Assembly: GCA_030625885.1 (NCBI GenBank)
Contig: DAOUPZ010000020.1
Coordinates: 3,728 to 67,727, forward strand
Length of the DNA stretch: 64,000 nucleotides
Source of the DNA: Clostridia bacterium
Lineage (GTDB): Bacteria; Bacillota; DAOUPZ01
Direction: 5' to 3'
Shown: positions 1 through 64,000 of the stretch, one piece after another
How the letters are laid out: each line of letters opens with the position of its first letter
Numbering within the stretch: position 1 is the stretch's first letter
Notes under the pieces: generated by a model
The model's input: only the letters and a program-made list of their open reading frames with translations
Database searches by the model: none
Told to the model about the DNA's origin: nothing
Made by a program: the position numbers and the translations under genes

Positions 1-663
1 TAAATTGTATTCAAAACCAAGATGCTATTTAATCCATTCTTCATGTACTAATTTTTGCATTAAGCAAACAATATATGTATCTCATACACACGTATATAAT
101 CAAGAAATTTATACTACCCTTTCATCATCTTATAAAGAGGTTATTGTCATTTTAGACGTTAATAAAGCGGCTCATGTTTTCTTGTGTAATGCTTGTCTTA
201 ATGTAGCTTTTTGACGCACCCATCCACATAATTTTTTTACAATCTATAACTATAAAATCCCCTATATTTCCATAAACCTATACTATAAACTCATAGTAAA
301 ATACTCACAACTTTATTTTAACCTTAAGGAAAAGTAAATCCTTTTTCCTTAATATCCATAAAAATACGCAAAATCCTCCATCTTTTCACACATTTGTTTA
401 TATTCGCATAATAGTGCCCCCCTAAATAACATTCCGTAAACCGTAGTCTCTAGAAACATATTTCTTACTTCAATATTCACCTAAAAACTCCTACCCCACT
501 GATTTATAATTCCCTTCATTCGATCCGCAAGCTTTTCCCAAACCGCAACAACTATCTCAAGACGGGTTAAGTTAATGCCTATGAGATGCTTATTAACCAC
601 ATTCACTTTACCCTTTAATCCTGTTATCTCTTCACGCTTACAGCCATATCACTTTCTTAATCT

Positions 664-1608
664 CTATTCACCAATTTCAGCAAATAAACACCCTATTGTT
701 TTGAACGTTTCAACAGCCTCATTAAAATTCTGTTTTTCATCTCCATATACTAAATCCCTATGCAAAGCTTCATATCTTGCCTTTACATCATCTGTAAAAT
801 ATTGCTGCCATGATTCAAATTTATATTTTTCAAGTGAATTATATTTTGAATCTTTGCTGCGTTTTTCTAAATAAATGTGATCTGTTTCTTTAGTTTTAAC
901 TATCAACTCCTTAAGAGCTTCCCTATCAGCTATAAAATCTTGTATCTCTTTCATCTTGAACAATTGAGTTACATCATAGATATGTCTTACTTTTTTATCT
1001 ATTGTCCCGCTTAATGAATGCCTTTTAACAGAAAAAATTTTATCAATAAATGTTATCTCAATACGCAGCACATTAATACGAACATCTTCTAATTCGTATT
1101 CTTTTATAACGTTTGTCATTGCCTGTTTTTCTAGGTATTCTTGAATATATGTCTTAAGAGTTTTTTCTTCATATGGATCTGGTTTAACGATGGAACCTAT
1201 TTCTAATTTAACTCTGCTGTTTTCAATATCATCATCTTCAAACCACACATATGCGCTTTTGTTTCTATTACTACGTTCCTCATTTATTTTTTCGCTTTTT
1301 GCATTCCCAATTATAGTTTTTTCGATCTCCTTTAGCTTTTTACTATATTGATTTTCGTTCAATTCTTCTTTTGGAATAAATGTTAAATCAATATCTTCTG
1401 AAAATCTATTGATAGATCCGCGATAACATTTACTTAAAGAAGTTCCTCCCTTAAATACACATTCATTTACAAAATCACTTTTTCCCAAATTTTGAAGTAA
1501 CATTACAATATAATAATCTCTTTTCACAGCACTTACTGGGATTCCAATATCTTGACTTGTTAGTGTACATAAATCATTAAAATCTTCTCTATTTGTATGC
1601 AGTTTCAT
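664..1608 (-). CDS. AbiEii/AbiGii-family nucleotidyltransferase toxin (type IV TA / abortive infection)
   Basis: 314-aa ORF with 'FKGGTSLSKCY..RFSEDIDLTF' nucleotidyltransferase signature typical of AbiEii (DUF1814). Overlaps the upstream AbiEi-like gene by 20 nt. Confidence 0.8.
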   Translation of the reverse strand: MKLHTNREDFNDLCTLTSQDIGIPVSAVKRDYYIVMLLQNLGKSDFVNECVFKGGTSLSKCYRGSINRFSEDIDLTFIPKEELNENQYSKKLKEIEKTIIGNAKSEKINEERSNRNKSAYVWFEDDDIENSRVKLEIGSIVKPDPYEEKTLKTYIQEYLEKQAMTNVIKEYELEDVRINVLRIEITFIDKIFSVKRHSLSGTIDKKVRHIYDVTQLFKMKEIQDFIADREALKELIVKTKETDHIYLEKRSKDSKYNSLEKYKFESWQQYFTDDVKARYEALHRDLVYGDEKQNFNEAVETFKTIGCLFAEIGE

Positions 1609-2293
1609 ATAATTCCTCCATTTTAGGAAATTTATATTTTGATGTTTTATTCAAGAATTGTGAGAGCGTATTTCTCACATTATTTTGATTTAAAATATTT
1701 TCTAAAAAAGCAATAGTTGATTTTTTGTAATTCATATTTTTCACCACTTTTATAAATACTTGATCGCAATAATGTTGCACAATAGTTTTAATAAAAGCTC
1801 TAAACCTATTTTTATTAATATCCTCTATATTATTATAATTTTGCAATATCTCCAACTGCTCAATAACTCTTTTGGTTTCAGAATTAATTGATAAGTTTAT
1901 TTTATTTATTATAATATTTTGTATAACTTTTTTCTTTCCCTGTAAAACATTTGAATAAACCTCAATCGTTTTAGAGACTTGATTGGTAATACCATATTTA
2001 TTGTATAATCGATACCCTATCACGACACCTGTCATATTTTTCTCTCCAACATAATAGTTTAATATATTTTCTTCGGTGACTGGTATTTTCCCAAATCTAG
2101 TAATCTTAGGTCTGCAATATACACCTTTAGAAATTTTTGAAAGCTCACCTTTTTTAACCATTCTTTCAAGACTTTTATAGTAACTATTCGGGGGAACATA
2201 TTCTAGTTTTTCTTGTAGAAATATATTAGCAACAATCAGTTTTCCGACAGGGTATGCATCAATTTTGCTCTTCACTTCCATCTGATAATTCAT
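1589..2293 (-). CDS. AbiEi-family antitoxin / transcriptional regulator
   Basis: 234-aa ORF directly upstream of and overlapping the AbiEii gene. The N-terminal 'YKSLERMVKKGELSKISKGVYCRP' winged-helix motif is typical of AbiEi. Confidence 0.7.
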   Translation of the reverse strand: MNYQMEVKSKIDAYPVGKLIVANIFLQEKLEYVPPNSYYKSLERMVKKGELSKISKGVYCRPKITRFGKIPVTEENILNYYVGEKNMTGVVIGYRLYNKYGITNQVSKTIEVYSNVLQGKKKVIQNIIINKINLSINSETKRVIEQLEILQNYNNIEDINKNRFRAFIKTIVQHYCDQVFIKVVKNMNYKKSTIAFLENILNQNNVRNTLSQFLNKTSKYKFPKMEELYETAYK

Positions 2294-2660
2294 AGAATAT
2301 CACCTTCCTATACTTAATTATATGACTAATAAGTTCAAAACGTCAAGTTTTTTTAATTTTTACTTGACATTTTATTATCCATAGATACTAAATAAAAAAT
2401 GTATCAATCAATTAGTAAGTCTTTTTGTTAATTTATAAATAAAAAAAGTTGTAGATTGTTTTTAACAACTTTTGCAACCTTTTGAATAACCACGATATCC
2501 CCCGTCACTTTCATAAACATTTCGATTTACACCGTACTGATCATCAAGAACGGTTGCCAAGTTATGTATTAAGTCTACTACTTCCTTGGGGCAATGCTTC
2601 GCTTTGGATATTTCTTTTACATGAGCAATTTTTATCGTCTTCCTTCTCTCCTTTCAGAAA

Positions 2661-2705
2661 TTAAAAATAGCCTAAGAAAGCATTTATATAACTGCTCCCT
2701 TAGGC
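2661..2705 (-). terminator. Rho-independent terminator after the ecsAB-like operon
   Basis: 7-bp stem GCCTAAG/CTTAGGC with a long loop, followed on the minus strand by a T-rich run. Confidence 0.5.
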
Positions 2706-2833
2706 TTAACATCATGATACTTGATTTCAAAAGATTACTTCTTGATTGTTAATGCTTTAAGCGATGATTCATAATTATGATATATGCTTAATTCTTAAGC
2801 TAATACAGAGAAAAATACTAATCATTTTAATTA

Positions 2834-4060
2834 TCAAACAAAGTAAGAGAAGATAACTGTAATGTAATAAATGGAAGTTCCCCCTAATAACAATGCCATT
2901 AAAGCACCAACCCAAGAAAAACTCTGAAATCCCAAAACAAAACTCATAAGTAAAAAACCTGGTATTGTCATTAAGAATAATGCTTTTCTTGCAGCAAATA
3001 TTCTATCTTCGACTTTCCACTGAAATAGGCTAACAAATTCGGAAGCCATAACCGCCTGCCAGTATATACTAACAAATCTAACGAAAATGGCGGAAAATAT
3101 TACCCATAACACCAACCTCCACCAAAAAGGAAAGCTCCCAACAAATAGCGTGGAAAGAATCATGAATTGCACATAATTTAACAAGTACTTACTATTTCGC
3201 AAAACCGTTTTAATGCAAAGTTCAACTAATACATTGATAGTACTGCGTTTTTTGAATATACGGTTTGAATTATAAAATAGCAAAGGACGTTTACGTCTAA
3301 TTTTTTTCTTTTCAATATTTACACCAGATAATTTGAATAAAAAAATTGAATACTTTAACAGCTGAGCATTCTCTCTTTCCACATCATTAACAAAACTCCC
3401 TTTAATATTGATTCTTATTCGAACCAATAAGCCCAAAAACAAAAGCAATAACAGAAAGATGCTCAAAAAAAGGATAAGATTATTTATTACATATAGTGCA
3501 TTATTTATATAAACAAGACCTGCACAAATGAACAGTGCAATAAAGAAAACGCTTCGTTTATACCCCCTTATACGTAAACCAACAAGTTGTTTAATCAATT
3601 GCAAACATACTCCCAAAAGATAGCTTATAAAAAATAGCTTTAATACAAGAATTGCCGTAAAATTAAAACATATTACTAGAAATGGACCTATCAGAAGAAA
3701 TTGAAAACCTATCATAAACAAATGCCAGATTAAAGAATATGTTATGCTCAATTTAATAATTTTCCGTATCCAGCTTTGTTGTTGCAGTAAAAAGAGCTGG
3801 TCTGCTTGCTGTATAAAGATCCTAATATTTCCTGACCATGCAATGCAATAAAAAATTGCCATGATTAAACTTGAAGGAATCAATCCAAGCACAGCAGGCG
3901 GATTTCTCCACCACAAAAGATATTGGTAGACTCCAAAGGCAATAAAGGGAATTACTATATATATGGCAACCATCCAATCAATAACTGTACGCCATACGTT
4001 ATACTGAAACTTCCAATAAGAGATAAAACGTCTATAAAATAGTTTATTTGTTGTAATCAT
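2834..4060 (-). CDS. ecsB: ABC transporter permease, EcsB-like
   Basis: 408-aa polytopic membrane protein. Its start overlaps the stop of the upstream EcsA-like ATPase, and its size and position match B. subtilis EcsB. Confidence 0.6.
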   Translation of the reverse strand: MITTNKLFYRRFISYWKFQYNVWRTVIDWMVAIYIVIPFIAFGVYQYLLWWRNPPAVLGLIPSSLIMAIFYCIAWSGNIRIFIQQADQLFLLQQQSWIRKIIKLSITYSLIWHLFMIGFQFLLIGPFLVICFNFTAILVLKLFFISYLLGVCLQLIKQLVGLRIRGYKRSVFFIALFICAGLVYINNALYVINNLILFLSIFLLLLLFLGLLVRIRINIKGSFVNDVERENAQLLKYSIFLFKLSGVNIEKKKIRRKRPLLFYNSNRIFKKRSTINVLVELCIKTVLRNSKYLLNYVQFMILSTLFVGSFPFWWRLVLWVIFSAIFVRFVSIYWQAVMASEFVSLFQWKVEDRIFAARKALFLMTIPGFLLMSFVLGFQSFSWVGALMALLLGGTSIYYITVIFSYFV

Positions 4061-4767
4061 GCTTCATTCTCCAAAATTAAGTTAAAACAATCAAATAACG
4101 ACCCATCAGGTAAATTACAATATTTACGAAACTGTTCAATATTCCCGGAGGCTACCATTTTTCCGTTATTTACCAAAACAATGGAATCACAAATTCTTTC
4201 TGCAATATCCAATTGGTGAGTTGACAAAAGGATTCCTACCCCCCGTGCTTTTTCTGTATTTAATAAACTCATAAATTCCTTTGTCCCCTGGGGATCAAGC
4301 CCGATAAAGGGCTCATCCACTATATATACATCCGGTTGAATTAAAAAACCTAAAATAAGCATGACCTTTTGCTGCATGCCTTTGGAAAAATTTGAAGGGA
4401 AGTGATGCTTTACTTCTTGCAAATGGAATTTTTTTAATAATTCTTCACTGCGTTCCATAAATATTTGCCTTCCCATCTGGAATGCAGCAGCGGCAATCTC
4501 TAAATGCTCCCATAATGTTAATTCATTATATAGAATTGGTTGTTCAGGAACATATCCATAGTTTTTATTTTGTTCCCCCAGTTGTATGTCTCCTTCAATT
4601 ACTGGCAACAAACCTAAAATCGCTTTAATGGTTGTGCTTTTTCCTGCTCCGTTAGGTCCAATGATTCCAACCATTTCACCGTTATTAAGGGTGAAGTAAA
4701 TATCTTCAATGATTCTACTTCTATCCAAGTAACCAGCATACTTTATATCAACGTTTAATACTTCCAT
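4057..4767 (-). CDS. ecsA: ABC transporter ATP-binding protein, EcsA-like
   Basis: Walker A 'GPNGAGKST', signature 'FSKGMQQKV' and Walker B 'VYIVDEPFIGLDP'. Close resemblance to EcsA as recalled. Confidence 0.8.
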   Translation of the reverse strand: MEVLNVDIKYAGYLDRSRIIEDIYFTLNNGEMVGIIGPNGAGKSTTIKAILGLLPVIEGDIQLGEQNKNYGYVPEQPILYNELTLWEHLEIAAAAFQMGRQIFMERSEELLKKFHLQEVKHHFPSNFSKGMQQKVMLILGFLIQPDVYIVDEPFIGLDPQGTKEFMSLLNTEKARGVGILLSTHQLDIAERICDSIVLVNNGKMVASGNIEQFRKYCNLPDGSLFDCFNLILENEA

Positions 4768-4857
4768 TAACTTTGCTCCTTCTACAACAAAATAATTTTA
4801 AAATTGAGTTAATACACCATTATAGCACATATTTTGATTTAAGCTGTTATTGAACAT

Positions 4858-4886
4858 AAAAAAACCGTACTGGCTAACCAGTACGG
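4858..4886 (-). terminator. Native ssrA terminator, now separated from ssrA by the prophage
   Basis: Perfect 9-bp stem CCGTACTGG/CCAGTACGG with loop CTAA, followed by a 7-T run on the minus strand. It lies 14 nt beyond the attL core. Confidence 0.75.
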
Positions 4887-4900
4887 TAGGTGGGTTTCAT

Positions 4901-4912
4901 TGGTGGAGGTGA
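4901..4912. repeat. attL core (TGGTGGAGGTGA), direct repeat of 61279-61290
   Basis: Exact 12-bp copy of the complement of the ssrA 3' end (TCACCTCCACCA). Identity stops on both sides. Confidence 0.85.
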
Positions 4913-5027
4913 ACCATATCAGTTTATATCCACAATACCCATTAATAAATATCGTCATCAAAGTAAAAATTAAATTGTTTCTTCTATTATATATGCAATA
5001 AATATCCCGGGCAACCTACTCTCGGGA

Positions 5028-5240
5028 TTATTTCTCTGTATCTTCAAAAAAGTAATTAAAATCGCATTTATAAAAATCGCACAACCTTTTTAGAGTGTGT
5101 ATTTTGATTTCTGTTTTATCTTTTTCATAGCTGGATAAAGTAGCAGGATGAATTCCTCCAAAACTAGCTGATTCTTTTAATGACGATCCTGCTTTTTTTC
5201 TACACTCATACAGTTTCTCCCCTACAGATTTGATAGCCAT
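5028..5240 (-). CDS. XRE-family HTH protein (moron)
   Basis: 70-aa ORF with an HTH_3-like pattern 'LYECRKKAGSSLKESASFGGIHPATLSSYEKDK'. Has its own RBS AAAGGAG and a duplicated promoter module upstream. Confidence 0.7.
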   Translation of the reverse strand: MAIKSVGEKLYECRKKAGSSLKESASFGGIHPATLSSYEKDKTEIKIHTLKRLCDFYKCDFNYFFEDTEK

Positions 5241-5342
5241 TATACATCCATCTCCTTTGCAAAATCATTGATACTTCTACAATCAACTGTTTATATCCTA
5301 CCACTTATATTTTACCACTTATACATAAAAATGGAATAGGGA

Positions 5343-5375
5343 GATAAAAGAAAAACCCAGGAGTAATTTCCTAGG
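5343..5375 (-). terminator. Rho-independent terminator (part of the duplicated 72-bp module)
   Basis: Minus strand reads CCTAGGAAATTACTCCTGGG followed by TTTTTCTTTT. Confidence 0.65.
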
Positions 5376-5384
5376 CTTTATGTG

Positions 5385-5651
5385 CTATAGAACATATTTT
5401 ATATTGATAGTAATAGTTCCTTCTGATGTTACTGAAGAAACAATTACCGTTAGTGGATCTAATTCTCCAATAGACCCTTTAGCCGTTACAAAATATACAC
5501 CTGGTCTTTCATAAACATGAGTTACAACACTTCCAATAACAATAGTACCATCACCAAAATTCCATGTAAATGTTGTTCCTGTAACTGAAGGATAAAAAGT
5601 TATCAGTTCACCCACTTTAGGCTTAAGGGGTTCATAACGGAAATGAGGCAT
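5385..5651 (-). CDS. PKD-domain protein
   Basis: 'GELITFYPSVTGTTFTWNFGDGTIVIGSVVTHVYERPGVYFVTAKG' matches the PKD fold signature (WxFGDG..H.Y...G.Y). Start moved to the Met preceded by GGAGTGA. Confidence 0.65.
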   Translation of the reverse strand: MPHFRYEPLKPKVGELITFYPSVTGTTFTWNFGDGTIVIGSVVTHVYERPGVYFVTAKGSIGELDPLTVIVSSVTSEGTITINIKYVL

Positions 5652-5742
5652 TATTATCACTCCATTAATATGATATAGAATTATCTTATTCATCCTGGGA
5701 TTCTTCTTCTAGTAGTCGCGAATATTTTTATCGCATCACCTG

Positions 5743-6402
5743 TTAGAAAAATTTTGGTTTTTTATCAAAAAAACCATAAGATTTTTTGATAAATATCGGC
5801 TTAATTTCAACTTCTTTAGTTACGTTACTTTTCTTATCAGTAATAAGGATTTTTGTTATAGTGTTGGCTTTCTCAATAGGAAAATTGCTTTTTCTCATTT
5901 CAAATGAAATTACATTACTGTTGCTTTTGAAGTTCAAAAGACGATTATTTAAATGATGAATTCCTACTTCATCAACAACATCTATCTTGATATGGTTACA
6001 ACCATCAGTACCTTCTCCAATAAAACTGTCCGATACTAACTTGCCTTTTAATTTTACAGTCTGCAATTCATTGTTAAAATCATATGGCTTACTATAAAAA
6101 TGGCATATTTTAAAATAAGGCATTACCAAAGGTTCAGGCAAATATTCAATTATTTTATATCTTAATTTATCTTGTCCAAATCCAGGAAATTTTGCTGTAA
6201 AATTTTCAATGTTAATTTTTTCAATATTTATTGTGATGTCTCTTAAGATAACTTGTTTACCTATAACATGTTGCCTAATAGTAATATAGTGCTGCATATA
6301 AAAATATGCTGATATCGCAAGCCATATTATTAGTATAGTAATTATTCCTTTTAACCATTTTTTATTATTCATCTTCAACACCACCAAATATTTTGGATTC
6401 AA
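5743..6402 (-). CDS. Membrane-anchored hypothetical protein
   Basis: 219-aa ORF with one N-terminal TM helix (WLKGIITILIIWLAISAYFYM). Lies between the AbrB-like and PKD genes. No recognisable domain. Confidence 0.5.
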   Translation of the reverse strand: MNPKYLVVLKMNNKKWLKGIITILIIWLAISAYFYMQHYITIRQHVIGKQVILRDITINIEKINIENFTAKFPGFGQDKLRYKIIEYLPEPLVMPYFKICHFYSKPYDFNNELQTVKLKGKLVSDSFIGEGTDGCNHIKIDVVDEVGIHHLNNRLLNFKSNSNVISFEMRKSNFPIEKANTITKILITDKKSNVTKEVEIKPIFIKKSYGFFDKKPKFF

Positions 6403-6435
6403 TAAGTCTTAATGAAAACCGCAGTATGTATTATA

Positions 6436-6687
6436 TTAAAACCTATTGTTTAATTTTATTTTATGAATGCAGTCCTGACATATGTTCTTACCATTATATT
6501 TCATTACCTTTTCTACGCTTCCACAGAAAATGCACTTAGGCTCATCCTTTTGCAGAATGATCATATCACCTTCAATACATATTTCTAAGCCATCATTATG
6601 CTTAATATCAAACTGCTTTCTTAGTTCCATTGGCAGGACAACACGCCCTAATTGATCTACCTGCCTTACAATACCTGTAGCTTTCAT
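6436..6687 (-). CDS. AbrB/SpoVT-domain regulator with C-terminal CxxC..CxxC zinc ribbon
   Basis: 'MKATGIVRQVDQLGRVVLPMELR' swapped-hairpin motif plus 'CIFCGS..CQDC'. Paralog of 41814-42068. Confidence 0.8.
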   Translation of the reverse strand: MKATGIVRQVDQLGRVVLPMELRKQFDIKHNDGLEICIEGDMIILQKDEPKCIFCGSVEKVMKYNGKNICQDCIHKIKLNNRF

Positions 6688-6741
6688 GATATCGCCTCCT
6701 ACTTATATTTTACCACTTATGTATAAAAATGGAATAGGAGA

Positions 6742-6772
6742 GCAAAAGAAAAACCCAGGAATTACTCCTGGG
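6742..6772 (-). terminator. Rho-independent terminator overlapping the stop of the 632-aa gene
   Basis: Minus strand reads CCCAGGAGTAATTCCTGGG followed by TTTTTCTTTTGC. Confidence 0.7.
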
Positions 6773-8660
6773 AAATCATCATATTAAAGCCAAACTTTTT
6801 ATATCCTTTTCTGTAATCATTATGCTGATCTTCTTCATCCGGCTCCAAAAACTCCAAAATTACTAATACTCTTCCTTCACCATATTTAATAGAATACTCA
6901 CGCAAATTCCATTTCCTTTTGCTCTCATCGACTAGCTTCAAATCACACCAGTAATGTAATGGCATTCTTTCCTCAAAAGAAGTAATTCCTTCATTTAATA
7001 TTTTATGAACTCCAGTATAATCCGGATAATGCTCTCCATAATTTGGTAAGCATGAATAATTTAAAGGAAACGATTTTGAAAACCTTCGTAATGTACATAT
7101 ATCGTTTTCAAATCTAAACAAAACAGTAGGAATACTTTCAATTAATGCAACCATTCTTGATGCTAATGCTATAATTGAAACACAGTACTTATCTTTAAGT
7201 TCACTTATTCTATCCCAAGACCCTACTCCATATTTGCAATCATTAACAATATCTTTTGAAGGCATAAGTAAACTTGCAGCAAATTCATCTGCTTCTCTCT
7301 CTAATTTGTATGTTGAATTTTCCTCAATCCACTCTGATATTAAGCAAATATCAATATCATTCTTACCATAATGGTAGATGTAATGACCTACTTCATGAGC
7401 AATAGTAAATCTTCTTCTTTCATTACTTTGAATATCATTATTTATTATAATTAATGGAAATAAAAGTTCTTCTGTTTTCAATAAACAACCGTCAAACCCT
7501 TTATCACTAATTTCATCAATATAATTTAATGATAAACCAAATTTATTAGCAATTTTTTCAGGATTAATAGGTAATTCTTTTTCATTAGTGACTCGTCTTA
7601 CTGCATAAGTATAATCTTCAATACTAAAAGTATCTTTTATCTCTAAATCATCAATTAATAAAACATCAAAACTAATATCCTTATTACGTACTTCTTTATA
7701 CATTTCAACCAATTTATACTTTGTTGAATCACTAAGATGACTCACCTTACTCCTTGCTGCTAATTGGATTTCTTGTAGGTCTAGTTTTGAACTAGAAGCA
7801 ATGTTTCTAAGCCATACTTTTGAATCACTATCACTAGCTCTAACATAAATCGGTCTTAAAATATCTTGAGTGGCATAACCAAATTCTAGGCAAAAATCTC
7901 TATATAAAGCTGGACTATCTAAAACTAACACTATAAATTCACTAAATTCTTTAATACTTTTACTTTCTAATGCAATATTTTTTATTAAAGCCAACAAATT
8001 TTTCTTTTCATTTAAAGTGGTACTTTCACTGTAGTAAACTGCAAAAAATTCATCAGAAATTCTAGAACTCAAAACTTCTCGAGGCTTATTATTTAAGAAA
8101 TATTTAAATAAATTAAGTTTTTGAATATCGTTTGTAGATGCATATTCTTGCAAAAATTCTCTATATGGAATATTAATGTATTTTTTAAATTCATCATAAT
8201 ACTTTTTAAATTCTATATCCTCAGCCATATACTGCAAAAACTTTTTTTCTTTTTCTAAATTTCTGCCTGATATGATATATGAATAAACGTCTTCCTTTAA
8301 AAAAAAATTTCCATTTTCACGGCAAGAAAAAAGAATCCTCTCCAATATATCATCGTTAATATCAATTTCAAAATTTGATAAAAGAATAAAAGCACCTAGA
8401 GCTTTTATTCTTTCGTTATCTTGACTCATAGTTATAAGACTTTGTTTAACTTGCTCTAACCTTTCTGATCCAATTAATAATTTAGACTTTCGGAATCCTA
8501 GCACCCATGGCTCAACATTCTGATTCTTATATGTTTCAACTGCAATATATTCTAATCCATTGTACCAATCAGTATCATTTAATACTTCGCTTATCTGTTT
8601 GGCCAACATATCAGAACAATCTTTATCATATCTAGACATTTTATTTCGAAAGTCTTGCAT
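6762..8660 (-). CDS. Large protein with a C-terminal-half ImmA/IrrE (M78, DUF955) zinc-peptidase domain
   Basis: 'FTIAHEVGHYIYH...EREADEFAASLLMP' is the HExxH..E.EA..FA..lLmP signature. The ~430-aa N-terminal region has no domain I recognise. Start set at the ATG 5 nt after the upstream stop, with GAGGTGA as RBS. Confidence 0.7.
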   Translation of the reverse strand: MQDFRNKMSRYDKDCSDMLAKQISEVLNDTDWYNGLEYIAVETYKNQNVEPWVLGFRKSKLLIGSERLEQVKQSLITMSQDNERIKALGAFILLSNFEIDINDDILERILFSCRENGNFFLKEDVYSYIISGRNLEKEKKFLQYMAEDIEFKKYYDEFKKYINIPYREFLQEYASTNDIQKLNLFKYFLNNKPREVLSSRISDEFFAVYYSESTTLNEKKNLLALIKNIALESKSIKEFSEFIVLVLDSPALYRDFCLEFGYATQDILRPIYVRASDSDSKVWLRNIASSSKLDLQEIQLAARSKVSHLSDSTKYKLVEMYKEVRNKDISFDVLLIDDLEIKDTFSIEDYTYAVRRVTNEKELPINPEKIANKFGLSLNYIDEISDKGFDGCLLKTEELLFPLIIINNDIQSNERRRFTIAHEVGHYIYHYGKNDIDICLISEWIEENSTYKLEREADEFAASLLMPSKDIVNDCKYGVGSWDRISELKDKYCVSIIALASRMVALIESIPTVLFRFENDICTLRRFSKSFPLNYSCLPNYGEHYPDYTGVHKILNEGITSFEERMPLHYWCDLKLVDESKRKWNLREYSIKYGEGRVLVILEFLEPDEEDQHNDYRKGYKKFGFNMMISQE

Positions 8661-8665
8661 TATTA

Positions 8666-9250
8666 TCACCTCATAAAAGGAATCCACTCAGATTCAGACT
8701 CATTCCATCTTTCTATCCTTATTACTTCAGCTTCTGAAATATCAAAAGCAATTAAATTATACCTAGTTAATTCGCATTCAACTGAAGGTTGGCTCCTAAC
8801 TACTCCACCAGTCCTTCTAAACTTCCTAAAAACTTGGGGGCGTTTGATTCTTACTACAGCTCTATAAATGCGTTCATTAAAAGAAATACCATGTGCCCTA
8901 ACAATAGATATAGGATTTCGCGTATCATCAGGATAAAAAAGTGGGTTTGCAGTACCATATGCTCCATCACCATAATGAGGTTCCTCAGAAAACATACTTC
9001 TGTTAATACAATTTTCGCACATACAATACGTCCTAGATTTTATTACTTTTGTTGTAATTATCTTATTTAATATATTATCATCTGCCACAAAATAATGATA
9101 AAATTTGTTTATTTGTTCAATTCCAAAATTTTCAAAACATTCATGTTCTCCCCTTAATAAATCTTCGTCAGTAGCTTGTCCAATTGGAGAAGTCTCATAC
9201 GGTATACTTATGGGGTTTTCTCTACAATTGTCGCAAAACTTATCTGTCAT
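8666..9250 (-). CDS. Cys-rich hypothetical protein (194 aa)
   Basis: ORF with RBS AAGGGGG. Contains CDNC and CMCENC motifs. Translationally coupled to the M78-domain gene. Confidence 0.55.
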   Translation of the reverse strand: MTDKFCDNCRENPISIPYETSPIGQATDEDLLRGEHECFENFGIEQINKFYHYFVADDNILNKIITTKVIKSRTYCMCENCINRSMFSEEPHYGDGAYGTANPLFYPDDTRNPISIVRAHGISFNERIYRAVVRIKRPQVFRKFRRTGGVVRSQPSVECELTRYNLIAFDISEAEVIRIERWNESESEWIPFMR

Positions 9251-9389
9251 AAGATACCCCCTTTTTTCATAAGGTTATAATATATTTATTAATACAAAAT
9301 ATTTTCCAGTGTATTACTTCTCCAAATTCTTTCAATATCCTTCAATATATTTACATTTATTCCAATGCACATAAAATATATATTAAACT

Positions 9390-9420
9390 AAAAAAACAGG
9401 GCAGGAAATTAATCCTACCC
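9390..9420 (-). terminator. Terminator at the end of the lysis cassette
   Basis: Minus strand reads GGGTAGGA-UUAAUU-UCCUGCCC followed by TGTTTTTTT. The stem includes the holin stop codon. Confidence 0.65.
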
Positions 9421-9774
9421 CTTCATAACATCCGCCCACTGCTCCCCAAATTCAGCTTTAAGCCCTTTCAAGCTTGCTTCAATTAATCCTTTTATCTCTT
9501 CCTCTCCAATACTCAATCCATGTTTCCCCGCCTCTTGTGCCAACCATTGAGCTGCTTGCTCATATTTCTGTGACCCTTCAAACCCCCTGTAAAACTGCTG
9601 CACAAACTGTACTGCCAACCTAGCCAATTCCTGCTTTGCTTCCAACTCTTTCTGAATTCGCTGCATCTTCTCTACTCCAAGCTTACGTCTCAATAACTCC
9701 ACTAAAAAACCTGCCAGTATCGGTATAATAACCACTAGCAGGTCAGTCCCCAATTTTATTAACTTTGCTTCCAT
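9415..9774 (-). CDS. Holin-like protein (LL-H-type, N-terminal TM plus helical tail)
   Basis: 119 aa with a single N-terminal TM helix and a charged helical C-terminus. Immediately downstream of the endolysin. Confidence 0.5.
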   Translation of the reverse strand: MEAKLIKLGTDLLVVIIPILAGFLVELLRRKLGVEKMQRIQKELEAKQELARLAVQFVQQFYRGFEGSQKYEQAAQWLAQEAGKHGLSIGEEEIKGLIEASLKGLKAEFGEQWADVMKG

Positions 9775-9778
9775 GCCA

Positions 9779-10393
9779 CTATTTCACCCCTTTCAGAATA
9801 CGTAAAACATTCAGCGCAACAGCTAACACAAACCATTTAGTAGCTGGTTCATCCGGGTTATGATCATCAGTAATTATCCCAGCTTTCTTAGCATTTTTAA
9901 TAATGTTTAATTTCCATTGTTCGGGCATCTTTTTCTCTTCCTCCTTTTTGGCACTCCTGTAATGCTGAATAAATGCATCAGGAGTCTTCCAATTCCTAAT
10001 CAATGTTTTAACGCTCTTTCCTACAACATACTTAGGATCCTCAAAATGAGGATAGTCAACAAAGCTTTTAAAATCACCACCCCAGAAAAGGCCAATGCTT
10101 TTCCCTAAAGCACCTACTTTTTTGTAAAGGTCAATGCGGTTCCAGTTTACCTTACCATTTACTTTAACAGCAATATCAAAAGCTACTCCCCAACAGTGAG
10201 GGGAATATGGGTATCTCGCATTTGTAACCTTCCTACCAGGCTTGGTTCGTCCTTTGGCATATATATCTTCTTGCTCCTTTTTAGTTCGGAGTGTTTGGGT
10301 AATAATGATTTCTATCCCATTCTCCTTACAAAGTTCAATTAACTTACGGCAACTATCTGCTATTTCTGGATGCAACAGACTAATATCACGCAT
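9779..10393 (-). CDS. Endolysin, M15 (VanY-like) peptidase
   Basis: 'SPHCWGVAFD' and 'DYPHFE' metal-ligand motifs of the M15 peptidoglycan peptidase family. Located in the lysis cassette. Confidence 0.8.
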   Translation of the reverse strand: MRDISLLHPEIADSCRKLIELCKENGIEIIITQTLRTKKEQEDIYAKGRTKPGRKVTNARYPYSPHCWGVAFDIAVKVNGKVNWNRIDLYKKVGALGKSIGLFWGGDFKSFVDYPHFEDPKYVVGKSVKTLIRNWKTPDAFIQHYRSAKKEEEKKMPEQWKLNIIKNAKKAGIITDDHNPDEPATKWFVLAVALNVLRILKGVK

Positions 10394-10620
10394 TATATTA
10401 CACCTCCAATATCATCATTATCACTATTCTTTCTACTTCTTACCCACCCTGTTCCAACCTTTTGGCCAGCTGCTCCAAGCACTGCAGCAACCACAATGTC
10501 AGCAAAATTAGAATCCATGGATCCATATCGCCAATAAAGAAATAAACTACCCAATCCCAACATGATGGCCAGTATATCCACGACTGTGAGGCCATCATTG
10601 TCATTCCAAAAAGCTTTCAT
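10393..10620 (-). CDS. Small two-TM holin-like membrane protein
   Basis: 75 aa with two hydrophobic helices and a charged C-terminus. Its stop overlaps the endolysin start. Confidence 0.5.
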   Translation of the reverse strand: MKAFWNDNDGLTVVDILAIMLGLGSLFLYWRYGSMDSNFADIVVAAVLGAAGQKVGTGWVRSRKNSDNDDIGGVI

Positions 10621-10632
10621 ATAATCATCTCC

Positions 10633-10923
10633 CTATCTAATTCCTAAAACCGCATATACAATTAACGCTCCAATTACCGTACCTGATACTGCCCAAATTA
10701 GGGATGATGGGCGTCTTTCTATTTCATCAAATTTATTTACCAATGTATTGATTGAACCTTTGATCTCATTAAGAATGTTGAATATCATCTTAATCTGCTC
10801 ATCGCTTACTGCAGATCTTTTTTCAACTGCAGTTAATCTAATCTCAAATTCCTTTTGAACCTTATTTAGTTCAGCTATATTTTCTTTGATCATTTCATGA
10901 TTAGAGCAGTATGTATCTCCCAT
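10633..10923 (-). CDS. XhlA-like lysis-associated protein
   Basis: 96 aa with a coiled-coil N-terminus and a C-terminal TM (LIWAVSGTVIGALIVYAVLGI), as in PBSX XhlA. First gene of the lysis cassette. Confidence 0.6.
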   Translation of the reverse strand: MGDTYCSNHEMIKENIAELNKVQKEFEIRLTAVEKRSAVSDEQIKMIFNILNEIKGSINTLVNKFDEIERRPSSLIWAVSGTVIGALIVYAVLGIR

Positions 10924-10954
10924 GACACACCTCCATGATTAATATTTTTGGGCA

Positions 10955-10978
10955 TAAAAATAACGCCTAGTGGCGTTT
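10955..10978 (-). terminator. Hairpin plus T-run immediately upstream of the lysis cassette
   Basis: Minus strand has stem AACGCC/GGCGTT followed by ATTTTTAT. Confidence 0.45.
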
Positions 10979-10993
10979 AGTTAATACTTCATA

Positions 10994-11095
10994 CTATATT
11001 ATTCTGGATACGACATAGAGAATAATTGCCCATAACGGAATGCTAAATAAAACACCGTTTATAATCCCCCGTACTGCGCTTAAGTTTTCTTCCAT
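10994..11095 (-). CDS. 33-aa membrane peptide (not in the ORF track)
   Basis: Own translation gives MEENLSAVRGIINGVLFSIPLWAIILYVVSRII. RBS GGAGGTG lies 5-6 nt upstream, and the ORF is flanked by two terminators. Confidence 0.45.
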   Translation of the reverse strand: MEENLSAVRGIINGVLFSIPLWAIILYVVSRII

Positions 11096-11151
11096 GGTTT
11101 CACCTCCAATAATTAGCATTCCTTCTATCACAATTTTCTATGTACTCCCCC

Positions 11152-11181
11152 AATAATAAAAATAACACCTCAATGGGTGTT
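11152..11181 (-). terminator. Terminator after the tail-fibre genes
   Basis: Minus strand reads AACACC-CATTGA-GGTGTT followed by ATTTTTATTATT. Confidence 0.55.
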
Positions 11182-11188
11182 TACTTCT

Positions 11189-11989
11189 TTAATGCCCTAT
11201 CACATAACCGCGAACCATTTTCAACTTGTCCGTCGTATTGACGAATTTAATCCTTACTTTGTCTGTCGGGGCTGCTGTGGTTACAGCTTCATTTAACGCT
11301 AAAAGCATCTCATTTAAGTAAATTTCTACCCCGTCCGGCGCGTCAAATTCCAAAAGGGTGAAGGTATCGGCTGCGGCTGCTAGGGTGATTTCCTTCGTAA
11401 CGCATTGGCCCTGGGGTAAAAGCTGTACCATGTTTATGCCTGTGTTCGCGCTGTGGCCTGGTGCTGTTAGGTCTAGATCACTCTCGTTTAAGAATACGTC
11501 TGCTACAACGTGCTGCAAGCCTGCCGCTCCTGTTAAACCCTTGCATTTTTTAATTAATACTTCTTCCGCTGTGAATACTTCGGGCCTGTCCTTTATGGTT
11601 ACATACTTATTTACAATGTTTGGTATCATAACAGGCTCTAATTCTTCCCAGGCTATAGGTGCGTTTATCGTTACCGTTTCGCTGTGTTTTACGCCTTCTT
11701 CATCTACCCACTTATTCGTTACCTGGCGTTCTTCCCATTCTGTGGCTTTTTTAGCTTCCGTAACTTCGTCGTATGTTTCGTTTCCTTCTGCGTCAACTAT
11801 TACGTTGCCTTTATAAAGTAGCTGCCCCTGGTCGTTCGTTTTCTGCTTTTCGGGCTGTACTTCGCTAACTTCTTGAATGGTTTTACCTAATGTGAAATCT
11901 TCGGGTACATCAATACTAATTTGAAAAGGGTTGGCAGGGGAATTAACCCCTGCTACTTTGTTTGTGGTTTTATCAATAAGAATATTCAT
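11189..11989 (-). CDS. Tail-fibre-associated hypothetical protein
   Basis: 266-aa ORF directly downstream of the 1368-aa fibre gene. Assigned by position only. Confidence 0.35.
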   Translation of the reverse strand: MNILIDKTTNKVAGVNSPANPFQISIDVPEDFTLGKTIQEVSEVQPEKQKTNDQGQLLYKGNVIVDAEGNETYDEVTEAKKATEWEERQVTNKWVDEEGVKHSETVTINAPIAWEELEPVMIPNIVNKYVTIKDRPEVFTAEEVLIKKCKGLTGAAGLQHVVADVFLNESDLDLTAPGHSANTGINMVQLLPQGQCVTKEITLAAAADTFTLLEFDAPDGVEIYLNEMLLALNEAVTTAAPTDKVRIKFVNTTDKLKMVRGYVIGH

Positions 11990-11993
11990 TCGC

Positions 11994-14900
11994 TTATACC
12001 TCCTTTACTAATGGTCTGCCTTGTAAATCAAACGCCAATGTAACTGTACTACCACCTATTCCTATCTTATTTACATAAGTATTGTTGCTTGTGCGGATAT
12101 AGAGAACCCCTTTTAATTCACCATCAACAACCTTTAAAAACAATAATACACCTAAATAATTCACACCTTTTACTAAGTCAGATGGAACTACACAATACAC
12201 GCCTGGGTTATTATATTGATTACGCACATGCGTTAAGTCCATTTGTACTTTCCTCATGCCAATTAAGTATTGTGGCAACTCTATATTTGGTGTCAATATA
12301 TCACAAGTAAAATCATAAGCTTTAAGATTATCAATATCTTTAGTATCTATAATCTTATTTACTGCATTTAGATATTTTGTATCATAAGCCCTACTTCTTG
12401 CTGCCCCACTTCCTTCTGTTAAGAGATATACATAGTCATTAACTAAGTATTTATAACTATCCCAATTTGAGGGGTAATCATATAATTGCCAAGGCATATA
12501 ACCCCCATATGTTACTACCTTGTCATTCTCGTCAAGGTTAGGGAAGTAAGTTTCAATTTCCTTTGTTTCTTTCCGCACAAGCAGGATAGCACTTCTTCCG
12601 TCGTCCCTTCTTGTGTTTTCGGGTACAAGCATATCGTAGCCGTCTTTGCCTTTTAGCTTGACTTCGATATTAACGTAATCAGTATAGATAGCAGAAGCGG
12701 TTACACCATCACTTGCATCTGTATAGATTAAAGCATGAACAAACCCATCAGATCCTACACAATTATCTACCGTAGTGTAAGAATTTATAGGTTTTATTGT
12801 GCGATTTAAATATATAACACTAGGCGAACTATTTGTAAGTTTAGTTTCTGTAACCCACTTATTACTAATTGCCCCCCATAAAACCAAAGTTACAGAATTT
12901 CCACTTGGACAAGAACCATAACAATAGCAATTAATTTGTGCTACTTCTATATTATCCTTCAACCATTGTACTTTTCCTGCGGTGTCAAGTGCAGGGATAG
13001 TGCCATATTTATCCTCTACTATTCTAATAAGGTCAAAACTAAATAACTGTTGTGCTATTCCTCCATCTGTATATGATCCTCTTGATACTAAATTACCATC
13101 CAAACATTCTAAATTATTATAATAATTTACTCCTGCATCACCAAATTTAACCCAATCTCCGTCAACAGGACTTTGTAAGGTCTTGTCATTTGTATTACCT
13201 ACAACGTACGCTATATTAGGATTAACAGTCGTACTTCCATTTACTTTCCCTGCAAAGTCGTCTGTTACTGCCACATCACCTACTATTAATTTCTTACCAC
13301 TATATTCCCCTGCTAGTGTTTCGGTTAATACCTCGGGGATACCTCCCTGTCCTGCAATACAGTTAAGAGAATATTCCACTGAAACATCACTTGTACTTAG
13401 CTCACTTCCGCTGTCACTTCCAACTGTAAATGTTGCTTCATTTGTACCTAATCCACTCCATGTACCGTCCATAACCTTATTAGTTATATCAAATACCGAA
13501 GTAGCATTAGGTGGTGAAGTTGCCCAATCATCCCAACCACTATTTAAGGTGGCTATTTTGTTTGACCCTGTATAGTTAATTATTGTACGGGATTGTCCTA
13601 CTCCGTTGCCTGCTTTTATGGTTATAGTACAACCGTTATAATAATCATCAATACTACTGGCTCCTTCATCCAAAGTAATTGATATTGATGTACCGCTGCT
13701 TTGAGCATTTTTATTTAAACGTGGGTTGAATTTAACCACAGGGGAAGAAGTATCTGCGGTGGTTTCTATTAAAGTAGAATATTGATAATCATTTTCTCCT
13801 ATAATCTGAGTATTACAAGTAACTTTTTTAGTTTCTGTATCTATAGCAAGTATTGTAGCTTCTGAGGATGATGTCATATTCGTTGGTGCATACCAATTTC
13901 TAACAATATCATTAACAGACAATTTAGTTATATCATCTACAATGTAATTTACACTATCAACCCAACCAACAACTTTGGCTAAAGCAGTATCCGTATCAAT
14001 AACACCCGAAATAATCTCTCCACCTTTTCCTTTTACTTTGATAGTATCACTTGTTGCCCATTGTCCTCCTGTTACTTGGGTTGCTGTAATTCCTTCTGTA
14101 TGCCCTGTTCCTGCTCCTTTTGCAATTCCTAATGTGTATTGACTTGTTAATGGGTCAGCGTACTGCTTCCTCTGTCCTGTAAAAGCATTTTCAATACGGG
14201 CGTATCCGTCAATGAAGTCTTGTGGTAATGTAGCAAATACGTCGCCCCTGTCAATGTCGGAAATCATTAGGTCAGAAATAGAACAACCCAATGACGGTGG
14301 ATACGTTATTACACCATTCAAATCTCCTACTACTATATTTAATTCTGAAACATCTCCATACCAAGGATTTATGTCATTATACTCTCCTAGCTTTACTCCA
14401 TTTATATAAACAATAGCTTTATGGGTATTATTGTTTAATACAATTCTAACATGTGTTTCTACTCCTATTTCTCTAAGAGGGTTGTCTGCTGGTAAATCTT
14501 TCGAGTTCCAATCACCTGCACTAAAATACGTTCTTAAATAAGCAGAACTAAGATATATTAAAGGTTCTTTATTTTTATTTAAAAGAACCACGCTCCCAGT
14601 TCCAAATGCCCAATGATCTATTGTTAGTATATCGTTATATGGAATAGCGTAAAACATTTTATTACCACTTGTTGACTTCAATCCTATTCCAGTTGAAACT
14701 GGTAAGTATGTAGCTATTCCATATAGAACAGGCTCTCCCCCTACCTCTGCAGTAGTCGTACCATCAAAACTAGCATAAAATACTGTATTACTGTCAATAG
14801 GGGTCTTTCTAATCCCGTGATACGTTTTCAACATTTTGGTTTTCTCTTTCGTTTGCAGTTCCCCTCTTAATAGCTTATCAAAGTTTTCCTCTAATAACTG

Positions 14901-16100
14901 TTGATAGTTAAATCCTGTTAAGCTAACTTTGTGGCGAAGGTCAATGATGTCACGTTCTGCTATGATGTTAGCAAAAAGGTTGTCAGGTCTTGAATACTTA
15001 AATAACCCAAATAAGAATGCCCCATCATCATTAAAATAGCGTGTAGGTATGGTACAACAATTTTGTATAATAACTTTGTTATCAATAGTTTTTGAAATAA
15101 TTTTTATCCTATATATACTATCACTAGGTAATATAAATATATCTCCTTGTTCAATTTTATTATAATTCTCTTCTGTGTCTACAGTCCATTCTTGAGTTTC
15201 CCCAAAACTTAATTTAACTAAAGGTAAAGGTGCTTGTAGCTTAACCGTAAAATACTCTCTTGCACCATTCCCATTCTCTACTGAATACCCTCCGCTGTTC
15301 CTGCGGTGAACTCGAAAAAGAGGAATAGCATAACAGTAACCGTCTACTGTTTTAAGTATATCAGCACTTGCTTGGTCGCCTATTCCTGCAACATATAACC
15401 CAACATCAGTTAAGCAAACTTGACTTCCAAGTGTTGCCCAACCAGTATCGTTTCTCTTTACACAATCAAAAAATGCCCAATACTTTCTATCAGTAATATT
15501 ATCATATGATAATGGTTGACTATTACCACCTTGTGCTTGAACTGTATAATCATACCTTTGCTCAGTAGTATAAAAACCTAATCCTTCTTCTAAGCCTTCA
15601 AAATCTACCCCTGCTACTGTTCTAATTCTCCACTTCGTTTCCGTCTTTCCGTTTTCATCTTTCTCTTTCCAGGCTTCCAGGAATACCAGGTCGTCGCGTT
15701 CTCCTTCGGTTGGCGGGTCGGGTAGGTCTACGTCTAATGCATTTAACCACGCAGCGGACACACCCGAAAAACCTTCGCTCCCACTTACATGTATAATGTC
15801 ACCGTTAACGTGTACGTCAAACGCAGCTAATGCTATTTTATTTAAATATGACGGCACGTTAACCGAATACCCATCTATCTTGTTAATGTCCCTTATCGTG
15901 TCGTGCTTTATTACCCCGCTATGTATCGCTGCCCGCAACGCGTCTTTATTGTTTGCCATTCCTAACACACCCAGGCTAATAGCTTCCTCCATATGGTTAA
16001 AATTACCCGCGCTCTGTGGTGTCCCCTGCTGTATTACCTCCTGGGTTTCGCTATCTATAATATGGTCTTTCCATTTGATAGGGCTATAATCTTCTGTCAT
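11994..16100 (-). CDS. Large tail fibre / host-specificity protein
   Basis: 1368 aa and Gly/Thr/Ser-rich. Follows the baseplate genes, as in PBSX-like tails. Confidence 0.55.
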   Translation of the reverse strand: MTEDYSPIKWKDHIIDSETQEVIQQGTPQSAGNFNHMEEAISLGVLGMANNKDALRAAIHSGVIKHDTIRDINKIDGYSVNVPSYLNKIALAAFDVHVNGDIIHVSGSEGFSGVSAAWLNALDVDLPDPPTEGERDDLVFLEAWKEKDENGKTETKWRIRTVAGVDFEGLEEGLGFYTTEQRYDYTVQAQGGNSQPLSYDNITDRKYWAFFDCVKRNDTGWATLGSQVCLTDVGLYVAGIGDQASADILKTVDGYCYAIPLFRVHRRNSGGYSVENGNGAREYFTVKLQAPLPLVKLSFGETQEWTVDTEENYNKIEQGDIFILPSDSIYRIKIISKTIDNKVIIQNCCTIPTRYFNDDGAFLFGLFKYSRPDNLFANIIAERDIIDLRHKVSLTGFNYQQLLEENFDKLLRGELQTKEKTKMLKTYHGIRKTPIDSNTVFYASFDGTTTAEVGGEPVLYGIATYLPVSTGIGLKSTSGNKMFYAIPYNDILTIDHWAFGTGSVVLLNKNKEPLIYLSSAYLRTYFSAGDWNSKDLPADNPLREIGVETHVRIVLNNNTHKAIVYINGVKLGEYNDINPWYGDVSELNIVVGDLNGVITYPPSLGCSISDLMISDIDRGDVFATLPQDFIDGYARIENAFTGQRKQYADPLTSQYTLGIAKGAGTGHTEGITATQVTGGQWATSDTIKVKGKGGEIISGVIDTDTALAKVVGWVDSVNYIVDDITKLSVNDIVRNWYAPTNMTSSSEATILAIDTETKKVTCNTQIIGENDYQYSTLIETTADTSSPVVKFNPRLNKNAQSSGTSISITLDEGASSIDDYYNGCTITIKAGNGVGQSRTIINYTGSNKIATLNSGWDDWATSPPNATSVFDITNKVMDGTWSGLGTNEATFTVGSDSGSELSTSDVSVEYSLNCIAGQGGIPEVLTETLAGEYSGKKLIVGDVAVTDDFAGKVNGSTTVNPNIAYVVGNTNDKTLQSPVDGDWVKFGDAGVNYYNNLECLDGNLVSRGSYTDGGIAQQLFSFDLIRIVEDKYGTIPALDTAGKVQWLKDNIEVAQINCYCYGSCPSGNSVTLVLWGAISNKWVTETKLTNSSPSVIYLNRTIKPINSYTTVDNCVGSDGFVHALIYTDASDGVTASAIYTDYVNIEVKLKGKDGYDMLVPENTRRDDGRSAILLVRKETKEIETYFPNLDENDKVVTYGGYMPWQLYDYPSNWDSYKYLVNDYVYLLTEGSGAARSRAYDTKYLNAVNKIIDTKDIDNLKAYDFTCDILTPNIELPQYLIGMRKVQMDLTHVRNQYNNPGVYCVVPSDLVKGVNYLGVLLFLKVVDGELKGVLYIRTSNNTYVNKIGIGGSTVTLAFDLQGRPLVKEV

Positions 16101-16103
16101 TTC

Positions 16104-16397
16104 TTATACCTCCTTCACGTTGAATGTAAAGATAACTAAAATACCTTTAGTTTCCGGCTTCGATACGCTGTCTGGCCGTTCCGCTAAGACTTTACCACTT
16201 GTACCAATCAGCTTAAAATTTGTTACCGTCCCGCTGTAGCTGTCGTCGATATACAGCTTAACTGTAATATTTTCGCCGTCTAGCTGTGTTTCGTAAAGAT
16301 CAACATCGTAATTTGTGCCGTCCATTGTAAACTGTCCGTGTCCGATTAAGTCTAAAACTGCACTTGAAATCTCGTTAATTCCGTCTGTTGTTAACAT
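16104..16397 (-). CDS. Small baseplate/fibre-associated hypothetical protein
   Basis: 97-aa ORF tightly packed between the XkdU-like and fibre genes. Confidence 0.4.
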   Translation of the reverse strand: MLTTDGINEISSAVLDLIGHGQFTMDGTNYDVDLYETQLDGENITVKLYIDDSYSGTVTNFKLIGTSGKVLAERPDSVSKPETKGILVIFTFNVKEV

Positions 16398-16399
16398 TT

Positions 16400-17347
16400 C
16401 TATACCCCCTCGCCTGTTATTTTAGTGCCGCATAGCGGTATAAGGTAATCAACATCATGCAGCGCAAAACCTGGTGTAATATCTAATTCTGTGGCTGCAA
16501 ATACTGTTTGTTGGGTTTTGATATCCATATAAACGGTTCCGCATATCGTAGTCCCACACATTGGCCAATCGGTCAATCCCAGATTATAGCTTCCTGCAAT
16601 ATTTAATACGCTGTCCTCTTGTATCGTTTCCCCGGTTAATTCTCTACTGGATTGTACGATAATATCAATGTTGTTGCGCTCTTTCAAAACATCAACCGAC
16701 ATATTGACGGTTCCGCAAAGAGGAATAATGTAATCCGTTAACATAATATCAGATCCGGTTTCTATGCCTATGCCGCCTCTGCTAATCTTGCCAATAACTT
16801 GTTCCTCAACATACGTCCCCGTATACCTGGTTTCGCTCGTAAATGGAAAATCATAAACGTACTTCTCGGACGCGGTCTCTACCCCAATTTCTCCGCTTTT
16901 CTGAACGCCGAAATAATAATCCAAATGGGACGTATTAACCTCCTCAAAAACGCTCATAAAGTCTGGTAATATTAATGGCTGCGTGGAGTCTTTGAAAATA
17001 ATAAGGATTTTACCGTCGAATTTTACCTCAACTTCTCCGTCTGTAAATGCTGCTGCAATACCCTCTATGAGCTGCCTGTCAAGTTTGCCTCTAAGCCTCA
17101 TTTTTGACTTTATCATCGAGCGTCTTTCTTCGTATGGTTTGCTAAGATCCGTTGTAATCTCTAATAGCTTTTCATACTTTTCTAGGCCCCAGGTTGCGGT
17201 ATCAATAAAAAACTGATCCAAAACGTCTGCTGTCGCTGTGTCTATCTTGTCAAATTGTGGCCCTTCTGCTGCTGTAATTGCGTCCATTTCTACTATGTCC
17301 GTATATATCTCCAGGAGGTAGCTCTTAAGCTCGTCCGTATTATTCAC
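16400..17347 (-). CDS. Baseplate wedge protein, XkdU/DUF2313-like
   Basis: N-terminus 'LKSYLLEIY..EGPQFDKI...WGLEKYEKLL' resembles the DUF2313 tail-protein family. Follows baseplate J. Confidence 0.55.
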   Translation of the reverse strand: MNNTDELKSYLLEIYTDIVEMDAITAAEGPQFDKIDTATADVLDQFFIDTATWGLEKYEKLLEITTDLSKPYEERRSMIKSKMRLRGKLDRQLIEGIAAAFTDGEVEVKFDGKILIIFKDSTQPLILPDFMSVFEEVNTSHLDYYFGVQKSGEIGVETASEKYVYDFPFTSETRYTGTYVEEQVIGKISRGGIGIETGSDIMLTDYIIPLCGTVNMSVDVLKERNNIDIIVQSSRELTGETIQEDSVLNIAGSYNLGLTDWPMCGTTICGTVYMDIKTQQTVFAATELDITPGFALHDVDYLIPLCGTKITGEGV

Positions 17348-18377
17348 TCAATATCACCGTCCCTCTTACGGGAACTTCCGTCTCCTGCAATTCAATATTG
17401 GCTGTTCCTTCGTTCATAAGGAGATCCGAATAGTCAAGAACGCTGTCAGCTAAAAGAAGAATATTTCCTATTTGAGCTATCCGAACAACATTGTCCTCAA
17501 ATGCAAGCTCTTGGTAATATGCGTCTAATGCCGGGGTAATCTCTGCGGTGGCATTCTCTATTGTTCTGCCTGTTTTAAGTACCAATGTAACTGATATGTT
17601 AATAGCTTTCCCTGCTGCGCTCTCTACTGTGCAAAATGCCCCAATAGGAGCTACCCCATCCCCCAGGCCCGTAATCCCTGGGTCAATATAATCCTGTACC
17701 ATTTCAACCAACCCCGATGAAGCAGGCCCTTTCGTTGAGTCGATAATAACAACTTTAACTGTATTCGGGCCGTTCCAAAGTGGAAACACCTTCGCGTCTC
17801 CAACCCCTTCAACGTCTGTCGCCCATTTTTTGTACTGCGCCCGGTTTCCGTTTTCTGCGGGAGGTTGTAAACTCTCCTGATAACGCTCAAATAATTCCTC
17901 GTCCGTTTCTTCTGCGGCTCCTGGGACAACAATGTTTCCGATTGTTGAGGTTGTTAATCCGTTAATGTTATCAACGGGTATTAATGTGCTGCCTGTTATG
18001 ACGTTATTGCCCGCTTCTCCTGCTGTCTCACATTCTACTCTTTGGTTTTCTACTACCACAAAATAGAGATCATCTACAAAGAATCTGGCCCCTTCCGGTA
18101 CCGGAATATTGAATGTCGCTTCTCTAATTGCTTTTACTGCCGGGTTCCTGGTAATGTCCTTTTCTCCCACACGCTTATCAAGCCATTCACCGTTAGAAGT
18201 CTCCGCAAATCCGAGCAATAGAACGCTATTTAAATCAATATATTCCTGGGCCATCTTTGCCGCTGCCGGAGCAAGCGCGTCATAAATAATTGATCCTTCC
18301 CGCTTGTCTACATCATCCGGTACAGTATCAAGCATTTCCTGCAGAATGTTCTCAAACGTCCTATCCTCAAACACCAT
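17340..18377 (-). CDS. Baseplate J-like protein (XkdT-like)
   Basis: 345 aa. 'FENILQEMLDTVPDDVDKREGSIIYDALAPAA' is a typical baseplate-J N-terminus. Confidence 0.75.
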   Translation of the reverse strand: MVFEDRTFENILQEMLDTVPDDVDKREGSIIYDALAPAAAKMAQEYIDLNSVLLLGFAETSNGEWLDKRVGEKDITRNPAVKAIREATFNIPVPEGARFFVDDLYFVVVENQRVECETAGEAGNNVITGSTLIPVDNINGLTTSTIGNIVVPGAAEETDEELFERYQESLQPPAENGNRAQYKKWATDVEGVGDAKVFPLWNGPNTVKVVIIDSTKGPASSGLVEMVQDYIDPGITGLGDGVAPIGAFCTVESAAGKAINISVTLVLKTGRTIENATAEITPALDAYYQELAFEDNVVRIAQIGNILLLADSVLDYSDLLMNEGTANIELQETEVPVRGTVILSE

Positions 18378-18777
18378 ATTTCACCCCCTCTACTTTTAAA
18401 TAGCCTTCTGTTGTATCAACTTCAAAGCTAACAAATACCTCGTCCCCTATAAAGTCAAAAACAAACCCGTCAACCTTTAAAACCCTTTCATCATAAATAA
18501 TGGCTTCTGTTACCATGCGAGGTAATTCTGCCTCAATATACTCCTGGGTTATGTCCTGGCCCTTAAGGTCTAAGGCTTCGTTCCCGTACTGGCTGCTGTA
18601 AATCAAATACCTAAACCTCGCCGTACTAATTACTTTTAAAACAAACTGTTCAATGGCCTTAAGCCCGTCAACTTTCCCGATGATCCGCTTGCTTTCCAGG
18701 TCTAACTTATACGTCCTGGAAGTTTGCGGCTGCTGCTTTTGTATCTCCGGCATAGTAAAATCAGGTTCTAACCCCAA
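18367..18777 (-). CDS. Baseplate protein, XkdS/DUF2634-like
   Basis: 136 aa. Position and size are as for PBSX XkdS (gp25-like). Confidence 0.5.
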   Translation of the reverse strand: MGLEPDFTMPEIQKQQPQTSRTYKLDLESKRIIGKVDGLKAIEQFVLKVISTARFRYLIYSSQYGNEALDLKGQDITQEYIEAELPRMVTEAIIYDERVLKVDGFVFDFIGDEVFVSFEVDTTEGYLKVEGVKYGV

Positions 18778-19179
18778 TTAAATCACCATCCTGTCAACAA
18801 TCAAATATCTTTGGCCCTGGTCAAAAATAATAACCATAACCTTGTCCCCGACTTTCAAAACGTCCTCAAATTGCATTTCAACATAGCTCTGCTTAAAATG
18901 TGTGTAGGGCTTTTCGTCGTTATCCGTGTCCAAAAGATCCTTTTCAGTTCCATCCCCTAAATCCCTAACTGTACTTTCGTCATGCGTAATGGTTACAATA
19001 CGCTTATGCCGGGTTAAATGCTCTGCGGTTACAATTAAATCTTTCTTGATAATGTCTTTGGGATTGCCCCCGATCATAATTTCTATTTCCGGTGGTGCTT
19101 TCGTAACAGTCGCCTCCATAATGGAAATACTGTTAGCTCTGAATACTTCTAGGGCTATCTCCTGGATCAATGCTTTCAC
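18778..19179 (-). CDS. Baseplate spike/plug protein, XkdR/DUF2577-like
   Basis: 133 aa. Position is as for PBSX XkdR. Confidence 0.45.
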   Translation of the reverse strand: MKALIQEIALEVFRANSISIMEATVTKAPPEIEIMIGGNPKDIIKKDLIVTAEHLTRHKRIVTITHDESTVRDLGDGTEKDLLDTDNDEKPYTHFKQSYVEMQFEDVLKVGDKVMVIIFDQGQRYLIVDRMVI

Positions 19180-19180
19180 T

Positions 19181-20161
19181 CTATACCACCCCCGGTAATT
19201 CGTTCGTCTGCGTTAGGGTTAGTTTCATGGTGTGGCTATTCCCCTTAAACGTGTGCTTATCCGCATCAATATAATATCCGCGTTCAATGCCATGCTCCGG
19301 GATAATTAAATGTATCGCTGATCCGCTTATAACGTCCGGTAATCCCAGGGCCGTAACTTTAATCGTTTCTCCGGTTTTCCCATTCTCCTTAAGGGCTGTA
19401 TCTGTACGCTGTTGTAGCTGCGCCTGGTTAATCTCGTCATGTACCCTTTCGTAATATTGGAGTACACCAAATGCATTCATAAGCTCACTATTCTCTGCTG
19501 TTGCTATGATGGTTTCCTTACCTTCTCCGGTAATCATTTTCACCCTGGTTGCTGTCTTTTCAATGGACGTTTGGTAATCGTAATCAATTAAATTAACACC
19601 GTTTTCTATAACCCATTTTTTTACTTGTTCAACCCGCTTTATTAGCTCTAATTTCCCGCCTAAAGAACGAAGGTAATACCTAACCCCTGTTTGCTTATAC
19701 GTTGTGTTAATAGCTGCCATAATAATGTCATAGAGCAATTTATCTCTTTTGGGGTGGTGCGGTATCTTATACCCGGTATCTGCTATGGTTCCTATAGGTA
19801 TTTGAAAGTCGCTGCATATCCGAGTTGTAATCTCGCTCGCCGTCTTATCGTCAAATACATATGTATCTTTGTTGCTTACAAAATAAAATAAATTGTCATG
19901 CGCTGTAAGGGTTGCTTTTGCTTTCTTACTGTGGGCCTGGTTAAATATAATCCCTCTAAAAAGTTCAACCCCGTTCCATAAAAACGTGAGTCCTTCACCC
20001 TCTTTCGCATTGGCCCTAGCATGATAGCCTTTTGCTGTATCGACAAATGTTATATCTATTGACCTGGGAGCGCGGTACTTCTGCCCCTTCCAAACGATTT
20101 TGTCAATGGTATTTGAAATGTCTACCACACCGAAAGCATTTACCTTTAATAGTTGTAACAT
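19181..20161 (-). CDS. Baseplate hub protein, XkdQ / late-control-D-like
   Basis: 326 aa, located between the LysM protein and the baseplate genes. Confidence 0.55.
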   Translation of the reverse strand: MLQLLKVNAFGVVDISNTIDKIVWKGQKYRAPRSIDITFVDTAKGYHARANAKEGEGLTFLWNGVELFRGIIFNQAHSKKAKATLTAHDNLFYFVSNKDTYVFDDKTASEITTRICSDFQIPIGTIADTGYKIPHHPKRDKLLYDIIMAAINTTYKQTGVRYYLRSLGGKLELIKRVEQVKKWVIENGVNLIDYDYQTSIEKTATRVKMITGEGKETIIATAENSELMNAFGVLQYYERVHDEINQAQLQQRTDTALKENGKTGETIKVTALGLPDVISGSAIHLIIPEHGIERGYYIDADKHTFKGNSHTMKLTLTQTNELPGVV

Positions 20162-20173
20162 CTTACCACCACC

Positions 20174-20818
20174 TTATAGTACAAGCATCTGCCCTGGGTG
20201 TATTACATAATTGGGCTTAATCCTGTTTGCTGCTGCAACCGTTTTGTACTGTGATCCATCCCCTAATTGCGCTTTTGCAATCTTCCACAAGCTGTCACCG
20301 GGCTTAACAACATAGTTTTTCGGCTTCTCCCGTTCATCCGGCCTTTGGCTTGCTTTTGCTCCAATATTGATAGTGCCGCTTTTAACTTCTATTTGCCTAA
20401 TCTGAATGAACTTATATTCCTTAAGCTCTAAGTCGTAATAAATGGTTCCTACGTCGCCGGCTTTTTCCTCCGGCGTAAATGTCTCAATAGACACGGCAAA
20501 ATTTATATTTGTATTGGTAACAATAAACCGTATAGGCTTCCCGCTCTGTATCCAATCGTCAATAATTTCAACCGCGCGCTCCGGGCTTGGTATATCCTCA
20601 TATTCGCAATATGGCCCGTACACGGCAGGGAATTGGCTGCTAAAGGAAAATGTTTTCGCCTGCGGGTCTTGAATAACGGTTATCTCGCCCAGGCCCAATA
20701 CGTCTATACTTTCATTAGCAAAATTACGCGGCATTTTAAGCCTGGAAGGATTAACGGGGAGCTGTAATCGCTGCTCCCCGTTGTTAAAACTAAGCCAAAA
20801 CTGATATTTAGACCTCAT
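20174..20818 (-). CDS. LysM-domain tail protein (XkdP-like)
   Basis: C-terminal LysM 'YVVKPGDSLWKIAKAQLGDGSQYKTVAAANRIKPNYVIHPGQMLVL'. Confidence 0.75.
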   Translation of the reverse strand: MRSKYQFWLSFNNGEQRLQLPVNPSRLKMPRNFANESIDVLGLGEITVIQDPQAKTFSFSSQFPAVYGPYCEYEDIPSPERAVEIIDDWIQSGKPIRFIVTNTNINFAVSIETFTPEEKAGDVGTIYYDLELKEYKFIQIRQIEVKSGTINIGAKASQRPDEREKPKNYVVKPGDSLWKIAKAQLGDGSQYKTVAAANRIKPNYVIHPGQMLVL

Positions 20819-23800
20819 ACAACTCCTCGCCTCCTGTGTTAATATCTTCTGTCAATTGGCCTTTAATCTCGCTCATAACATCTTCAATATCCCGCATAGT
20901 TTTAATTACACGATCCCCAAACCTAAATTCATACTTCCGGTTGTCCTGGTGTATCTCTTGTTTATTATTTGTCGTGGTACTTTCTAATAGCTCCTGGGCC
21001 TTCTCTTCTTTAAGCGGCTGTGGTTGCTTACTATCCGAGTCAAGTTTAAAGCCGGTTTTCGCTTCTAAGTCAACTTCAAGGGGAGTTTTAGGGATTTTGT
21101 CAAGCGTATCGCTAACTGAATTATCCTTTATAACCTTTTGCGTAATGTTTTGGGTGAGATTGTTTAACCGTTCAAACTTGGCCGGGATAATTTTCTGAAT
21201 GATATCTTGGGTAATGCCTCCTAATTCTCTCAATTTAGCCGGGATAACCTTTTGGAATATGTTTTGTGTAAGATTCTCCGGCCCTGGTGCTGCTGCTTTT
21301 GCAACTTTTTGTACGATGCTTTGCTGCATATATTCAGGCTGAACGATTCTAGCAGGGATAACGTTTTGAACAATGCTTTGAGTAATATCGTCTAAATGTT
21401 TTATTTTAGCTTCTGCTACAGTTTGGATGATCTCCTGACTTAATCCTTGGGGCTGTCTCACTTCTGCCTCTTTGATATGCTGCAAAACATTCTGGGTAGT
21501 ATCCTGAGGTTTCTTTACTTCTGCAGCAACGAATTTCTGAATAATGCATTGTGTTGCATCTTTTATAGGTTGGATTTTGGCTTTAATTAATTTCTGAATA
21601 ACATTTTGGGTCCCATCCTCCGGTGCTTTTATTTCTGCTTGTATAAGTTGCTGCTGTATAGATTGTGTCATGGCTTCCGGTTGTACTGCTTTGGTTGGTA
21701 AGATCCTTTGCATAATGCTTTGGGTTATATCCTGCGGCTGTTCAATGTTGGCCTGTTTAGCCTTCTGCAATATATTTTGGTTCATGGATCCTGGCTGTGG
21801 AATACTAGCTTCAACAAATTCCTGCTTAACCATATGCGTTAATTCTTCCGGTTGCTTAATGTTTGCTGTGTTTACTACCTGGTTAATCTCCTGCGCTGCG
21901 CCCTCTATTTGCTGCATTTCACCTTGAACAAAGTTTTGCGTAATCGTTTGGGTAAGATCCTCGACATCATCTATTTTTGCAGGCATAACCTTTTGTATAA
22001 CGCTCTGCCCAACGTCCTGCGGTTGCTTGATATTAGCCGGAATTACCTCTTGATCTACTTTTGCTTCCGGCTGTGGAATTGGCGCGGCTTTTGGTGGGAT
22101 AATCTTTTGTGCAACATTCTGTGTAAGCTCCTCAACCCGTTCATCTTTCGCTGGAATAACATTTTGCGTAATATCCTGGGTCAAGGGTTCCAATGGTGCT
22201 ATTTCCGGCTGCAATAATTGTCTCGTTTCCTCTGCGGGTGTAACCTGGCTCCCTCTCGGAAGATTAATAAGCTCCGGTCCTTTTTCTCCTACGATTGCCG
22301 GACCACCTGGGTGAAAGTCTGTCCCGGTTGCATATTGTGGCATATCCCCTAGTATAGGTTGTGCTTCCTTCGGTGTGTCAAATTTAACTTCCTGGACGGC
22401 TTTAATATTAACTCCTTTACCGCCGATACCAGGAATCCAATCGGGAATTTTAATCTTGTTCAAAACACCTATAACCTCGTTGACTTTCCCGATAATAAAG
22501 TTTAATGACGTTTCCGCACCACTCTTCATACCTTCCCACATAGCGTTCATAATCCTCCGGGCTGTCTCACTCTTGTTATAAAGCAGTACCAACCCGGCTA
22601 CTAATGCTAATATTCCTATTATGATCCACGTTGTCGGAGACAATAGCATAACCGCATTGAGCGCGCCCTGTGCTGCTGCAACTGTCCATAAAGCTGCGCC
22701 CCTTGCATAATCTGCTCCGTATAGTGCAATAATTGCTATGGTCTCCGCTATGTCTGCCGCTTTTGCTATCCCGGAAGCTATAATATGACCGTATTGTGCT
22801 AATGCAAGGCCAACTAACACGCCCTTCTGTACGATCCATGCGGTTGTAAGTCCAACTATAGCTGCTTTAATGAGCTGCGCGTTGTCTCTTATCCACTCTA
22901 GCCCGGTTATAACTAAGTCCAACCCATTTTCTGTTAAACTTGCAAAATTAACTTCCGTATCCTGGGCCGCTTTTGAAAGATTAGGGAAAAATACTTCGTA
23001 AATTTCTCTTGTTACTTGCCCTATTTCTTTGAATTTGCTTGTTACCATCTGAATGAAATCTTCAAATGCGCTATCCCCTTCGACTAATTCTCCTCTTACT
23101 AATATCTTTCTAGGGGCAAATATTTTGTCAAAATATTCATCAAACGCGCTTTCACCCTCAACCATTTCCCCGCGTACTAATATCTTTCTAGGAGCAAACA
23201 TTTTATCAAACTTCTCATTAATCTTATCCGCTGCTTTACTGACGTATGGAGCAAATTTTTCTCCAATATTGAGCTTAAGGACTTTAATATTAGCCTTGAT
23301 TCGGTCAATGGAACGTCCAACGCCCTTCTGCATTCGCTCATATGCTGCGTCGGTTGCTCCTGCTGCGTCCTCCATTTCTAAAAGTGCCTGGGTGAACTTT
23401 TCTGTCCCTTTTCCTGTAAGGCCCAATGCTGCGTTCCCTGCTTCTACGGAACCAAAGAGATCGTTTATTCCTACTCCGCCTCTCTTTGCTCTTTTTTCCA
23501 GGAGCTGTAACGCGTCCTGGACGTCCCCACCATCCTTAATGAATTGCTTAAACGACTTACCGGATAGTGCTTCAAATGTCTCTGCTGTGTCTCCTCCGGC
23601 TTTTGATAGCTCAACGAACATTTGTCTAAGCTGTGTTGTTGCAACGCTTGTGGGCGTACCCTGGGCCGTAATAGCTGCCAACCCTGCTGATACGTCGCCA
23701 AACTCAACGCCTAATGCGGCCGCGCTTGGTATGACGTTAAACAAACTAGCCGATAATTCCTCAAAGTTTGTTTTCCCTAGCTTAACCGCCGTAAACATAT

Positions 23801-24299
23801 AATCGCTCGCCTGGGCTGCGGAAATAACGTCTGCCCCGTAAGCGTTTACGATTGATGAAATACCGTCAACCGCTGTTTCAAGCTCTGCAACGCCGCCGAT
23901 GGCTGCCTTCTGTGCTACAGCTAAAAAGTCAAATACATTGTCAGGAGGAACCCCCGCCGATAATGATTGATACAGGGCCGGAACAACCTTTTCGGGGAGA
24001 ACGGCAAACTCACGGCTAAAGTCCTTAACCTGGTCTGTCATTTCCCCCATAGCTTGATCCGTTATGCCGGGCATTAGCGTAAATACTTCGTTCATTCGGC
24101 CTTCAAACTGAATGAAATCCGCTGTTGCTGATACTGCGAACCCACTAACAGCGGTTACTATCGCTGCAATAGCAATTAATGCAACCTTTTGGAGTCGTTT
24201 AAATGCCTTCTGCATTTTCTCGGTTCTCCTAGTTACATTGTCGAGCCTGTTTGAGATCCGGTCATTCATGTTGAATATAGCTCTTACCGAAGCTGCCAC
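20808..24299 (-). CDS. Tail tape measure protein
   Basis: 1163 aa with a GVG-rich helical N-terminal half, internal TM segments and about 19 tandem 19-aa repeats. Lies downstream of the chaperone. GTG start with a GAGGGGG RBS. Confidence 0.85.
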   Translation of the reverse strand: MAASVRAIFNMNDRISNRLDNVTRRTEKMQKAFKRLQKVALIAIAAIVTAVSGFAVSATADFIQFEGRMNEVFTLMPGITDQAMGEMTDQVKDFSREFAVLPEKVVPALYQSLSAGVPPDNVFDFLAVAQKAAIGGVAELETAVDGISSIVNAYGADVISAAQASDYMFTAVKLGKTNFEELSASLFNVIPSAAALGVEFGDVSAGLAAITAQGTPTSVATTQLRQMFVELSKAGGDTAETFEALSGKSFKQFIKDGGDVQDALQLLEKRAKRGGVGINDLFGSVEAGNAALGLTGKGTEKFTQALLEMEDAAGATDAAYERMQKGVGRSIDRIKANIKVLKLNIGEKFAPYVSKAADKINEKFDKMFAPRKILVRGEMVEGESAFDEYFDKIFAPRKILVRGELVEGDSAFEDFIQMVTSKFKEIGQVTREIYEVFFPNLSKAAQDTEVNFASLTENGLDLVITGLEWIRDNAQLIKAAIVGLTTAWIVQKGVLVGLALAQYGHIIASGIAKAADIAETIAIIALYGADYARGAALWTVAAAQGALNAVMLLSPTTWIIIGILALVAGLVLLYNKSETARRIMNAMWEGMKSGAETSLNFIIGKVNEVIGVLNKIKIPDWIPGIGGKGVNIKAVQEVKFDTPKEAQPILGDMPQYATGTDFHPGGPAIVGEKGPELINLPRGSQVTPAEETRQLLQPEIAPLEPLTQDITQNVIPAKDERVEELTQNVAQKIIPPKAAPIPQPEAKVDQEVIPANIKQPQDVGQSVIQKVMPAKIDDVEDLTQTITQNFVQGEMQQIEGAAQEINQVVNTANIKQPEELTHMVKQEFVEASIPQPGSMNQNILQKAKQANIEQPQDITQSIMQRILPTKAVQPEAMTQSIQQQLIQAEIKAPEDGTQNVIQKLIKAKIQPIKDATQCIIQKFVAAEVKKPQDTTQNVLQHIKEAEVRQPQGLSQEIIQTVAEAKIKHLDDITQSIVQNVIPARIVQPEYMQQSIVQKVAKAAAPGPENLTQNIFQKVIPAKLRELGGITQDIIQKIIPAKFERLNNLTQNITQKVIKDNSVSDTLDKIPKTPLEVDLEAKTGFKLDSDSKQPQPLKEEKAQELLESTTTNNKQEIHQDNRKYEFRFGDRVIKTMRDIEDVMSEIKGQLTEDINTGGEELYEV

Positions 24300-24478
24300 T
24301 CCCTCACCCCCTCTCTATTGCTTTTCTCTCGCTTTCTTTTCAGCTTCCATTTGAACATCATCAGAAGCAATCATAACCGCCTTATGGTACTTGTCCATAA
24401 AATAAAATTCATGAGGCGGTATGTTATGCCGTTGATATGTGCGGTGCGCTTGAACGGCCCAATAATCGCCCCGCTCAA

Positions 24479-24925
24479 TTAGTTTTTTGCCTCTTCAACC
24501 AAATCCTCGAATTTATCATCAAACCCGTTAATGTCAAGAACCGCATCTATAAGCTCGGCGTATTCCCCCGGTAGGTTAAATATTTTTTCGATTACCTCGC
24601 AAGGATCTATTAACCCATAGGAATCAAGCAGCTCTTTATCTTTAAAATTAGGATAAACCGTACATTCCACGGCGAGTTTCGCGGCAAACTTCTCATTATT
24701 TAGTATCTTTTGTTTGCTGCCACGCTTCCCTTTCCAATCGGTACAGTTCTTTTGTAATTGATTAACCTTCGCTGTGGTTGTTGGCTTAAGAATACATGGT
24801 ACGGGGTTCCCTTCCGTGTCTTTAAACCGCTCACTAATTACTTTTTCTACTTCGATGTTTTGTACTTCTTCCGCGTTTCCATTCATAAATACGTCCATAC
24901 TTCTCATTTGCTTTTGCTCTTCCAT
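24479..24925 (-). CDS. Tail assembly chaperone (XkdN-like), frame-0 product
   Basis: 148-aa acidic protein between the tube and tape measure genes. Ends in the slippery run GCA AAA AAC TAA. Confidence 0.7.
   Translation of the reverse strand: MEEQKQMRSMDVFMNGNAEEVQNIEVEKVISERFKDTEGNPVPCILKPTTTAKVNQLQKNCTDWKGKRGSKQKILNNEKFAAKLAVECTVYPNFKDKELLDSYGLIDPCEVIEKIFNLPGEYAELIDAVLDINGFDDKFEDLVEEAKN
24482..24488 (-). promoter_or_regulatory. Programmed -1 frameshift heptamer A AAA AAC (chaperone G/GT-type)
   Basis: The -1 frame continues open for about 55 codons (LIERGDYWAVQAHRTYQ...EKKAREKQ*) to 24315, just before the tape measure start. Confidence 0.65.
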
Positions 24926-24979
24926 GTTGTTCCCTCCTGTTAGATAAAAGACGCTGCGTTAAACAGCGTCTTATTGAAT

Positions 24980-25414
24980 TTAACCAATCGCGTCTATAAT
25001 ATCAAAATCTTCAAATGTAAATGAAATTTCGTCTTTTACTGAATCTTCTGTCTCAATGTCGATGTTCATAAGCACCGCACCGTCGATGTTACACCCTTTG
25101 ACAACAATCCTTTCAGCTCCTAAACCGCTGCTAGGATCATCCTGGACACCTTGCATATCAAAATACACATCAATCCCGGTTTCCTTGTACTCTTTGATCA
25201 TTTGAGCGAATGTACTCGTTGCTCTGTACTCCACAATAGTCCCTTTGTACTTAAGCCCGGATGTCTTATTGCTCTTGGAACGTCTCCCGATAATAGGCAG
25301 CTCATTCTTGATTTTCTCAACTTCGATTTTGAACTTAATCATATTCAAAACCTCGTCACCGTCTCTAAAGCCCTTACCCTCTTTGGCTAATATGGTATTC
25401 CTGCCGTCGTACAT
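24980..25414 (-). CDS. Tail tube protein (XkdM-like)
   Basis: 144 aa, immediately downstream of the sheath gene. Confidence 0.7.
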   Translation of the reverse strand: MYDGRNTILAKEGKGFRDGDEVLNMIKFKIEVEKIKNELPIIGRRSKSNKTSGLKYKGTIVEYRATSTFAQMIKEYKETGIDVYFDMQGVQDDPSSGLGAERIVVKGCNIDGAVLMNIDIETEDSVKDEISFTFEDFDIIDAIG

Positions 25415-25431
25415 AATTTACGCCCCCTTTC

Positions 25432-26748
25432 TTATCTTACCTTCACAGTGAAATAGAATTTTTCTGTTGCGTCTACTGGCTCCGCGCCAATATCTGCGTA
25501 CATTTCATCATCAACCGATAACGTCTCATTAACAATAAAATCGTTATCCGGGTCAACGTTTTTAACTGCGCCAATGTCCTGCAACGTAAGCATATAATCC
25601 ATGACTAGCGTTCTTGCAATTCCCCAACCATCGGGGTTATTGTCAAGTTTCCCGATATGCTGACTTGTAAACGCTTTTAGTAAATCGTTGTTGATCCCGT
25701 CTAAGCAGCGTAATACTCGGTTCTTAGTGAATTTCTTGGTCTTGGTTGGGGTTAAAGTGGTTAGACTGTTTTGGTCTTTTTCCACAATAACCTTCTCGCC
25801 GTCATTGGTAAAAATGAAAAATCCACCTTTAAGTCCTGCAACAATGTCCGTATGCTTCATCCGAGGATTAGCGTCAACCGCTGCGTCATATGGCATATAA
25901 GTGAGCGATTTGTTCACGTTCGCTGCCGCTTCCGCTCCGGCTACCCAGGCGGTAGCGTCTTTTGCTGTAAGGGTTGTTCCGTCTGCCAAAATAACGCCAT
26001 TCTTAACAACTGTAACGCCTTCATAATCTGCGCTAAGGCCCGGTCTAATACCTAAGATCCGCTTCCCAATATCCTCTCTGAAATACTTAATCTTCGTATC
26101 AAATGAGGAATGAAGTGTTGCGTCGTCTGTAGGGAATGCAATCGTATCAAAGAATTGCGTTTCGCAAGCCTCCAGGAATGTTGTAACTTGGAGCGGTGTT
26201 TGTGTTCCGTCTGCTCCTCCGGCGAGTACAATCCCGGCACTATCTGCTAAATCACCTGTCCCGGAGAATACTGCAAACGCATTATTTGTAAGATCCTCGA
26301 CAGTAGTAACCCCGATTTGCTCGTCAACCTTGTTAAGCCCCACATAGGTTGTAACGTCCTTGCCTGCTACCGGGTTGGCTGCGATAACCACCTTAATGTC
26401 GTTGCCCCTGGTTCCGCTTTGTGCTGCGGTTACTGTTAATGGTGCTGCTGTTTTAGTCGCTTTCGTTCCATCGGTAGGCCGATAAACAATAACCTTTTTC
26501 GCGTTCTTGAATGCCTCTTTTACTAGCAGCATTTCCAACTCATTAATGTCATAACCTAAAATATTAAATGTATCCGGGGTGTCAAGTGCAATAAACTCCT
26601 CGGCAGGCCCCCACTTAGCTCCAAACAAAGGTAACATGACTGTCCCTCTGTCCTTTGCTTTAATTCTATCCTGGGTAACAGCCTCAAAATTCATATAAAG
26701 TCCTGCTCTTACTTTCCCAACCATCGGGTCAAATGTTCCACCAGGCAT
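25432..26748 (-). CDS. Contractile tail sheath protein (XkdK-like)
   Basis: 438 aa with N-terminus 'MPGGTFDPMVGKVRAGLYMNF'. Position upstream of the tube gene. Confidence 0.8.
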   Translation of the reverse strand: MPGGTFDPMVGKVRAGLYMNFEAVTQDRIKAKDRGTVMLPLFGAKWGPAEEFIALDTPDTFNILGYDINELEMLLVKEAFKNAKKVIVYRPTDGTKATKTAAPLTVTAAQSGTRGNDIKVVIAANPVAGKDVTTYVGLNKVDEQIGVTTVEDLTNNAFAVFSGTGDLADSAGIVLAGGADGTQTPLQVTTFLEACETQFFDTIAFPTDDATLHSSFDTKIKYFREDIGKRILGIRPGLSADYEGVTVVKNGVILADGTTLTAKDATAWVAGAEAAANVNKSLTYMPYDAAVDANPRMKHTDIVAGLKGGFFIFTNDGEKVIVEKDQNSLTTLTPTKTKKFTKNRVLRCLDGINNDLLKAFTSQHIGKLDNNPDGWGIARTLVMDYMLTLQDIGAVKNVDPDNDFIVNETLSVDDEMYADIGAEPVDATEKFYFTVKVR

Positions 26749-26936
26749 TATTTAGCCCCCTTTCTAAGCCAATCATTGATTTTTCTTACTGCTTCCGCTT
26801 TCGCTATTGGCCCTTTTACGCCTGTCATAGCCCCGTCAAATACATAGGGCTGTACACCGAATAGCTCACCGCAATACTTCCTAAGCGTTTCAATCTTGTA
26901 TAATCTCGCTTTTGTTTCTTCTTTTTTAGCTGCCAA
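26748..26936 (-). CDS. Small virion-module hypothetical protein
   Basis: 62-aa ORF whose stop overlaps the sheath start. Confidence 0.4.
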   Translation of the reverse strand: MAAKKEETKARLYKIETLRKYCGELFGVQPYVFDGAMTGVKGPIAKAEAVRKINDWLRKGAK

Positions 26937-26940
26937 TTTC

Positions 26941-27402
26941 TTACCCCTCCTTTAAGAAAGTATTGAAATTGAAATTCATAATCTTGTCAAATACTTCTTC
27001 CTCATACCCATAAATAGAGTTCCAATCAATTTCAAGCTGACAAACACCATCGTCTAATTCCCTCGCATGGGCTTTTGTAAGTCGAATGTACCCACCTGTT
27101 TCAGCTCCGGTAATGTCAATCTCCGGTACTAACAGCCGCTTTTTCATAAGTGCTGTTTGTAAAGTTGACGCGGTACTGAATGCTGCTTCGCTGTCCTTGT
27201 CAAAAACCTTCACAAACCACAAATAAATATTCTTGTAACTCGCTACCGTGGCCGGGAATGAACGGATTATAGGCGGCGGGAAATACATAGAAGGTCTCTC
27301 AAAATCCTGCTTAAGCCGCTTTTGATAAAGCTGAACATTATTCCGGTCATAAAGGAACTTCATAATACTTGCCATTTCCTGCTCGATCATCATAACCACC
27401 AC
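26941..27402 (-). CDS. Tail completion/terminator-position hypothetical protein
   Basis: 153 aa, between the gp10-like and sheath genes. Assigned by position only. Confidence 0.4.
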   Translation of the reverse strand: MVVMMIEQEMASIMKFLYDRNNVQLYQKRLKQDFERPSMYFPPPIIRSFPATVASYKNIYLWFVKVFDKDSEAAFSTASTLQTALMKKRLLVPEIDITGAETGGYIRLTKAHARELDDGVCQLEIDWNSIYGYEEEVFDKIMNFNFNTFLKEG

Positions 27403-27927
27403 CTAAAAATAATCATCAATCCATTGTTGTAACCGCCGTTCTAAATTTCTACCAAAATGCTCTTTAAAAATTCCAGCAGCAAGTTCCCAGTAGTGAGTCC
27501 CTTCAACCCATTTACGATATAAAACCATCCCGGTATCTGCGTTGGGGTCATAAACAAACTTTTCCTCTCCTCTTGGGCCTGTTATAAAGTATCCCGGAAC
27601 CCAACGTTTTCTAACGCCTTCGCGGGTTGTCCAATGCCCGTCATTAACGTATGCAGCATAATTGACGTTCGTTCCAACGCCCAAGGTGAGCCCGCCATTC
27701 GATACTTCCCAATAGTTTTCCTGGTGTCCCCTATTGAACGAACTAAGGAGGAGCCGATATTCAACCGTCTCCGTCCCTATAATTTCGTCTTGGACAATAT
27801 CTAAAAAATCCTCGCCCATACTTTCAAGCCACAAAGCTACTTGTGCTTCAAACCCACCATGCGCTGCCCGTCTAAGTTTGTCTAAAAACTCGTCTAGCCC
27901 TTCAACGGTGATCTCAATGTCTGCCAT
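27403..27927 (-). CDS. HK97 gp10-family head-tail joining protein
   Basis: 'MADIEITVEGLDEFLDKLRRAA' is a typical gp10-family N-terminus. Confidence 0.65.
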   Translation of the reverse strand: MADIEITVEGLDEFLDKLRRAAHGGFEAQVALWLESMGEDFLDIVQDEIIGTETVEYRLLLSSFNRGHQENYWEVSNGGLTLGVGTNVNYAAYVNDGHWTTREGVRKRWVPGYFITGPRGEEKFVYDPNADTGMVLYRKWVEGTHYWELAAGIFKEHFGRNLERRLQQWIDDYF

Positions 27928-28280
27928 TATAATTCGTCCTTTCGCCTTACGATAACGGTCTTATGGTGGTCCCTAATATTCCTGGGGACTTGTGCGTAAT
28001 ATACAATGCCCGTCTCCCGGTGAACCACCTTGTCATTGAGCCGGATATCTGCATTTATTGGTAAGGTCAATTTAACTTCAAGGGTAATCTCATTACCTGG
28101 CACTCCCTGGGTAATCTGCGGCTGCTCTTTTGCGCCAAAATGACAAGGTATGTTTTCCTCGTCCGGGACCTCTGGATAACTATGGCCCACCTCATTCGGC
28201 AGGCCATAACCTCTTTCCCTGGGGCTTTGCAATATGTGATATATATCGCAAGTATGATCCAATAATGCTTCCAAACTCAT
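27927..28280 (-). CDS. Head-tail adaptor / head closure protein
   Basis: 117 aa. Assigned by position and size in the connector module. Confidence 0.5.
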   Translation of the reverse strand: MSLEALLDHTCDIYHILQSPRERGYGLPNEVGHSYPEVPDEENIPCHFGAKEQPQITQGVPGNEITLEVKLTLPINADIRLNDKVVHRETGIVYYAQVPRNIRDHHKTVIVRRKDEL

Positions 28281-28282
28281 AC

Positions 28283-28663
28283 TTATAACCCCCTAATCCT
28301 AAGTGTTACCTTACGCTCACCGGAGCTGCCATCTTCGATATAGGTCCTTAAAAGACTATCGGTATCCGGTTCCTTCATGCTGCCATTGGTGTAACTATAA
28401 TCGTCAAAAGCCTCTGCCTTCTTGCCCGTTTTGTTCCCGGTGTCCGTAGCAATAATTGCGTAATACTCGGCCCATAAAATCAATGCGAGCTTTGCCTTCT
28501 CGGGTAGATCAGGGTATTTCTCTAAATTAGAAAAATCGTGGCCAACTATCTCAAATACCTTTGCCTCTGCCTGCATGATATCATTTGATAGTTTGCTACC
28601 ACGATTTTTTACTGCTTCAATTTCCGTATATTCAATTACATCCTGGGGATTTATAAGAGACAT
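28283..28663 (-). CDS. gp6-like head-tail connector protein
   Basis: 126 aa, first gene after the capsid-proximal genes. Helical N-terminus as in the gp6 family. Confidence 0.5.
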   Translation of the reverse strand: MSLINPQDVIEYTEIEAVKNRGSKLSNDIMQAEAKVFEIVGHDFSNLEKYPDLPEKAKLALILWAEYYAIIATDTGNKTGKKAEAFDDYSYTNGSMKEPDTDSLLRTYIEDGSSGERKVTLRIRGL

Positions 28664-28678
28664 ATGAACGCCTCCTAA

Positions 28679-29059
28679 TTAGTACCCGATAGTGATTTCC
28701 GGCATAACTGCAACGTGTTTATATGTCGCTTTCGGGGCCGTCTTGGAAGTCTTAAAAGTAACCTGGGCCTTTTCAACGTCATTATCATAAGCATACTCAA
28801 TGCTTTCAATGTCGCTCTCTTCAATGGCTGCTTCCTCATTGGTCTTAAAGCTTGCTGTACCCGCAACAACATTGTCATTTGCAAACGTCCAAACCTTATC
28901 GTCAGCGGTAGCGGTTAATACCTCATCCGTTACCTGGGTGGCTCCGGCTTTAACTGTATTGTGAAATGAATCAACAACCGCCTTAAGTAATTTCTCTGTG
29001 TGGGTGTTCAGATGCATACCGCCTTGACCCATGCCTGTTGGAATTAAAATCTTACTCAT
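28679..29059 (-). CDS. Head-module hypothetical protein
   Basis: 126-aa ORF with RBS. Preferred over the overlapping 28675-28884 frame. Confidence 0.45.
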   Translation of the reverse strand: MSKILIPTGMGQGGMHLNTHTEKLLKAVVDSFHNTVKAGATQVTDEVLTATADDKVWTFANDNVVAGTASFKTNEEAAIEESDIESIEYAYDNDVEKAQVTFKTSKTAPKATYKHVAVMPEITIGY

Positions 29060-29456
29060 TGCCTAACACCTCTGCTTCCTTTTCCAGAATAATAGCAATT
29101 CTAGCTTCCTCATTCGGATAATCTTCCGGGTCAAGGCCAAACTCCTTGATTAGTGCCTCCTGGCCTTCTCGTTTCATGGCCCGAATAGCGGTCTTGGTGA
29201 GCTTTTCAACTTGTGTTCCCTCGTCTGCTCCCGTCTCTTCGGTTTTTGCCTGTTCCTGGCTCGTCCCTGCGGTTTTTGGGGTGTTATCCCCTTCCTCGTT
29301 CTCCTTCGACGCTCCTGGCAGTTCCTGGGTGGGTTCAAAATATTTATCTCTGTAATATTCGGGTACGTCCTTCTCGTCATACTCAATGCCACTACGAAAG
29401 ATTACCCCGCCGCCGATATGCAGGGTAGTCTTTTCGCATAATTTTAAAGTTGCCAT
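29052..29456 (-). CDS. Head-module hypothetical protein with acidic disordered linker
   Basis: 134-aa ORF downstream of the capsid gene. Confidence 0.45.
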   Translation of the reverse strand: MATLKLCEKTTLHIGGGVIFRSGIEYDEKDVPEYYRDKYFEPTQELPGASKENEEGDNTPKTAGTSQEQAKTEETGADEGTQVEKLTKTAIRAMKREGQEALIKEFGLDPEDYPNEEARIAIILEKEAEVLGNE

Positions 29457-30412
29457 TATAAGTTATCCCCGATCATGTATGCAACCGCGTCTATCTCTCT
29501 AATAACGCAATCTAAGTATGCGTGTAAGATATGATATGTCGCGTCTTTCTTTGCACACAATGGCCCTACACCTGTTCTGACGTATTTCAATTCGCGGGTA
29601 AATACAGGCTTTAAGTTTGACATCGGCGTTAAACTTGCAAACCCACTTTGAAGATCGGCAACCACTTCTACTTTGTAACCACCAATCTTTTTCAAATCTC
29701 CATCCACTAAAATAGCGTCGCCGCCTGGTGTTTGTCTAGCTGAAAGTTCAGCTACTAATTTGTCGTATGTCCCCTGGGATAAGAACCAAGTAATATCTGT
29801 TCGGTACCGGTTCTTGTATTTCTCCGGCAATAACTGAAGATGCTGCATAAAATGATTAATTGTTGGTGCCTCAACTCCAATGTCTGTAACATGGCTAGAG
29901 GCCTTCATCTTCTTAACAAACCCGTCTAAAATCTTTAAGAAGTCTTGATCCGGACCTGCTCCGGCTTCTGTATCCCCATTGAAAATAAGGTCCTGCAAGT
30001 CTACTCCGAATTGCTCCTGGATCATATCAATAAGAGCTGTTTCAACATCCTGCCCTCTTGATTGTAGCGTATACCAAACATCATCATTCTTAATCCATTC
30101 ATCCCAAAATACCTTATGTACGGAATATGAGATTTGACCTTTGCCTGTCCCATCGGTTACGTTATCAACGTCAGTGGAAGTAATATCCGCGTCAACTTCG
30201 CGTATCTTTCTCCGGCCAACATTCAATGTATCAATCTTTCCGGCGGGAGTTTTACGGAATATTGGTTTTAATTTTGGCAGCGTACTAGACTTGCCAATGG
30301 TATCCCGCAAAAACGCCTCTGAATCGCCGCTCGGCATTTGAACGCTAACGTCTTTTTGGATAAAAACCAATGCGTCACTTTTGTTAATAATCTCTTCGTT
30401 TGTAAATGGCAT
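29456..30412 (-). CDS. Major capsid protein
   Basis: 318 aa, directly after the XkdF-like protease/scaffold gene and before the connector genes. Confidence 0.7.
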   Translation of the reverse strand: MPFTNEEIINKSDALVFIQKDVSVQMPSGDSEAFLRDTIGKSSTLPKLKPIFRKTPAGKIDTLNVGRRKIREVDADITSTDVDNVTDGTGKGQISYSVHKVFWDEWIKNDDVWYTLQSRGQDVETALIDMIQEQFGVDLQDLIFNGDTEAGAGPDQDFLKILDGFVKKMKASSHVTDIGVEAPTINHFMQHLQLLPEKYKNRYRTDITWFLSQGTYDKLVAELSARQTPGGDAILVDGDLKKIGGYKVEVVADLQSGFASLTPMSNLKPVFTRELKYVRTGVGPLCAKKDATYHILHAYLDCVIREIDAVAYMIGDNL

Positions 30413-30439
30413 TTCTCTTCTCCTCCTTTTCTTTCAGCC

Positions 30440-31693
30440 CTATTGTTGAGCTGCTTTTTGAATGGTCTGAATGTAACTCTTAGTGGTTACTTGGCCCGGC
30501 GTTCCTTCCGGTGGCGTTTGCTGCTTTGATACGTTGCGGGATTGCTCCATTTTCTCAATCCGCTCCGTAAGTGGTGCAACCGCTTTTTCAACAGCTTCTG
30601 TAATAATTTCCGCATCTGTTTTCTCAACTTCGCCTGCCGGATCTCCTTCTGTTCCTGGCTCGTTCGCTTTCTCTAATGCATCAAGCCGCTTAGTAACAGG
30701 TTCCAATGCTGCTTCTACTGCTTTGGTAATGTCCTCTGCCTTCATAGTCTCCTCACCCTCCTCTTCTGTGTTAGCTTCTATCAACCCGCCTAAAGTCTCA
30801 TAAGCGGTTTGTATAGCTTTCATATTAATTGCTGAAATGGTTTTCCCAGCTTTTTCAACATATGCTTTTTGCACTTCTTCCGGTGGTTTCCCGATGGATT
30901 TCAAAACCTCATCCGCTAATAAAAGGTCTGTAACAATCTTGTTAAAATCCTCTAATGCAGCTTTGATTTTTTCCTCATCAGTCTCCCATTTTGCCTCCCA
31001 ATCCCATGAGTCCCACTTTTCAAGTAGATCGGCTAACGTGTAAAAAGCTGTCCAAAAGTTACTGCCTTTAATCCGGCGTTTGTATTCATCCTCCATCTCG
31101 CCTTTCGCAACAGGTGCAATCCCAAACGCTTTTTGTATAGCGGTAATGATCTTTTGACTCATGCTTTTTTCCACTTCATCCAGATCAACGTCCTCTTCAG
31201 AACGCTGCGCTATACCGCCCATACTGTACCCGGTGAGCTCTCCTTTCTTGATGTCGTCCCAAATATCGTCGTTGTCAACTTTAGAGGACATCATCCAGGT
31301 ACCTTTCTTAATCTCCTGGTCGCCAATTGTTTCATCGGACTTCGTGACCCAACTTTCAACGACACTTACGCCTTCTGCCGCCTGAAAATTATGCTGTATA
31401 TCATTCTCGCCTTTGTTAATCATGAACTGATGAGCCGCCTTCTCAATACATTCCTCAGTCATATAATCACCCTGGCTATCCTCTACCATTGGCTCATAAA
31501 CAACCGCTGTAACAATCCGCTGTTCTTCGTCTACCTTGACAATAGGAGCATACGTCCCAAAGTTGGATCCGTTCTCGCTCTTAATAATGGCGAATTGCTT
31601 TCCATTGGCTGCCTTATCAACCAGTGAGACAAATGTTATATTTGCATTGGTAAGCTCAGTTGCTTTCCTAATTTTTGGCATTTTTAAATTCAC
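30440..31693 (-). CDS. XkdF-like prohead protease/scaffold fusion
   Basis: N-terminus 'ITFVSLVDKAANGKQFAIIK' is XkdF-like. The C-terminal half is a helical, acidic, scaffold-like region. Confidence 0.6.
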   Translation of the reverse strand: MNLKMPKIRKATELTNANITFVSLVDKAANGKQFAIIKSENGSNFGTYAPIVKVDEEQRIVTAVVYEPMVEDSQGDYMTEECIEKAAHQFMINKGENDIQHNFQAAEGVSVVESWVTKSDETIGDQEIKKGTWMMSSKVDNDDIWDDIKKGELTGYSMGGIAQRSEEDVDLDEVEKSMSQKIITAIQKAFGIAPVAKGEMEDEYKRRIKGSNFWTAFYTLADLLEKWDSWDWEAKWETDEEKIKAALEDFNKIVTDLLLADEVLKSIGKPPEEVQKAYVEKAGKTISAINMKAIQTAYETLGGLIEANTEEEGEETMKAEDITKAVEAALEPVTKRLDALEKANEPGTEGDPAGEVEKTDAEIITEAVEKAVAPLTERIEKMEQSRNVSKQQTPPEGTPGQVTTKSYIQTIQKAAQQ

Positions 31694-31767
31694 CTCCTTT
31701 CACCAAAAGCATATAAAAACAGCACCCTTATTTTAAAAGGTGCTACTTTCTACCAAATGTATTTTTA

Positions 31768-32682
31768 TTAAGAAAGACCGGCCAAAACTTCCTGCCTAAT
31801 TTGTTCTTTCTCCTCGGGTGTAAGCTTTATTATATCTGGATCCACAACAGGACCCATGGTGCAGTGACACTTAATACGCTCACCAGCTGGTAAGGTCGTA
31901 TCCCTGGGATAATCACAATAGTAGGTTCCTCCATCTGCTCCTACTAATGCAAATTGTTCCTCAACCTCAACTTCCTGCCCATCCATATCCATATGGTTCT
32001 CACGTGGTTCAATCGCTTTTGTACCGCTGTGCTTCCATTTCTTTTTCTTAACTGCCGGCGATTGCAAAAAGCCTTCATACTGTGCTACCGAATGAGCGGT
32101 TAGTATCTCGGTTATAGCTGTTGTCCTGGCTCGCTGCCGATCAAACTGTGGCAGGTCCTTAATGTTATTTATAACTGTATCTATTCCGTCCCCTGCTTCA
32201 ATTGCCCGTGTAAATTCTTTCTCAATAGCTTCATGGCTGTGAAGCTGCATAAGATTACCTAACTCTTCGGACCATTGCTCAATCCATATTATCGTTCTAC
32301 CTGATAGTTCCTCAAAAACCACCTCCTCGTCAATGTCATCCATAACTATACCCGCTATCTGCCCTACTGTAAGCTCAAGTATATCCTGTGTATCAATACT
32401 TAGCTCTTCCGAAAACTCATCTGCTGCAAATAAATCCTGCTTAACGTAATTGAAAATATCTTTAATGCTTGAATCATCATCTTTGCCTATGTAATCCTTT
32501 ATCCCATCTGCAAAGCGCTTTTTCTGGGCTCTAAGGCGCTTTGCTACCTTCTTCTCATACTCGTTTATCGCATTGATAGTCTCATCAGGTGCAATAAAAT
32601 CTTCTAAAAGCTCTTCTAATTCCTCATCATCGGCTTTTGTAATTTCGTTGATTGCAGCAATAACCTGGTCTATCTTACTCAT
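31768..32682 (-). CDS. Head morphogenesis protein (SPP1 gp7 / Mu F family)
   Basis: 'RARTTAITEILTAHSVAQYEGF' motif. Start set at the ATG of the ATGAGTAA overlap with the portal stop, with a GGGGG RBS. Confidence 0.7.
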   Translation of the reverse strand: MSKIDQVIAAINEITKADDEELEELLEDFIAPDETINAINEYEKKVAKRLRAQKKRFADGIKDYIGKDDDSSIKDIFNYVKQDLFAADEFSEELSIDTQDILELTVGQIAGIVMDDIDEEVVFEELSGRTIIWIEQWSEELGNLMQLHSHEAIEKEFTRAIEAGDGIDTVINNIKDLPQFDRQRARTTAITEILTAHSVAQYEGFLQSPAVKKKKWKHSGTKAIEPRENHMDMDGQEVEVEEQFALVGADGGTYYCDYPRDTTLPAGERIKCHCTMGPVVDPDIIKLTPEEKEQIRQEVLAGLS

Positions 32683-34291
32683 GGTCACTGCCCCCAATTT
32701 CTTCAAGCACATCCCTGGTGTCCTTCATAACATTAACCATAGCTTTCATAATTCCAACTAACTCAATGCCCTGACTGCTTGGTTCCTCCTGGGCCTTACT
32801 GATAACCGTTTCGGCTGCCTTAATCAGTCCCTCCGGTGTCTGTGGCTGCTGGGGTTGGCTTAATAACCGCTGCATTTCAAGCGGTATATCGCCCCATTCT
32901 TCCGGGAAATTATCAAGTGTTTTCTTAAGTATCCATGAAAGGATTTCCCGCGCATCATTAGGTGTAACGCCTCCGGCCTTTATAACTACTGAAAGTATCT
33001 TATACATATCATCGGGGTTAGAAAGGTCCGGTCCTTTGATGTGCGCTTCAACATGCTTAAATTCATATTCTGCTAAAAGGACGTTGTTGATAATCCATTG
33101 CAGCTTTTTACGCTCCGGAATAAATACTTGCTTTTCCGTTATTTCAATTGCCGCTTCTGCTGTGGCCCTGTTAAAATCTCTCGTATAACCAACATACAAA
33201 TCCGGAAGGTTAAAAGCTGATTGTGTTTTCTGCCTGCTCTTGTCTTGGTATTCTAAAAACAAGGCATCATTCTGCAGCATAGCAGCTAAGTCCTTAATTT
33301 CAATATCAGCCCGGTTTGCTTTGCTGTTTACGTCAATTTCTTCTTCATCCTCGCTGCCTTCAACCTCAAATAAGAGGAATTGATGTGCGTTGTCAGCTCC
33401 TTTTACGCTGTTCATATACGCCTGCAAATCTGCAAATGAAGCATCTGATAACGTCCCATTCTTCACCATAATCGCCATTGGAACGTGCCGCCCGTTAATG
33501 AAGTAATTAAAGTTTAAATTCTCTGCCAGCCTGGATCCTTCAACGTGTATAGATTGGCCTATCCAACGCGGTACACCATATGCGCCCTCACCAATCTTAA
33601 GCTGCAATATCTCATTCGCTTGTTCTTCTGGCAGCGTGTTATCGTCGTACTTACCTGTCTTATAATTCATAATCCTGGGGTCGCCAAACTGTTTAAAATA
33701 TACTTTTTTACTGCTGGTCCCATTTATCTCCTGAACAAAATATCGGAACCGTTTATGTATTGTTCGGTGCTGTCCGTACCTAACCACCTCAACAGGGATC
33801 CTATCCCCAAGCTTTGACACCTTAATGTATTCCGGGTCAACGTACTCACCACCCACAACTTCCCCAGCTGCATTGCGAATAATTTCTAAATACCCTGCTG
33901 CTGTTTTTTCCCGGTCTTTGATAACCTTCTCTAAAAGCTCCGAGAATGGCATATCAAAGTTAAAGTATTTAATAATCTCGTCTAATCTATCCCATTCAGC
34001 TTTCATTTCCGGTGTCTCTTCTCCGGCTGTATCATCATCCTTATACCGAACCTCAATACCGAACCCCGGTATATTGCTTTCGTAGGCCCTAATACATTGT
34101 GGCAGGATGGTTGAATGGTCCACTACTTGCCTAACTGCTGCAACTGGATATATCGGCTCAATAATATCTCTGTACCCTGTTTGTTTTTCCTGCTCTGCTG
34201 TTGCATGTTCCGCTTTTGATATTAACGCTTCCCGCCTTACTCCTCCATCGGCTTTTATAACCCTGGTTGTAATCTTATTTGCCAAAATCAC
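32675..34291 (-). CDS. Portal protein
   Basis: 538 aa, between the terminase large subunit and the morphogenesis gene. Confidence 0.8.
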   Translation of the reverse strand: MILANKITTRVIKADGGVRREALISKAEHATAEQEKQTGYRDIIEPIYPVAAVRQVVDHSTILPQCIRAYESNIPGFGIEVRYKDDDTAGEETPEMKAEWDRLDEIIKYFNFDMPFSELLEKVIKDREKTAAGYLEIIRNAAGEVVGGEYVDPEYIKVSKLGDRIPVEVVRYGQHRTIHKRFRYFVQEINGTSSKKVYFKQFGDPRIMNYKTGKYDDNTLPEEQANEILQLKIGEGAYGVPRWIGQSIHVEGSRLAENLNFNYFINGRHVPMAIMVKNGTLSDASFADLQAYMNSVKGADNAHQFLLFEVEGSEDEEEIDVNSKANRADIEIKDLAAMLQNDALFLEYQDKSRQKTQSAFNLPDLYVGYTRDFNRATAEAAIEITEKQVFIPERKKLQWIINNVLLAEYEFKHVEAHIKGPDLSNPDDMYKILSVVIKAGGVTPNDAREILSWILKKTLDNFPEEWGDIPLEMQRLLSQPQQPQTPEGLIKAAETVISKAQEEPSSQGIELVGIMKAMVNVMKDTRDVLEEIGGSDHE

Positions 34292-35769
34292 TCACCCCCA
34301 TATAGGCTTTTGTGTCTCTTTTTACCCTGCTGCTTTTTCTTCTTTAATATCTGTTCAACCAATGCTGCAAGGCCAGTACAGGCATCCGGAGCATCGTCAT
34401 GTTCATTCTTACCCATGGCCGTGTACGATGTCAGCTGTTTCATAAACATATCGTAATGACTACCGGGTTGATACTCACCCTTTTCCAAAAATACAAAATG
34501 CTTCTTAATGAACCCGGCTTTCATAATGATCCGGGTTTCTTTGTTCTGCATATTGGGTATCCATTTGATGCTGCTATATCCCCCTTCATCAACAAGCTTT
34601 TTCACATTCCTGGCATAACCCTTACCACCATTATTACTCTCAAACACACACAATTCGCACTCTGTATCTAAGATGTTTTGTGCAACTAACCCTTCCGTAA
34701 CTTCTGCAGGTTGTTGAGAAAACACAATGTCTGTAATATAAATCTTCTCTGTAAAGAGCTTACCTATAGGATTGGCCAAAAAGTCTGTTCCCTCATCTGC
34801 AACGTCCGTATAACCAACTATAGCTGCAGGTTTCTTCCCCTCTATCTCTGCTGGCTTAAAGTATTGCAGCTCTTTGGGTGGGTACAATAGCCCCTTGATA
34901 TCAACCGGTTCCTGATGATAATTTGCTCTAAAAATCTCTGGGACCATATTCGATTCCAAACTTTTATATGATCGATAGGAAAGCAGCTCATTACAAAGCA
35001 TTTTCCCATCCTGGTATGCTTCAAGCTTTAATACATACCACTCATCTGCTTCCTCACCATCCAGGATCCTACCACATATATCTTTACTGGCCCACCTGGT
35101 CATATTAACAATCTGTATCCCGCCTTCTTCAAGTCGAGAAAGAAAGGTGCCCGTATACCAGCGCCATATTTTCTCTAGGGCCAGTTCATTGAGTGCTGTT
35201 TCCGCATCTTTTACCGGGTCATCAACTATTGAGCAGTTGCAGCCCTTTCCAGTAATACTCCCCCCAACACCTGCGCCCTTATAGCTGAAGAACTGTCCAT
35301 CGAGTGCCCATTGATGATAACTGGCATTCCCTTGTTTAACCTTTGAATCAGGGAAAATATCAGTATACACAATTTCATGAGGATATGTTTTATCATCCAT
35401 AATCCCATCGCGCGTATACCTTGAAAAATCAGTTGCCAGATCATCATTATAGCTACAGGTGATAATTCTGTTTTCAGCGCTTACTCCCAAACACCACTCA
35501 CAAAATAAAATAAGCGTTCGTGATTTACCGTGTCTTGGCGGCATATTAATCATCAAACGCTTATAAGGTGTGTTATCCGGTTTTAACAGCTTTCCTTCAT
35601 ACAAAGCCTGCAGGGTCTTGCATAAATGTTTTAGATGAACCCTGCTTTCTTTATAAAAGTCCGGAGCAAGTGTTGTGCAAAACTGCCAAAATGATTCTCT
35701 CGCCCTCCGGATCCTTTTTTCTCTTTTAAGTGCAAGTACCCTTTCTTTTTGCTGCCTATCATTTTTCAT
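34288..35769 (-). CDS. Terminase large subunit
   Basis: 493 aa with Walker A-like 'PPRHGKS' and a C-terminal nuclease-like acidic motif. PBSX-type organisation. Confidence 0.85.
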   Translation of the reverse strand: MKNDRQQKERVLALKREKRIRRARESFWQFCTTLAPDFYKESRVHLKHLCKTLQALYEGKLLKPDNTPYKRLMINMPPRHGKSRTLILFCEWCLGVSAENRIITCSYNDDLATDFSRYTRDGIMDDKTYPHEIVYTDIFPDSKVKQGNASYHQWALDGQFFSYKGAGVGGSITGKGCNCSIVDDPVKDAETALNELALEKIWRWYTGTFLSRLEEGGIQIVNMTRWASKDICGRILDGEEADEWYVLKLEAYQDGKMLCNELLSYRSYKSLESNMVPEIFRANYHQEPVDIKGLLYPPKELQYFKPAEIEGKKPAAIVGYTDVADEGTDFLANPIGKLFTEKIYITDIVFSQQPAEVTEGLVAQNILDTECELCVFESNNGGKGYARNVKKLVDEGGYSSIKWIPNMQNKETRIIMKAGFIKKHFVFLEKGEYQPGSHYDMFMKQLTSYTAMGKNEHDDAPDACTGLAALVEQILKKKKQQGKKRHKSLYGGE

Positions 35770-36250
35770 ATTTACTCAACTCTTTTTCGAGTTCATCATC
35801 TGTCATATACGATAGATTGATATTATTATCCACCGAACCACTATGCTCAATATTTTTTTGGTCTTTCCATTTGCCAGGCCGCAGGTTTTTAAGCGCAAAT
35901 ATCAATGCTGTTGTATCCGGTGCTAGGAATTTTGTTATTTTCTCTACCCGCTTTTTCTTTTTCCCATCTTTATCTTCTTCGATATAGGTTTTTACTTCTT
36001 CGTATTCAAAGCCCATACCACGCTTATAAAGTGATTCTTCCATCTCTTGTACTAAATCTTCCTGTCCCTTTTTTAAGGCTGCCGAAAACGCCGAAAACTC
36101 ATCTTTATACTTACGAAAAGATGAGTAAGCTACCTTTAATTTCTTTGCAATTTGCTCTTCCGTCAGGCCATCTTTACGCCAATAAGGTATCTTATCTAAA
36201 TACGGCTCCACATGGGTATAATATTTACTCCTCCTTCCTCCTTTCCCCAC
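35759..36250 (-). CDS. Terminase small subunit
   Basis: 163 aa with N-terminal HTH 'LTEEQIAKKLKVAYSSFRKYK'. Overlaps the TerL start. Confidence 0.7.
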   Translation of the reverse strand: MGKGGRRSKYYTHVEPYLDKIPYWRKDGLTEEQIAKKLKVAYSSFRKYKDEFSAFSAALKKGQEDLVQEMEESLYKRGMGFEYEEVKTYIEEDKDGKKKKRVEKITKFLAPDTTALIFALKNLRPGKWKDQKNIEHSGSVDNNINLSYMTDDELEKELSKYEK

Positions 36251-36455
36251 TGCTCATCACCACCTCTGTTACAATTCTTTCAAAAGCTTTTCAAGTTCAT
36301 CAAAGCTAGTGCTGCTAAATATAAGCTGCAGTTTCTTGATTTCCGACTCAAATATTTTCTCTATCTCTTCAAAATCAGTTTCGGGGTCAGATTCGCATCC
36401 CTGATTTACTATCTCCCACTTTTTTGTCCACCTCCCCCTAAAGGACCTTTACATT

Positions 36456-37694
36456 CTAGCCACTAACGTCCTTATAACAATACTTCTTGCCATCTCTTAA
36501 GAGAAATACTTCTTTATCACTAGAAGTTTTCTCAATATACCTTTTTACAATCACATCTACATACCTTTCATCCAGCTCCATCATCCTGCAAACCCTATTA
36601 GTTTCCTCACAAGCAATCAGTGTGCTACCGCTTCCTCCAAACAAATCAAGTACCACATCATCCATTTTACTACTGTTCTTTATCGGATAAGCAACAAGTG
36701 GTACTGGTTTCATAGTAGGGTGAATATCATTTCTAAACGGCTTATCAAACTGCCATAGTGTTGTTTGTTTTCGATCCGCATTCCAATAATGCGCTGCTGT
36801 TGGTTTCCAACCATAAAGTACAGGTTCATGCTGCCAATGATAATCTTGCCTTCCCATTACCATTGATTGCTTGGCCCATATGCAGCATTGAGCCAGCTTA
36901 AATCCTGCTTCAGTAAAAGCCTTCCTAAAATTTAAGCCCTCACTATCTGCATGAAAGACATAAATTGCTGCACCATCTGCAGCTGCTTCATACATTCTCG
37001 TGAAGGCTTCAAGTAAGAATTTATAGAAATTTGCATTGTCCATCTTATCATTTTCAATCTTTAAGGCATCCTTAGTTTTACCTGTATAGTCTACGTTGTA
37101 TGGCGGATCCGTTACAATCAGATTCACTTTCTTTCCATCCATAAGCATCAAAGTATTATCTTTATTCGTACTATCTCCACACATAAGCCTGTGCCTGCCA
37201 AGCAGCCAGATATCACCTTTCTGTGTAATGGGCTCTGTTATTTCCTCAAGCGCTTCATCAATATCAAAATCATCATCTTCTACTTCCTGAGGATGATACT
37301 CTTCCATCATATCTTCAAACTCTTTCATATCAAACCCAGTAAGCTCTAAATCATAATCACTCAATTTCAGTTCTTCCAGTTCATTTATGAGCTGTTCATA
37401 ATCCCACTCAGCTATCTCTCCTGTTTTATTATCTGCTATCCGATACGCTTTTGCTTTCTCTGGTGTAAGGTCGCTTGCAACAATCACGGGAATTTGGGTA
37501 AGACCTAGCTTCTTCGCTGCTTTGTATCGTGTATGGCCAACAATGATCAAATTGTCTTTATCTACAATTACCGGGTTTTTAAAGCCAAACTCTTTAATGC
37601 TCTCAGCCACTTTATCTACTGCTTTATCATTCTTTCTCGGATTATTCTCATATGGTTTTATTTGAGTTATATCCACAAGCTGTATCTGTTGCAT
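36456..37694 (-). CDS. ParB-like N-terminal domain fused to a DNA methyltransferase (DPPY motif)
   Basis: 'IKPYENNPRKN...GHTRYKAAKKLG' is a ParB/Srx-like domain. 'LIVTDPPYNVDY' is motif IV of N6A/N4C methyltransferases. No cognate nuclease is adjacent. Confidence 0.8.
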   Translation of the reverse strand: MQQIQLVDITQIKPYENNPRKNDKAVDKVAESIKEFGFKNPVIVDKDNLIIVGHTRYKAAKKLGLTQIPVIVASDLTPEKAKAYRIADNKTGEIAEWDYEQLINELEELKLSDYDLELTGFDMKEFEDMMEEYHPQEVEDDDFDIDEALEEITEPITQKGDIWLLGRHRLMCGDSTNKDNTLMLMDGKKVNLIVTDPPYNVDYTGKTKDALKIENDKMDNANFYKFLLEAFTRMYEAAADGAAIYVFHADSEGLNFRKAFTEAGFKLAQCCIWAKQSMVMGRQDYHWQHEPVLYGWKPTAAHYWNADRKQTTLWQFDKPFRNDIHPTMKPVPLVAYPIKNSSKMDDVVLDLFGGSGSTLIACEETNRVCRMMELDERYVDVIVKRYIEKTSSDKEVFLLRDGKKYCYKDVSG

Positions 37695-37713
37695 TTTAAT
37701 TTCACTCCTTTTG

Positions 37714-37743
37714 GGTAAAAGAAAAAGAGCCGGGTTGGCTCTT
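37714..37743 (-). terminator. Terminator after the 46-aa peptide gene
   Basis: Minus strand reads AAGAGCC-AACCC-GGCTCTT followed by TTTCTTTT. Confidence 0.6.
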
Positions 37744-37757
37744 AAAATACAGTCATT

Positions 37758-37898
37758 CTATTGTGTAACTGCATCTGTTATTTGATCATTTACTGCTGTT
37801 GGAAAAGCTCCACCAGAAACGTTATCCAAATCTTTTTCAGTTAATTCTTTTTCATTTTCCTTTTTTATTTGTTCATATTTCTCTAGTTCATCAGTCAT
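37758..37898 (-). CDS. 46-aa peptide with double-glycine-type leader (not in the ORF track)
   Basis: Own translation gives MTDELEKYEQIKKENEKELTEKDLDNVSGG/AFPTAVNDQITDAVTQ. RBS GGAAGGGGG lies ~7 nt upstream and a dedicated terminator lies downstream. Confidence 0.5.
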   Translation of the reverse strand: MTDELEKYEQIKKENEKELTEKDLDNVSGGAFPTAVNDQITDAVTQ

Positions 37899-38003
37899 GA
37901 TACAACCCCCTTCCTCTTTTTCTCGAATTCATTTATATACTTTGACAAAAGGAAGAGATTTCCTGCTTACAAAACAAAAACCACCCTTTGGATGGTTCAT
38001 ACA

Positions 38004-38201
38004 CTAATTCTCTTTCATTTGCCGAGATAAGCAATTATATTCATTTAATGCAAACCCTAACTGCTTATAAGCATCTACGAATTCTCGAACAGAGAACTCT
38101 TTTATCTTTTTCAGTTGAATCAGATTGTTATGTAATAATTGAATCTTTTCAAATCTTTCTTTTAATTCTTGCAACCTATTTCCCTCCCCTCTTATAAACA
38201 A
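38004..38201 (-). CDS. Hypothetical protein
   Basis: 65-aa helical ORF. No recognisable motif. Confidence 0.35.
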   Translation of the reverse strand: MFIRGEGNRLQELKERFEKIQLLHNNLIQLKKIKEFSVREFVDAYKQLGFALNEYNCLSRQMKEN

Positions 38202-38356
38202 TACGATTATTTGTCATATTTTACGGTTATTTGACGTATTTTATCGAGAGGCGGGCATCCGGGATAACCCCGAACTCTAATTTCTATTCATCTATGTTAA
38301 TATCATATCATAATTACTCGTCAATACTCGGGAACAATTCGGGAAAAACTCGGGAA

Positions 38357-38893
38357 TTATTTTTGAATCCTCAAACTCTTTGCAACCTTCTGTACAAAAG
38401 CATTCCTACGGTATCGGACTGTACTTTCATCCATCCCCAATGCTATCCCGACCTGAATATTGCTCCGCTTATATAAATACTTTTGCTCTGCTATGTTTCT
38501 TTCTTCCTCATCCAACAATCCCAAGGCAAACTCAATCCCATCCATCTCAGCTTCCAACTTCATGATCCGCATCTTAAGTTTAATCTTTCTTCTTATTAGC
38601 CTAGCCAATTCATCCTGCAAGTCCTCAATCGACTTATGATGCTCATCGAATCTTCTTACTGTTGGATCCCCAGTTATTCCTTTGCCGGTACCACCTACCA
38701 TACACATATAATTACCAATAACACCGAATGAGGGGATAAGTTCATCCGCATCCATCAAAATAAGTCGTATATCCTGTATATGTTTCTCTGTAGTTTCCAA
38801 AGCCTTTTTATTCCTCAAAAGCCCCTCTTTTTTTCGATAGTAATTATACAGCATACGTTCTGTCTTTTTGAAAACTGTTCCTTCCAAGTCCAT
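38357..38893 (-). CDS. Late-gene transcription regulator with sigma-70 region-4-like HTH (ArpU/RinA-like)
   Basis: C-terminal 'EEERNIAEQKYLYKRSNIQVGIALGMDESTVRYRRNAFVQKVAKSL'. Positioned upstream of the packaging genes. Confidence 0.5.
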   Translation of the reverse strand: MDLEGTVFKKTERMLYNYYRKKEGLLRNKKALETTEKHIQDIRLILMDADELIPSFGVIGNYMCMVGGTGKGITGDPTVRRFDEHHKSIEDLQDELARLIRRKIKLKMRIMKLEAEMDGIEFALGLLDEEERNIAEQKYLYKRSNIQVGIALGMDESTVRYRRNAFVQKVAKSLRIQK

Positions 38894-38993
38894 CCCCTCC
38901 TGATGTCTAACTCAAACATGTCAAAAGGGAACTGTATTACACAGTCCCTTTTCTAGTTCATCTTCACCACTCTAAATGATCTGTCATTTAGCC

Positions 38994-39572
38994 TTAACTT
39001 TTTCTTTCGTAAATTTTTTGATACAAGCTTGCCATAATAACCGCTGTCTTTGTTAAGTCCGTATCGTTTTGTATTAGCTTTTTTCTGTTTAATATCAAAA
39101 GCTGTTGCCTTGATACAAGGATCAGGTTATCGATGTCAAAATTACGTCGATTTCCATCACCAAAGATAACAACATACCCCTTTGGCACAGGACCGTTATG
39201 CTCTTCCCAAACTAAGATGTGCTTACCTTTCCATTTGTTAGGATCTGCGATTTTAATATCTACGTAACCATCACCATTAACCCGCTCGCTGCCAACAGAC
39301 ATATAATTATGAGATTTCTGCCCTTTTTTAAACTGTGTAGGCTCCCAACCTCCTGTTCCCTTTTTACCTTTATTAGCAGGAACATGGCCAGACTTGAAGC
39401 GGCAATCTAAACAGCTTTTTAAACCGTGATTTTTTAAAAAGGCTCTGATTTGGGAAACCTTGAGATTTAATCCAAAATGACTGTTAAACATTTGTGTCAG
39501 TTCATCAGTCTTTGTTCCTTTTATGTTTTTTGCGATAAAATCAGCTTGTGCTTGTGTATATTTGTGAGCCAC
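38994..39572 (-). CDS. HNH endonuclease (phage packaging-associated type)
   Basis: 'GHVPANKG...HILVWEEHNGPVPKGYVVIFGDGNRRNFDIDNL' is an HNH_3-like motif. Confidence 0.75.
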   Translation of the reverse strand: MAHKYTQAQADFIAKNIKGTKTDELTQMFNSHFGLNLKVSQIRAFLKNHGLKSCLDCRFKSGHVPANKGKKGTGGWEPTQFKKGQKSHNYMSVGSERVNGDGYVDIKIADPNKWKGKHILVWEEHNGPVPKGYVVIFGDGNRRNFDIDNLILVSRQQLLILNRKKLIQNDTDLTKTAVIMASLYQKIYERKS

Positions 39573-39574
39573 AT

Positions 39575-39844
39575 CTATCCCTCCAGCATTTTCGGCAATT
39601 CAGCATCGGCATCTATTCTGTCATCCATCATCTTTTTCGCTTCAAGAACTAACGACCCGTTAGCGATAATCTGTGTGGCAACCGCATTTATTGATTTTGC
39701 TCTAGTGATTTCTTCTTGAAGTTTTTCGCCTTTTAAATCTTCATCGTTTAGTCGCTCTAATTGAGCAAATAAATGGTTGTTTAAATCACCCAGTGTGTTT
39801 TTCATCAAAATCAGCTCCTTAACTTCAATACCATCATGCAACAT
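39575..39844 (-). CDS. Hypothetical protein
   Basis: 89-aa helical ORF coupled to the HNH gene. Confidence 0.4.
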   Translation of the reverse strand: MLHDGIEVKELILMKNTLGDLNNHLFAQLERLNDEDLKGEKLQEEITRAKSINAVATQIIANGSLVLEAKKMMDDRIDADAELPKMLEG

Positions 39845-39869
39845 GATCTAAATCAAGCATTACTGGCAT

Positions 39870-40001
39870 TTAATTAAAATCTTTCTCAAAAAAAATTTCA
39901 TTTCCACATATAGGGCATTCATATTTATACCTCTCACACTGAAATCCTATTTCCTCACAATCAACAATTTCCATTGTATATCCACAAACTGGACATCCCA
40001 T
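39870..40001 (-). CDS. 43-aa zinc-ribbon peptide (not in the ORF track)
   Basis: Own translation gives MGCPVCGYTMEIVDCEEIGFQCERYKYECPICGNEIFFEKDFN. RBS GGAGG lies 8 nt upstream. Confidence 0.45.
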   Translation of the reverse strand: MGCPVCGYTMEIVDCEEIGFQCERYKYECPICGNEIFFEKDFN

Positions 40002-40079
40002 AACAAATACCTCCAATCATGTGTTAACCTATAACCTTAGATAATACCAGGGGGGAATTTCACCCCCGGCTATAGCATC

Positions 40080-40592
40080 TTATTTAAGCATATTGGGGCT
40101 AACATACTTCTCTTGCTTTTCATGCCAGACTAGATCAATATCTGCTTTGCAAAATTTGCACGGTATTTGTTCTAGCCCATCTACAACAAACAAGTAAGAG
40201 CTAGCGTTACATTTTGGGCATACATATGCAGCTGGTTTAATATTTTTGAACTCCTGCTCGTAATCGCAATTTATACACCGTTTGCTCTCATCTGCTTTAG
40301 CAAAGCTGTATTGAACACGGCCACACTCAGGACATTTCCAAAATATCAAATTGTTATTTTTTACGTATTCTCTAACTTGATCAATGTTTTTTGCAATTTC
40401 AACTACTCCCTTTTCAGTATCCATATTAGGCTTGATTGCTGGAATAGTATTCACAATGGTATCCCTAGTAGATACAAACCCCTTTGCCATATGTAAATCA
40501 CGTACTACCTTCAAAAACGTATCGATTGCTTTTTCCTCAGGGATATCAACCATAGTTTCAGCTTGGTCCCCCAATTTCACAGTAATTTTCAT
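40080..40592 (-). CDS. Multi-CxxC zinc-ribbon hypothetical protein
   Basis: 170 aa with CPEC..CINC and CPKC..CKFC pairs. Confidence 0.45.
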   Translation of the reverse strand: MKITVKLGDQAETMVDIPEEKAIDTFLKVVRDLHMAKGFVSTRDTIVNTIPAIKPNMDTEKGVVEIAKNIDQVREYVKNNNLIFWKCPECGRVQYSFAKADESKRCINCDYEQEFKNIKPAAYVCPKCNASSYLFVVDGLEQIPCKFCKADIDLVWHEKQEKYVSPNMLK

Positions 40593-40612
40593 TGTTTGTC
40601 CGCTCCTCCCAG

Positions 40613-41113
40613 TTATACAGCATCCAAAAAATCAAGAACTACTCTACCGCCTTCCCGTATCATCGACGCATTCTCCCGGAACCAACTAATAGGTATTGAT
40701 TTTCTCCCACCTTCTTGAGCCTGCTGGTGCCACTGTTGATATGCATCAAATGGCAAAAGATAAAACTCATTCAACTTCCAAAATGCAATAAGATAAAATT
40801 TCAATCCATTCCACCGCTGCAGAAATTCACGTTGATGCTGCTCTCTATCCCATGGGTCCAACGGGTAACGAGTAGTATTTTCCGTCTTTTTTGCTTCCAT
40901 AGCAAAAGGCCTTCCCTGATATTCTCCTATGTAATCAACCGTACTTTGCTCATCAGGTACAACCATCAGACAATGGCGGCGTGGATCCTGGCCAATAATT
41001 TTAAAAGGCGTCGGAACCTTCTGTATGTTGGCCAAGCCCATGGCCGCGTATTGGCGGCAGGACCAATTAATTAACTCTTCTAGCCCTGCCCCCAGGTTAC
41101 TCTTGCGGCTCAT
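40613..41113 (-). CDS. recU: Holliday junction resolvase RecU
   Basis: 'IQKVPTPFKII...STVDYIGEYQGRPFAMEAKKT...HQREFL' matches conserved RecU motifs. Confidence 0.8.
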   Translation of the reverse strand: MSRKSNLGAGLEELINWSCRQYAAMGLANIQKVPTPFKIIGQDPRRHCLMVVPDEQSTVDYIGEYQGRPFAMEAKKTENTTRYPLDPWDREQHQREFLQRWNGLKFYLIAFWKLNEFYLLPFDAYQQWHQQAQEGGRKSIPISWFRENASMIREGGRVVLDFLDAV

Positions 41114-41134
41114 TCTTTCACTTCCTCTCCCATC

Positions 41135-41656
41135 TTAATTAGCAACTTTTAACTTACGCTGTTTCTCCAATTCCTCAAAATCCATCTGATATGGAGCATT
41201 ACGAACAGCAACAGCAAATTTCTCAATCCCTTTTTCCCAAAGGCCATGTCTATTTACTACATCCGAGAATTCCTCAATATCATGATCCCTTGTGGACCAA
41301 CTTTCCGGTTCATCCGCAATTGCCCAATCTTGTATAACTTCATTTGTAGTTGAATCAATTCTAGGTGAACTTGCCCTCTTTATATGGCAAAGCTCATGGT
41401 CCACTAATGCTTCTCTTTGGGTCAGATCCATATGACTCCATGCGTCTTTATTGACAAATATAAGAAACATTTTACCCGTAATCTCCCGCTCAAATGCTGT
41501 ACATTTCTTACACTTTCCGGCCCAATCACTGGATCCATATTTAAAGAAATAGCCAACCTTGTCTTTTGCATCCTGCAAATGAGGATGATGCTGATCAATA
41601 ATCCGTTCAGCAAATTCTTGAACCTCATCAGCTATCTCAAAACTTGTAGAACTCAT
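41135..41656 (-). CDS. Putative phage metallopeptidase-like protein
   Basis: 173 aa with 'LVDHELCHI' (HExxH). Confidence 0.5.
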   Translation of the reverse strand: MSSTSFEIADEVQEFAERIIDQHHPHLQDAKDKVGYFFKYGSSDWAGKCKKCTAFEREITGKMFLIFVNKDAWSHMDLTQREALVDHELCHIKRASSPRIDSTTNEVIQDWAIADEPESWSTRDHDIEEFSDVVNRHGLWEKGIEKFAVAVRNAPYQMDFEELEKQRKLKVAN

Positions 41657-41668
41657 CCATATCCCCTC

Positions 41669-41830
41669 CTATACCACCTCAGCCAATATTACTAACCGCC
41701 CAGGACTAATACCATCAAGCCGCTCTTTCCTTCTCGGGTACCGCACAACTACTTTCTGCTGCCGCTGAACAATCCGCACTTTGCGTTCCAACTTTGCTTT
41801 TCGTCCTGCTCTCTTATGTTGTGCTGCCAT
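41669..41830 (-). CDS. 53-aa highly basic protein (not in the ORF track)
   Basis: Own translation gives MAAQHKRAGRKAKLERKVRIVQRQQKVVVRYPRRKERLDGISPGRLVILAEVV. Overlaps the AbrB-like stop, and its end carries the RBS of the next gene. Confidence 0.4.
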   Translation of the reverse strand: MAAQHKRAGRKAKLERKVRIVQRQQKVVVRYPRRKERLDGISPGRLVILAEVV

Positions 41831-42068
41831 TTCTTTTCAACTCCTTCAGGCACTTTGAGCAAATATTCCGTCCCTTGAATGTCTCTACATCATCAGCGTT
41901 ACCGCAAAAAACACAAGCTGGTTCATACTTTTTCAAAATGATGTTGCCCCCATCTGTGAAAATCTCTAAGCCATCATTCTGATCAATTTCCATCGTTCTT
42001 CTTAGTTCAATTGGGATAACTACCCGTCCTAATTCATCTATTTTTCTCACAATTCCAGTTGCTTTCAT
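41814..42068 (-). CDS. AbrB/SpoVT-domain regulator with C-terminal zinc ribbon (paralog of 6436-6687)
   Basis: 'MKATGIVRKIDELGRVVIPIELRR' plus 'CVFCGN..CSKC'. Confidence 0.8.
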   Translation of the reverse strand: MKATGIVRKIDELGRVVIPIELRRTMEIDQNDGLEIFTDGGNIILKKYEPACVFCGNADDVETFKGRNICSKCLKELKRNGSTT

Positions 42069-42087
42069 GATGTATTCCCCTCTCTTT

Positions 42088-42951
42088 TTAAGCCTCCAGT
42101 TTTCTTAATCGGTAATCAGTAGCCTCAATTACAACCCCATCATTCGCATGTATCATTCGTGAATATATCCGCCCATCAAGCCTCTTCTCCAAAACATCTA
42201 GAGAATAATTTGTCGTGTAAATCACCGGTTTCATTTCGTTATACCTATTGTTAATAATCAAATACAAAATACCTTGAGCCCATGTCATACTGTCATCCAT
42301 CTGCTTTTTCTGGTATTCTGCTCCAATGTCATCAAGAACTAAACAGCTTGCTTCTGTCAGCGCATTAATCAACTCATATTCACTTTCCTCCGAACCTCGG
42401 TTATACGTCGCTCTAATCCTACTTAATAGGTCAGGTACTACTTGAAATATCGCTGACTTCCCTTTTGTCACAAGTTCCCTTGTAATCGCTGCTGCTAAGT
42501 GCGTTTTCCCACATCCGAAATTACCAAAAAATATTAACCCTGTTCCTGTCTGCGCGAAAGATCCAAAATTTTCAACGAACTTCTGTGCCCTAGTTAATGC
42601 GCTTTCCGTTCCAGGCATCACATGAAAATTGTCAAACGTGCATCCGCGATAGCGTTTACCAAGGTAACTACTATCAAAAAGCCTTGCAATTTTGTTTTTC
42701 CGTTTCTCTTCATCCATAGCCATCTGCTTTTTAAGCTCTTCTTCCTTCTGCTGCTGATTTTTTACTGCAATGCATTCATCACACAAGCTCAAATATTCAT
42801 ATTGATTCATAATCGGGTTCCAAAAAGGCTTAACTTCAGCTCGGCACTTATCACAAAGATGCTTTTCAGGAGAAGAATTTTTTATTTTTTCCATTCTGCC
42901 CATAGTCTTTGGCAGGACTTCCTTTGTTGCTATCAGCATTCTTTTGCTCAC
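42088..42951 (-). CDS. DnaC/IstB-like helicase loader ATPase
   Basis: Walker A 'GNFGCGKTHLAAAI', Walker B 'LVLDDIG' and an N-terminal CxxC zinc finger. Confidence 0.8.
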   Translation of the reverse strand: MSKRMLIATKEVLPKTMGRMEKIKNSSPEKHLCDKCRAEVKPFWNPIMNQYEYLSLCDECIAVKNQQQKEEELKKQMAMDEEKRKNKIARLFDSSYLGKRYRGCTFDNFHVMPGTESALTRAQKFVENFGSFAQTGTGLIFFGNFGCGKTHLAAAITRELVTKGKSAIFQVVPDLLSRIRATYNRGSEESEYELINALTEASCLVLDDIGAEYQKKQMDDSMTWAQGILYLIINNRYNEMKPVIYTTNYSLDVLEKRLDGRIYSRMIHANDGVVIEATDYRLRKLEA

Positions 42952-43714
42952 CTCTTTCCAAGATCACCACGTTATTTTTAACTTTCTTTTTCTCAAAAAG
43001 CTCTAGTATCTTTGGCCTACAATATGAAATTGAATTAATTCGATCCCCTTCAAACTGTGGCTTATGCTTTTTAATTGAAAGTTCAATCCCTTGCTTGATT
43101 ACATCTGGTGGAATGCCTTTCTCTAAAAGCTCCTTGACTAACTGAAAATCCGTACTTGAGATGTTTATCTGAATCCGTCCAGTTTTCTCACAAAAGAAAT
43201 TAATTATATCCTCGAATAGGTTTGGCTTTTCTTCTGGAAGTTCTTCATGGATTTCTTCTTCATCATCAATATCTTTAAAATTATCTTTAAAGATTTCTTT
43301 CTTGGGGGTACAATCGTTCCCCTGTGGAGGGGTGCTTTTATTCCCCTGTGTGGGGGTCAATTGTTCCCCACTATCCTTTTCGTTCCCCTGTATACTTTTT
43401 TCGATTTTCCACTGATCATAATCTTTATTGAAAGCTAAGATTCTTGAATGATTAAACCCAGCTTCTTTAATTACATGGATGATTTTATTATCAATCAATT
43501 TGCTAAGCTGAGTTTTAACCTGCTTATAACTAATACCAGTTGCTTCTTTTAAAAACGTAACCGATATGGCATGTTCTTTACGCTTAAACCCATAAGTGTA
43601 ACGCCATATAACCATGACTATCCTAAGTTGAGTACCATTAAATTTATACTTTGGTATTTCTTCTAGTAGCTCATTTGCTATTTTTGTAAACTCATCAGGT
43701 TGAACATTAGCCAT
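42866..43714 (-). CDS. Replication initiator / replisome organiser (phage O / DnaD-like)
   Basis: N-terminal wHTH 'GTQLRIVMVIWRYTYGFKRKEHAISVTFLKEATGISYKQV'. Contains iterons within the ORF. Confidence 0.7.
   Translation of the reverse strand: MANVQPDEFTKIANELLEEIPKYKFNGTQLRIVMVIWRYTYGFKRKEHAISVTFLKEATGISYKQVKTQLSKLIDNKIIHVIKEAGFNHSRILAFNKDYDQWKIEKSIQGNEKDSGEQLTPTQGNKSTPPQGNDCTPKKEIFKDNFKDIDDEEEIHEELPEEKPNLFEDIINFFCEKTGRIQINISSTDFQLVKELLEKGIPPDVIKQGIELSIKKHKPQFEGDRINSISYCRPKILELFEKKKVKNNVVILERGEQKNADSNKGSPAKDYGQNGKNKKFFS
43305..43395. repeat. Putative replication origin iterons inside the initiator gene
   Basis: (G/A)TTCCCC(T/A) occurs at 43316, 43340, 43363 and 43382 (the first, second and fourth copies continue TGT). 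The first three copies are each preceded by a GGGG(G/T) tract, giving GGGG-N-CCCC units. Confidence 0.55.
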
Positions 43715-43819
43715 GCTTACACCTCATTTATCCTTTATAACCTAAATTTACCATAATAAATAGTTTTTTAGAGGGAGAGGTCCATAGTAGACCTCTCCTA
43801 TTGGAAGTTGGGGGAAAGC

Positions 43820-44377
43820 TTAATCATTAAGTGTTACTGAAAATGACGGTTCCTGTTCTAAAATCGAAACCCCTTCCACTACATTTTCAGCACAGCCAAT
43901 TACAGCTTGTACACCCCTTGCAATGATAAGTTTTTTAAGTTTTACTTTATCCACCTTTTCTTCAACTTTCACCTTCCGGTTGATTAAAGGTGTATAATGC
44001 TTATCCTTAAGGAATTGAAGTAGTTTGTCATCGTCACAAATCAGCTTAGGTTTCTGTTTACGTAACTGCAGCTTCCCGTGGATCAACTTAAGCGACTTCA
44101 CTTTTGGATCCTCCATATTCACCTTTCTCATGTAAACTTCTAATGCTGCTTCAAAGAACTGCATATCCCTGTTGATTGCCGCAGTCTCATTTTCCAGCCA
44201 TTCATCTACCCTACGCATTTCAGCATCTGCAATTTCTCTTTTTTGCCGCTCTTTCTCATTTAAAAATGCAAGCTTTCTCATTACCCAATTTGCTGTTTGT
44301 TCGTTATCTATCACAAAGCCTTTACGCTGCTCTTCCTCCTGGGGAAGCTCTTGATCCAAGTACTCATGAAGTTCCAT
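43820..44377 (-). CDS. Gam-like host-nuclease inhibitor (tentative)
   Basis: 185-aa coiled-coil protein next to RecT. Resembles the Mu Gam / Gp157 class by recollection. Confidence 0.4.
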   Translation of the reverse strand: MELHEYLDQELPQEEEQRKGFVIDNEQTANWVMRKLAFLNEKERQKREIADAEMRRVDEWLENETAAINRDMQFFEAALEVYMRKVNMEDPKVKSLKLIHGKLQLRKQKPKLICDDDKLLQFLKDKHYTPLINRKVKVEEKVDKVKLKKLIIARGVQAVIGCAENVVEGVSILEQEPSFSVTLND

Positions 44378-44410
44378 TATTCATTCTCCTCCTTTATGTT
44401 TATCCATAAT

Positions 44411-45247
44411 TTATAGCTCTTCATCATCTGGGAACATTTCGTTATATGCCTCATTAAATGCTGTGTTTGGTTCATCTGGTGGAATTAATTCTCCCTGAAC
44501 CGGTTCTGCTGCAGCTTGTCTTGCTTCTTTTAGAGCTGTCATCTCGTCAATCAACTCATGTGCTTGCTGCTTGGTCATTTCTTTGCTGCTATTAACACCA
44601 TATTTCGTATGAATGGTACTTTTCATATTTTCAGGTGAAAAGCCAAGCTCATTTGCTAAAGCGAATATTTTACTTAATTGAGGTTGTGTTGCAAAATTAA
44701 TTTCCTGCTTTATTTCATGCTGTTGCTCCGCTGTATCTATCTCTTCCGGTGAATACAAACCTGAAATATCAAATGCCCTTCTTAGCGCCTGTGATTCGGC
44801 CACCTTCTGGATCATGGTTCGCGGCTTCTTATTCCATAAGTTTTGACCGGTCGAATATTCGCTCAAAGCAACCTCTACATAAAATGGATGGTCCATATCA
44901 TTTCTATATACTTTACACCAGCCAATAATCTCTTTGCCTTCTTGCCTTACCCCACTGTCCATGCCATTGAATTTACCTGAACGATGTGCAATAGAAAGAA
45001 ATCCATCACGACCAGTAAATATCTGTGCCGCATTATTTTTGTATTTTACACACCAAATCTGCTTAATTAAGGGGTCTAGTTGGTATTTGCTTGCCGTGTA
45101 TAAAAAAAGTTTAAATTCGCTTGATGTTGTATCTTTTGCTACAGTATCTTGAATGAGTTTTATATCGTCCTCTGACCATGTTGGAGCAGAATTTACAGGT
45201 GCTGCCACTTGATTTCCACCGTCCATTACTGCTAAGTTATTACCCAT
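44411..45247 (-). CDS. recT: RecT-family single-strand annealing recombinase
   Basis: 'IWCVKYKNNAAQIFTGRDGFLSIAHRSGKFNGMDSG' is a RecT-like core. Confidence 0.8.
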   Translation of the reverse strand: MGNNLAVMDGGNQVAAPVNSAPTWSEDDIKLIQDTVAKDTTSSEFKLFLYTASKYQLDPLIKQIWCVKYKNNAAQIFTGRDGFLSIAHRSGKFNGMDSGVRQEGKEIIGWCKVYRNDMDHPFYVEVALSEYSTGQNLWNKKPRTMIQKVAESQALRRAFDISGLYSPEEIDTAEQQHEIKQEINFATQPQLSKIFALANELGFSPENMKSTIHTKYGVNSSKEMTKQQAHELIDEMTALKEARQAAAEPVQGELIPPDEPNTAFNEAYNEMFPDDEEL

Positions 45248-45445
45248 CTAACACACCTTCTTTCCCCGGAAGCACGCCCATCTAGGCTCCTGCTCCGCTT
45301 CCTTTACGCTCATTTTCCTATCTATACATAGGCCTGTCCCAATGCCAACCAGGTAGATTACTATTGCTATGAAACTTACGCCCCAAAAATTAGTAATACT
45401 CATGCCAGCACCTCCCTGATCTTCTCCCATCTGTTGAGTTTGCAA
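45248..45445 (-). CDS. Small membrane hypothetical protein
   Basis: One TM helix (ITNFWGVSFIAIVIYLVGIGTGLCI). The true start may be the internal Met. Confidence 0.35.
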   Translation of the reverse strand: MQTQQMGEDQGGAGMSITNFWGVSFIAIVIYLVGIGTGLCIDRKMSVKEAEQEPRWACFRGKKVC

Positions 45446-45594
45446 ATGTAAGAATCACGCATCCGAGTTTTCACGCCTTCTGCTGGTTCCCATCCTGGCT
45501 TTCCTTCTCTGTTCATGCATCTACGGCAAGCTTTTTTATTTAGTCCGCCATTATACTTACAATTGGAGCATCTTGCGCCTTCGTTACGCATCAT
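45400..45594 (-). CDS. Cys-rich small hypothetical protein
   Basis: 64 aa with CSNC..CRRC. Confidence 0.35.
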   Translation of the reverse strand: MMRNEGARCSNCKYNGGLNKKACRRCMNREGKPGWEPAEGVKTRMRDSYICKLNRWEKIREVLA

Positions 45595-45884
45595 GCCACC
45601 TCCCGCATAAGCTTGTATTTAATCTGAAGCAATAAATTAAACCGCTTTCTACTTCTATCTTCCATTTCTTTTAAACCATTATGCTCATATAAAGCTATGT
45701 CAAAAGCTAGTTCATGAATACGCTTGCTGAGCCAAAATAGCTTGTCCACTTTTGCAGCTAATGGCTCTTCCCACTCTTTAAAAAGATATCCGCATTCATC
45801 ACATTCGTTTATCTCAACATAACCATGGCCGCCAACATGATCCGGATAAGATTTCATTATCTGTCCACAAATTGGGCAATCCAT
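45591..45884 (-). CDS. Zinc-ribbon hypothetical protein
   Basis: 97 aa with CPIC..CDEC. Confidence 0.4.
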   Translation of the reverse strand: MDCPICGQIMKSYPDHVGGHGYVEINECDECGYLFKEWEEPLAAKVDKLFWLSKRIHELAFDIALYEHNGLKEMEDRSRKRFNLLLQIKYKLMREVA

Positions 45885-45932
45885 TGCATGCTCGCTCCTT
45901 CCTGTGGTAAAATAAATACAAATCAGATTTTT

Positions 45933-46256
45933 TTATTTCTTTAATGCCCTTGTTGCACCAAGGGCATTTTTCTTTACCTCATGCTCTTTGGTTCTTTTAA
46001 CCCTACGATAAACACTAGTCTCTGATATTCCATAAATCTTACCTATCTGCTTATAAGTAAAGCCCTGGTTTTTCATCAAGTACATATCAACTTCATCTTC
46101 TTTGGTTATAGTAGGATTTGAATTATTAATTTTCTTTTTTATTTGCTTTGCTTTCTCAAAAGCATAAAACGCTTTCTCAGGTGTACATTCACCAAATACT
46201 GCAATCATTAATGCATAGTAATTTGGTTTAAGACCAATAGCCTCCACTTCTTTCAC
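45933..46256 (-). CDS. HTH protein (sigma-r4/resolvase-HTH-like)
   Basis: 'GFTYKQIGKIYGISETSVYRRVKR'. Confidence 0.55.
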   Translation of the reverse strand: MKEVEAIGLKPNYYALMIAVFGECTPEKAFYAFEKAKQIKKKINNSNPTITKEDEVDMYLMKNQGFTYKQIGKIYGISETSVYRRVKRTKEHEVKKNALGATRALKK

Positions 46257-46287
46257 CTCCCTCCTCTCTAGGTATTGGTGTTAGTGG

Positions 46288-46503
46288 TTAACCTGCTTCT
46301 TTCGTACCATTAACTTTTTTCCAATGCTCTCTTACACGATTATTAAAACCTGTTGGATCACTCCTTATTTCCTCCATCATTCCATATGAAAGTACTTCAA
46401 TCTGTTCGTTTCTTTTTGCTTCTGCATCACCTTCATATGCATGCTGTTTAACCTTGATACGCTGACCAGTCTTTCTATCAATGGTAATAATAACGGTTTT
46501 CAT
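46288..46503 (-). CDS. Hypothetical protein
   Basis: 71-aa ORF in the early operon. Confidence 0.4.
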   Translation of the reverse strand: MKTVIITIDRKTGQRIKVKQHAYEGDAEAKRNEQIEVLSYGMMEEIRSDPTGFNNRVREHWKKVNGTKEAG

Positions 46504-46563
46504 TTTTCACTCTCACCTCCCTTCATCCCTGGCATTGGTACCTACCTCAAGAAATCAGTCTTC

Positions 46564-46791
46564 CTACAAGTCAATTCTTGTTATCCCAAACTTATTTTCA
46601 GGCTCTGGCTTTTGTACACTTGCCTGTTCCATTTCATCCATCCATTTTTGCAGTGTATGCTTTCTGCATAAAATCCGCTGGCCATTTCTTATTACTGGAA
46701 TTTCATGCTTTCTTACACGTTCATAGAATGTTCGAAGTGGTATCCCTAGAAATGCGGCACCTTCCTTTGCTGTCATTGTTTGACGTTCCAT
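46564..46791 (-). CDS. Excisionase-family (MerR-like) HTH protein
   Basis: 'MTAKEGAAFLGIPLRTFYERVRKHEIPVIRNGQR'. Start set at the ATG preceded by GGAGGTG. Confidence 0.6.
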   Translation of the reverse strand: MERQTMTAKEGAAFLGIPLRTFYERVRKHEIPVIRNGQRILCRKHTLQKWMDEMEQASVQKPEPENKFGITRIDL

Positions 46792-46953
46792 TCTTTCACC
46801 TCCCATCTATTACCTAAAGGCTTCCAAATATTTAACAGGATTTTCTTCACTATCATCGAATTAGTAAGTGTCCAATTTACCAATAAAATACCATTTGATG
46901 GTATAATACATTTGTATGGCTAACACTCAATAATAATCAAAGGAGGCTTTTTC

Positions 46954-47334
46954 ATGCGATTAAATCCAGATTGTATAAGAGATATCTTATTAACTGTTGA
47001 AAGTAATGACTTCGGTATTCATATGACTCTAGATAAACTATGCGAAAAACTCCCGAACTACAGCCGCAAAGAAATTCATTATTGCTGCCTTAAATTAGAT
47101 CAAGGCGACCTTTTGGAAGTAATGTCATTACCGATAATGGGACAACCTATGCGAGATATCAAAACTATCAAAGACTTAACTTTTGAAGGCCATGAATTTC
47201 TAGCTAATATTAAATCTGATAATACATGGAACAAAACAAAGTCCATTGCTAAACAAGTTGGTTCTTATTCTATTTACGCACTTAGAGATATTGCAGGTGG
47301 CGTTATAAGCCAGTTAGTTAAAGAACATCTCTGA
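46954..47334 (+). CDS. DUF2513-like hypothetical protein
   Basis: 'MRLNPDCIRDILLTVE' is an N-terminus typical of the DUF2513 family. RBS AAAGGAGG. Confidence 0.55.
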   Translation: MRLNPDCIRDILLTVESNDFGIHMTLDKLCEKLPNYSRKEIHYCCLKLDQGDLLEVMSLPIMGQPMRDIKTIKDLTFEGHEFLANIKSDNTWNKTKSIAKQVGSYSIYALRDIAGGVISQLVKEHL

Positions 47335-47533
47335 TTTTTAATAAAGCGGCTTTTTGTTCATCTATATAACTGTTTATTATCTTTTTTGATTTTTCCGTCA
47401 TATCATCTATTATTTGACCAGCCGTTTCGTCGTCGGAATATAATAAGTCAGAATATAAGCTAATCATGGCATTGGATATCTCACTAAAAACATTAGTGCA
47501 AATTATATTGTTGAATCCTCGACCTATTTCCAT
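47318..47533 (-). CDS. Hypothetical protein
   Basis: 71-aa ORF with RBS AAAGGAGGG. Confidence 0.4.
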   Translation of the reverse strand: MEIGRGFNNIICTNVFSEISNAMISLYSDLLYSDDETAGQIIDDMTEKSKKIINSYIDEQKAALLKIRDVL

Positions 47534-47660
47534 CTCTCTTCCCTCCTTTCATAATCCAACCTCCCATCTATTACCTCACTTCCCACTAACCCACTAATGT
47601 ATGAAATAACTGCATAGGGTAGAATTAAGATAGGTTGTACTATTTTTTCTCAGGGTGAAT

Positions 47661-47897
47661 TCACCCCATTTTTGTTGTCTCTTTGGCAACACGGTGGTTA
47701 AAAAAAATATCGACAGGGTTTTCTTGTAATACTTGTGCTATCCTTTCACATTCTGAAACAGTAAATTCGGTAATACCATTTTCTTTTCTTACATAAGTTG
47801 TTAATGCTATCCCAGACTTTCTAGCAAGTTCTTCTTGTTTTAACCCGCTCTCCATCCTGAGTGCTTTTAATTTATAATTGGGTTTCTTTTTTGCCAT
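47661..47897 (-). CDS. Cro-like XRE HTH regulator
   Basis: 'LKALRMESGLKQEELARKSGIALTTYVRKENG'. Divergent from the CI-like gene. Start at the ATG with AAAGGAGTG upstream. Confidence 0.75.
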   Translation of the reverse strand: MAKKKPNYKLKALRMESGLKQEELARKSGIALTTYVRKENGITEFTVSECERIAQVLQENPVDIFFNHRVAKETTKMG

Positions 47898-48058
47898 TGT
47901 TTTCACTCCTTTCGTTCCCGATTGGCAACTTAATTATATTATCGTTTTGGCAACTTGTCAACCATTAAAGAGATATTTATTGTATTTTTGGCAACAAATA
48001 TTTCATATATGGCAACTATTTTATATAATATTTACCAAGGAGGTGCAATTATGGCAAC
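47684..48058. promoter_or_regulatory. Array of six TGGCAAC motifs in and around the cro/cI divergent region (putative operators)
   Basis: TGGCAAC at 47684, 47923, 47948, 47989, 48010 and 48052, all in the same orientation and five of six preceded by T. Confidence 0.45.
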
Positions 48059-48491
48059 TTTCTCGGATCGATTAAATATTTTGAGAAAAGAAAAAGGTAT
48101 TACATTAGATGCATTAGCTAAAGAATTAGAAACTACTAAGTCTACTCTTTCAAGATATGAAAATAATTTAAGAGAACCAAAAGCTGAGTTTGTAAATAAA
48201 CTTGCCAGTTTTTTTAACTGTAGTGTTGACTATCTCCTTGGAAAAACTGACATTCCTAATACAGAACATAAAGAACCTGAACTTACCACTAAAGATCACA
48301 AAGAAATCGAAACAATATTATCAGACACAGAAAAAGCCCTTCTCTCTCAGGAAGGACTTATGTTCAATGGCGAACCTGCATCAGAGGAAACAAGAAGAAA
48401 AATAATTGATGCTATGAGAATCGGTATGGAAATGGCTAAAAAGGAAGCCAAAGAAAAATATACACCAAAAAAATATAAAAAAGGTGACTAG
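48051..48491 (+). CDS. CI-like / ImmR-like XRE repressor
   Basis: 'FSDRLNILRKEKGITLDALAKELETTKSTLSRYENN'. Start set at the ATG 6 nt after AAGGAGG; the longer track ORF has no RBS. Confidence 0.8.
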   Translation: MATFSDRLNILRKEKGITLDALAKELETTKSTLSRYENNLREPKAEFVNKLASFFNCSVDYLLGKTDIPNTEHKEPELTTKDHKEIETILSDTEKALLSQEGLMFNGEPASEETRRKIIDAMRIGMEMAKKEAKEKYTPKKYKKGD

Positions 48492-48494
48492 CAA

Positions 48495-48923
48495 ATGAGT
48501 ATTAGAGACATCGTAGATAAACACATCAAGAAATATAATACTAATGACCCTTTTGAAATTGCTCAACATAAGAACATTGAGATTATCAAGCAAGACTTAG
48601 GTGATGTCAAAGGTTTTTATCAATATTTCAAAAGAAAGAAAATGATTTATTTAAATTACTCTCTCTCTGATCATGAACAAAGAATAGTTTGCAGTCATGA
48701 GCTTGGACATGCTATTTTGCATCCCAGGCTTAATGTTGTTTTCTTGGAGCTAAATACCTACTTTACTAAAAACAAATTTGAAATTGAAGCCAATAAGTTT
48801 GCCGCTGAATTGCTTATTAATGAAGATTATATTGATAAGTTTGTGCTTGAAAATATGAGTATTGAACAAATTAGTAATTATTTTGAGGTACCGAAAGAAT
48901 TGGTGCTGTATAAGTTCAGTTAG
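48495..48923 (+). CDS. ImmA/IrrE-family metallopeptidase (anti-repressor protease)
   Basis: 'CSHELGHAILH' plus 'EIEANKFAAELLI'. Lies 4 nt downstream of the repressor gene, as in ImmR/ImmA pairs. Confidence 0.8.
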   Translation: MSIRDIVDKHIKKYNTNDPFEIAQHKNIEIIKQDLGDVKGFYQYFKRKKMIYLNYSLSDHEQRIVCSHELGHAILHPRLNVVFLELNTYFTKNKFEIEANKFAAELLINEDYIDKFVLENMSIEQISNYFEVPKELVLYKFS

Positions 48924-49093
48924 GCTTATTTTTTTACCCTTATGGGTAATTTTTTACTTTTATGGAATATGTCGTAAGTCGTCTGCTTTTGTCGAACCTG
49001 TGTTCGTTTTTTAATGTTTATTACGGAGGTGATATATGAAAATATTTTTCAGTTAACAAAATAATTACAAAATTAAAAAAGGAGGAGATTTCT

Positions 49094-49909
49094 ATGAGAA
49101 AGTTTTTAATTATTTTTTTATGTTTATCATTAATGATTGCATTTGTGGGTTGTGGCAGTGAACAAACAGCGGCACCTGACAACACTAATAATGAACCTAC
49201 AATCACAAATGAAAATGTTTCTTTGCTTGTTTCAGAAGGGGATGAGCATAAAAATGCCAAAGTTGAATTAACTGGCCATGTTTTTTTGACACCTGAAAAA
49301 GATAGCAATGGGATTTATTTTCAAATGTATTCTGACGTAAAAAATGATGATATTAATACTTTAGTTGGCTATGAAGATCCAAACTTTGAATTGAATGATG
49401 GAGACTATGTAGTAGTCAAAGGAATTTTTAAAGAAACTCAAACAGCAGAAAATGCATTTGGAGGACAATTAACATTACCTGTTGTAATTGCTGACAGCGT
49501 AGAAATAAAAAGCTATATGGATGTAGTCGCACCTGCTATTCATACTATAGATGTTAATGAGACACAAGATCATTCAGGTTATGTTCTAACGGTAGATAAA
49601 ATAGAATTTACTGAATCAGAAAGTCGAGTATACGTTACCATAAAAAATAATACATCTGAAAAAATTCACTTCTATACTTTTAATTCAAAAGGTATTCAAG
49701 GAAATAAGCAACTTGAAGAACAAGAGAATTATGATGCTGACTATGAAGAACCACAATCTGAAATATTACCAGGCATTGAAACCAGCGGGATTATTGCGTT
49801 TGAACCATTTGACTATGAAGCAAAGCAATTAAAACTAATTTTTGAGGGTTCTTGCCAGTATTATGACTTAGAAATTAATCCATTTAATTTCGATCTATCA
49901 TGGGAATAA
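49094..49909 (+). CDS. Prophage-encoded lipoprotein
   Basis: Signal peptide with lipobox 'LMIAFVG|C'. RBS AAGGAGG. Beta-rich mature part. Confidence 0.7.
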   Translation: MRKFLIIFLCLSLMIAFVGCGSEQTAAPDNTNNEPTITNENVSLLVSEGDEHKNAKVELTGHVFLTPEKDSNGIYFQMYSDVKNDDINTLVGYEDPNFELNDGDYVVVKGIFKETQTAENAFGGQLTLPVVIADSVEIKSYMDVVAPAIHTIDVNETQDHSGYVLTVDKIEFTESESRVYVTIKNNTSEKIHFYTFNSKGIQGNKQLEEQENYDADYEEPQSEILPGIETSGIIAFEPFDYEAKQLKLIFEGSCQYYDLEINPFNFDLSWE

Positions 49910-49925
49910 GTTACTAGAATACTAT

Positions 49926-49958
49926 AAATACCCGCTCACCCGGGTATTTATTTTTTTG
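49926..49958 (+). terminator. Rho-independent terminator after the lipoprotein gene
   Basis: AAATACCCG-CTCACC-CGGGTATTT followed by ATTTTTTT. Confidence 0.75.
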
Positions 49959-49980
49959 GTTCCCTCTCCCCTTCCAATTA

Positions 49981-50009
49981 TTGAAATATGGCTATATGTG
50001 GTATATAAT
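49981..50009 (+). promoter_or_regulatory. Consensus sigma-A-type promoter upstream of the SIR2-like gene
   Basis: TTGAAA, exactly 17 nt, then TATAAT. Implies a ~250-nt leader before the ATG at 50264. Confidence 0.6.
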
Positions 50010-50263
50010 ACCAATGGGATATGAGACAATTCAAGAATTTGCAGCACGAATGAAACTACCACTGGAGATTGTTGAGATTTGAGCTAGGTATAATTACTAG
50101 CCTTGTTTTATTGAGGTTCAGGGGAAATATTTTACATGTTTGGGATATGTAACAAATTATTTGGAGTTAATTATAGAGTTGAAAACTAAAGTGACACTTC
50201 TCATAACTGAAATATTATTTTTCTCAAAGTAATTTATGTATTAGTTAAAGTTGAGGTGATTAT

Positions 50264-51643
50264 ATGAAAGAGGTAACAGAATTAACAAGAGAGAATGTTT
50301 TAGAAATCCTTTTCAATTCATTTAACTACGGTAATTTAGGCTTGTTTATTGGTGCGGGCTTTTCAAAAGCTGTTATAAATGATAGTTTTAACACCGCTTT
50401 ATCCTGGGGAGAATTAATTGAAACAGCATGCAAAGAAATAGGGGTTTGCGAACCACAAGATGAAATAGTAATAGGTATGTCATTCCCAGAAATATCTACT
50501 AAAATTTGTGATACAATCTCTAATGAAAAACATGTCCCGTATGAAGATGCAAAAACGATGTTCAAAAAAACATTATGTAATTTAACTAATTGGCTTCCGG
50601 ACGAAGAAAACACAAGTATTTTTAGCGAATTATTAAAACAAATAAATCCTTCTTGGATTATTACAACTAATTATGATTTAGTAATAGAAAGACTTTTAAC
50701 AGGAAAATGTGTGACATTAGGTCCTAATGATTATTTAACAACTCCTAGAGGTGTAATCCCTATTTATCATTTACATGGTATTCGACTTGATCCAGACTCA
50801 ATTATCATTAATCAGGAAGATTATGTGCAGTTATTTAGACCGAATGAATATAGACAAATTAAACTAGCATTGACAATTAAAGAGTCCACTACTTTAGTTC
50901 TTGGATACGGTTTAGGAGATGTAAATGTACTTTCTGCCGTAGATTGGTCAAAAAACATATTTAAAGAATCTAACGAATATCCACACGAAATTATTCAGGC
51001 TATAAGGACTGAAAATCCTTCAAACGAACCATATAAAGATAAAAACGGAAACATAATAATTGAAATAAAAGAGATAGAAGATTTCTTGCAAGAGTTTGTA
51101 GAGTTTCTGGATATTCGTAATAAAGAATACGATAAACGATTAGAAAGACTCTATGAAATAATTGGGGATTTAACGGATAATAGAGCAGAACAAGTTAATA
51201 TTTTTATTAACAATCAAGATAAAAGATTAAGTTTATTAGCCTTATTATCAGAATTTGAGCTACATATGGTTTCTCCTTATATTGATTTTATATCAGCGTG
51301 TATTGACAAAACATGGGAAGATTCATCTAAGGATGGTAATTTTAATGCTTACGACCAGTATTTAAAAATATTACTTGATATAGTTATTAATTATAAATAC
51401 AATAAAATGCCACCAGCATTATTTGAATTTGTTGCTTATTCACTTGACAAGGTTTTTAGATATATTGGTGACAGCGAAAAGCATTTATATTATGGCGATA
51501 GTTGGGATGCTACAAGAACATGGCATAATAACAAAAAATATATTCCAGATAAAATGATTAAAGAGCTATACCATTACTCTAAACAAAACTATATGCTACA
51601 ACTTCATAAGAAAGTCAAAAAATTAATTGAGTGTCCTTCATAA
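50264..51643 (+). CDS. SIR2-like (SIR2_2-type) NADase-family protein with helical C-terminal domain
   Basis: 'LFIGAGFS', 'IITTNYDLVIE', 'IYHLHG', 'INQEDY' and 'LVLGYGLGD' are the ordered motifs of the defence-associated SIR2 family. RBS GAGGTGA. Confidence 0.75.
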   Translation: MKEVTELTRENVLEILFNSFNYGNLGLFIGAGFSKAVINDSFNTALSWGELIETACKEIGVCEPQDEIVIGMSFPEISTKICDTISNEKHVPYEDAKTMFKKTLCNLTNWLPDEENTSIFSELLKQINPSWIITTNYDLVIERLLTGKCVTLGPNDYLTTPRGVIPIYHLHGIRLDPDSIIINQEDYVQLFRPNEYRQIKLALTIKESTTLVLGYGLGDVNVLSAVDWSKNIFKESNEYPHEIIQAIRTENPSNEPYKDKNGNIIIEIKEIEDFLQEFVEFLDIRNKEYDKRLERLYEIIGDLTDNRAEQVNIFINNQDKRLSLLALLSEFELHMVSPYIDFISACIDKTWEDSSKDGNFNAYDQYLKILLDIVINYKYNKMPPALFEFVAYSLDKVFRYIGDSEKHLYYGDSWDATRTWHNNKKYIPDKMIKELYHYSKQNYMLQLHKKVKKLIECPS

Positions 51644-51783
51644 AATTACTATGAATAGTTAGTAACAATTTGATATGTATGATATAGTAAAATATTGTTA
51701 TTACACATCGTCTGAAATTTAAAATTTCTCCTTCAATTATTTAATGACCTCTCCCCTTCTATCACAACCTAATAACAACTAAA

Positions 51784-51809
51784 GATACATCCTATGGGTG
51801 TATCTTTTT
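51784..51809 (+). terminator. Terminator within cassette-boundary element copy A
   Basis: GATACATCC-TAT-GGGTGTATC followed by TTTTT. Confidence 0.65.
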
Positions 51810-51992
51810 AACTTTTATGGAATTTTAAGGAGGTAATTATCTATTTTTGTCAAATATATATTTGTAACAATAAAAATATAAGTTATCTTTTCAAGAAGAA
51901 TATTGAATGCTTTAAGTATATATAAATTTCACTTATATAGTTGATTAATTATTTTTTATTTGATAGACTTTACTTTTTTTGGGGGTATGTAT

Positions 51993-53480
51993 ATGAATAA
52001 ACTAAGGAAAAGCCCATTTAAGCTGGACAAAATAGAAAAAAACCCAACTGGGTTTGGACTAAGAATAAAACAAATAACTGAATGCTTTCAAAATTTATAT
52101 AATAATCGAAGCTTAATTATATCTGGTCCAAGAGGTATTGGAAAATCTTCTTTAGGAGTACAATTACAAAATGTTTTTGCAGGTGATAATACATTACTTA
52201 AAAGGTGTTATATAAACGAAGAATTCCCTAACTCAGTATGCATCTATAAAGCCTGTTCCAAACAAGATACACTTGATCAAATAACTTTAGACATTTTATC
52301 AGACTTAGAAAATGAAGTAAAAAACCTTCAATTAAATTTTAATTGTAAATTAAATGCTTGTTTAGAATTTAATTTTGGCCCAATTAAAGCACAAATAAAC
52401 GCTGAAAAAGACAAAAAGGAATATTTACCTTCTACAATGGCAAATATTTTAGCAAATAGCTTAATAAAAACTATTTGTACATTTAACAAAGATAATCTTA
52501 ATTTAGGAATAAATATAATGCTAGACGAAATGGATCAACTTAATAGAGATATTAATTTTGGACACTTCATTAAAGTTGTAAATGAAACACTTAACAATAA
52601 AGGTGTGGAAAATATCACCTTTATTGTTGCTGGTCAAACTGGTATATTTAATAGATTTAATAATGAAGATAGATCATTTGAAAGAATTGTTAAACATATA
52701 CCTATTTCACCTCTAGATGAAGAGGCATGTGAATATATATTACTCTATGCACAAGATAAAGCTAAACCACCCTTTACAATACAACAAAATGCTAAAAAAA
52801 TGATTCTTTCATTAGCTTCAGGATATCCCTATGTAATACATTTAATTGGAGATGCTGCTTTTTTTAAAATGAAGAATGAAAAAACAATGACATCCATTGA
52901 TGTACTTAGTGGAATTGAAAATATTTTACAAAGCAATAAAAAAGAAAAATATATTGAAAAATTAAAACATATTAATCCTTTTGAAAGAAAAGTTATTATT
53001 ACTTTATCCCAGTACCACAGTAATGAAATTCCAGTTAAAATACCCATTAACTGGATACTTGATAGACTACTTAATAAAAATAATTCAATTGACAAAATTC
53101 AATCCTGTTTAGAATGTTTAGTTGAAAAGGGATATCTTAAAGTAAAAAGTACCCCACCAAATAATAATAAACTATATTATTTTGCCGAAGAATTATTTAG
53201 AGTTTTTGTTTCTCTTAAAAGAATTGAAAAATATGAAGTAGATGTTAATAGAAGATACAAAGACAACGAAAACTATTATCAAGCAAACATTGATCGCCCA
53301 TACCAATTGGACGAAAATTCATATAATGATCAATACTTTTTTGAGCATGAAATTGATAATGAACTAACTTATGAAATTAATAGTACAAGAATTGACGAAG
53401 TAATGAATGAGCTTGAAGAAGCAGAATACGATCCGGATTTTGAAGATACCGAACTAGACATTCTATATTATGATGAATAA
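51993..53480 (+). CDS. ORC/Cdc6-like P-loop ATPase with C-terminal winged-helix-like region and acidic tail
   Basis: Walker A 'ISGPRGIGKSSL' and Walker B 'NIMLDEMDQL'. C-terminal 'LECLVEKGYLKV'. Start chosen 7 nt after GGGGG. Confidence 0.65.
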   Translation: MNKLRKSPFKLDKIEKNPTGFGLRIKQITECFQNLYNNRSLIISGPRGIGKSSLGVQLQNVFAGDNTLLKRCYINEEFPNSVCIYKACSKQDTLDQITLDILSDLENEVKNLQLNFNCKLNACLEFNFGPIKAQINAEKDKKEYLPSTMANILANSLIKTICTFNKDNLNLGINIMLDEMDQLNRDINFGHFIKVVNETLNNKGVENITFIVAGQTGIFNRFNNEDRSFERIVKHIPISPLDEEACEYILLYAQDKAKPPFTIQQNAKKMILSLASGYPYVIHLIGDAAFFKMKNEKTMTSIDVLSGIENILQSNKKEKYIEKLKHINPFERKVIITLSQYHSNEIPVKIPINWILDRLLNKNNSIDKIQSCLECLVEKGYLKVKSTPPNNNKLYYFAEELFRVFVSLKRIEKYEVDVNRRYKDNENYYQANIDRPYQLDENSYNDQYFFEHEIDNELTYEINSTRIDEVMNELEEAEYDPDFEDTELDILYYDE

Positions 53481-53646
53481 ATGATGTCTAATTAACCTAT
53501 TAGAGGTATATGATTCTGATACCATGGAAATGAGCATTGAAACAACATAATAATACGTATGATCTTTCTGAACACTTAACCGTTACTGAAAGATTAATTA
53601 AAAAACGGTTAGTAATAAAATGAAAATTAAACAAGAATTATGAAAA

Positions 53647-53672
53647 GATACATCCTAGCGGTGTAGCTTTTT
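53647..53672 (+). terminator. Terminator within cassette-boundary element copy B
   Basis: Imperfect hairpin GATACATCC-TAG-CGGTGTAGC followed by TTTTT. Confidence 0.5.
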
Positions 53673-53782
53673 AACTTTTATGGGATTTTAAGGAGGAATT
53701 TGTTAATTTTTGTGGAAATATGTTAATTGTATGTTATTAATATGTGTCTTAATCCACTCTCTATGAATTTGGGAGGTCTATT

Positions 53783-54349
53783 ATGGAAGATTTTTTTGGA
53801 ATAGTTGAAGCCTTTTATGCTCGATTTATTTTAAGAGATTTATTGGCAAAAATAACTCCAGGGTCAATAGTTTTACTAGCAATGGCAAAGAATATTGCTA
53901 TAAATGATGTATTGATTTCATTAATAAGTAATTTTTCTTTTGTTTTTGGAGTCTTAATTATATCTATTTCATGGATAGTTGGCTTTGGGATACAAGGACT
54001 GGGAGAAAAATTAAAACTAATAAAATATCACGAAAATGAAGAAGCTCAAGAAAATTATAGTAAATTTCTTAAATATGGTGATAAAGACCAACAGAAAGAT
54101 GTCGAAAGAGTTGTTGTAATAAAAGAAACATGCGGTAATTCATATATTGCTTTGATAATAATGTTTATAATCAATTTATGTTATATGGTTATGGATGAAA
54201 ACTATGTATCTCTAAAAGAAATACTATTTAAAAATTTTCCTAATCTCATTATATTAATTATTTTGATATACTCTTTAAGGTATATGCATTTTGAACATGT
54301 AAAAAGGCAGAACAAAGTAGTTATAAATAAATTAGAAATAATAAATTAG
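53783..54349 (+). CDS. Polytopic membrane hypothetical protein
   Basis: 188 aa with about 4 hydrophobic helices. RBS GGGAGG. Confidence 0.5.
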   Translation: MEDFFGIVEAFYARFILRDLLAKITPGSIVLLAMAKNIAINDVLISLISNFSFVFGVLIISISWIVGFGIQGLGEKLKLIKYHENEEAQENYSKFLKYGDKDQQKDVERVVVIKETCGNSYIALIIMFIINLCYMVMDENYVSLKEILFKNFPNLIILIILIYSLRYMHFEHVKRQNKVVINKLEIIN

Positions 54350-54499
54350 TCGGGATGTAGCTTTTTATACAAGCATATCATTATTAGCATACTTATAATT
54401 TATAAAAAAATAAACTAATTAAAAATGCAGAGATTTATGTAATAAAATTATGGTTACCCCATATTGTATATTAATACTACATGGGAAGGTTGATATTTA

Positions 54500-55069
54500 A
54501 TGGAGAAAATATTTAAAGACATTGATGATAGCTTCTGGAAACAATTTAGGTCATATCTAACTAGCAAACAACAAATAAATAGTAAATTAGCTAATAAATA
54601 TCAAACTATAATTGAACATGCCTCATTATCGATTTTTATTAGCTTTTTGAAATCAAAAAATTGGAATTATACTTTATCTGGATACTCAGATACTTGGAGA
54701 TCAGGCGACAAAAATATTCAAAAAATTAATAATATTTTCGATATGTTTGAAACATTTATCCAACACAATAATTATGATCATTTAACAGAGAATGATACAG
54801 ATTGTTTTTGGGACAAATTCAAAGAATATTTACAGGAAAAAAAGAAGCTAAAAAATAAAACTGCTAATGAATATAAAGCTACTATGAGACGCGCTTCAAT
54901 ATTAATCTTCTTTAGTTTATGTGATAACCCTTATATATTATCGGGTTATAAAAATCTTAAAGGATCAAAAGAAATACATAAATCATCAAAATATTTTTAT
55001 GATTTTATTTCTACTCAATGGACTGAAATACAAAAATATGATATTAATGGTCAACTTAATTTATTTTAA
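54500..55069 (+). CDS. Internally duplicated helical hypothetical protein
   Basis: Two ~88-aa repeats share FW.(K/Q)F..YL......K.AN.Y......AS..IF.S......Y.LSGY. RBS GGGAAGG. Confidence 0.5.
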   Translation: MEKIFKDIDDSFWKQFRSYLTSKQQINSKLANKYQTIIEHASLSIFISFLKSKNWNYTLSGYSDTWRSGDKNIQKINNIFDMFETFIQHNNYDHLTENDTDCFWDKFKEYLQEKKKLKNKTANEYKATMRRASILIFFSLCDNPYILSGYKNLKGSKEIHKSSKYFYDFISTQWTEIQKYDINGQLNLF

Positions 55070-55239
55070 TATTATTGTTCCATGATTCACAATCCTATTC
55101 TTTTTTTACTTGCTTTTAATCAAATGATTATTTCACGCCATCAGCACCACCAGTACACCGTTTAGCACCGGGCGTTCACGCTTGAGCACTATTTGGTAAT
55201 TCACACTTCAACACCATCTATTCACCAATCAACACCAAC

Positions 55240-55291
55240 GCTATATAATGTATATTAAGGAATAATTATTCCTTAATATACATTATATAGC
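55240..55291. repeat. Perfect 52-bp AT-rich palindrome
   Basis: GCTATATAATGTATATTAAGGAATAA / TTATTCCTTAATATACATTATATAGC, verified base by base. Confidence 0.9.
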
Positions 55292-55359
55292 AACCCAAAT
55301 ATATCCAAAAATTGCTGTAACCATCATTATAAAGTTTTGTGCTAATGGGTTTTTCCAAT

Positions 55360-55405
55360 CTGCAATCCTGAATACACTTTGTACAAAGTGTATTCAGGAT
55401 TGCAG
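55360..55405. repeat. Perfect 46-bp palindrome at the istB truncation point
   Basis: CTGCAATCCTGAATACACTTTGT / ACAAAGTGTATTCAGGATTGCAG, verified base by base. Confidence 0.9.
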
Positions 55406-55573
55406 ATGAAAGAAATAGTTACTATCTTCTGCACTCAACTAAAGATAGAAGATTGGCACATAAAACTAGGTGATGGTGTTCTGGCTGATTCAATTCTAGA
55501 TAGAATAGTACATCGTTCACTGCGTATTAATGCAAGTAGCATAAATATGCGTGAAATTGAATCTGACTTATAA
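55406..55573 (+). pseudogene. IstB (IS21 helper ATPase) C-terminal fragment
   Basis: 'KEIVTIFCTQLKIEDWHIKLGDGVLADSILDRIVHRSLRINASSINMRE' matches the conserved IstB C-terminus (..W......lAdAilDRlvH......G.S.R). No Walker motifs are present. Confidence 0.65.
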
Positions 55574-55791
55574 TTTGTTTCAGCACTGCTTCTGAAAATA
55601 CGAAGCGGTACTGATGCATGAATTGCTAGTGCTAATACCGTGAATTCAAAGTGCTGCTACTATGAACTACCGGTGCTATTGTTGTGAAATAACCAATCAA
55701 ACAGGCAACACTGATTTTATTACTACATTATGGAAGATTAAGTATGTTCGATTATTACCTTTCCTATCCTCTATAGATAAATTAAATAATA

Positions 55792-55843
55792 CATAAAGCT
55801 AAAAGCTGCACCCATATTTTTAGGTACAGCTTTTAGCTTTATG
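55792..55843. terminator. Long hairpin (17-bp perfect stem) between convergent units
   Basis: CATAAAGCTAAAAGCTG with an 18-nt loop and CAGCTTTTAGCTTTATG. Lies 16 nt past the stop of the 672-aa gene. Confidence 0.6.
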
Positions 55844-55858
55844 TATTTAAATCAAATA

Positions 55859-57877
55859 CTATAAAAAATAACTTTTGAAATACTCTCTTGTTTTTATATC
55901 TTTAAACCAAACATAACATCCTTTTCTACCTCTTGTTAAGAGTATACGATAAATATTACTAAACAACATTAAGATATCTTTGTTATTACGTTTAGGGCTA
56001 TAATTTTGAACAAGTGACACTAGTTCGTCCGCTTCTTTTGTTACAAGCCATTGTTTACGTTGCTGGTCATATCTCAAACGCTCCTGTTCTATTCCATATA
56101 ATTTAGCAATAAACCCCTTATCCTGACTATTATTAATATCAAAGCACCATTTTTGCCCATCCCAATAAAAATCATCACCAAAAATAACACCTACATACTC
56201 AAAATCAAAGCCTTGTACTGTATATACACAACCCACTTCATCGAATAAAGGATCCATATTACTATACCATTCATAAATTACATTTCGTTCAGGAAAAACC
56301 CTAGGATTTTTATTCCATGGCTTTTTCCAAATTCCTAAAGGCGTCTCGATAACAATGTCATCAATCAGTTTTTTGCTCTTATCTGGATCTGTCCATGGCC
56401 AACAAAACCCTGCAACAATTCTAGTTCTTATTCCTGTATGTTTTCTTTTATCTTGTAGTAATTTCTCCATCTCAAAGGGAGTATCACAAACCTTAATGTC
56501 ATATTTATTCTTAGCTTCCTGGCTTGCGAAAGAATCTCCCCCCTCAAAAAGCTTATATAATTTTTCCAAATAATCTTGATTGTAACCACAACGATGTTGG
56601 GTTTTTAACTTTTTCATAACTTTCTTTTCAACAGTAATTTTTCCTTTACTGTTAATAATATGTATACACTTATTAATATTATCTAAAGTCCCTTTTTCCG
56701 AAGGACCAATAATTTGATTTTCATCTAAAAGAAAAATCGTAACCTTTGAACGCTTAATTAATTCTATAATATTATTCTCATTTGTGATCCTATGGGCTTC
56801 ATCCACAATGGAAAGACAAGTAACAGTATTATCGTTTTTCAAGTGTGTTACTACATTATATGTATTTGGAAAAAGATTCTTAGAATTTATTGAATTGCTT
56901 TTACCATTATCATCACCCAAATAACCGCCTATGACATGGCAAATTGCCCTTGAAGGTGATGAAATAGATACAGATTCCAAAGACCAATTATATTTTTTTG
57001 CCTGTGTATGATACCATGCAAACAATTCTAATCCTACAGCAGTTTTCCCAGAACCTGGTGTACCTTGAATAATAATTACGGAATGTTTTTGAGAATAGTT
57101 CTTAAAATTAATTACCTCTCTTATTATTTTACAAGCTTCCATATATACATTTTGTTGTTCCTCGACCATTGTCAAAAGATGTTCACCATTTTTATATTTA
57201 GCATAATTTTCAAACAAATCGTTATCAGGTATATATTCACCATCTGTAATTAATTTATAATCACTTTTATTATTCTCACTTTCAAATAGTGAGCATAAAT
57301 AATCTCTAAATTCTTCCTTATTACGAGCACAAAACAAAATATTATCCCTCTTATATTTACCAACTTCATATTTACCAGAAATTAATATGTGTTCGTCAAG
57401 TAAATTATGCAAAAACGCACAAGCCTCTATGGTTATGTTCTCTTTACGTACAATTGAATGGTTCATTTCTAAGTATTTTTTATATGTAAGTACTTGTGCC
57501 AAAGGATGTTCCCTTTGTTCTTCGAACTGCTCTTGAACCATAATAACTGTGCTAATCTCTTTACCTTCAGTTGGTTTAACCGTGGTCCATTGTTTTAACT
57601 CTACTAATAAAGCAACAGGTAATTTTGTTCTTTTACTTATTCCAACTAAAATTGCGTCCACTCTTTTGTTATTAAAGGGTAAGCTATATTCTAATATTAT
57701 ATCAAGATTACTTAAGCCAGCCTCTTTTAAGATATTAATAAGCTCCGGTAATGAATTTTCCCATGACAATCGTTCATTTTCTTTAACACTATACCCTGAA
57801 GCATTTTCTAACATACTTGCAATTTCCTCTCCACTTTTATCTAAAAGTGGAGAGACTGAACCAGCATACAGATACAT
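55859..57877 (-). CDS. PD-(D/E)xK-like nuclease N-domain fused to P-loop helicase-like ATPase (DUF2075 / Schlafen-type, Nhi-like architecture)
   Basis: N-terminal 'RVDAILVG...LLVELKQW' (D..E.K), Walker A 'IIQGTPGSGKTAVG' and Walker B 'LSIVDEAHRI'. RBS GAGGTGA lies 7 nt upstream, just after the HNH gene stop. Confidence 0.7.
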   Translation of the reverse strand: MYLYAGSVSPLLDKSGEEIASMLENASGYSVKENERLSWENSLPELINILKEAGLSNLDIILEYSLPFNNKRVDAILVGISKRTKLPVALLVELKQWTTVKPTEGKEISTVIMVQEQFEEQREHPLAQVLTYKKYLEMNHSIVRKENITIEACAFLHNLLDEHILISGKYEVGKYKRDNILFCARNKEEFRDYLCSLFESENNKSDYKLITDGEYIPDNDLFENYAKYKNGEHLLTMVEEQQNVYMEACKIIREVINFKNYSQKHSVIIIQGTPGSGKTAVGLELFAWYHTQAKKYNWSLESVSISSPSRAICHVIGGYLGDDNGKSNSINSKNLFPNTYNVVTHLKNDNTVTCLSIVDEAHRITNENNIIELIKRSKVTIFLLDENQIIGPSEKGTLDNINKCIHIINSKGKITVEKKVMKKLKTQHRCGYNQDYLEKLYKLFEGGDSFASQEAKNKYDIKVCDTPFEMEKLLQDKRKHTGIRTRIVAGFCWPWTDPDKSKKLIDDIVIETPLGIWKKPWNKNPRVFPERNVIYEWYSNMDPLFDEVGCVYTVQGFDFEYVGVIFGDDFYWDGQKWCFDINNSQDKGFIAKLYGIEQERLRYDQQRKQWLVTKEADELVSLVQNYSPKRNNKDILMLFSNIYRILLTRGRKGCYVWFKDIKTREYFKSYFL

Positions 57878-57896
57878 TGTGTTTTCACCTCTAGAT

Positions 57897-58871
57897 CTAC
57901 AAATGATAATTTATAGTTATTGATTCTACATAACCATTTGAATAGCATACTTCCTTCTTTTTTCGATCAAATTTCCCCTTTGCTTTATGAATTAGCCGAT
58001 GATGGTTAGGACAGAGTATCATAATATTTTCAGGGGAATTATTTTGAGTCAAGGCAAACTCCTGAATATGATGTGCTTCTACAACAGATACTCCATAATC
58101 ATCCAAGCCACTATGACCACAAATTTGGCAGCAATGGTTATACTTTTCCTTCAATTCATCAATTATCTTTTTATTATATTTCCGAACCTTTTTCAGTCCT
58201 TCTTTAACTTCGACCGAGGCTTCTTGATCCAAAGATTGAAGATACGAACTAAATTGCTCATCTGTCATATCTAATACACTATTTTCTAACTCTCTCTCTC
58301 CTTTGGTTTCCAGTTCACCTTTAAATCTAATCAAGGTATCTTTCAGTTTCGAGTTCGTAAGAAAGCTAATTGCATCATTTATACTACCATAGTTATTAAT
58401 GATTTCATCAAGAGTATTTGAATTTATTCTATTAAATCCTTGAGGAACAAAATTTTGCTTATATCCAAAAAAACTTGCGAATTCAGTACGATCTAAATTG
58501 ATTGACTGTAAATCTGTGATGAAATATATATATTCCCATGTCTTCCCATCATTATCTTTATCCCAGACAATTTCAGCTAATTTCCTATTATGGGTTTTAG
58601 TTAGAATAGTACCGTAGTAAAGAAACGTACCTTTAGAATAAACAAGAACTTTATCCCCCTTTTCCATCTTTGCCCATCTTGGTATATTCTGATCCCCTGG
58701 TACAGCACCCCACATATTTACTTCTTCAGCCTGGCCAGCTCTTTTCAATTCTTGTAGTACATCTTCATCCAACAAGTCACTATAACGACCAATTGGGGAT
58801 TTATTTTCTATTGTGTCTTCCAAATGTTTTTGAGCTATTTTATTACTGGCTGTAAAATAAAATAAATTCAC
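57897..58871 (-). CDS. PUA-like (EVE/ASCH-like) reader domain fused to HNH endonuclease
   Basis: C-terminal 'CCQICGH...VEAHHI...MILCPNHHRLIH' (HNH). N-terminal 'WGAVPG..RWAKMEKGDKVLVYSKGTFLYYGTI' is a beta-barrel-like pattern. GTG start. Confidence 0.65.
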   Translation of the reverse strand: MNLFYFTASNKIAQKHLEDTIENKSPIGRYSDLLDEDVLQELKRAGQAEEVNMWGAVPGDQNIPRWAKMEKGDKVLVYSKGTFLYYGTILTKTHNRKLAEIVWDKDNDGKTWEYIYFITDLQSINLDRTEFASFFGYKQNFVPQGFNRINSNTLDEIINNYGSINDAISFLTNSKLKDTLIRFKGELETKGERELENSVLDMTDEQFSSYLQSLDQEASVEVKEGLKKVRKYNKKIIDELKEKYNHCCQICGHSGLDDYGVSVVEAHHIQEFALTQNNSPENIMILCPNHHRLIHKAKGKFDRKKKEVCYSNGYVESITINYHL

Positions 58872-58905
58872 CTTAAATTCACATCCTTCTTATCTAAATT
58901 ATTTA

Positions 58906-59238
58906 TTACTCTAATTCGTTATATTTTTTATTTGAACCAAATGCTTTTTCAACAGGATATTTGTTCTCGTTTTTAAGCAACTTTTCTTCAATTGTCTGTT
59001 TCAAATTAATGTCTAATTCATGTGATAATAATAAAAGATAAATCGCAATATCAGCAATTTCTTCTTTCATATTTTCTAGTTTCATACTTACCGCTTCTTC
59101 ATTGCTTTTCCATTGAAAACATTCTAATAACTCACTCGATTCAATAGACAATGAAATTGCTAAATCTTTTGGATTATGATATTGCTTCCAATTACGCTCA
59201 TCTCTAAATTGAATTATTTTTTCCATTAAATCTTTCAT
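58906..59238 (-). CDS. MazG-like nucleoside triphosphate pyrophosphohydrolase (small all-alpha NTP-PPase)
   Basis: 110 aa with 'ESSELLECFQW' and 'EEIADIAIYLLLL', the paired EExxE/D metal-binding helices of MazG/dCTPase-like proteins. Confidence 0.7.
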   Translation of the reverse strand: MKDLMEKIIQFRDERNWKQYHNPKDLAISLSIESSELLECFQWKSNEEAVSMKLENMKEEIADIAIYLLLLSHELDINLKQTIEEKLLKNENKYPVEKAFGSNKKYNELE

Positions 59239-59298
59239 TTCTATTCCTCCATTTAAAGTTAAAGAAAATCCCTTGTTATGTTGTGTAATGTAAATAAA

Positions 59299-59598
59299 TC
59301 ATCTGTTATTCACCAAACGAATTATCTTCTTATTTTCTAAATCTATTTCACAGTGATTAGTAAATCCTATTGCATACGCCGTAGTATCATTAATTCTAAT
59401 TATATTAAAATACACTTCTTCAAAATATTTAAGATTTTTTTCTTTAGAATAGTTATTTAATAATTCTTCAATCTTCCACAAAATTTCACCATTATAACTT
59501 CTAGCTAATAAATTGTTTATGTTATACGAACCAGGTTTGCCTTCTTCTCCTTCGCGTAGTTCTAAAACACATGATTTAAATTGGAATTTTTTGATCAT
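59299..59598 (-). CDS. Hypothetical protein (first gene of the minus-strand accessory operon)
   Basis: 99-aa ORF with RBS GAGGTGA. No recognisable domain. Confidence 0.45.
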   Translation of the reverse strand: MIKKFQFKSCVLELREGEEGKPGSYNINNLLARSYNGEILWKIEELLNNYSKEKNLKYFEEVYFNIIRINDTTAYAIGFTNHCEIDLENKKIIRLVNNR

Positions 59599-59794
59599 AC
59601 TATCACCTCAAATTCATAAATCTATGTATACTTCTACCACAAAACTCCAAATCCTTGCAAAAATAATATTATTTGTTATAAATTACAAGGATATTTGTGA
59701 TTTATATTGAGTGATTATCGAACACACGTTCTTGATAGTATAATCAAGTACATTGCTCATCTGATATAATTTATTCAAGCACAAGTATGAAAGG

Positions 59795-61351
59795 ATGATT
59801 GCTTTGAAAGCAGCAGCATATGTAAGATATTCAAGTGATAACCAAAGAGAAGAATCGATTGAAGCACAGTCGCGCGCAATCAAGGAATATGCAGAGCGTA
59901 ACAATATGACAATCGTAAGAATATACGCTGATGAAGCAAAGTCAGCAACTACTGATGATCGGCCACAATTTCTTCAAATGATTAAGGATAGTGGACTTGG
60001 TATATTTGACGTTATCATTGTCCACAAATTGGACAGGTTTGCTAGAAATCGATATGACTCTGCCTTTTATAAGCGCGAACTGCGTAAAAATGGCATAAAG
60101 CTTATGTCCGTACTGGAAAACCTGGATGATAGCCCAGAAAGCATTATCCTGGAATCTGTACTCGAGGGAATGGCTGAATACTATTCTAAAAACCTTGCCC
60201 GGGAAGTTATGAAAGGGATGAAAGAAACTGCTCTTCAATGCAAGCATAATGGAGGCATACCGGCCCTAGGATACGATGTAAAAGAGGACAAAACTTATAC
60301 CATTAATGAAGAGGAAGCACGCATTGTACAGCTTATTTTCGAACTGTATGCACAAGGAAAAAGCTACAACTATATCATTAATACACTAAATGAAAAAGGA
60401 TATAAAACCAAACGCGCTAATCCATTCGGCAAAAATAGCATTCACGATATTTTAGTTAATGAAAAATACGTTGGAACTTATGTTTTTAATCGCACGATTT
60501 CTAAAGTAAATGGGAAAAGGAATCACCATCATTCAAAAGATGAATCAGAAATAATTAGAGTTGAAAATGGTATTCCTGCGATAGTTAGCAAAGAAGTTTT
60601 CGAAGCAGTAAAAATGCGAATGAATAAAAACAAGCGGGGCACCGGAGAACGTAAAGCTAAAGAAGTATATCTGCTCTCTGGGAAAATATTCTGTGGCAAG
60701 TGTGAAGGTGCATTGGTAGGTAATAGACGCTATGCAGGCAGAAATAAAACATTATACCTTACGTATGAATGCTCTACTCGTAAGCGAAATAAAACTTGCG
60801 ATGCAAAAGGAATAAATAAAGAGTATATTGAAAATGATGTTATTGAGGAACTAAAAAACAGATTATTCTCACCTGAAGCTATTGAAACCATTACAGATAA
60901 ATTATATAAATTTACTCAAAACCAAAATAAAGAAATAACCGGAAGCATCAAACAATTTGAAAAGGAACTGAATTCTACACAAAAAGAAATAGATAACTTG
61001 ATCAATGCTATTGCTGCAGGAATGTTTCATCCATCTATGAAAGATAAAATGGATCAGCTTGAATCCAAGAAAACAGAATTAACGATCATGCTCAATGAAG
61101 CAAAAATGCAAAAGCAGATTAACTCACCTACTAAAGAAATGATCACAGGATATTTTATGAAAGATATTAATATAAAAGAAAAAAGCCTGGAAGATCAAAA
61201 ACAGATCATCCAAGCTTATGTAACGCGTGTAATAGTATATGAAAACAACATCGATATTGAGTTGATTGTGGATATTGATGGTGGAGGTGAGGGGAATCGA
61301 ACCCCTGTCCGAAAGCGTTTTCATTCAAGCTTCTACGAGTGTAGCCTTTGA
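59795..61351 (+). CDS. Large serine recombinase (prophage integrase)
   Basis: 'AAYVRYSSDNQ' catalytic-Ser region, a recombinase domain, a zinc ribbon 'CGKCEG..YECSTRKRNKTC' and a coiled coil. A TTG at 59804 with better RBS spacing is an alternative start. The last 20 codons lie beyond attR in antisense ssrA. Confidence 0.85.
   Translation: MIALKAAAYVRYSSDNQREESIEAQSRAIKEYAERNNMTIVRIYADEAKSATTDDRPQFLQMIKDSGLGIFDVIIVHKLDRFARNRYDSAFYKRELRKNGIKLMSVLENLDDSPESIILESVLEGMAEYYSKNLAREVMKGMKETALQCKHNGGIPALGYDVKEDKTYTINEEEARIVQLIFELYAQGKSYNYIINTLNEKGYKTKRANPFGKNSIHDILVNEKYVGTYVFNRTISKVNGKRNHHHSKDESEIIRVENGIPAIVSKEVFEAVKMRMNKNKRGTGERKAKEVYLLSGKIFCGKCEGALVGNRRYAGRNKTLYLTYECSTRKRNKTCDAKGINKEYIENDVIEELKNRLFSPEAIETITDKLYKFTQNQNKEITGSIKQFEKELNSTQKEIDNLINAIAAGMFHPSMKDKMDQLESKKTELTIMLNEAKMQKQINSPTKEMITGYFMKDINIKEKSLEDQKQIIQAYVTRVIVYENNIDIELIVDIDGGGEGNRTPVRKRFHSSFYECSL
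61279..61290. repeat. attR core (TGGTGGAGGTGA)
   Basis: Exact repeat of 4901-4912. Equals the complement of the tmRNA 3' end. Confidence 0.85.
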
Positions 61352-61634
61352 TTTAAGTTTCGCACCTCAGTCTCCCAAAGGCGGGATACTTTAGCACTAG
61401 GTCAGATTGATGTCCCACTGTTCCTACTGACCTGAAGGACCAGTGGCAAGCCTGTAAAGTTGACGTCCTAGTCTAGCCACACAGGCTTAGGCTAGCAGGA
61501 CGTTAGCAGAACTAAGCTGCTAAAGCGTAATTTTCTTCTGCGTTTAATTAAAGGTCCACCGTTTAACGAGACCAGGTGGGATCTCGACTCGCAACTCAAA
61601 CTTCAACTGCCCCCGTCGAAGCCAAAACACCCCC
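61279..61634 (-). ncRNA. ssrA: tmRNA (ssrA)
   Basis: 5' GGGGGUG pairs with 3' CACCUCCACCA, including the G3:U wobble. T-arm GGGGUUCGAUUCCCC. Tag ORF GCAGAAGAAAATTACGCTTTAGCAGCTTAG encodes AEENYALAA* at 61512-61541. Confidence 0.9.
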
Positions 61635-61665
61635 AAATTAGGTTTATCCCTTTGGGATAATAATT

Positions 61666-62124
61666 CTACTCTTTCACTCTTAAACTTCTTTCCATATCAC
61701 GCTTTGCATCTTTGGCTGCCATATCCTGGCGTTTATCATAAAGGTTCTTACCTTTACCTACCGCTAATGACAATTTAACCTTCCCTTTTTCGTTAAAATA
61801 GAGACTGATCGGGATAAGAGCTAGCCCTTTTTCTTGGATTTTACCAATTAAACGGTTAATTTCATATTTGTGCATTAAGAGCTTACGAGATCGCAACGGA
61901 TCATGATTGAAACGATTGCCCTCTTCATAAGGGCTAATATGCACTTTATACAGTATAATCTCCCCGTTTTCAATCTTTGCATAGCTATCTTTAAGATTAA
62001 CCTTGCCTCTGCGAATGGATTTTACCTCAGTACCGGTTAAAGCAATTCCTGCCTCAAAGGTTTCTAAAATGTGGTATTCATGAAATGCCTTCTTGTTTTT
62101 AGTAATAGCCTTAAACTCTCCCAT
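61666..62124 (-). CDS. smpB: SsrA-binding protein SmpB
   Basis: '[29 protein letters not shown]' is the SmpB signature. Start at the ATG 8 nt after GGAAGGA. Confidence 0.9.
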
Positions 62125-62469
62125 GGCAAAAATCCTTCCCAACTTATTTCGAAGTATAAATCCATCGTAAACTTTATTATATACAAAAAATAAGTATTTG
62201 TCAAACAGCTTACCTGTTATCTTATACCAATGAAGAATCCTCTACATTTTAAACTATAGAGGATTTTTATCTTACCAGCATATAGTTTTCATAAAATAAC
62301 TAAAGAATTATTATCTTTACGCTTTGCAATAAAGATTTTGCATTTAAAATTGCTCTTGCAACATGGGTACACACCACTCGTACCTCGTGGAATGTCCCCG
62401 ATCTTGTCTTCGCTTTTCCTGCAAAACCGCAATGTAAGTTCTTTATTGCATTATATATAGCAAACTCTT

Positions 62470-63999
62470 TTACAATAGTACAAAATCTAATTTCCGTTCA
62501 TCTAAATTAATGCGTTCTAAACGAACTTTAACCATATCACCAATGCGATAGGTCTTTCCAGTACGTTCCCCAATTAAAGCAAACTTTTTATCATGATAAT
62601 GATAATAATCATCTAACATCGTGCTGACATGCACCAATCCTTCTACTAAATTTTCCAACTCAACATACATCCCGTAATTGGCCAGCCCACTGATAATTCC
62701 CTCAAATTCTTCGCCAATTTGATCTTGCATAAACTCCATCTGTTTCAACTCAACCGTCTCCCGTTCCGCTTCTACTGCACGACGTTCTCTTTCAGAAGAC
62801 ACCTGAGCAATAACTGGTAAATGATTTTCCCAGTACTCTGCTTTCTTTTTCGAAAGCCTTCCTTTCTTTTTCCATTCTCGAATAATGCGATGGATCATTA
62901 AATCAGGATATCGTCGAATGGGGGAGGTGAAATGCGAATAATAAACAGCAGCTAAACCAAAATGGCCTTCATGACTGGCTGAATACTTTGCTTGCTTGAG
63001 AGAACGAAGCATAACCGTATTGATCAATTTCTCTTCCTGTTGTCCTTCTACCTTTTGAAGCAACTCTTGCAACGCTTTGGGATGAATGTCATGCGTACCC
63101 TTAAGATGATATCCCAACCCATGCAGGAAGTCATTAAATTCCGTAACTCTCGTTTCATCCGGATTCTCATGGATGCGATAAATAAACGGCACTTGCTGCC
63201 AGAACATACTTTCTGCTACCACTTCATTAGCAATTAACATAAATTCCTCAATAATTTGGCTGGAAATCGTACGACCGTATTTTAATAAGTCTAATACTTC
63301 GCCCTTATCATTTAAAACAACTTTTGCTTCAGGAAAGTCAAAGTCAATACTGCCCCGATTTATACGCCGTTTAAATAGAACTTTTGCCAGTTCATTTGAG
63401 GTTAATATTTCTTCTTTAAGATGCTGATATCGCTCCCAAAGCGCTTGATCGTCTTCTTCCAGCATCTTAGTTACATCTTCATATGTTAATCGTTCATCTA
63501 CACAAATAACACTTTCAAAGATTTCATGCTCTACTACTTTTCCTTGAGGCGTTATTTCCATAAATACCGACATGGATAAGCGATCTTCACCCGCGTTCAG
63601 ACTACAAATACCATTAGACAATCGTTTAGGTAACATGGGAATAACGCGATCTACCAGATAAACACTTGTTGCCCGTTCCAATGCTTCCCGATTTAACGCA
63701 CTACCTTCTTTGACATAAAAGCTCACATCCGCAATATGAACCCCCAACTTATAATGACCATTTTGCAAACGTTCTATAGAAACTGCATCATCTAAATCCT
63801 TAGCATCTGCACCATCAATGGTAACCATTTTAACATCTCTTAAATCCTGACGCCTCTTAATTTCTTCAGGGGGAATCGACTGTGAAATCGCCTCTGCTTC
63901 ATCAATAACATCTTGCGAAAATTCCTGAGGTAAATCATATTTTCTAATAATCACTTCAATATCGGTACCTGGATCTCCTTGGTTACCGATAATTTCCAC
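62470..63999 (-). CDS. rnr: Ribonuclease R (N-terminus outside the window)
   Basis: RNB-domain motifs 'DGADAKDLDDAVS' and 'HFGLAAVYYSHFTSPIRRYPDL', plus a C-terminal S1 domain. ORF is open to the window edge. Confidence 0.9.
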   Translation of the reverse strand: MEIIGNQGDPGTDIEVIIRKYDLPQEFSQDVIDEAEAISQSIPPEEIKRRQDLRDVKMVTIDGADAKDLDDAVSIERLQNGHYKLGVHIADVSFYVKEGSALNREALERATSVYLVDRVIPMLPKRLSNGICSLNAGEDRLSMSVFMEITPQGKVVEHEIFESVICVDERLTYEDVTKMLEEDDQALWERYQHLKEEILTSNELAKVLFKRRINRGSIDFDFPEAKVVLNDKGEVLDLLKYGRTISSQIIEEFMLIANEVVAESMFWQQVPFIYRIHENPDETRVTEFNDFLHGLGYHLKGTHDIHPKALQELLQKVEGQQEEKLINTVMLRSLKQAKYSASHEGHFGLAAVYYSHFTSPIRRYPDLMIHRIIREWKKKGRLSKKKAEYWENHLPVIAQVSSERERRAVEAERETVELKQMEFMQDQIGEEFEGIISGLANYGMYVELENLVEGLVHVSTMLDDYYHYHDKKFALIGERTGKTYRIGDMVKVRLERINLDERKLDFVLL

Positions 64000-64000
64000 A

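Follow-up and report, generated by a model that had tools for sequence, protein, structure and literature searches.

Results

Gene pair downstream of the prophage lysis cassette

Within the window, by which we denote the whole analysed stretch of 64,000 nt, two genes on the minus strand follow the lysis genes of a prophage. Gene 1 (8666..9250, minus strand) encodes a protein of 194 aa with an ADP-ribosyltransferase (ART)-like predicted fold at residues ~45–194, and gene 2 (6762..8660, minus strand, ATG at 8660) encodes a protein of 632 aa in which an alpha-solenoid, a linker and a CapP-like peptidase are fused. The TGA of gene 1 (8668–8666) is separated from the ATG of gene 2 by a gap of 5 nt, and the ribosome-binding site of gene 2, GAGGTGA, overlaps the gene 1 stop codon. 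The initial annotation had described a translationally coupled pair after the lysis genes, and its coordinates, gap and overlapping ribosome-binding site could all be confirmed. Its proposal that the pair is a self-contained unit between terminators is in agreement with two terminator-like hairpins, one after the holin gene at the end of the lysis cassette (9398..9421, minus strand), which constitutes the upstream edge of the pair, and one over the gene 2 stop codon (6754..6772, minus strand), which constitutes the downstream edge. Throughout the region 4800–9800, such hairpins were found at 6 sites compared to 1.5 ± 1.2 in shuffled sequences. Promoter-like sites are not enriched in the same region (29 versus 27.5 ± 5.5 in shuffles), and the two overlapping sigma-70-like promoter candidates 5' of gene 1 (9279..9335, minus strand), TTGAAA-16-TACACT at 9335–9308 and TGGAAA-18-TATATT at 9308–9279, represent consensus matches only.

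The G+C content of the pair is 0.26–0.35 and thereby lower than that of the adjoining phage lysis and tail genes (0.33–0.43). No att repeat bounding the prophage was found among exact 14-mers around 4400–5400 and around the tmRNA end. On the 3' side of the pair, the window additionally holds an HTH_3 gene (5028–5240) and an AbrB-like gene (6436–6687), which have a 65-bp upstream module in common. Elsewhere in the same prophage, a canonical repressor/ImmA pair had been noted, and we indeed observe a pair of ImmR/ImmA type with an HTH_3 gene at 47955–48491 and an M78 gene at 48495–48923. Gene 2 hence encodes a second M78 peptidase, structurally distinct from this pair as had been supposed.

Relatives and genomic neighbourhoods

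The small gene was found at 9 other loci from genomes and metagenomes. At 7 of them (L003–L009), a solenoid-M78 gene encoding 585–619 aa lies directly 3' of the small gene. At L002, the small gene is followed by a solenoid-helicase gene carrying an SF2 helicase, a variant seen once, with a frameshift, in a metagenome-assembled genome. At L001, an IS-disrupted remnant of the two genes is left. Co-conservation of the two genes, on which their interpretation as a functional pair had been made dependent, is thus found at 7 of the 9 loci and, with a helicase-type partner, at one more. At the junctions, the genes overlap by up to 11 nt or are up to 12 nt apart, and all-against-all ORF clustering of the 9 loci and the window yielded just these two families and no third common gene.

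The family of the large protein was recovered by exhaustive search with residues 1–340; a word-index search with the whole large protein returned just two 405-aa HTH-M78 proteins at 20% query coverage. The ninth match of the search with residues 1–340, P0019 (1152 aa), contains 14 repeated stretches and was dropped as a repeat artefact. No longer helicase-type relatives of the L002 partner were found, in a search that constitutes weak evidence. The family is rare, none of 60 further genomes from the phylum containing it, and tblastn with the small protein and the solenoid gave no relative in 50,697 phage records; in IMG/VR, 20 pattern matches were obtained, of which 0 were confirmed. Restriction or other defence genes lie at a distance of ≤8 kb in 4 of the 9 loci (L002, L003, L008 and L009), and transposase, relaxase or IS genes lie near L001, L004, L007 and L008. 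Lysis-proximal prophage slots are not where the pair is typically located, since apart from the window only the L001 remnant, 3.7 kb after an endolysin-like gene, is placed in this way, and neither the phage records nor IMG/VR contributed a further case.

The C-terminal half of the large protein is CapP-like

The gene 2 product contains the full M78 signature that had been read from its sequence, with HEVGH at residues 422–426 followed by EREADEFAASLLMP. Pfam Peptidase_M78 matches at residues 398–502 (E 1.8e-16), positions 14–240 of the 242 positions of the PADLOC capP profile are matched with E 9.2e-36, and CapP (7t5t) is matched in a PDB profile search with E 1.2e-29. Comparison of predicted with known structures leads to the same protein, with Foldseek aligning the gene 2 model to CapP at E 6e-9 and TM 0.69, and with residues 345–607 of the model corresponding to residues 6–277 of 278 in CapP 7t5t (VIA: Z 20.9, rmsd 2.8 Å, 245 residues). 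Other members of the clade are matched as well, namely PprI (8sln) by the model with Z 15.1 and IrrE (3dte) by profile with E 7.8e-8. Residues 345–607 are modelled with pLDDT mostly 81–94, and all three parts of the CapP fold, the peptidase, the central HTH-like helices and the C-terminal GAF-like domain, are present in the predicted model. As modelled, residues 345–607 (6840..7628, minus strand) are therefore a complete CapP/IrrE-type peptidase. The flanks of the M78 domain, ~430 aa before and ~190 aa after it, had been considered unassignable in the initial annotation; since residues 345–607 as a whole match full-length CapP, only residues 1–344 are left unassigned by sequence.

The similarity extends to the functional residues. 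H422, E423 and H426 (7397..7383, minus strand), E454, C439 and R415 are conserved without exception (15 of 15 relatives), and the zinc ligands, consisting of HExxH and the downstream Glu, as well as the catalytic Glu align to the corresponding motifs of CapP 7t5t. C439, the candidate cysteine switch, is located at +17 from H422, as C113 of Thauera CapP is at +17 from H96, and is followed by the acidic residues E443, E446 and E447; the switch loop 435–450 is modelled with low confidence. As candidate residues of an ssDNA-binding groove, R415 is located at −7 from the first His, the same spacing as found in E. coli CapP between R90 and H97, and the invariant W571 is aligned with a Trp of Thauera CapP. 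No XRE/HTH repressor gene that could encode a substrate lies beside gene 2, its coupled partner having neither an HTH nor a Pfam family, and no HTH gene is common to the 9 related loci.

Solenoid and linker

Residues 1–295 (7776..8660, minus strand) are predicted to form a new, all-alpha solenoid of ~18 helices, the predicted dock for the gene 1 product. Its structural matches are just generic helical-repeat folds (VHS, CID, ENTH, MIF4G and HEAT) with Z 7–9.3, which is under the bar of the tool for helical proteins; no specific fold family is assigned. The solenoid aligns with the N-terminus of the helicase-type partner of L002 (hhalign probability 91.6%, E 8e-7). Its occurrence on both partner types fits a docking domain with interchangeable nucleic-acid-sensing heads. 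Residues 296–344 (7629..7775, minus strand) constitute a linker modelled with low confidence, in which A302–R303 (7757..7752) are invariant in 15 of 15 relatives. These two residues might be a self-cleavage or pseudo-substrate site.

The small protein

The description of the gene 1 product as Cys-rich is borne out by 7 Cys in 194 residues (C6, C9, C38, C76, C78, C81 and C158), which include an N-terminal CxxC and a CxCxxC motif at 76–81. In sequence searches the protein gave no match in Pfam, PADLOC, NCBIfam or PDB and a sole, weak match in PHROG (E 0.003), and 0 of 13 members of the small family match any Pfam ART, PARP, DarT, RES or Tpt1 model at E ≤ 10. The predicted model reaches pLDDT 88.6 and pTM 0.86. 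Foldseek with this model gave no match at E ≤ 0.001 in PDB or BFVD. In a Foldseek-independent scan of 48,161 chains, ~46 of the 50 matches listed have an ART fold, with Scabin as the best at Z 6.4, and in a second structural comparison all 50 of the matches listed have an ART fold, with Scabin at Z 6.7 again the best and Tpt1/KptA at 5.2–6.1. These matches cover residues ~45–194. It should be noted that Z below 8, and thus also the best value of 6.7 for the small protein, can mean only a common arrangement according to the tool itself. ESM Atlas provides a lead only, with best scores of 0.88, under the 0.9 line, and one cluster named DarT/PARP. In sum, the modelled structure suggests an ART-like fold at modest scores, and we consider the small protein to be probably an NAD+-using toxin.

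Among the relatives of the small protein, 24 positions are invariant at 26–46% identity, including PHYGDGAY, H120–G121, R130, T147 and G149–V150; the two invariant motifs read PHYGDGAY(G/C)T (91–100) and T(G/A)GV (147–150). Candidate triad residues, of either the H-Y-E or the R-S-E type with its residues on strands 1, 2/3 and 5, were located by reading the sequence together with the modelled secondary structure. S72, Y93 and Y98 are invariant among 16 relatives; position 52, which lies in the first strand between the invariant Y51 and Y53, is H in 9, R in 5 and K in 2 of 16, and position 180, the candidate catalytic Glu, is E in 10 of 16 and Q in the other 6. The nearest structural neighbours, Scabin, a guanine-specific ART and Tpt1/KptA, act on nucleic acids.

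Predicted complex

Complex prediction of the small with the large protein gave ipSAE values of 0.87, 0.88 and 0.87, compared to 0.00 for the best of 3 controls. Of 157 solved complexes, 116 reach this value, and of 215 mismatched pairs, 2 do so. The runs share at least 96% of their contacts, and the pLDDT of the partner is 89 or more. On the large protein, the contacts are confined to residues 9–286 and thereby to the solenoid, and the small protein does not touch the peptidase in the predicted complex. The small protein is consequently predicted to be bound by the N-terminal solenoid and not by the protease. Interface residues of the large protein show no higher conservation than the residues elsewhere (0.458 versus 0.456, p 0.215), and those of the small protein are less conserved than the rest (0.519 versus 0.600). 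Since the invariant motifs of the small protein fall outside the predicted interface, the solenoid may not plug the active pocket. With adjacent and coupled genes, adjacency kept at related loci and predicted mutual binding, the pair displays traits resembling those of type II toxin–antitoxin systems.

Discussion

In this study, we explored a gene pair from a prophage in a clostridial genome by sequence comparison and structure prediction. We propose, with a probability of about one half, that the pair is a mobile two-gene toxin and sensor module carried as prophage cargo, in which the solenoid holds an ART-like toxin until ssDNA switches on the fused peptidase and the toxin is freed or activated. 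The gene structure, the co-conservation, the domain identities and the predictions of fold and complex, which enter this proposal, are computed. In the resting cell, the two proteins would be complexed and the peptidase would be locked by Cys439 on the zinc. ssDNA, arising from phage replication or DNA damage, would bind the groove between peptidase and GAF domain, which is where it binds in CapP and IrrE, and would thereby open the switch. The peptidase would then cut, most likely within its own linker or in an adjacent copy of the partner molecule, and the freed or activated ART protein would arrest the cell, leading to abortive infection or addiction. What we infer beyond this is that the small protein is toxic and that ssDNA is the trigger, as well as what is cleaved and which biological role the pair has. 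The initial annotation had suggested a protease-gated toxin or sensor. This idea fits the ART-like predicted fold, the CapP-like half with its cysteine switch and the predicted binding. The predicted contact, however, is made by the solenoid and not by the protease active site.

In its most specific form, the proposal becomes tentative. The pair might constitute a new anti-phage or abortive-infection class built on one 'clamp and sensor' protein, whose solenoid, as an immunity domain, would hold a nucleic-acid-directed ART, whose CapP-type peptidase would sense ssDNA and cut its own or its neighbour's Ala-Arg linker to free the toxin, and whose head could be swapped for an SF2 helicase. It would then be the first instance of a CapP/IrrE/ImmA-type peptidase that gates a toxin directly and has a target different from an HTH repressor.

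Among known systems, CapP is the closest to the large protein. Acting with CapH, this M78 peptidase is activated by ssDNA and controls CBASS and further defence operons. Its peptidase, HTH and GAF parts all recur in residues 345–607, as do its zinc ligands, its catalytic Glu, the Cys at position +17 and the Arg at position −7. However, a CapH-like HTH substrate gene is not adjacent here and the pair is not placed divergently before a defence operon, CapP lacks the 345-aa N-terminal extension, and the conserved partner is instead an ART-like protein, bound in the model by just this extension. IrrE/PprI–DdrO of Deinococcus and ImmA–ImmR of prophages and ICEs belong to the same M78 clade with the same peptidase and GAF fold. 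While IrrE and ImmA cleave an adjacent XRE-type repressor for transcriptional control, no repressor is linked here, and a solenoid fusion is found instead.

RosmerTA, as described in the preprint by Millman et al. (2022), is a toxin–antitoxin defence system consisting of the toxin RmrT and the antitoxin RmrA with a Zn-peptidase. The likeness is that of two genes, one of which has an M78 Zn-peptidase; in RosmerTA, the other encodes a toxin described as being of unknown function. The peptidase region of the large protein (275–506) is matched by 14 RmrA profiles with E 2.7e-20 to 2e-7, and because most matches begin well past profile position 70 (furthest-reaching: 72), the N-terminal HTH part of these profiles is mostly unmatched. 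Where RmrA has an HTH, the N-terminus here is a solenoid. We rejected a membership in RosmerTA, since the RmrA profiles match the peptidase part only and no PADLOC model, not even that of RmrT, is matched by the small protein.

A small ART-fold toxin beside a protein that binds or counters it is also found in DarTG, Xre-RES, MbcTA and CmdTAC, the last of which is reported to be an ART-based anti-phage system. DarT, RES and MbcT are among the structural matches of the small protein with Z 3.2–3.9, but it has no sequence match to any of these four families. The role of the partner is taken there by a macrodomain hydrolase, by an HTH antitoxin or by an antitoxin that comes with a chaperone, and none of the four systems has a CapP-type sensor peptidase or the solenoid described here. 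In the literature covered, Creative Commons papers in PMC and bioRxiv, we found no ART paired with an M78 or CapP-like peptidase. Within this literature, the pairing of an ART-like small protein with a solenoid-CapP-type partner is undescribed, and it looks like a new bacterial self-destruct or anti-phage switch.

An alternative would be a scaffolded DNA-modifying holoenzyme from which proteolysis releases nothing. The solenoid-CapP protein would be a permanent subunit taking the ART to ssDNA by means of the CapP-type groove, the ART would directly modify phage or damaged nucleic acid in a manner similar to DarT, and the peptidase would serve self-regulation or act on another target. The nucleic-acid substrates of the nearest structural neighbours of the small protein agree with such an enzyme, as do the pocket motifs outside the predicted interface, which could leave the bound enzyme active, and the helicase of the variant partner, which would be another DNA-tracking head. 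We nevertheless consider this arrangement doubtful, since none of the 15 relatives departs from the HExxH motif, the Glu ligand or the cysteine switch, which argues for regulated proteolysis as a central function, and since an always-active DNA-modifying ART needs a rule to distinguish self from non-self, of which there is no hint.

Alternatively, the target of the peptidase could be a DNA-binding repressor encoded elsewhere, as in the transcriptional switches CapP/CapH and ImmA/ImmR, with the small protein being an accessory or a regulated product. All characterised relatives of the peptidase (CapP, IrrE and ImmA) cleave HTH repressors, and the HTH_3 and AbrB-like genes just 3' of the pair in the window, two small DNA-binding genes with their common 65-bp upstream module, would be candidates. 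This is improbable, however, given that no HTH or AbrB gene is common to the 9 other loci, that the neighbour conserved in its place is the ART-like gene, whose product is predicted to bind the solenoid, and that the downstream genes reside behind their own terminator and promoter module.

The position of the pair in a moron slot after the lysis genes, together with the L001 remnant after an endolysin-like gene, raises a function that serves the phage rather than the host. Phage-encoded ARTs such as Alt and Mod of T4 exist. During induction or lysogeny, the ART could modify proteins or nucleic acids of the host, in takeover, counter-defence or superinfection exclusion peculiar to this prophage, and its release would be timed by the partner, which would sense the inducing DNA damage. 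Such a function appears quite unlikely, as neither protein has a relative in the phage records or IMG/VR and the other intact loci are chromosomal, located beside restriction or transposon genes. Least probable is a non-enzymatic small protein, i.e. an ART-like pseudoenzyme or zinc-binding adaptor acting as bait, sensor or substrate of the large protein, for which the Gln at the candidate catalytic position in 6 of 16 relatives, the lack of a sequence match to any ART family and the Cys clusters, suggestive of a structural zinc site, could be invoked, but which is at odds with the 24 positions that stay invariant despite low identity, a pattern usual for active sites and ligand pockets, and that are located outside the predicted protein interface.

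For the CapP, IrrE and ImmA peptidases, the only known role is that of a switch by which an HTH repressor is cleaved. If the toxin and sensor module proposed here is correct, it would extend the role of the clade from transcriptional control to direct post-translational toxin gating. The conflict systems borne by prophages and islands would gain a two-gene module not described before, and the rare helicase-headed variant hints that the core of solenoid and ART could be a platform for different nucleic-acid sensors.

Results

Gene 1 (9250..8666, reverse strand; 194-aa ORF ending in TGA) codes for the small protein and gene 2 (8660..6762, reverse strand; 632-aa ORF starting with ATG) for the large protein of the pair, with 5 bases between the TGA and the ATG and a ribosome-binding site, GAGGTGA, overlapping the gene 1 stop, which bears out the coupled two-gene unit described in the initial annotation. 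The terminators it had placed on either side could be located as terminator-like hairpins on the reverse strand, one directly past the holin gene (9421-9398) and one on the gene 2 stop (6772-6754), in a region (4800-9800) with 6 such sites versus 1.5 ± 1.2 in shuffles. Likewise, the HEVGH...EREADEFAASLLMP signature is present in the gene 2 product, and the separate HTH/M78 pair of the same prophage was found again at 47955-48923. Upstream of the pair lie a Holin_LLH holin (9415-9774) and an M15 endolysin (9779-10393), and the G+C content of the pair is 0.26-0.35 versus 0.33-0.43 for the adjoining phage genes. In the window, the pair is cargo at the prophage end. At the far end of the element, a large serine recombinase (59795-61351, forward strand) overlaps the 3' end of the tmRNA gene (61279-61634, reverse strand), which adjoins smpB (61666-62142); we take this site as the probable integration end of an element measuring ~56 kb in all, and exact 14-mers revealed no repeat flanking it.

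Using the small protein as query, we retrieved nine loci outside the window (L001-L009), six from reference genomes (Syntrophomonas, a Symbiobacteriaceae MAG, Halobacillus, Thermaerobacillus and two Peribacillus) and three from metagenomes. The pair proved to be co-conserved, a point on which the initial annotation had asked for a check: in seven of the nine loci the next same-strand gene codes for a solenoid plus M78 protein of 585-619 aa, and the gene junctions vary between an overlap of 11 nt and a gap of 12 nt (mechanical ORF starts). In the Symbiobacteriaceae locus (L002, small gene plus solenoid-helicase gene at 7914-11964), the N-terminus of the next gene is related to the solenoid (hhalign probability 91.6%, E 8e-7, residues 17-289) and is followed by the DEAD/Helicase_C core of a BrxHI/SngC-like SF2 helicase, broken by a frameshift inside the core into 527-aa and 657-aa ORFs with a 91-nt overlap; an HNH nuclease and a HATPase protein of 1059 aa flank it. 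The Syntrophomonas locus (L001) holds only a remnant, in which the small gene retains its 3' half and the large gene its first ~106 codons, adjoined by a YhgA-like transposase. The small and large protein are the only families common to more than two loci in a clustering that took in every ORF of the nine loci and of the window's first 16 kb. A reverse exhaustive search with the solenoid alone gave seven true relatives of 611-641 aa, with HExxH aligned in all seven and Pfam M78 matched in all four scanned.

Type II, IIG and III restriction genes and a GajB-like helicase neighbour L003, L008 and L009, an HNH nuclease neighbours L002, and transposases, relaxase or IS neighbour L001, L004, L007 and L008, while the neighbours of L005 and L006 are uninformative. 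The pair, a rare and mobile unit, turned up neither in the phage collections searched nor in 60 further genomes of the phylum. As a separate observation, the window endolysin resembles a Syntrophomonas ORF (L001, 1773-2456; blastp E ≤ 1e-5), a likeness that, by reading of the two translations, lies in their C-terminal segments; the remnant lies 3.7 kb downstream of this ORF, with a VapC-like/AbrB-like pair, assigned from sequence alone, in between.

The second half of the large protein matches the ssDNA-activated M78 peptidase CapP almost throughout. Pfam M78 aligns to residues 398-502 (E 1.8e-16) and positions 14-240 of the 242 of the PADLOC capP profile align to residues 356-603 (E 9.2e-36), making this half more than the embedded M78 peptidase of the initial annotation. 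A PDB search with a profile of 12 relatives returned CapP (7t5t) at E 1.2e-29 and IrrE at E 7.8e-8. In the AlphaFold model (pLDDT 80.9, pTM 0.70; Foldseek versus CapP, E 6e-9), superposition of residues 345-607 gave Z 20.9 and 2.8 Å rmsd over 245 residues for Thauera CapP, and Z 15.1 for ssDNA-bound PprI. Invariant residues among 15 aligned relatives (18-33% identity to the window protein) include H422, E423, H426, E454, C439 and R415. C439 lies at +17 from the first His, as does C113 from H96 in the cysteine switch of Thauera CapP (Lau et al. 2022 preprint). R415 lies at -7, the position at which E. coli CapP has R90, a residue in contact with ssDNA (Calloji et al. 2026). From these profile, PDB and structure matches and the invariant ligands, C439 and R415, residues 345-607 are predicted to be a complete CapP-type sensor peptidase, including the autoinhibitory loop.

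Residues 1-295 are modelled as an all-alpha solenoid of ~18 helices, with structural matches that are generic only (VHS, CID, MIF4G or HEAT-like repeats, Z 7-9.3), and the linker to the CapP-like half has low model confidence. Start Met aside, the only invariant positions in the first 345 residues are Trp52 and Ala302-Arg303, the latter in the linker.

The small protein matched no family in Pfam, PADLOC, NCBIfam or PDB sequences, and a protein collection search gave seven relatives (32-45% identity). Across 16 aligned relatives 24 positions are invariant, including Y51, Y53, S72, C76, PHYGDGAY (91-98), T100, H120-G121, R130, T147, G149-V150 and P155. A zinc site is suggested by CxCxxC (76-81) and by a CxxC near the N-terminus of those members that have this end; C78 and C81 are absent from two G+C-rich members. 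Foldseek with the confident model (pLDDT 88.6, pTM 0.86) gave no match in PDB and BFVD at E ≤ 0.001. A Foldseek-independent scan of 48,161 chains was assessed for its best 50 rows, about 46 of which we take to have the ADP-ribosyltransferase (ART) fold, judging by the titles or identities of the entries; Scabin (Z 6.4) and Tpt1 (6.1) are followed by PltA, KptA, TreX, Tne2 and pertussis S1 (5.2-5.4), and PARP domains, DarT, RES and MbcT are also listed. In a second structural look the best 50 rows were all ART-fold, with Scabin best (Z 6.7), a guanine-specific ART at 6.2 and Tpt1/KptA at 5.2-6.1. Because the Z values are modest, we consider an ART fold of the modelled protein likely, not certain. 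Among the 16 relatives, candidate catalytic position 52 varies (H, R or K), and position 180 is occupied by E in ten and by Q in six.

Complex prediction with full-length chains and custom alignments gave ipSAE values of 0.87, 0.88 and 0.87 versus 0.00 for the best of three controls; scores at that mark were obtained for 116 of 157 solved complexes and for 2 of 215 mismatched pairs. Agreement between the runs covers at least 96% of contacts, with partner pLDDT of at least 89. All confident contacts on the large protein fall within residues 9-286, that is on the solenoid, and those on the small protein within 54-68, 117-126, 164-180 and 186-194. These predictions support binding of the two proteins to each other.

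Further genes accompany the pair. An 83-aa AbrB/SpoVT/MazE-like protein (6436-6687, reverse strand; PHROG 4681 'antitoxin', E 8e-31) carries a C-terminal zinc-ribbon-like CxxC...CxxC; its gene has no evident toxin partner and by ORF clustering is not conserved with the pair at the nine loci. Three more cargo genes follow (5028-6402, reverse strand). Their products are a membrane protein of 219 aa, one stretch of which weakly resembles YbeY, a PKD-domain protein of 102 aa and an HTH_3 protein of 70 aa (5028-5240) with a weak CapH-like score (E 7.5e-4). A direct repeat of ~65 bp (6695-6758 and 5300-5363, reverse strand), comprising a terminator 3' arm, a T-tract and an extended -10-like TGGTAAAAT, lies upstream of the AbrB-like and HTH_3 genes, so that both small DNA-binding genes have one upstream module. 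Defence-like cargo (49094-59238) separates the recombinase from the immunity region of the prophage and includes a PDC-S25/ThsA-like SIR2_2 protein (50264-51643), a STAND-type NTPase (51960-53480), a PDC-S41/Nhi-like SLFN-g3/DUF2075 helicase (55859-57877) beside an HNH protein (57897-58871), and a MazG-like protein (58906-59238). A ParB_N and N6_N4 DNA methylase fusion (36456-37694, reverse strand) lies inside the prophage; outside the element, an AbiEi-like/AbiEii toxin-antitoxin pair (664-2293, reverse strand) adjoins EcsAB-type ABC transporter genes (2834-4767).

Discussion

The sensor half of the large protein would resemble CapP, IrrE and ImmA in its working, but the window pair fails the HTH-repressor pairing that defines this family. 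RosmerTA likewise joins a Zn-peptidase protein to a functionally uncharacterised toxin (Millman et al. 2022 preprint); however, the large protein is without the HTH of RmrA and the small protein matches no RmrT model. With DarTG, CmdTAC, Xre-RES and MbcTA the pair would share an ART-fold toxin, here a predicted fold, whereas its toxin candidate has a partner of another kind. Such a combination was not found described in Creative Commons PMC papers and bioRxiv.

These components point to a clamped toxin whose clamp carries its own trigger. In CapP and IrrE, ssDNA occupies a site between the GAF domain and the peptidase domain; in the case of CapP it displaces the cysteine-switch loop, allowing cleavage (Calloji et al. 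2026). By comparison, ssDNA from phage replication or DNA damage may activate the fused peptidase, which would then cut a target and so alter how the solenoid grips the ART-like protein. As candidate target we speculate on the invariant Ala302-Arg303 in the flexible linker, by analogy to CapP, which, in the same source, cleaves CapH before Arg (F82/R83); the ranking as speculation follows from the model giving no sight of the linker in the active site.

In a conservation test on the predicted complex, interface residues were no better conserved than others, and the predicted interface does not include the small protein's invariant motifs, both of which count against a simple "plug" model of the solenoid. 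The main rival reading is a permanent ART-plus-scaffold enzyme, acting on ssDNA without release. The helicase-headed variant of the Symbiobacteriaceae locus, albeit a single damaged case, would be consistent with a docking domain on which nucleic-acid sensors can be exchanged.

Follow-up and report, generated by a model that had tools for sequence, protein, structure and literature searches.

A prophage-borne, stand-alone SIR2-like protein with a previously undescribed all-helical C-terminal domain, a candidate NAD-depleting abortive-infection enzyme

The window (the whole 64,000-nt stretch of a Clostridia bacterium contig analyzed here) carries, as prophage cargo, a gene for a 459-aa SIR2-like protein that probably acts as a single-protein, NAD-depleting abortive-infection enzyme; we give this reading a probability of roughly 0.62. 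We infer its activity, trigger, autoinhibition, and protective effect from the domain, the genomic context, and the distribution of the family. The protein joins an N-terminal SIR2 domain with conserved catalytic residues to an all-helical C-terminal domain, the gene is organized without a partner, the family occurs on mobile elements and in defense islands, and the C-terminal domain is found with a swapped effector in a second protein family. SIR2-based NAD+ depletion is a major theme in bacterial immunity, with echoes in eukaryotic immunity. To our knowledge, in every characterized SIR2 system the enzyme is coupled to a sensor of a known type, namely SLOG, pAgo, HerA, STAND, or the DSR solenoid.

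Prophage Setting and Organization of the SIR2 Gene

A myovirus-like prophage in the window is confirmed by matches to sheath, tape measure, portal, terminase, protease, and RecT proteins, and the SIR2 gene is cargo of this prophage, with the repressor/ImmA immunity module on one side and a serine recombinase gene at ssrA on the other. The prophage is followed by an XRE repressor/ImmA pair, a lipoprotein gene, the SIR2 gene, and a gene for an AAA_22/nSTAND-like ATPase; then come two genes without a significant family match (one a putative membrane protein by composition, the other with only a sub-threshold match to Phage_int_SAM_5), an IstB fragment, and three minus-strand genes (SLFN/DUF2075 helicase, HNH, and MazG-like). 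Next is the large serine recombinase gene; it and the tmRNA gene (ssrA) overlap at their 3′ ends, and smpB and rnr lie beyond. At position 4901, immediately outside host ecsAB, 12 nt of the tmRNA 3′ end are repeated, which points to an element ~56 kb in length. The G+C content is ~42% in the phage core but drops to ~28% over 48–59 kb, as expected for exchangeable cargo. The sequencing runs that contain this sequence are DNA runs of a cold-seep metagenome only.

The 459-aa ORF (50264..51643, + strand) is genuine. Its start is the first ATG to follow a stop codon, and a Shine-Dalgarno sequence, GAGGTGA, can be read 4 nt 5′ of this ATG (50253–50259). The SIR2 gene looks like a unit of its own, with a terminator, a near-consensus promoter, a strong ribosome-binding site, the ORF, and a further terminator in succession (Table 1); because terminator-like hairpins lie on both flanks, it appears monocistronic. 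The promoter had been described in the initial annotation as perfect: the site is present and its −10 element is perfect, but its −35 element is TTGAAA rather than TTGACA, which is off by one. Shuffling the 354-nt intergenic stretch produced a match of this quality (11/12) in 2.7% of cases, and shuffling the 6.9-kb region produced one somewhere in 55%. The ~250-nt leader proposed from this promoter has that length if the promoter is used, but would be far shorter if transcription began at the second promoter-like site.

Table 1. Positions of the SIR2 gene domains and of flanking expression signals in the window
Feature	Position	Strand	Remarks
Intrinsic-terminator-like hairpin, upstream of SIR2 gene	49924..49951	+	11-bp stem and T-run; closes lipoprotein gene
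Promoter-like site TTGAAA-17-TATAAT	49981..50009	+	11/12; top match in 48.9–55.8 kb
Putative 5′ leader	50016..50263	+	~247 nt, only if the 49981 promoter is used
Alternative promoter-like site GTGACA-16-TATTAT	50191..50218	+	10/12; 45 nt from ATG; leader would be ~40 nt
SIR2_2 (SIRim-type) domain	50264..51058	+	Residues 1–265, N-terminal
All-alpha domain	51059..51643	+	Residues 266–459 and stop, C-terminal
Intrinsic-terminator-like hairpin, downstream	51781..51807	+	12-bp stem; separates SIR2 gene from ATPase gene at 51960

Partner genes were sought in 80 related loci from GTDB species genomes, which span Bacillota, Pseudomonadota, Bacteroidota, Acidobacteriota, Campylobacterota, Planctomycetota, Spirochaetota, and Myxococcota. 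The downstream ATPase (51960–53480), raised initially as a possible partner, is rejected as such: a terminator intervenes, and tblastn of the window neighbors recovered the ATPase in 0 of the 80 loci. It is AAA_22/AAA_16/nSTAND-like rather than HerA, and belongs to its own ~480-aa family. When ORFs of at least 70 aa within ±4 genes of the SIR2 gene were clustered for 78 loci, no gene family was present in more than four of them; likewise, no small ORF (20–90 aa, within 600 nt) formed a family in more than four loci. Such neighbors as relatives have in common reflect lineage synteny only (e.g., ribonucleotide reductase in Campylobacter). No TIR, HerA, or pAgo gene and no DSR-size extension was detected in the neighboring ORFs by Pfam and PADLOC. 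The description of the gene as stand-alone is thus borne out by the terminators on both sides and by the lack of a conserved neighbor or small ORF; furthermore, the patchy and horizontally moving distribution of the family argues for a self-sufficient unit.

SIR2 Domain and Catalytic Residues

The four SIR2_2 motifs noted in the initial annotation are all present and in order: GAGFS (residues 30–34; the Rossmann GxGxS NAD-binding loop), TTNYD (134–138; with the catalytic N136), HLHG (169–172; with the catalytic H171), and GYGLGD (214–219). Pfam assigns a single domain, SIR2_2 (PF13289; residues 132–245, E 7.7e-17, 62.2 bits against a cut-off of 24.5), and the 459-aa protein has no match to the Pfam SIR2 family (PF02146) or to NCBIfam models. 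SIR2_2-type proteins have been placed in an immunity clade (10.1101/2024.09.18.613514). The sequence contains no CxxC pairs, and therefore lacks the zinc module of deacylase-type sirtuins. PADLOC returned partial N-terminal matches only, to PDC-S25 (E 1.2e-18; profile positions 27–236 of 517), LmuA, and ThsA.

Across 35 diverse homologues, G30, G32, F33, T134–D138, H169, H171, G172, G214, G218, and D219 are invariant. In profile alignments to PDB sequences, N136 and H171 lie opposite N133 and H171 of DSR2, and H171 also lies opposite H146 of KomC; PDB entries titled DSR2(H171A) and KomC(H146N) alter exactly these aligned histidines. The best profile-to-PDB match is SeThsA (7uxt; E 1e-7), and human FAM118B is a weak sequence match. 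The closest folds to the full-length AF2 model (pLDDT 81.5) are DSR2 (top), ThsA, and KomC, with the similarity covering the SIR2 domain only and a query-normalized TM-score of ~0.45. Because residues ~190–240 are near-invariant yet poorly modeled, the surroundings of the active site are uncertain in this model.

All-Helical C-Terminal Domain

The C-terminal domain is previously undescribed and has no detectable relative in Pfam, the PDB, or BFVD. Modeled separately with AF2, residues 266–459 form nine helices and no strands (pLDDT 87.4, pTM 0.80); the ~180-aa helical, non-SLOG C-terminus predicted from composition thus corresponds to a confident model of the last ~190 aa. A loop with the pattern G-x-S-W-x-A-x3-W is conserved. 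Foldseek of the domain against the PDB gave nothing at E ≤ 0.001, the top match being a designed helical repeat at E 0.065; BFVD likewise yielded nothing significant (best E 0.29), and the profile of the domain found nothing below E 0.28 among PDB sequences. Pfam and NCBIfam contain no family that matches the domain, the STALD/SLOG family (PF18185) included, and the signal-binding folds SLOG, SAVED, CARF, and Macro were not found in the protein by Pfam or Foldseek. Given the all-helical model and the empty Foldseek and profile searches, the domain is neither SLOG nor a recognizable sensor, in line with the non-SLOG assignment made beforehand. Mean pairwise identity within the SIR2 family is 41% for the C-terminal domain and 60% for the SIR2 domain, from which the former appears to evolve faster.

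Distribution and Genomic Neighborhoods of Relatives

A homology search recovered 654 proteins (sequence clusters at 90%). The best 120 of these are all ~430–500 aa and mostly cover 95–100% of the query, by which the two-domain architecture is conserved. Members of the family occur in Bacillus, Clostridium, Listeria, and many Gram-negative phyla, and on mobile elements. Among the neighbors within ±2 genes of 62 loci there were strong matches to Stk2 (9e-213), ThsA (9e-200), and type I and type IV restriction enzymes, together with McrBC, Mokosh MkoA, Dazbog DzbA, and MADS genes; a pAgo and SIR2 pair and a UG29 reverse transcriptase (DRT) also adjoin relatives. Many homologues adjoin ordinary housekeeping genes, and the association with defense genes is a qualitative assessment rather than one scaled to a per-gene background rate. 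The closest named relative, from Paenibacillus campinasensis (69% identical), is located between a SIR2-HerA pair and smpB-rnr, a chromosomal hotspot that it has in common with the window copy.

Six viral contigs in IMG/VR carry the family, and INPHARED phages gave one weak partial match only. Relatives are present on 148 plasmid records, 120 of which are from E. coli. On IncY P1-like phage-plasmids of E. coli, a 435-aa SIR2 protein (WP_044169699, WP_112038434) is encoded between mat and a gene for a DarB-type N-6 DNA methylase, which is the site of res/mod in P1. This protein is 23% identical to the window protein, with 87–90% coverage; its C-terminal half matches the window C-terminal domain (hhalign probability 88%, E 2.8e-6) and shares the G-x-S-W-x-A-x3-W loop. 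Current PADLOC models match the family only in part, and miss it as a system. Literature searches of openly accessible papers on the family, PDC-S25, the P1-like accessions, and SIR2 in DefensePredictor turned up no characterization.

The C-Terminal Domain in a Kinase Family

Searching 1.84 billion representative proteins with a profile of the C-terminal domain gave only 235 matches (representative clusters), nearly all at positions ~260–450 of ~450-aa proteins or in fragments. The exception, P0342 (599 aa), combines an AbiJ_NTD3 domain and a protein kinase with the C-terminal domain (hhalign 98%). P0342 belongs to a small family of Stk2-like AbiJ_NTD3–Ser/Thr kinase proteins (at least nine clusters, 591–602 aa), drawn from metagenomic contigs only, and an alignment of this family matches the C-terminal domain profile with a probability of 98.8% (hhalign; E 6e-17, 175 columns). 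One member adjoins a KAP NTPase and a type I R-M system. Canonical Stk2 (500 aa) was also considered as a carrier of the domain and rejected, the probability that its C-terminus is homologous being 0.3%. On the evidence of these profile matches, the C-terminal domain is almost exclusive to the SIR2 family and has been reused by a kinase-type effector family.

It is possible, though we hold the view only tentatively and rather doubt it, that the ~190-aa helical domain acts as a portable phage-sensing module of a new kind, able to drive two unrelated suicide effectors, a SIR2 NADase and an AbiJ_NTD3–Ser/Thr kinase. In that case, single-protein immune sensors built on one trigger-recognition fold would form a new class, and escape-mutant mapping could reveal the ligand of the sensing module.

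Proposed Function and Alternative Explanations

In the proposed mechanism, the SIRim-type SIR2 domain would be an NAD+ hydrolase that is inactive in uninfected cells, and the helical C-terminal domain is probably a sensing or regulatory module, which either recognizes a phage-made protein or complex or controls oligomerization. Upon infection, the C-terminal domain would release or assemble the SIR2 domain; NAD+ would then be depleted, so that the infecting phage fails to complete its cycle, and the infected cell would be killed or arrested, by which other phages would be stopped.

Compared with this abortive-infection reading, four others are less likely. Of the relatives with solved structures, the nearest, ThsA and KomC, are activated by signals: ThsA senses gcADPR and KomC responds to dITP. 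Accordingly, the C-terminal domain might receive a small molecule (e.g., a nucleotide-derived messenger) that is the product of an unlinked gene, with the protein being half of a split system, and the conserved Gly/Trp-rich loop of the domain (G411, W413, A416, W420) could form a pocket. However, the 78 loci, from many phyla, share no conserved partner within ±4 genes, the SLOG, SAVED, CARF, and Macro folds are absent, and the patchy, horizontally moving distribution favors a self-sufficient unit, all of which makes such a receiver–effector arrangement unlikely. The SIR2 domain might alternatively transfer rather than deplete, as an NAD-dependent enzyme that ADP-ribosylates a protein or nucleic acid of phage or host, or it might produce a signal; modification of the target would then account for defense. 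Some SIR2-fold enzymes are ADP-ribosyltransferases, and in the P0342 family the same C-terminal domain serves a protein kinase, itself a modifying enzyme; moreover, the human FAM118 SIR2-like proteins, which include the weakly matching FAM118B, are reported to show weak NAD-processing rather than depletion (PMC12700824; 10.1101/2024.09.18.613514). Sequence does not discriminate between depletion and transfer chemistries, but the characterized bacterial relatives found by fold and profile are all bulk NADases, and we regard transfer or signal production as improbable. A housekeeping or regulatory role as a sirtuin-like deacylase, unrelated to phage defense, is suggested by the NCBI name (“SIR2 family NAD-dependent protein deacylase”) and by homologues that lie among metabolic genes, such as those beside ribonucleotide reductase in Campylobacter. 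Database names of this kind are generic pipeline labels, however, and the protein is a member of SIR2_2 and not of the deacylase SIR2 family, has no zinc module, and belongs to a family that is patchy across phyla, prophage- or plasmid-borne, and often beside defense systems; this role is highly improbable.

The remaining alternative concerns expression rather than chemistry: the ~250-nt leader might be a regulatory RNA (a riboswitch, an antitoxin-like repeat RNA, or an attenuator) that controls a toxic enzyme. The intergenic region upstream of the SIR2 gene is unusually long (354 nt vs. a family median gap of 94 nt), and TGGGATATG occurs just twice in the 64 kb, both times in this leader. The near-repeat pointed out in the initial annotation does exist, with 13/15 positions identical between 50015–50029 and 50141–50155, but it is at chance level: in dinucleotide-shuffled leaders, an exact 9-mer repeat arose in 24% and a 13/15 window in 6.6%. 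The GCTAG...CTAGC hairpin singled out with it is of 5 bp only, and the whole leader folds no better than shuffled sequences (z = 0.05). A meaning for the repeat or the hairpin is thus unsupported. A search of the leader against Rfam matched no family, the upstream gaps of the closest relatives are 50–152 nt and contain nothing alignable to the leader, and the second promoter-like site lies close to the ATG. The leader was thus rejected as a structured or regulatory RNA, and we consider such a role very unlikely.

Implications

The family is compact (~455 aa), partner-free, and widespread. Specialists would expect further SIR2 fusions to exist; nevertheless, this family is attractive for experimental work on account of its breadth and compactness, its C-terminal domain without detectable relatives in Pfam, the PDB, or BFVD, and its connection to a kinase effector, and the presence of the C-terminal domain on a kinase effector provides a testable modularity hypothesis. 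Both the P1-like protein of E. coli and the homologues in Bacillus would lend themselves to straightforward experiments.

Comparison With Known Systems

The protein is not a member of DSR, Thoeris, SIR2-HerA, SPARSA, Avs5, Lamassu-SIR2, Kongming, or PDC-S25. The initial annotation had held that its size class and domain partner fit no familiar SIR2 system, and the comparison with these eight systems agrees, a defining feature of each being absent. SIR2-HerA (Gao_Her_SIR/Nezha) has an adjacent HerA/DUF87 gene, whereas here such a gene is absent and the nearby ATPase is not HerA and is located behind a terminator. No Aga_SIR2 (SIR2-APAZ) or short pAgo match, as in SPARSA, was found by PADLOC among the window genes. 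Avs5 (SIR2-STAND) has a STAND NTPase and sensor fused to the enzyme, but the 459-aa protein contains no NTPase domain. In Lamassu (LmuA-SIR2) and Kongming (KomC), the partners are the SMC protein LmuB and KomA/KomB, respectively; none is conserved here, and the LmuA and KomC matches are confined to the SIR2 domain. Canonical sirtuins (CobB/Sir2) differ in having a four-Cys zinc module and the PF02146 domain, both of which are absent from the window protein.

Thoeris ThsA resembles the protein in size (~470 aa) and in its N-terminal SIR2 NADase domain. ThsA has, however, a C-terminal SLOG/STALD domain that binds gcADPR, and requires the TIR protein ThsB, whereas the C-terminal domain of the window protein is all-alpha and no TIR gene is linked. 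PDC-S25, the best PADLOC match, is likewise a single-gene SIR2 candidate, but the match is limited to profile positions 27–236 of 517/528-position profiles and the C-terminal halves are unrelated. The P0342 family is homologous over the C-terminal ~175 residues and is also single-gene in a defense-island setting, but its effector is a protein kinase, not SIR2. The E. coli P1-like SIR2 protein has the same two domains and is stand-alone on a mobile element, although it is very divergent and is a gene of Gram-negative plasmid-prophages.

DSR1 and DSR2 are proteins of ~1000–1300 aa in which the SIR2 domain is followed by a large helical MID/CTD sensor. DSR2 itself (~1000 aa) has a MID domain and a large alpha-solenoid CTD, in contrast to the 190-aa helical domain of the 459-aa window protein; the C-terminal domain has no sequence or Foldseek similarity to DSR2, all similarity lying in the SIR2 domain, and the PADLOC Dsr1/Dsr2 models do not match the protein at E ≤ 0.01. 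The likenesses to DSR2 of Bacillus subtilis are that both are single genes, with an N-terminal SIR2 domain containing the same Asn/His pair, that DSR2 is the top fold match, and that both have a helical C-terminal region, which is repeat-like and used as the sensor in DSR2. DSR2 binds the phage tail tube (PMC10981675, PMC11850899). By analogy, the window protein would work most like DSR2, as a single gene product in which a SIR2 enzyme is coupled to a helical sensor.

Probable boundaries and cargo of the integrated element

Two copies of a 12-nt sequence from the 3' end of tmRNA probably represent an attL/attR pair flanking an integrated element of ~56 kb (Table). Identity over 12 nt is by itself close to chance expectation, and the match is suggestive because of the exact position of the copy, immediately past host ecsA, rather than because of the match alone. 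In the left arm, past an M15 endolysin-like gene, the IrrE/Peptidase_M78 gene may be additional cargo.

Within the cargo region, the ATPase belongs to a separate family of ~480-aa proteins, some of which end in an EAD7 effector-associated domain or begin with a cold-shock domain. The ATPase gene shows no linkage to the SIR2 gene and may be a single-gene conflict system of its own. The IstB_IS21 fragment is an insertion-sequence relic. A SLFN and MazG-like pair also occurs in Gracilibacillus, ~5 kb away from the SIR2 homologue.

Table. Features of the element, its host flank and related loci (window positions unless a fetched locus is named)
Feature	Position	Strand	Remarks
AbiEii toxin gene	664-1608	-	host flank
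AbiEi/DUF6088-like gene	1589-2293	-	host flank; upstream of AbiEii gene
tmRNA 3'-end sequence, two copies	4901-4912; 61279-61290		TGGTGGAGGTGA
IrrE/Peptidase_M78 domain protein	6762-8687	-	641 aa; left arm
M15 endolysin-like gene	9779-10393
ParB-like domain–DNA methyltransferase fusion	36456-37694	-	adjoins prophage terminase genes
22-codon ORF	50014-50082	+	overlaps putative leader; MGYETIQEFAARMKLPLEIVEI; starts near predicted transcription start
Conserved SIR2 segment	50831-50983		residues ~190-240
ATPase	51960-53480	+	506 aa; weak nSTAND3/AAA_22/AAA_16 matches
IstB_IS21 helper ATPase	55379-55573	+	C-terminal fragment
Three-gene cluster	55859-59238	-	the next three genes
SLFN/DUF2075 helicase gene	55859-57877	-	matches PADLOC PDC-S41 and Nhi-like
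HNH protein gene	57897-58871	-
MazG-like gene	58906-59238	-
Serine recombinase gene	59795-61351		overlaps tmRNA 3' end
AbiJ_NTD3-kinase gene	L084 8001-9809
SIR2 gene, E. coli IncY P1-like phage-plasmids	L082 4962-6269 (pSBF45b); also L081		435 aa
SIR2-HerA pair and SIR2 homologue, Paenibacillus campinasensis	L085 3878-8377

The SIR2 protein and its putative leader

The segment FRPNEYRQxKLAxTIxEST is near-invariant across phyla and has the lowest confidence in the AF2 model of the SIR2 protein (pLDDT 53-75); these residues may form a mobile active-site or interface loop. The short ORF in the putative leader lacks a Shine-Dalgarno sequence and may be the remnant of a small DNA-binding gene, in which case the "leader" of the SIR2 gene would be decayed coding DNA.

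Relatives of the SIR2 protein

The helical C-domain of the SIR2 family recurs in a small family of ~600-aa proteins (P0342, P0357-P0365), joined to AbiJ_NTD3 and a Ser/Thr kinase; one member has a type I R-M system and a KAP NTPase as neighbours. Between mat and the DarB-type methylase, E. coli IncY P1-like phage-plasmids encode a stand-alone SIR2 protein, which has a homologous C-domain and is overall a distant relative; matches occur in 120 E. coli plasmid records. In P. campinasensis, a SIR2-HerA pair immediately precedes the closest named homologue, which adjoins smpB-rnr; the ssrA/smpB locus is therefore a hotspot for the SIR2 gene common to different genera.

Follow-up and report, generated by a model that had tools for sequence, protein, structure and literature searches.

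A conserved MazG and PUA-like reader-nuclease gene pair in the cargo unit of a clostridial prophage

Do four co-oriented genes in the cargo region of a clostridial prophage form one antiphage system, or does a smaller conserved unit lie among independent neighbors? A sequence-only reading of the 64,000-nucleotide stretch analyzed here (the window) had treated them as a four-gene unit and hypothesized a layered module aimed at phages with hypermodified bases. We combined profile and structure searches of all four products with a survey of gene neighborhoods across genomes, metagenomes, and viral sequences.

All four ORFs were confirmed: they occupy 55859-59598 of the minus strand and are separated by 60, 34, and 19 nt, as first described, and the ribosome-binding site of the last gene (GAGGTG) does start directly behind the preceding stop codon, 6 nt past the end of the HNH gene. 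The sole strong terminator-like site within 55300-60000 is a hairpin with a 20-bp stem directly 3' of the 672-aa protein gene. Because shuffled sequence gave promoter-like matches at least as often as the operon did, we can only infer that the four genes are co-transcribed as a single unit. The operon is flanked by a large serine integrase gene (phrog_95 integrase, 5e-127) and a CI/ImmA lysogeny module, and an IstB fragment (PF01695, 3.7e-8, profile positions 186-231 only) lies beyond the terminator; together these confirm the proposed prophage cargo slot between an integrase and an IS remnant. Other defense genes adjoin the MazG-like and PUA-HNH genes in this integrase-proximal slot. The locus is the cargo transcription unit of a temperate prophage integrated at the tmRNA gene, presumably expressed in the lysogen, and holds three separable things. 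Its features are as follows.

59299..59598, minus strand, 99-aa small protein gene (g99), first gene of the transcription unit
58906..59238, minus strand, MazG-like all-alpha NTP pyrophosphohydrolase, 110 aa, DCTPP1/RS21-C6-like (PF12643)
57897..58871, minus strand, PUA-HNH protein ORF, 324 aa, GTG start
58362..58871, minus strand, PUA-like (EVE/YTH-like) reader domain, residues ~1-170 of the 324-aa protein (AF2 model and Foldseek)
57897..58136, minus strand, HNH (His-Me finger) nuclease domain, residues ~246-324 plus stop codon (Pfam)
55859..57877, minus strand, nuclease-helicase ORF, 672 aa (DUF2075)
57383..57775, minus strand, PD-(D/E)xK nuclease-like N-terminal domain, residues ~35-165 of the 672-aa protein (invariant motif and model)
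55898..57082, minus strand, DUF2075/Schlafen group-3 SF1 helicase domain, residues 266-660 of the 672-aa protein (PF09848)
55794..55841, minus strand, intrinsic terminator-like hairpin closing the four-gene unit, 20-bp stem followed by a T-rich tail
55379..55573, plus strand, IS21 IstB C-terminal remnant (PF01695), a boundary outside the module
59795..61351, plus strand, large serine integrase of the prophage (Resolvase, Recombinase, and Zn_ribbon_recom domains), a boundary
61279-61634, minus strand, tmRNA gene, its 3' end overlapped by the 3' end of the integrase gene
47955-48923, CI/ImmA lysogeny module

No homolog of the 99-aa protein was recovered by word-based search, and exhaustive phmmer searches retrieved 15 remote homologs, each of about 100 aa, that conserve L46, L47, G78, I92, and N98. 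One of them (locus L093) is encoded 30 nt past a 2018-aa Rhs/YD toxin gene, two others occur in unrelated contexts, and none was found near MazG or PUA loci. The gene therefore lies outside the conserved module as unrelated small cargo; judging from the single Rhs context, its product may be an orphan immunity protein that counters an Rhs-type toxin.

The MazG-like protein matched PF12643 (2.6e-20) and phrog_3301 'pyrophosphatase', and its PDB matches included 4qgp (1e-22) and mouse/human dCTP pyrophosphatase 1 (1.7e-16). All four residues of its acidic motif (E33xxE36 ... E60xxD63) are invariant in 39 PUA-linked homologs. Its sequence thus points to a DCTPP1-related enzyme with an intact catalytic motif. 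DCTPP1 itself is reported to favor dCTP and 5-modified dCTP and to block their misincorporation (PMC7162842, PMC13291643).

The GTG start of the 324-aa protein agrees with its homologs, which share the same beginning, MNLFYFTAS. No Pfam family, EVE included, matched the PUA-like reader region. AF2 nevertheless modeled it with a pLDDT of 88 to 96 over residues 1-170 (about 90 for the model of residues 1-180), and the top Foldseek match was the EVE-HNH enzyme VcaM4I (6yex, 6.6e-7), alongside the Thermococcus gammatolerans McrB N-domain on m5C DNA (TgMcrB-NTD; 6p0g, TM 0.69). PH1033, YTH, ASCH, and THYN1 structures followed at lower rank, and a BFVD search with the same model returned EVE and ASCH proteins. 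Conserved aromatic residues of the reader are W54, W66, W103, W112, Y114, and Y137. At the C terminus, the HNH motif (C248xxC251, H267H268, C287PNHH291) is intact; C248, H267, N282, C287, R292, and H295 are invariant in the family alignment, and Pfam assigned HNH_2 (1.6e-6) and HNH (1.4e-4). Profile matches in the PDB, EcoKMcrA (6ghc, 5e-10 with the family profile) and TagI (6ghs, 2.6e-4), were restricted to the HNH part, and PADLOC mREase_IV and NCBIfam 'PT-DNA_restrict' each matched weakly. On the modeled fold, the protein is laid out like modification-dependent (type IV) PUA-HNH nucleases, as the sequence-only reading had recognized.

The 672-aa protein matched SLFN-g3_helicase (DUF2075, PF09848) at 2.4e-67. 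In PADLOC, PDC-S41 matched its N terminus (4.6e-20), and Nhi matched residues 222-420 only (1.4e-7). Its motifs comprise D74 ... E93-L-K95, Walker A G272TPGSGKT279, and Walker B V358DEAH362, so that every motif first quoted for the HNH, MazG-like, and nuclease-helicase proteins is present; D74, E93, L94, K95, Q96, K278, D359, and E360 are invariant across 28 homologs. The N-terminal domain is predicted to have a beta-sheet core, and Foldseek matched the helicase domain to SLFN11, Dna2, RecD2, and Upf1. Profiles and Foldseek hence agree with the likeness to Nhi and Schlafen/DUF2075 ATPases pointed out earlier, and the layout is Nhi-like. The closest relatives found anywhere share no more than ~30% identity.

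To determine which of these genes travel together, we scanned GTDB representative genomes, metagenomes, and IMG/VR, which yielded 157 non-redundant loci. A MazG gene lay directly upstream on the same strand at 39 of 50 PUA loci, drawn from many phyla, compared with 1 of 98 HNH-only loci (Fisher p = 1.6e-24), with a spacer mostly between -1 and 43 nt. It was present at 17/21 PUA-HNH loci and at 22/29 loci where the reader was fused otherwise, to NucS-like and Mrr nucleases, McrB AAA+ proteins, or STAND-like NTPases; MazG linkage tracks the reader domain, not the nuclease. PUA and MazG identities also co-vary (Mantel r = 0.63, reached in 0 of 2000 permutations). In two relatives, L088 and L097, DNA similarity to the window forms a single block across the MazG and PUA-HNH genes, and these together with L087 and L090 carry the pair without further partner, while one close relative carries PUA-HNH alone. 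MazG was missing at 11 of the 50 PUA loci and is thus not obligatory. No third conserved gene surrounded the pair, and no other family was common to more than 6 of the 39 loci. In 5 to 6 phage loci the pair lies directly upstream of terminase genes, a position also occupied by packaging HNH proteins. The conserved unit is therefore a two-gene module of MazG and a PUA-like reader-nuclease that spans phyla. The four-gene unit did not survive this survey: the 99-aa gene never accompanied the others and the DUF2075 gene is facultative, leaving the initial observation confirmed and its interpretation partly supported.

We consider it reasonably probable that the locus combines this two-gene module with an independent Nhi-like protein and unrelated 99-aa cargo. 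Building on the computed folds, intact motifs, and linkage statistics, the reader would bind DNA with a non-canonical base that is probably a 5-substituted pyrimidine. At several phage and plasmid loci (L097, L184-186, and L187), the pair has C5-cytosine methyltransferase genes no more than a few kb away, which is awkward for a cytosine-5 target and argues against plain 5mC. The HNH domain would then cleave the reader-bound DNA, while MazG, acting in the presumed direction, would convert the free triphosphate of the recognized base to the monophosphate. Modified nucleotides, including those salvaged from DNA destroyed by the nuclease, would thereby be kept out of the carrier's DNA, which, lacking modified bases, would escape its own nuclease. 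A phage reliant on the modified nucleotide would likewise be starved of it. Targeting of hypermodified-base phages by the pair is plausible. The 672-aa nuclease-helicase would most likely act independently on phage replication intermediates, as one of the Nhi-like proteins that, in Bacillota and Streptomyces, appear often to be parked beside the pair.

Cooperation of all three enzymes, which is the sequence-only reading without the 99-aa gene, is a less likely arrangement: modified DNA would first be marked or nicked by the reader-nuclease and then processed by the helicase-nuclease, a division of labor like that of McrB and McrC. In the window only 19 nt, with no terminator in the spacer, separate the PUA-HNH and DUF2075 genes, and DUF2075 genes adjoin 4 of 9 close PUA-HNH relatives. 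They flank PUA-HNH in Clostridium butyricum and Clostridium beijerinckii, and metagenomic locus L095 holds three copies in the order MazG-DUF2075-PUA-HNH-DUF2075; in A. clausii an internally deleted copy sits exactly between the MazG and HNH genes, so that an inserted DUF2075 gene splits MazG from the nuclease in two lineages. On a Streptomyces plasmid, DUF2075 adjoins a frameshifted MazG and a PUA protein. These copies share 24-30% identity with one another or with the window's protein and are not orthologous, so the association arose several times. Fusion of this reader to McrB AAA+, or its placement beside an SF1 helicase-nuclease, is seen at L056 and L112. Against this, unbiased scans found DUF2075 within 8-10 kb at 0 of 55 distant non-redundant PUA loci, its order and distance relative to the pair vary, and the five close relatives with the pair or PUA-HNH alone dispense with it. 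DUF2075 genes are common defense-island cargo (4 of 102 HNH-only loci), and Nhi suffices as a single defense gene, a Nhi-like protein of the same layout being classed among defensive proteins (Millman et al. 2022 screen). The adjacency exceeds a ~3% background and could reflect real cooperation rather than co-parking, but the 672-aa protein is a facultative neighbor of the pair. The coupling first proposed between MazG and two nucleases accordingly holds for the PUA-nuclease and not for DUF2075.

It is more doubtful that the PUA-like domain senses a free modified nucleotide and unleashes HNH as an abortive-infection nuclease, with MazG making or clearing the ligand (dNTP to dNMP). In the PUA-Cal-HAD preprint, a PUA-like family is fused to HNH, McrB, TIR, and HEPN, has rare MazG variants, and its PUA domain is bound and activated by m6-dAMP (PMC12871103); a dNMP is the exact product of MazG chemistry, and the window's reader family shows similar effector swapping, including onto a STAND-like NTPase, which does not cut DNA. 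However, no HAD or calcineurin-like partner occurs at the locus or recurs among its neighbors, and the reader's best structural matches, VcaM4I and TgMcrB-NTD with m5C DNA, bind DNA. We give least credence to the pair serving the phage itself, as a lytic-cycle DNA-metabolism or packaging module (a terminase-associated HNH or pool sanitizer) rather than host defense. In phage genomes, several copies (L090, L097, and IMG/VR loci) do fall between the small terminase gene and genes for replication, phage-borne pairs often have a phage C5-methyltransferase nearby, and PHROGs families exist for MazG-like and HNH proteins. Yet the window's pair is ~20 kb from the candidate terminase/portal ORFs of the structural block (~32.7-37.7 kb, assigned by ORF size), in a cargo slot with its own terminator and adjoining defense genes. 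Numerous copies reside on chromosomes or plasmids in defense-island-like settings, including in archaea, and the reader recurs fused to restriction effectors of the McrB, Mrr, and NucS types.

The favored reading, a MazG/reader-nuclease pair, has no prior description as a defense system, although the adjacency may have been recorded in 2017; the earlier statement that no coupled system was known stands for the former and may be weakened by the latter. His-Me finger 'Group 23' comprises unannotated bacterial HNH proteins adjoining MazG-family genes (Jablonska et al. 2017, PMC5714182) and, judged by its description, is probably the same MazG-HNH adjacency. That study tied it to MazEF stress regulation, with no reader domain and no restriction or defense reading. 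The EVE/PUA-HNH type IV enzymes VcaM4I and TspA15I share the N-terminal PUA-superfamily reader and C-terminal HNH, and the window has no methyltransferase gene, in agreement with the rule of Lutz et al. 2019 (PMC6765204). Unlike theirs, the window's reader shows no detectable sequence similarity and no Pfam EVE match, and its structure resembles the YTH-like McrB N-domain no less than the VcaM4I EVE; the literature searched describes no MazG partner for such enzymes. EcoKMcrA, TagI, and ScoMcrA have an HNH related in sequence, with scores far below family cut-offs, and readers of other kinds (NEco, SRA-like, and SBD), whereas the window's is PUA-like. DCTPP1/RS21-C6 shares its fold family and catalytic acidic residues with the MazG-like protein, and house-cleaning against 5-modified dCTP, established for DCTPP1, is proposed for the latter, which differs in being bacterial or phage-borne, in its length of only 110 aa, and in its genetic link to a modified-DNA reader. 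Nhi (Staphylococcus epidermidis SERP2475) and Nhi-like proteins share with the 672-aa protein an N-terminal PD-(D/E)xK nuclease, an SF1 helicase region that overlaps DUF2075, and a further domain at the C terminus, although its better PADLOC match is PDC-S41, a candidate system. PUA-Cal-HAD likewise swaps a PUA-like sensor among HNH, McrB, and other effectors and has nucleotide-hydrolyzing partners (PMC12871103). The window lacks its calcineurin-CE and HAD components; MazG, a rare variant in that family, is here a separate upstream gene and the rule.

All four co-oriented genes that the sequence-only reading had proposed as a layered anti-phage operon were recovered as minus-strand ORFs, matching the positions it gave:

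59299-59598, minus strand, ORF for a 99-aa small protein (g99)
58906-59238, minus strand, ORF for a 110-aa MazG-like protein
57897-58871, minus strand, ORF for a 324-aa PUA-HNH protein (reader-nuclease)
55859-57877, minus strand, ORF for a 672-aa DUF2075 protein (helicase)

Intergenic gaps are 60, 34, and 19 nt, a Shine-Dalgarno-like sequence was found at each gene, and a terminator-like hairpin with a 20-bp stem (55841-55794), the sole strong one in 55300-60000, lies directly 3' of the last gene. Promoter-like matches around the unit showed no excess over shuffled sequence, hence we only infer co-transcription of the four genes.

Representative genomes, metagenomes, and IMG/VR were scanned with an alignment of the 324-aa family, and the other three proteins were sought in every retrieved locus. 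Among the 157 non-redundant loci, 50 carried the PUA-like domain (the reader, residues ~1 to 170) with room upstream, and 98 that matched the HNH part alone were used as controls. A MazG-like gene was located directly upstream on the same strand in 39 of the 50 PUA loci, usually separated by -1 to 43 nt, compared with a MazG gene anywhere in a single HNH-only locus (1/98; Fisher p = 1.6e-24). Occurrence of MazG was 17/21 in PUA-HNH loci versus 22/29 in loci where the reader was joined to another partner, including NucS-like or Mrr nucleases, a McrB-type AAA+ ATPase, a STAND-like NTPase, and unknown domains. MazG tracks the reader, not the nuclease. Carriers belonged to the Bacillota, Actinomycetota, Bacteroidota, Pseudomonadota, Campylobacterota, Cyanobacteriota, Patescibacteria, and Cloacimonadota, and the reader family was also found in archaea, on haloarchaeal plasmids and in an Archaeoglobus provirus. 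Pairwise identities of MazG and PUA co-varied (Mantel r = 0.63, reached in 0 of 2000 permutations), and the MazG and PUA-HNH genes formed a single block of DNA similarity to other loci. When all neighbors of the 39 pairs were clustered, no third gene family occurred in more than six loci; recurrent neighbors were phage terminase, portal, and C5-methyltransferase genes. What is conserved is a module of two genes.

The coupling of MazG with PUA-HNH proposed in the sequence-only reading is real and widespread, and as a defense module essentially undescribed. The rest of the proposed unit was not supported, as the helicase proved to be a facultative neighbor and g99 unrelated. The four genes were not co-conserved in the neighborhood test, DUF2075 being present in 0/55 PUA loci versus 4/102 HNH-only loci in unbiased scans. 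The quartet was ruled out as a unit, as g99 homologs were never found near a MazG or PUA locus and relatives of g99 were located elsewhere.

The 110-aa protein is a bona fide PF12643 member (2.6e-20; 72.9 bits against the curated Pfam cut-off of 27) and, by its sequence, a predicted MazG-like all-alpha NTP pyrophosphohydrolase. Relatives in the PDB included an archaeal pyrophosphatase (4qgp, 1e-22) and mammalian dCTP pyrophosphatase 1 (DCTPP1), and the ExxE...ExxD metal-binding motif (E33, E36, E60, and D63) was invariant across 39 homologs. DCTPP1-type enzymes convert dCTP and 5-modified dCTP to the monophosphate, excluding methylated or otherwise modified cytosine from DNA (PMC7162842, PMC13291643). 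By homology to DCTPP1 (1.7e-16), the 110-aa protein may prefer these substrates. Neither the MazG partner nor the MazG/PUA-HNH pair was represented by a model in PADLOC, and a DNA search of a phage collection returned only weak matches, all in the MazG region.

The reader was modeled by AF2 at a pLDDT of ~90, and its top fold match in the PDB (Foldseek) was the EVE-HNH enzyme VcaM4I (6yex, 6.6e-7), followed by the Thermococcus gammatolerans McrB N-domain on m5C DNA (6p0g, TM 0.69). Further matches were PH1033, YTH, ASCH, THYN1, and 2eve, along with viral EVE and ASCH proteins. The modeled fold thus belongs to the PUA superfamily (EVE/YTH/ASCH) and would place the protein among the type IV PUA/EVE-HNH enzymes. 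At the sequence level, no Pfam family was recovered for residues 1-200 at E <= 0.01, leaving the reader outside EVE and related families, and matches in a PDB profile search covered the HNH part but not the reader. HNH_2 and HNH both scored above their Pfam cut-offs, and EcoKMcrA matched the profile of the 324-aa family at 5e-10. Catalytic and zinc residues C248, H267, N282, C287, R292, and H295 were invariant in 19 homologs, with H268 and H291 near-invariant. Given the fold matches and the intact HNH, the call of a PUA-like/HNH protein was right. Fusions of PUA-superfamily domains with HNH are modification-dependent restriction enzymes (PMC6765204, PMC7897488), and by analogy the 324-aa nuclease may work like the VcaM4I/TspA15I group, although its reader lies outside the EVE family by sequence. 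A 404-aa Halobacterium protein considered as a MazG-PUA-HNH fusion was ruled out, its additional N-terminus being an HTH domain.

The 672-aa protein contains a Schlafen group-3 helicase domain, DUF2075 (PF09848, 2.4e-67). Its N-terminal D74...E93-x-K95, Walker A (G272-K278), and Walker B (D359 and E360) were invariant in 28 homologs, and the model resembled SLFN11, Dna2, RecD2, and Upf1 (Foldseek). With Nhi it shares the layout of a PD-(D/E)xK motif followed by a DUF2075 SF1 helicase. In PADLOC, the candidate PDC-S41 (4.6e-20) was nearer in sequence than the Nhi model (1.4e-7), which matched over the helicase core only. By architecture the protein qualifies as Nhi-like, whereas its sequence gives no clear fit to the Nhi model. 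Nhi has been shown to act against phages as a single gene, and the literature reports the same of Nhi-like proteins. The closest relatives of the 672-aa protein in a large protein collection were at most ~30% identical, and an IMG/VR scan with a DUF2075 alignment gave no confirmed match.

Among nine lineages with at least 42% identity to the 324-aa protein, DUF2075 adjoined the PUA-HNH gene in four, whereas the pair stood alone in three (comparison loci L087, L088, and L097) and PUA-HNH alone in one (L192). A Bacillus prophage of lower identity (L090, 35%) likewise had the pair alone. DUF2075 neighbors were arranged as follows:

Clostridium butyricum: beside the PUA-HNH gene
Clostridium beijerinckii: beside the PUA-HNH gene
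metagenomic locus L095: in the order DUF2075-MazG-DUF2075-PUA-HNH-DUF2075
A. clausii: an internally deleted copy exactly between the MazG and nuclease genes

On a Streptomyces plasmid, MazG was frameshifted and accompanied a PUA protein gene and a divergently oriented DUF2075 gene. Excepting the L089/L095 group, neighboring DUF2075 proteins were only 24 to 30% identical to that of the window or to each other, which indicates that the neighborhood arose several times and rules out an orthologous DUF2075 lineage traveling with PUA-HNH. Adjacency was above background, while order, distance, and presence were all variable; we read it as recurrent co-parking next to the pair, the helicase being facultative. 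The three paralogs in L095 (3374-10939), 32 to 47% identical to one another, surround the MazG-like and PUA-HNH genes upstream of a tyrosine recombinase gene set, and L096 is alike.

For g99, no family match was obtained in any family library searched, nor was a word-based homolog. An exhaustive phmmer search recovered 15 remote relatives, comparable in length to g99 and conserved in the C-terminal half. The alignment was highly divergent, and g99 represents a small-protein family that is rare but real. The gene for one relative (P0165, locus L093) has a 2018-aa Rhs/YD-repeat protein encoded 30 nt upstream and an orphan YD-TNT toxin module downstream. A gene directly after a toxin occupies the classic immunity-gene position. 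In L093 (915-9726), the g99 homolog lies between the Rhs/YD toxin and a YD-TNT fragment that has its own small downstream gene, and this cluster is a typical toxin-immunity array; the C-terminus of the Rhs toxin had no Pfam match. Relatives in L092 and L094 were in unrelated contexts and did not follow a toxin. As a lead rather than a finding, g99 is a candidate orphan immunity protein.

The four genes are indeed situated in the integrase-proximal cargo region of a temperate prophage, as the sequence-only reading had it, and this prophage accounts for the remainder of the window:

9.4-10.4 kb, holin and endolysin
~10-40 kb, minus strand, large ORFs, a presumed structural block from size and position
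42-45 kb, RecT, Gam, RepO, and DnaC-like genes
47955-48923, CI and ImmA lysogeny genes
55379-55573, IstB C-terminal fragment, on one flank of the four-gene unit
59795-61351, plus strand, large serine integrase, on the other flank
61279-61634, minus strand, tmRNA gene, overlapped by the integrase 3' end

The last 73 nt of the integrase gene (61279-61351) overlap the 3' end of the opposite-strand tmRNA gene, so that integrase-coding DNA of the prophage appears to restore the tmRNA 3' end. A repeat search of the window detected no long attachment-site repeat at the prophage ends, as expected because the integrase is of the serine type. A mobile backbone shared with other loci was ruled out, since DNA similarity did not extend beyond the MazG and HNH coding regions and the IstB and integrase fragments in A. 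clausii were unrelated.

Cargo-region neighbors of the four genes include two defense-like proteins, a SIR2_2 protein with PADLOC matches to PDC-S25, LmuA-like, and ThsA-like models and, after it, a 506-aa STAND/AAA-like ATPase (50264-53480, plus strand), which are probably another defense system. Defense genes are dense across the window, where an AbiEi/AbiEii toxin-antitoxin pair (664-2293; PADLOC 1.9e-88 and 3.7e-74) and a 641-aa protein with a CapP/RmrA-like M78 peptidase domain (6762-8687) were also encoded. Direct repeats of 70 nt (51781-51850 and 53644-53713, 87% identical), each containing a hairpin followed by GGAGG and located just 5' of a cargo gene (starts 51960 and 53783), look like recurring cassette junctions. 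Another direct repeat, of 71 nt (5292-5362 and 6690-6760, 85% identical), brackets the genes at 5385-6402 close to the presumed left prophage end. A 189-aa protein (54500-55069) consists of two alike halves (FWKQFRSYL...ANKYQT...ASLSIFISF and FWDKFKEYL...ANEYKA...ASILIFFSL), each weakly similar to the SAM-like N-domain of phage integrases. A 1163-aa ORF (20808-24299), presumed on grounds of size and position to encode the tail tape measure, contains a 78-nt sequence in two tandem copies (23059-23214, 78% identical).

MazG accompanies the reader regardless of effector, and most simply this would mean that both proteins act on one modified base, with MazG taking its free triphosphate and the reader binding the same base in DNA. 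Carrier DNA would then be kept free of the base, even with salvage from freshly degraded DNA, and self-attack avoided, while a phage dependent on the modified triphosphate would be starved of it; the two effects are not mutually exclusive. Because of the homologies, a cytosine-5 derivative is the favored target. A tblastn search with three C5-methyltransferase queries found no such gene in the 64-kb window, and C5-methyltransferase genes were present near the pair in L097, L184-186, and L187. Their location at most a few kb from several phage and plasmid copies argues against plain 5mC as the target in all contexts. In L187, Peribacillus simplex plasmid pSHB26 (2784-8419), a NucS-domain nuclease gene, a truncated MazG-like gene, and PUA-HNH adjoin two divergently oriented DNA cytosine methyltransferase genes.

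Whereas fold, motifs, and linkage are shown, the mechanism is one we infer, and it has rivals. By analogy with Nhi, the DUF2075 protein may act alone against phage replication intermediates; a live rival is a three-part system in which the helicase-nuclease would process DNA marked by the reader-nuclease. The pair could alternatively sense free nucleotides as in PUA-Cal-HAD, whose PUA-like domain binds m6-dAMP (PMC12871103), but none of the four proteins has a calcineurin-CE or HAD phosphatase domain, and the 39 pairs lack a recurrent third gene. Service to the phage itself is a further rival, with the pair encoded just upstream of terminase genes in five to six phage loci, though not beside terminase genes in the window. 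The reading built on a single modified base is, in its fullest form, put forward tentatively and with considerable doubt: MazG and the PUA-like reader could form the center of an immune module that is widespread and directed at one modified nucleotide, and in which the pyrophosphatase would hydrolyze the free form and so fill the self-protection role of a methyltransferase by exclusion rather than addition, effectors (HNH, NucS-like, Mrr, McrB, and STAND) would be swappable, and DUF2075 would be repeatedly recruited as an accessory processor.

Type IV restriction enzymes are usually viewed as solitary, without a safeguard. The locus described here points to a pyrophosphatase partner of such enzymes that is tightly linked and co-evolving across many phyla. 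One general role suggested for this partner is to let a cell that degrades modified DNA escape both re-use of the released modified nucleotides and self-attack, a neglected problem; alternatively, it may strike phages with modified genomes a second time, through their nucleotide pool. The module, at ~1.3 kb and with obvious catalytic residues, is directly testable, and the locus offers a concrete case for whether Nhi-like helicases cooperate with adjoining systems. If its substrate were defined, the reader-nuclease could serve as a reagent for mapping DNA modifications.

MazG/PUA-HNH would be a type IV restriction system with a conserved nucleotide-sanitizing partner, and no description of a MazG partner for PUA-HNH enzymes was found in our literature search. 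His-Me finger 'Group 23' proteins, likened here by description, resemble the pair in MazG adjacency; a one-paragraph note places them beside MazG genes and reads them as MazEF-related (PMC5714182). SauUSI homologs, according to a published remark, adjoin MutT homologs. Rare PUA-HAD systems carry MazG instead of calcineurin (PMC12871103), and through these variants PUA-Cal-HAD, with reader families likened by description, is a near precedent for the pair.
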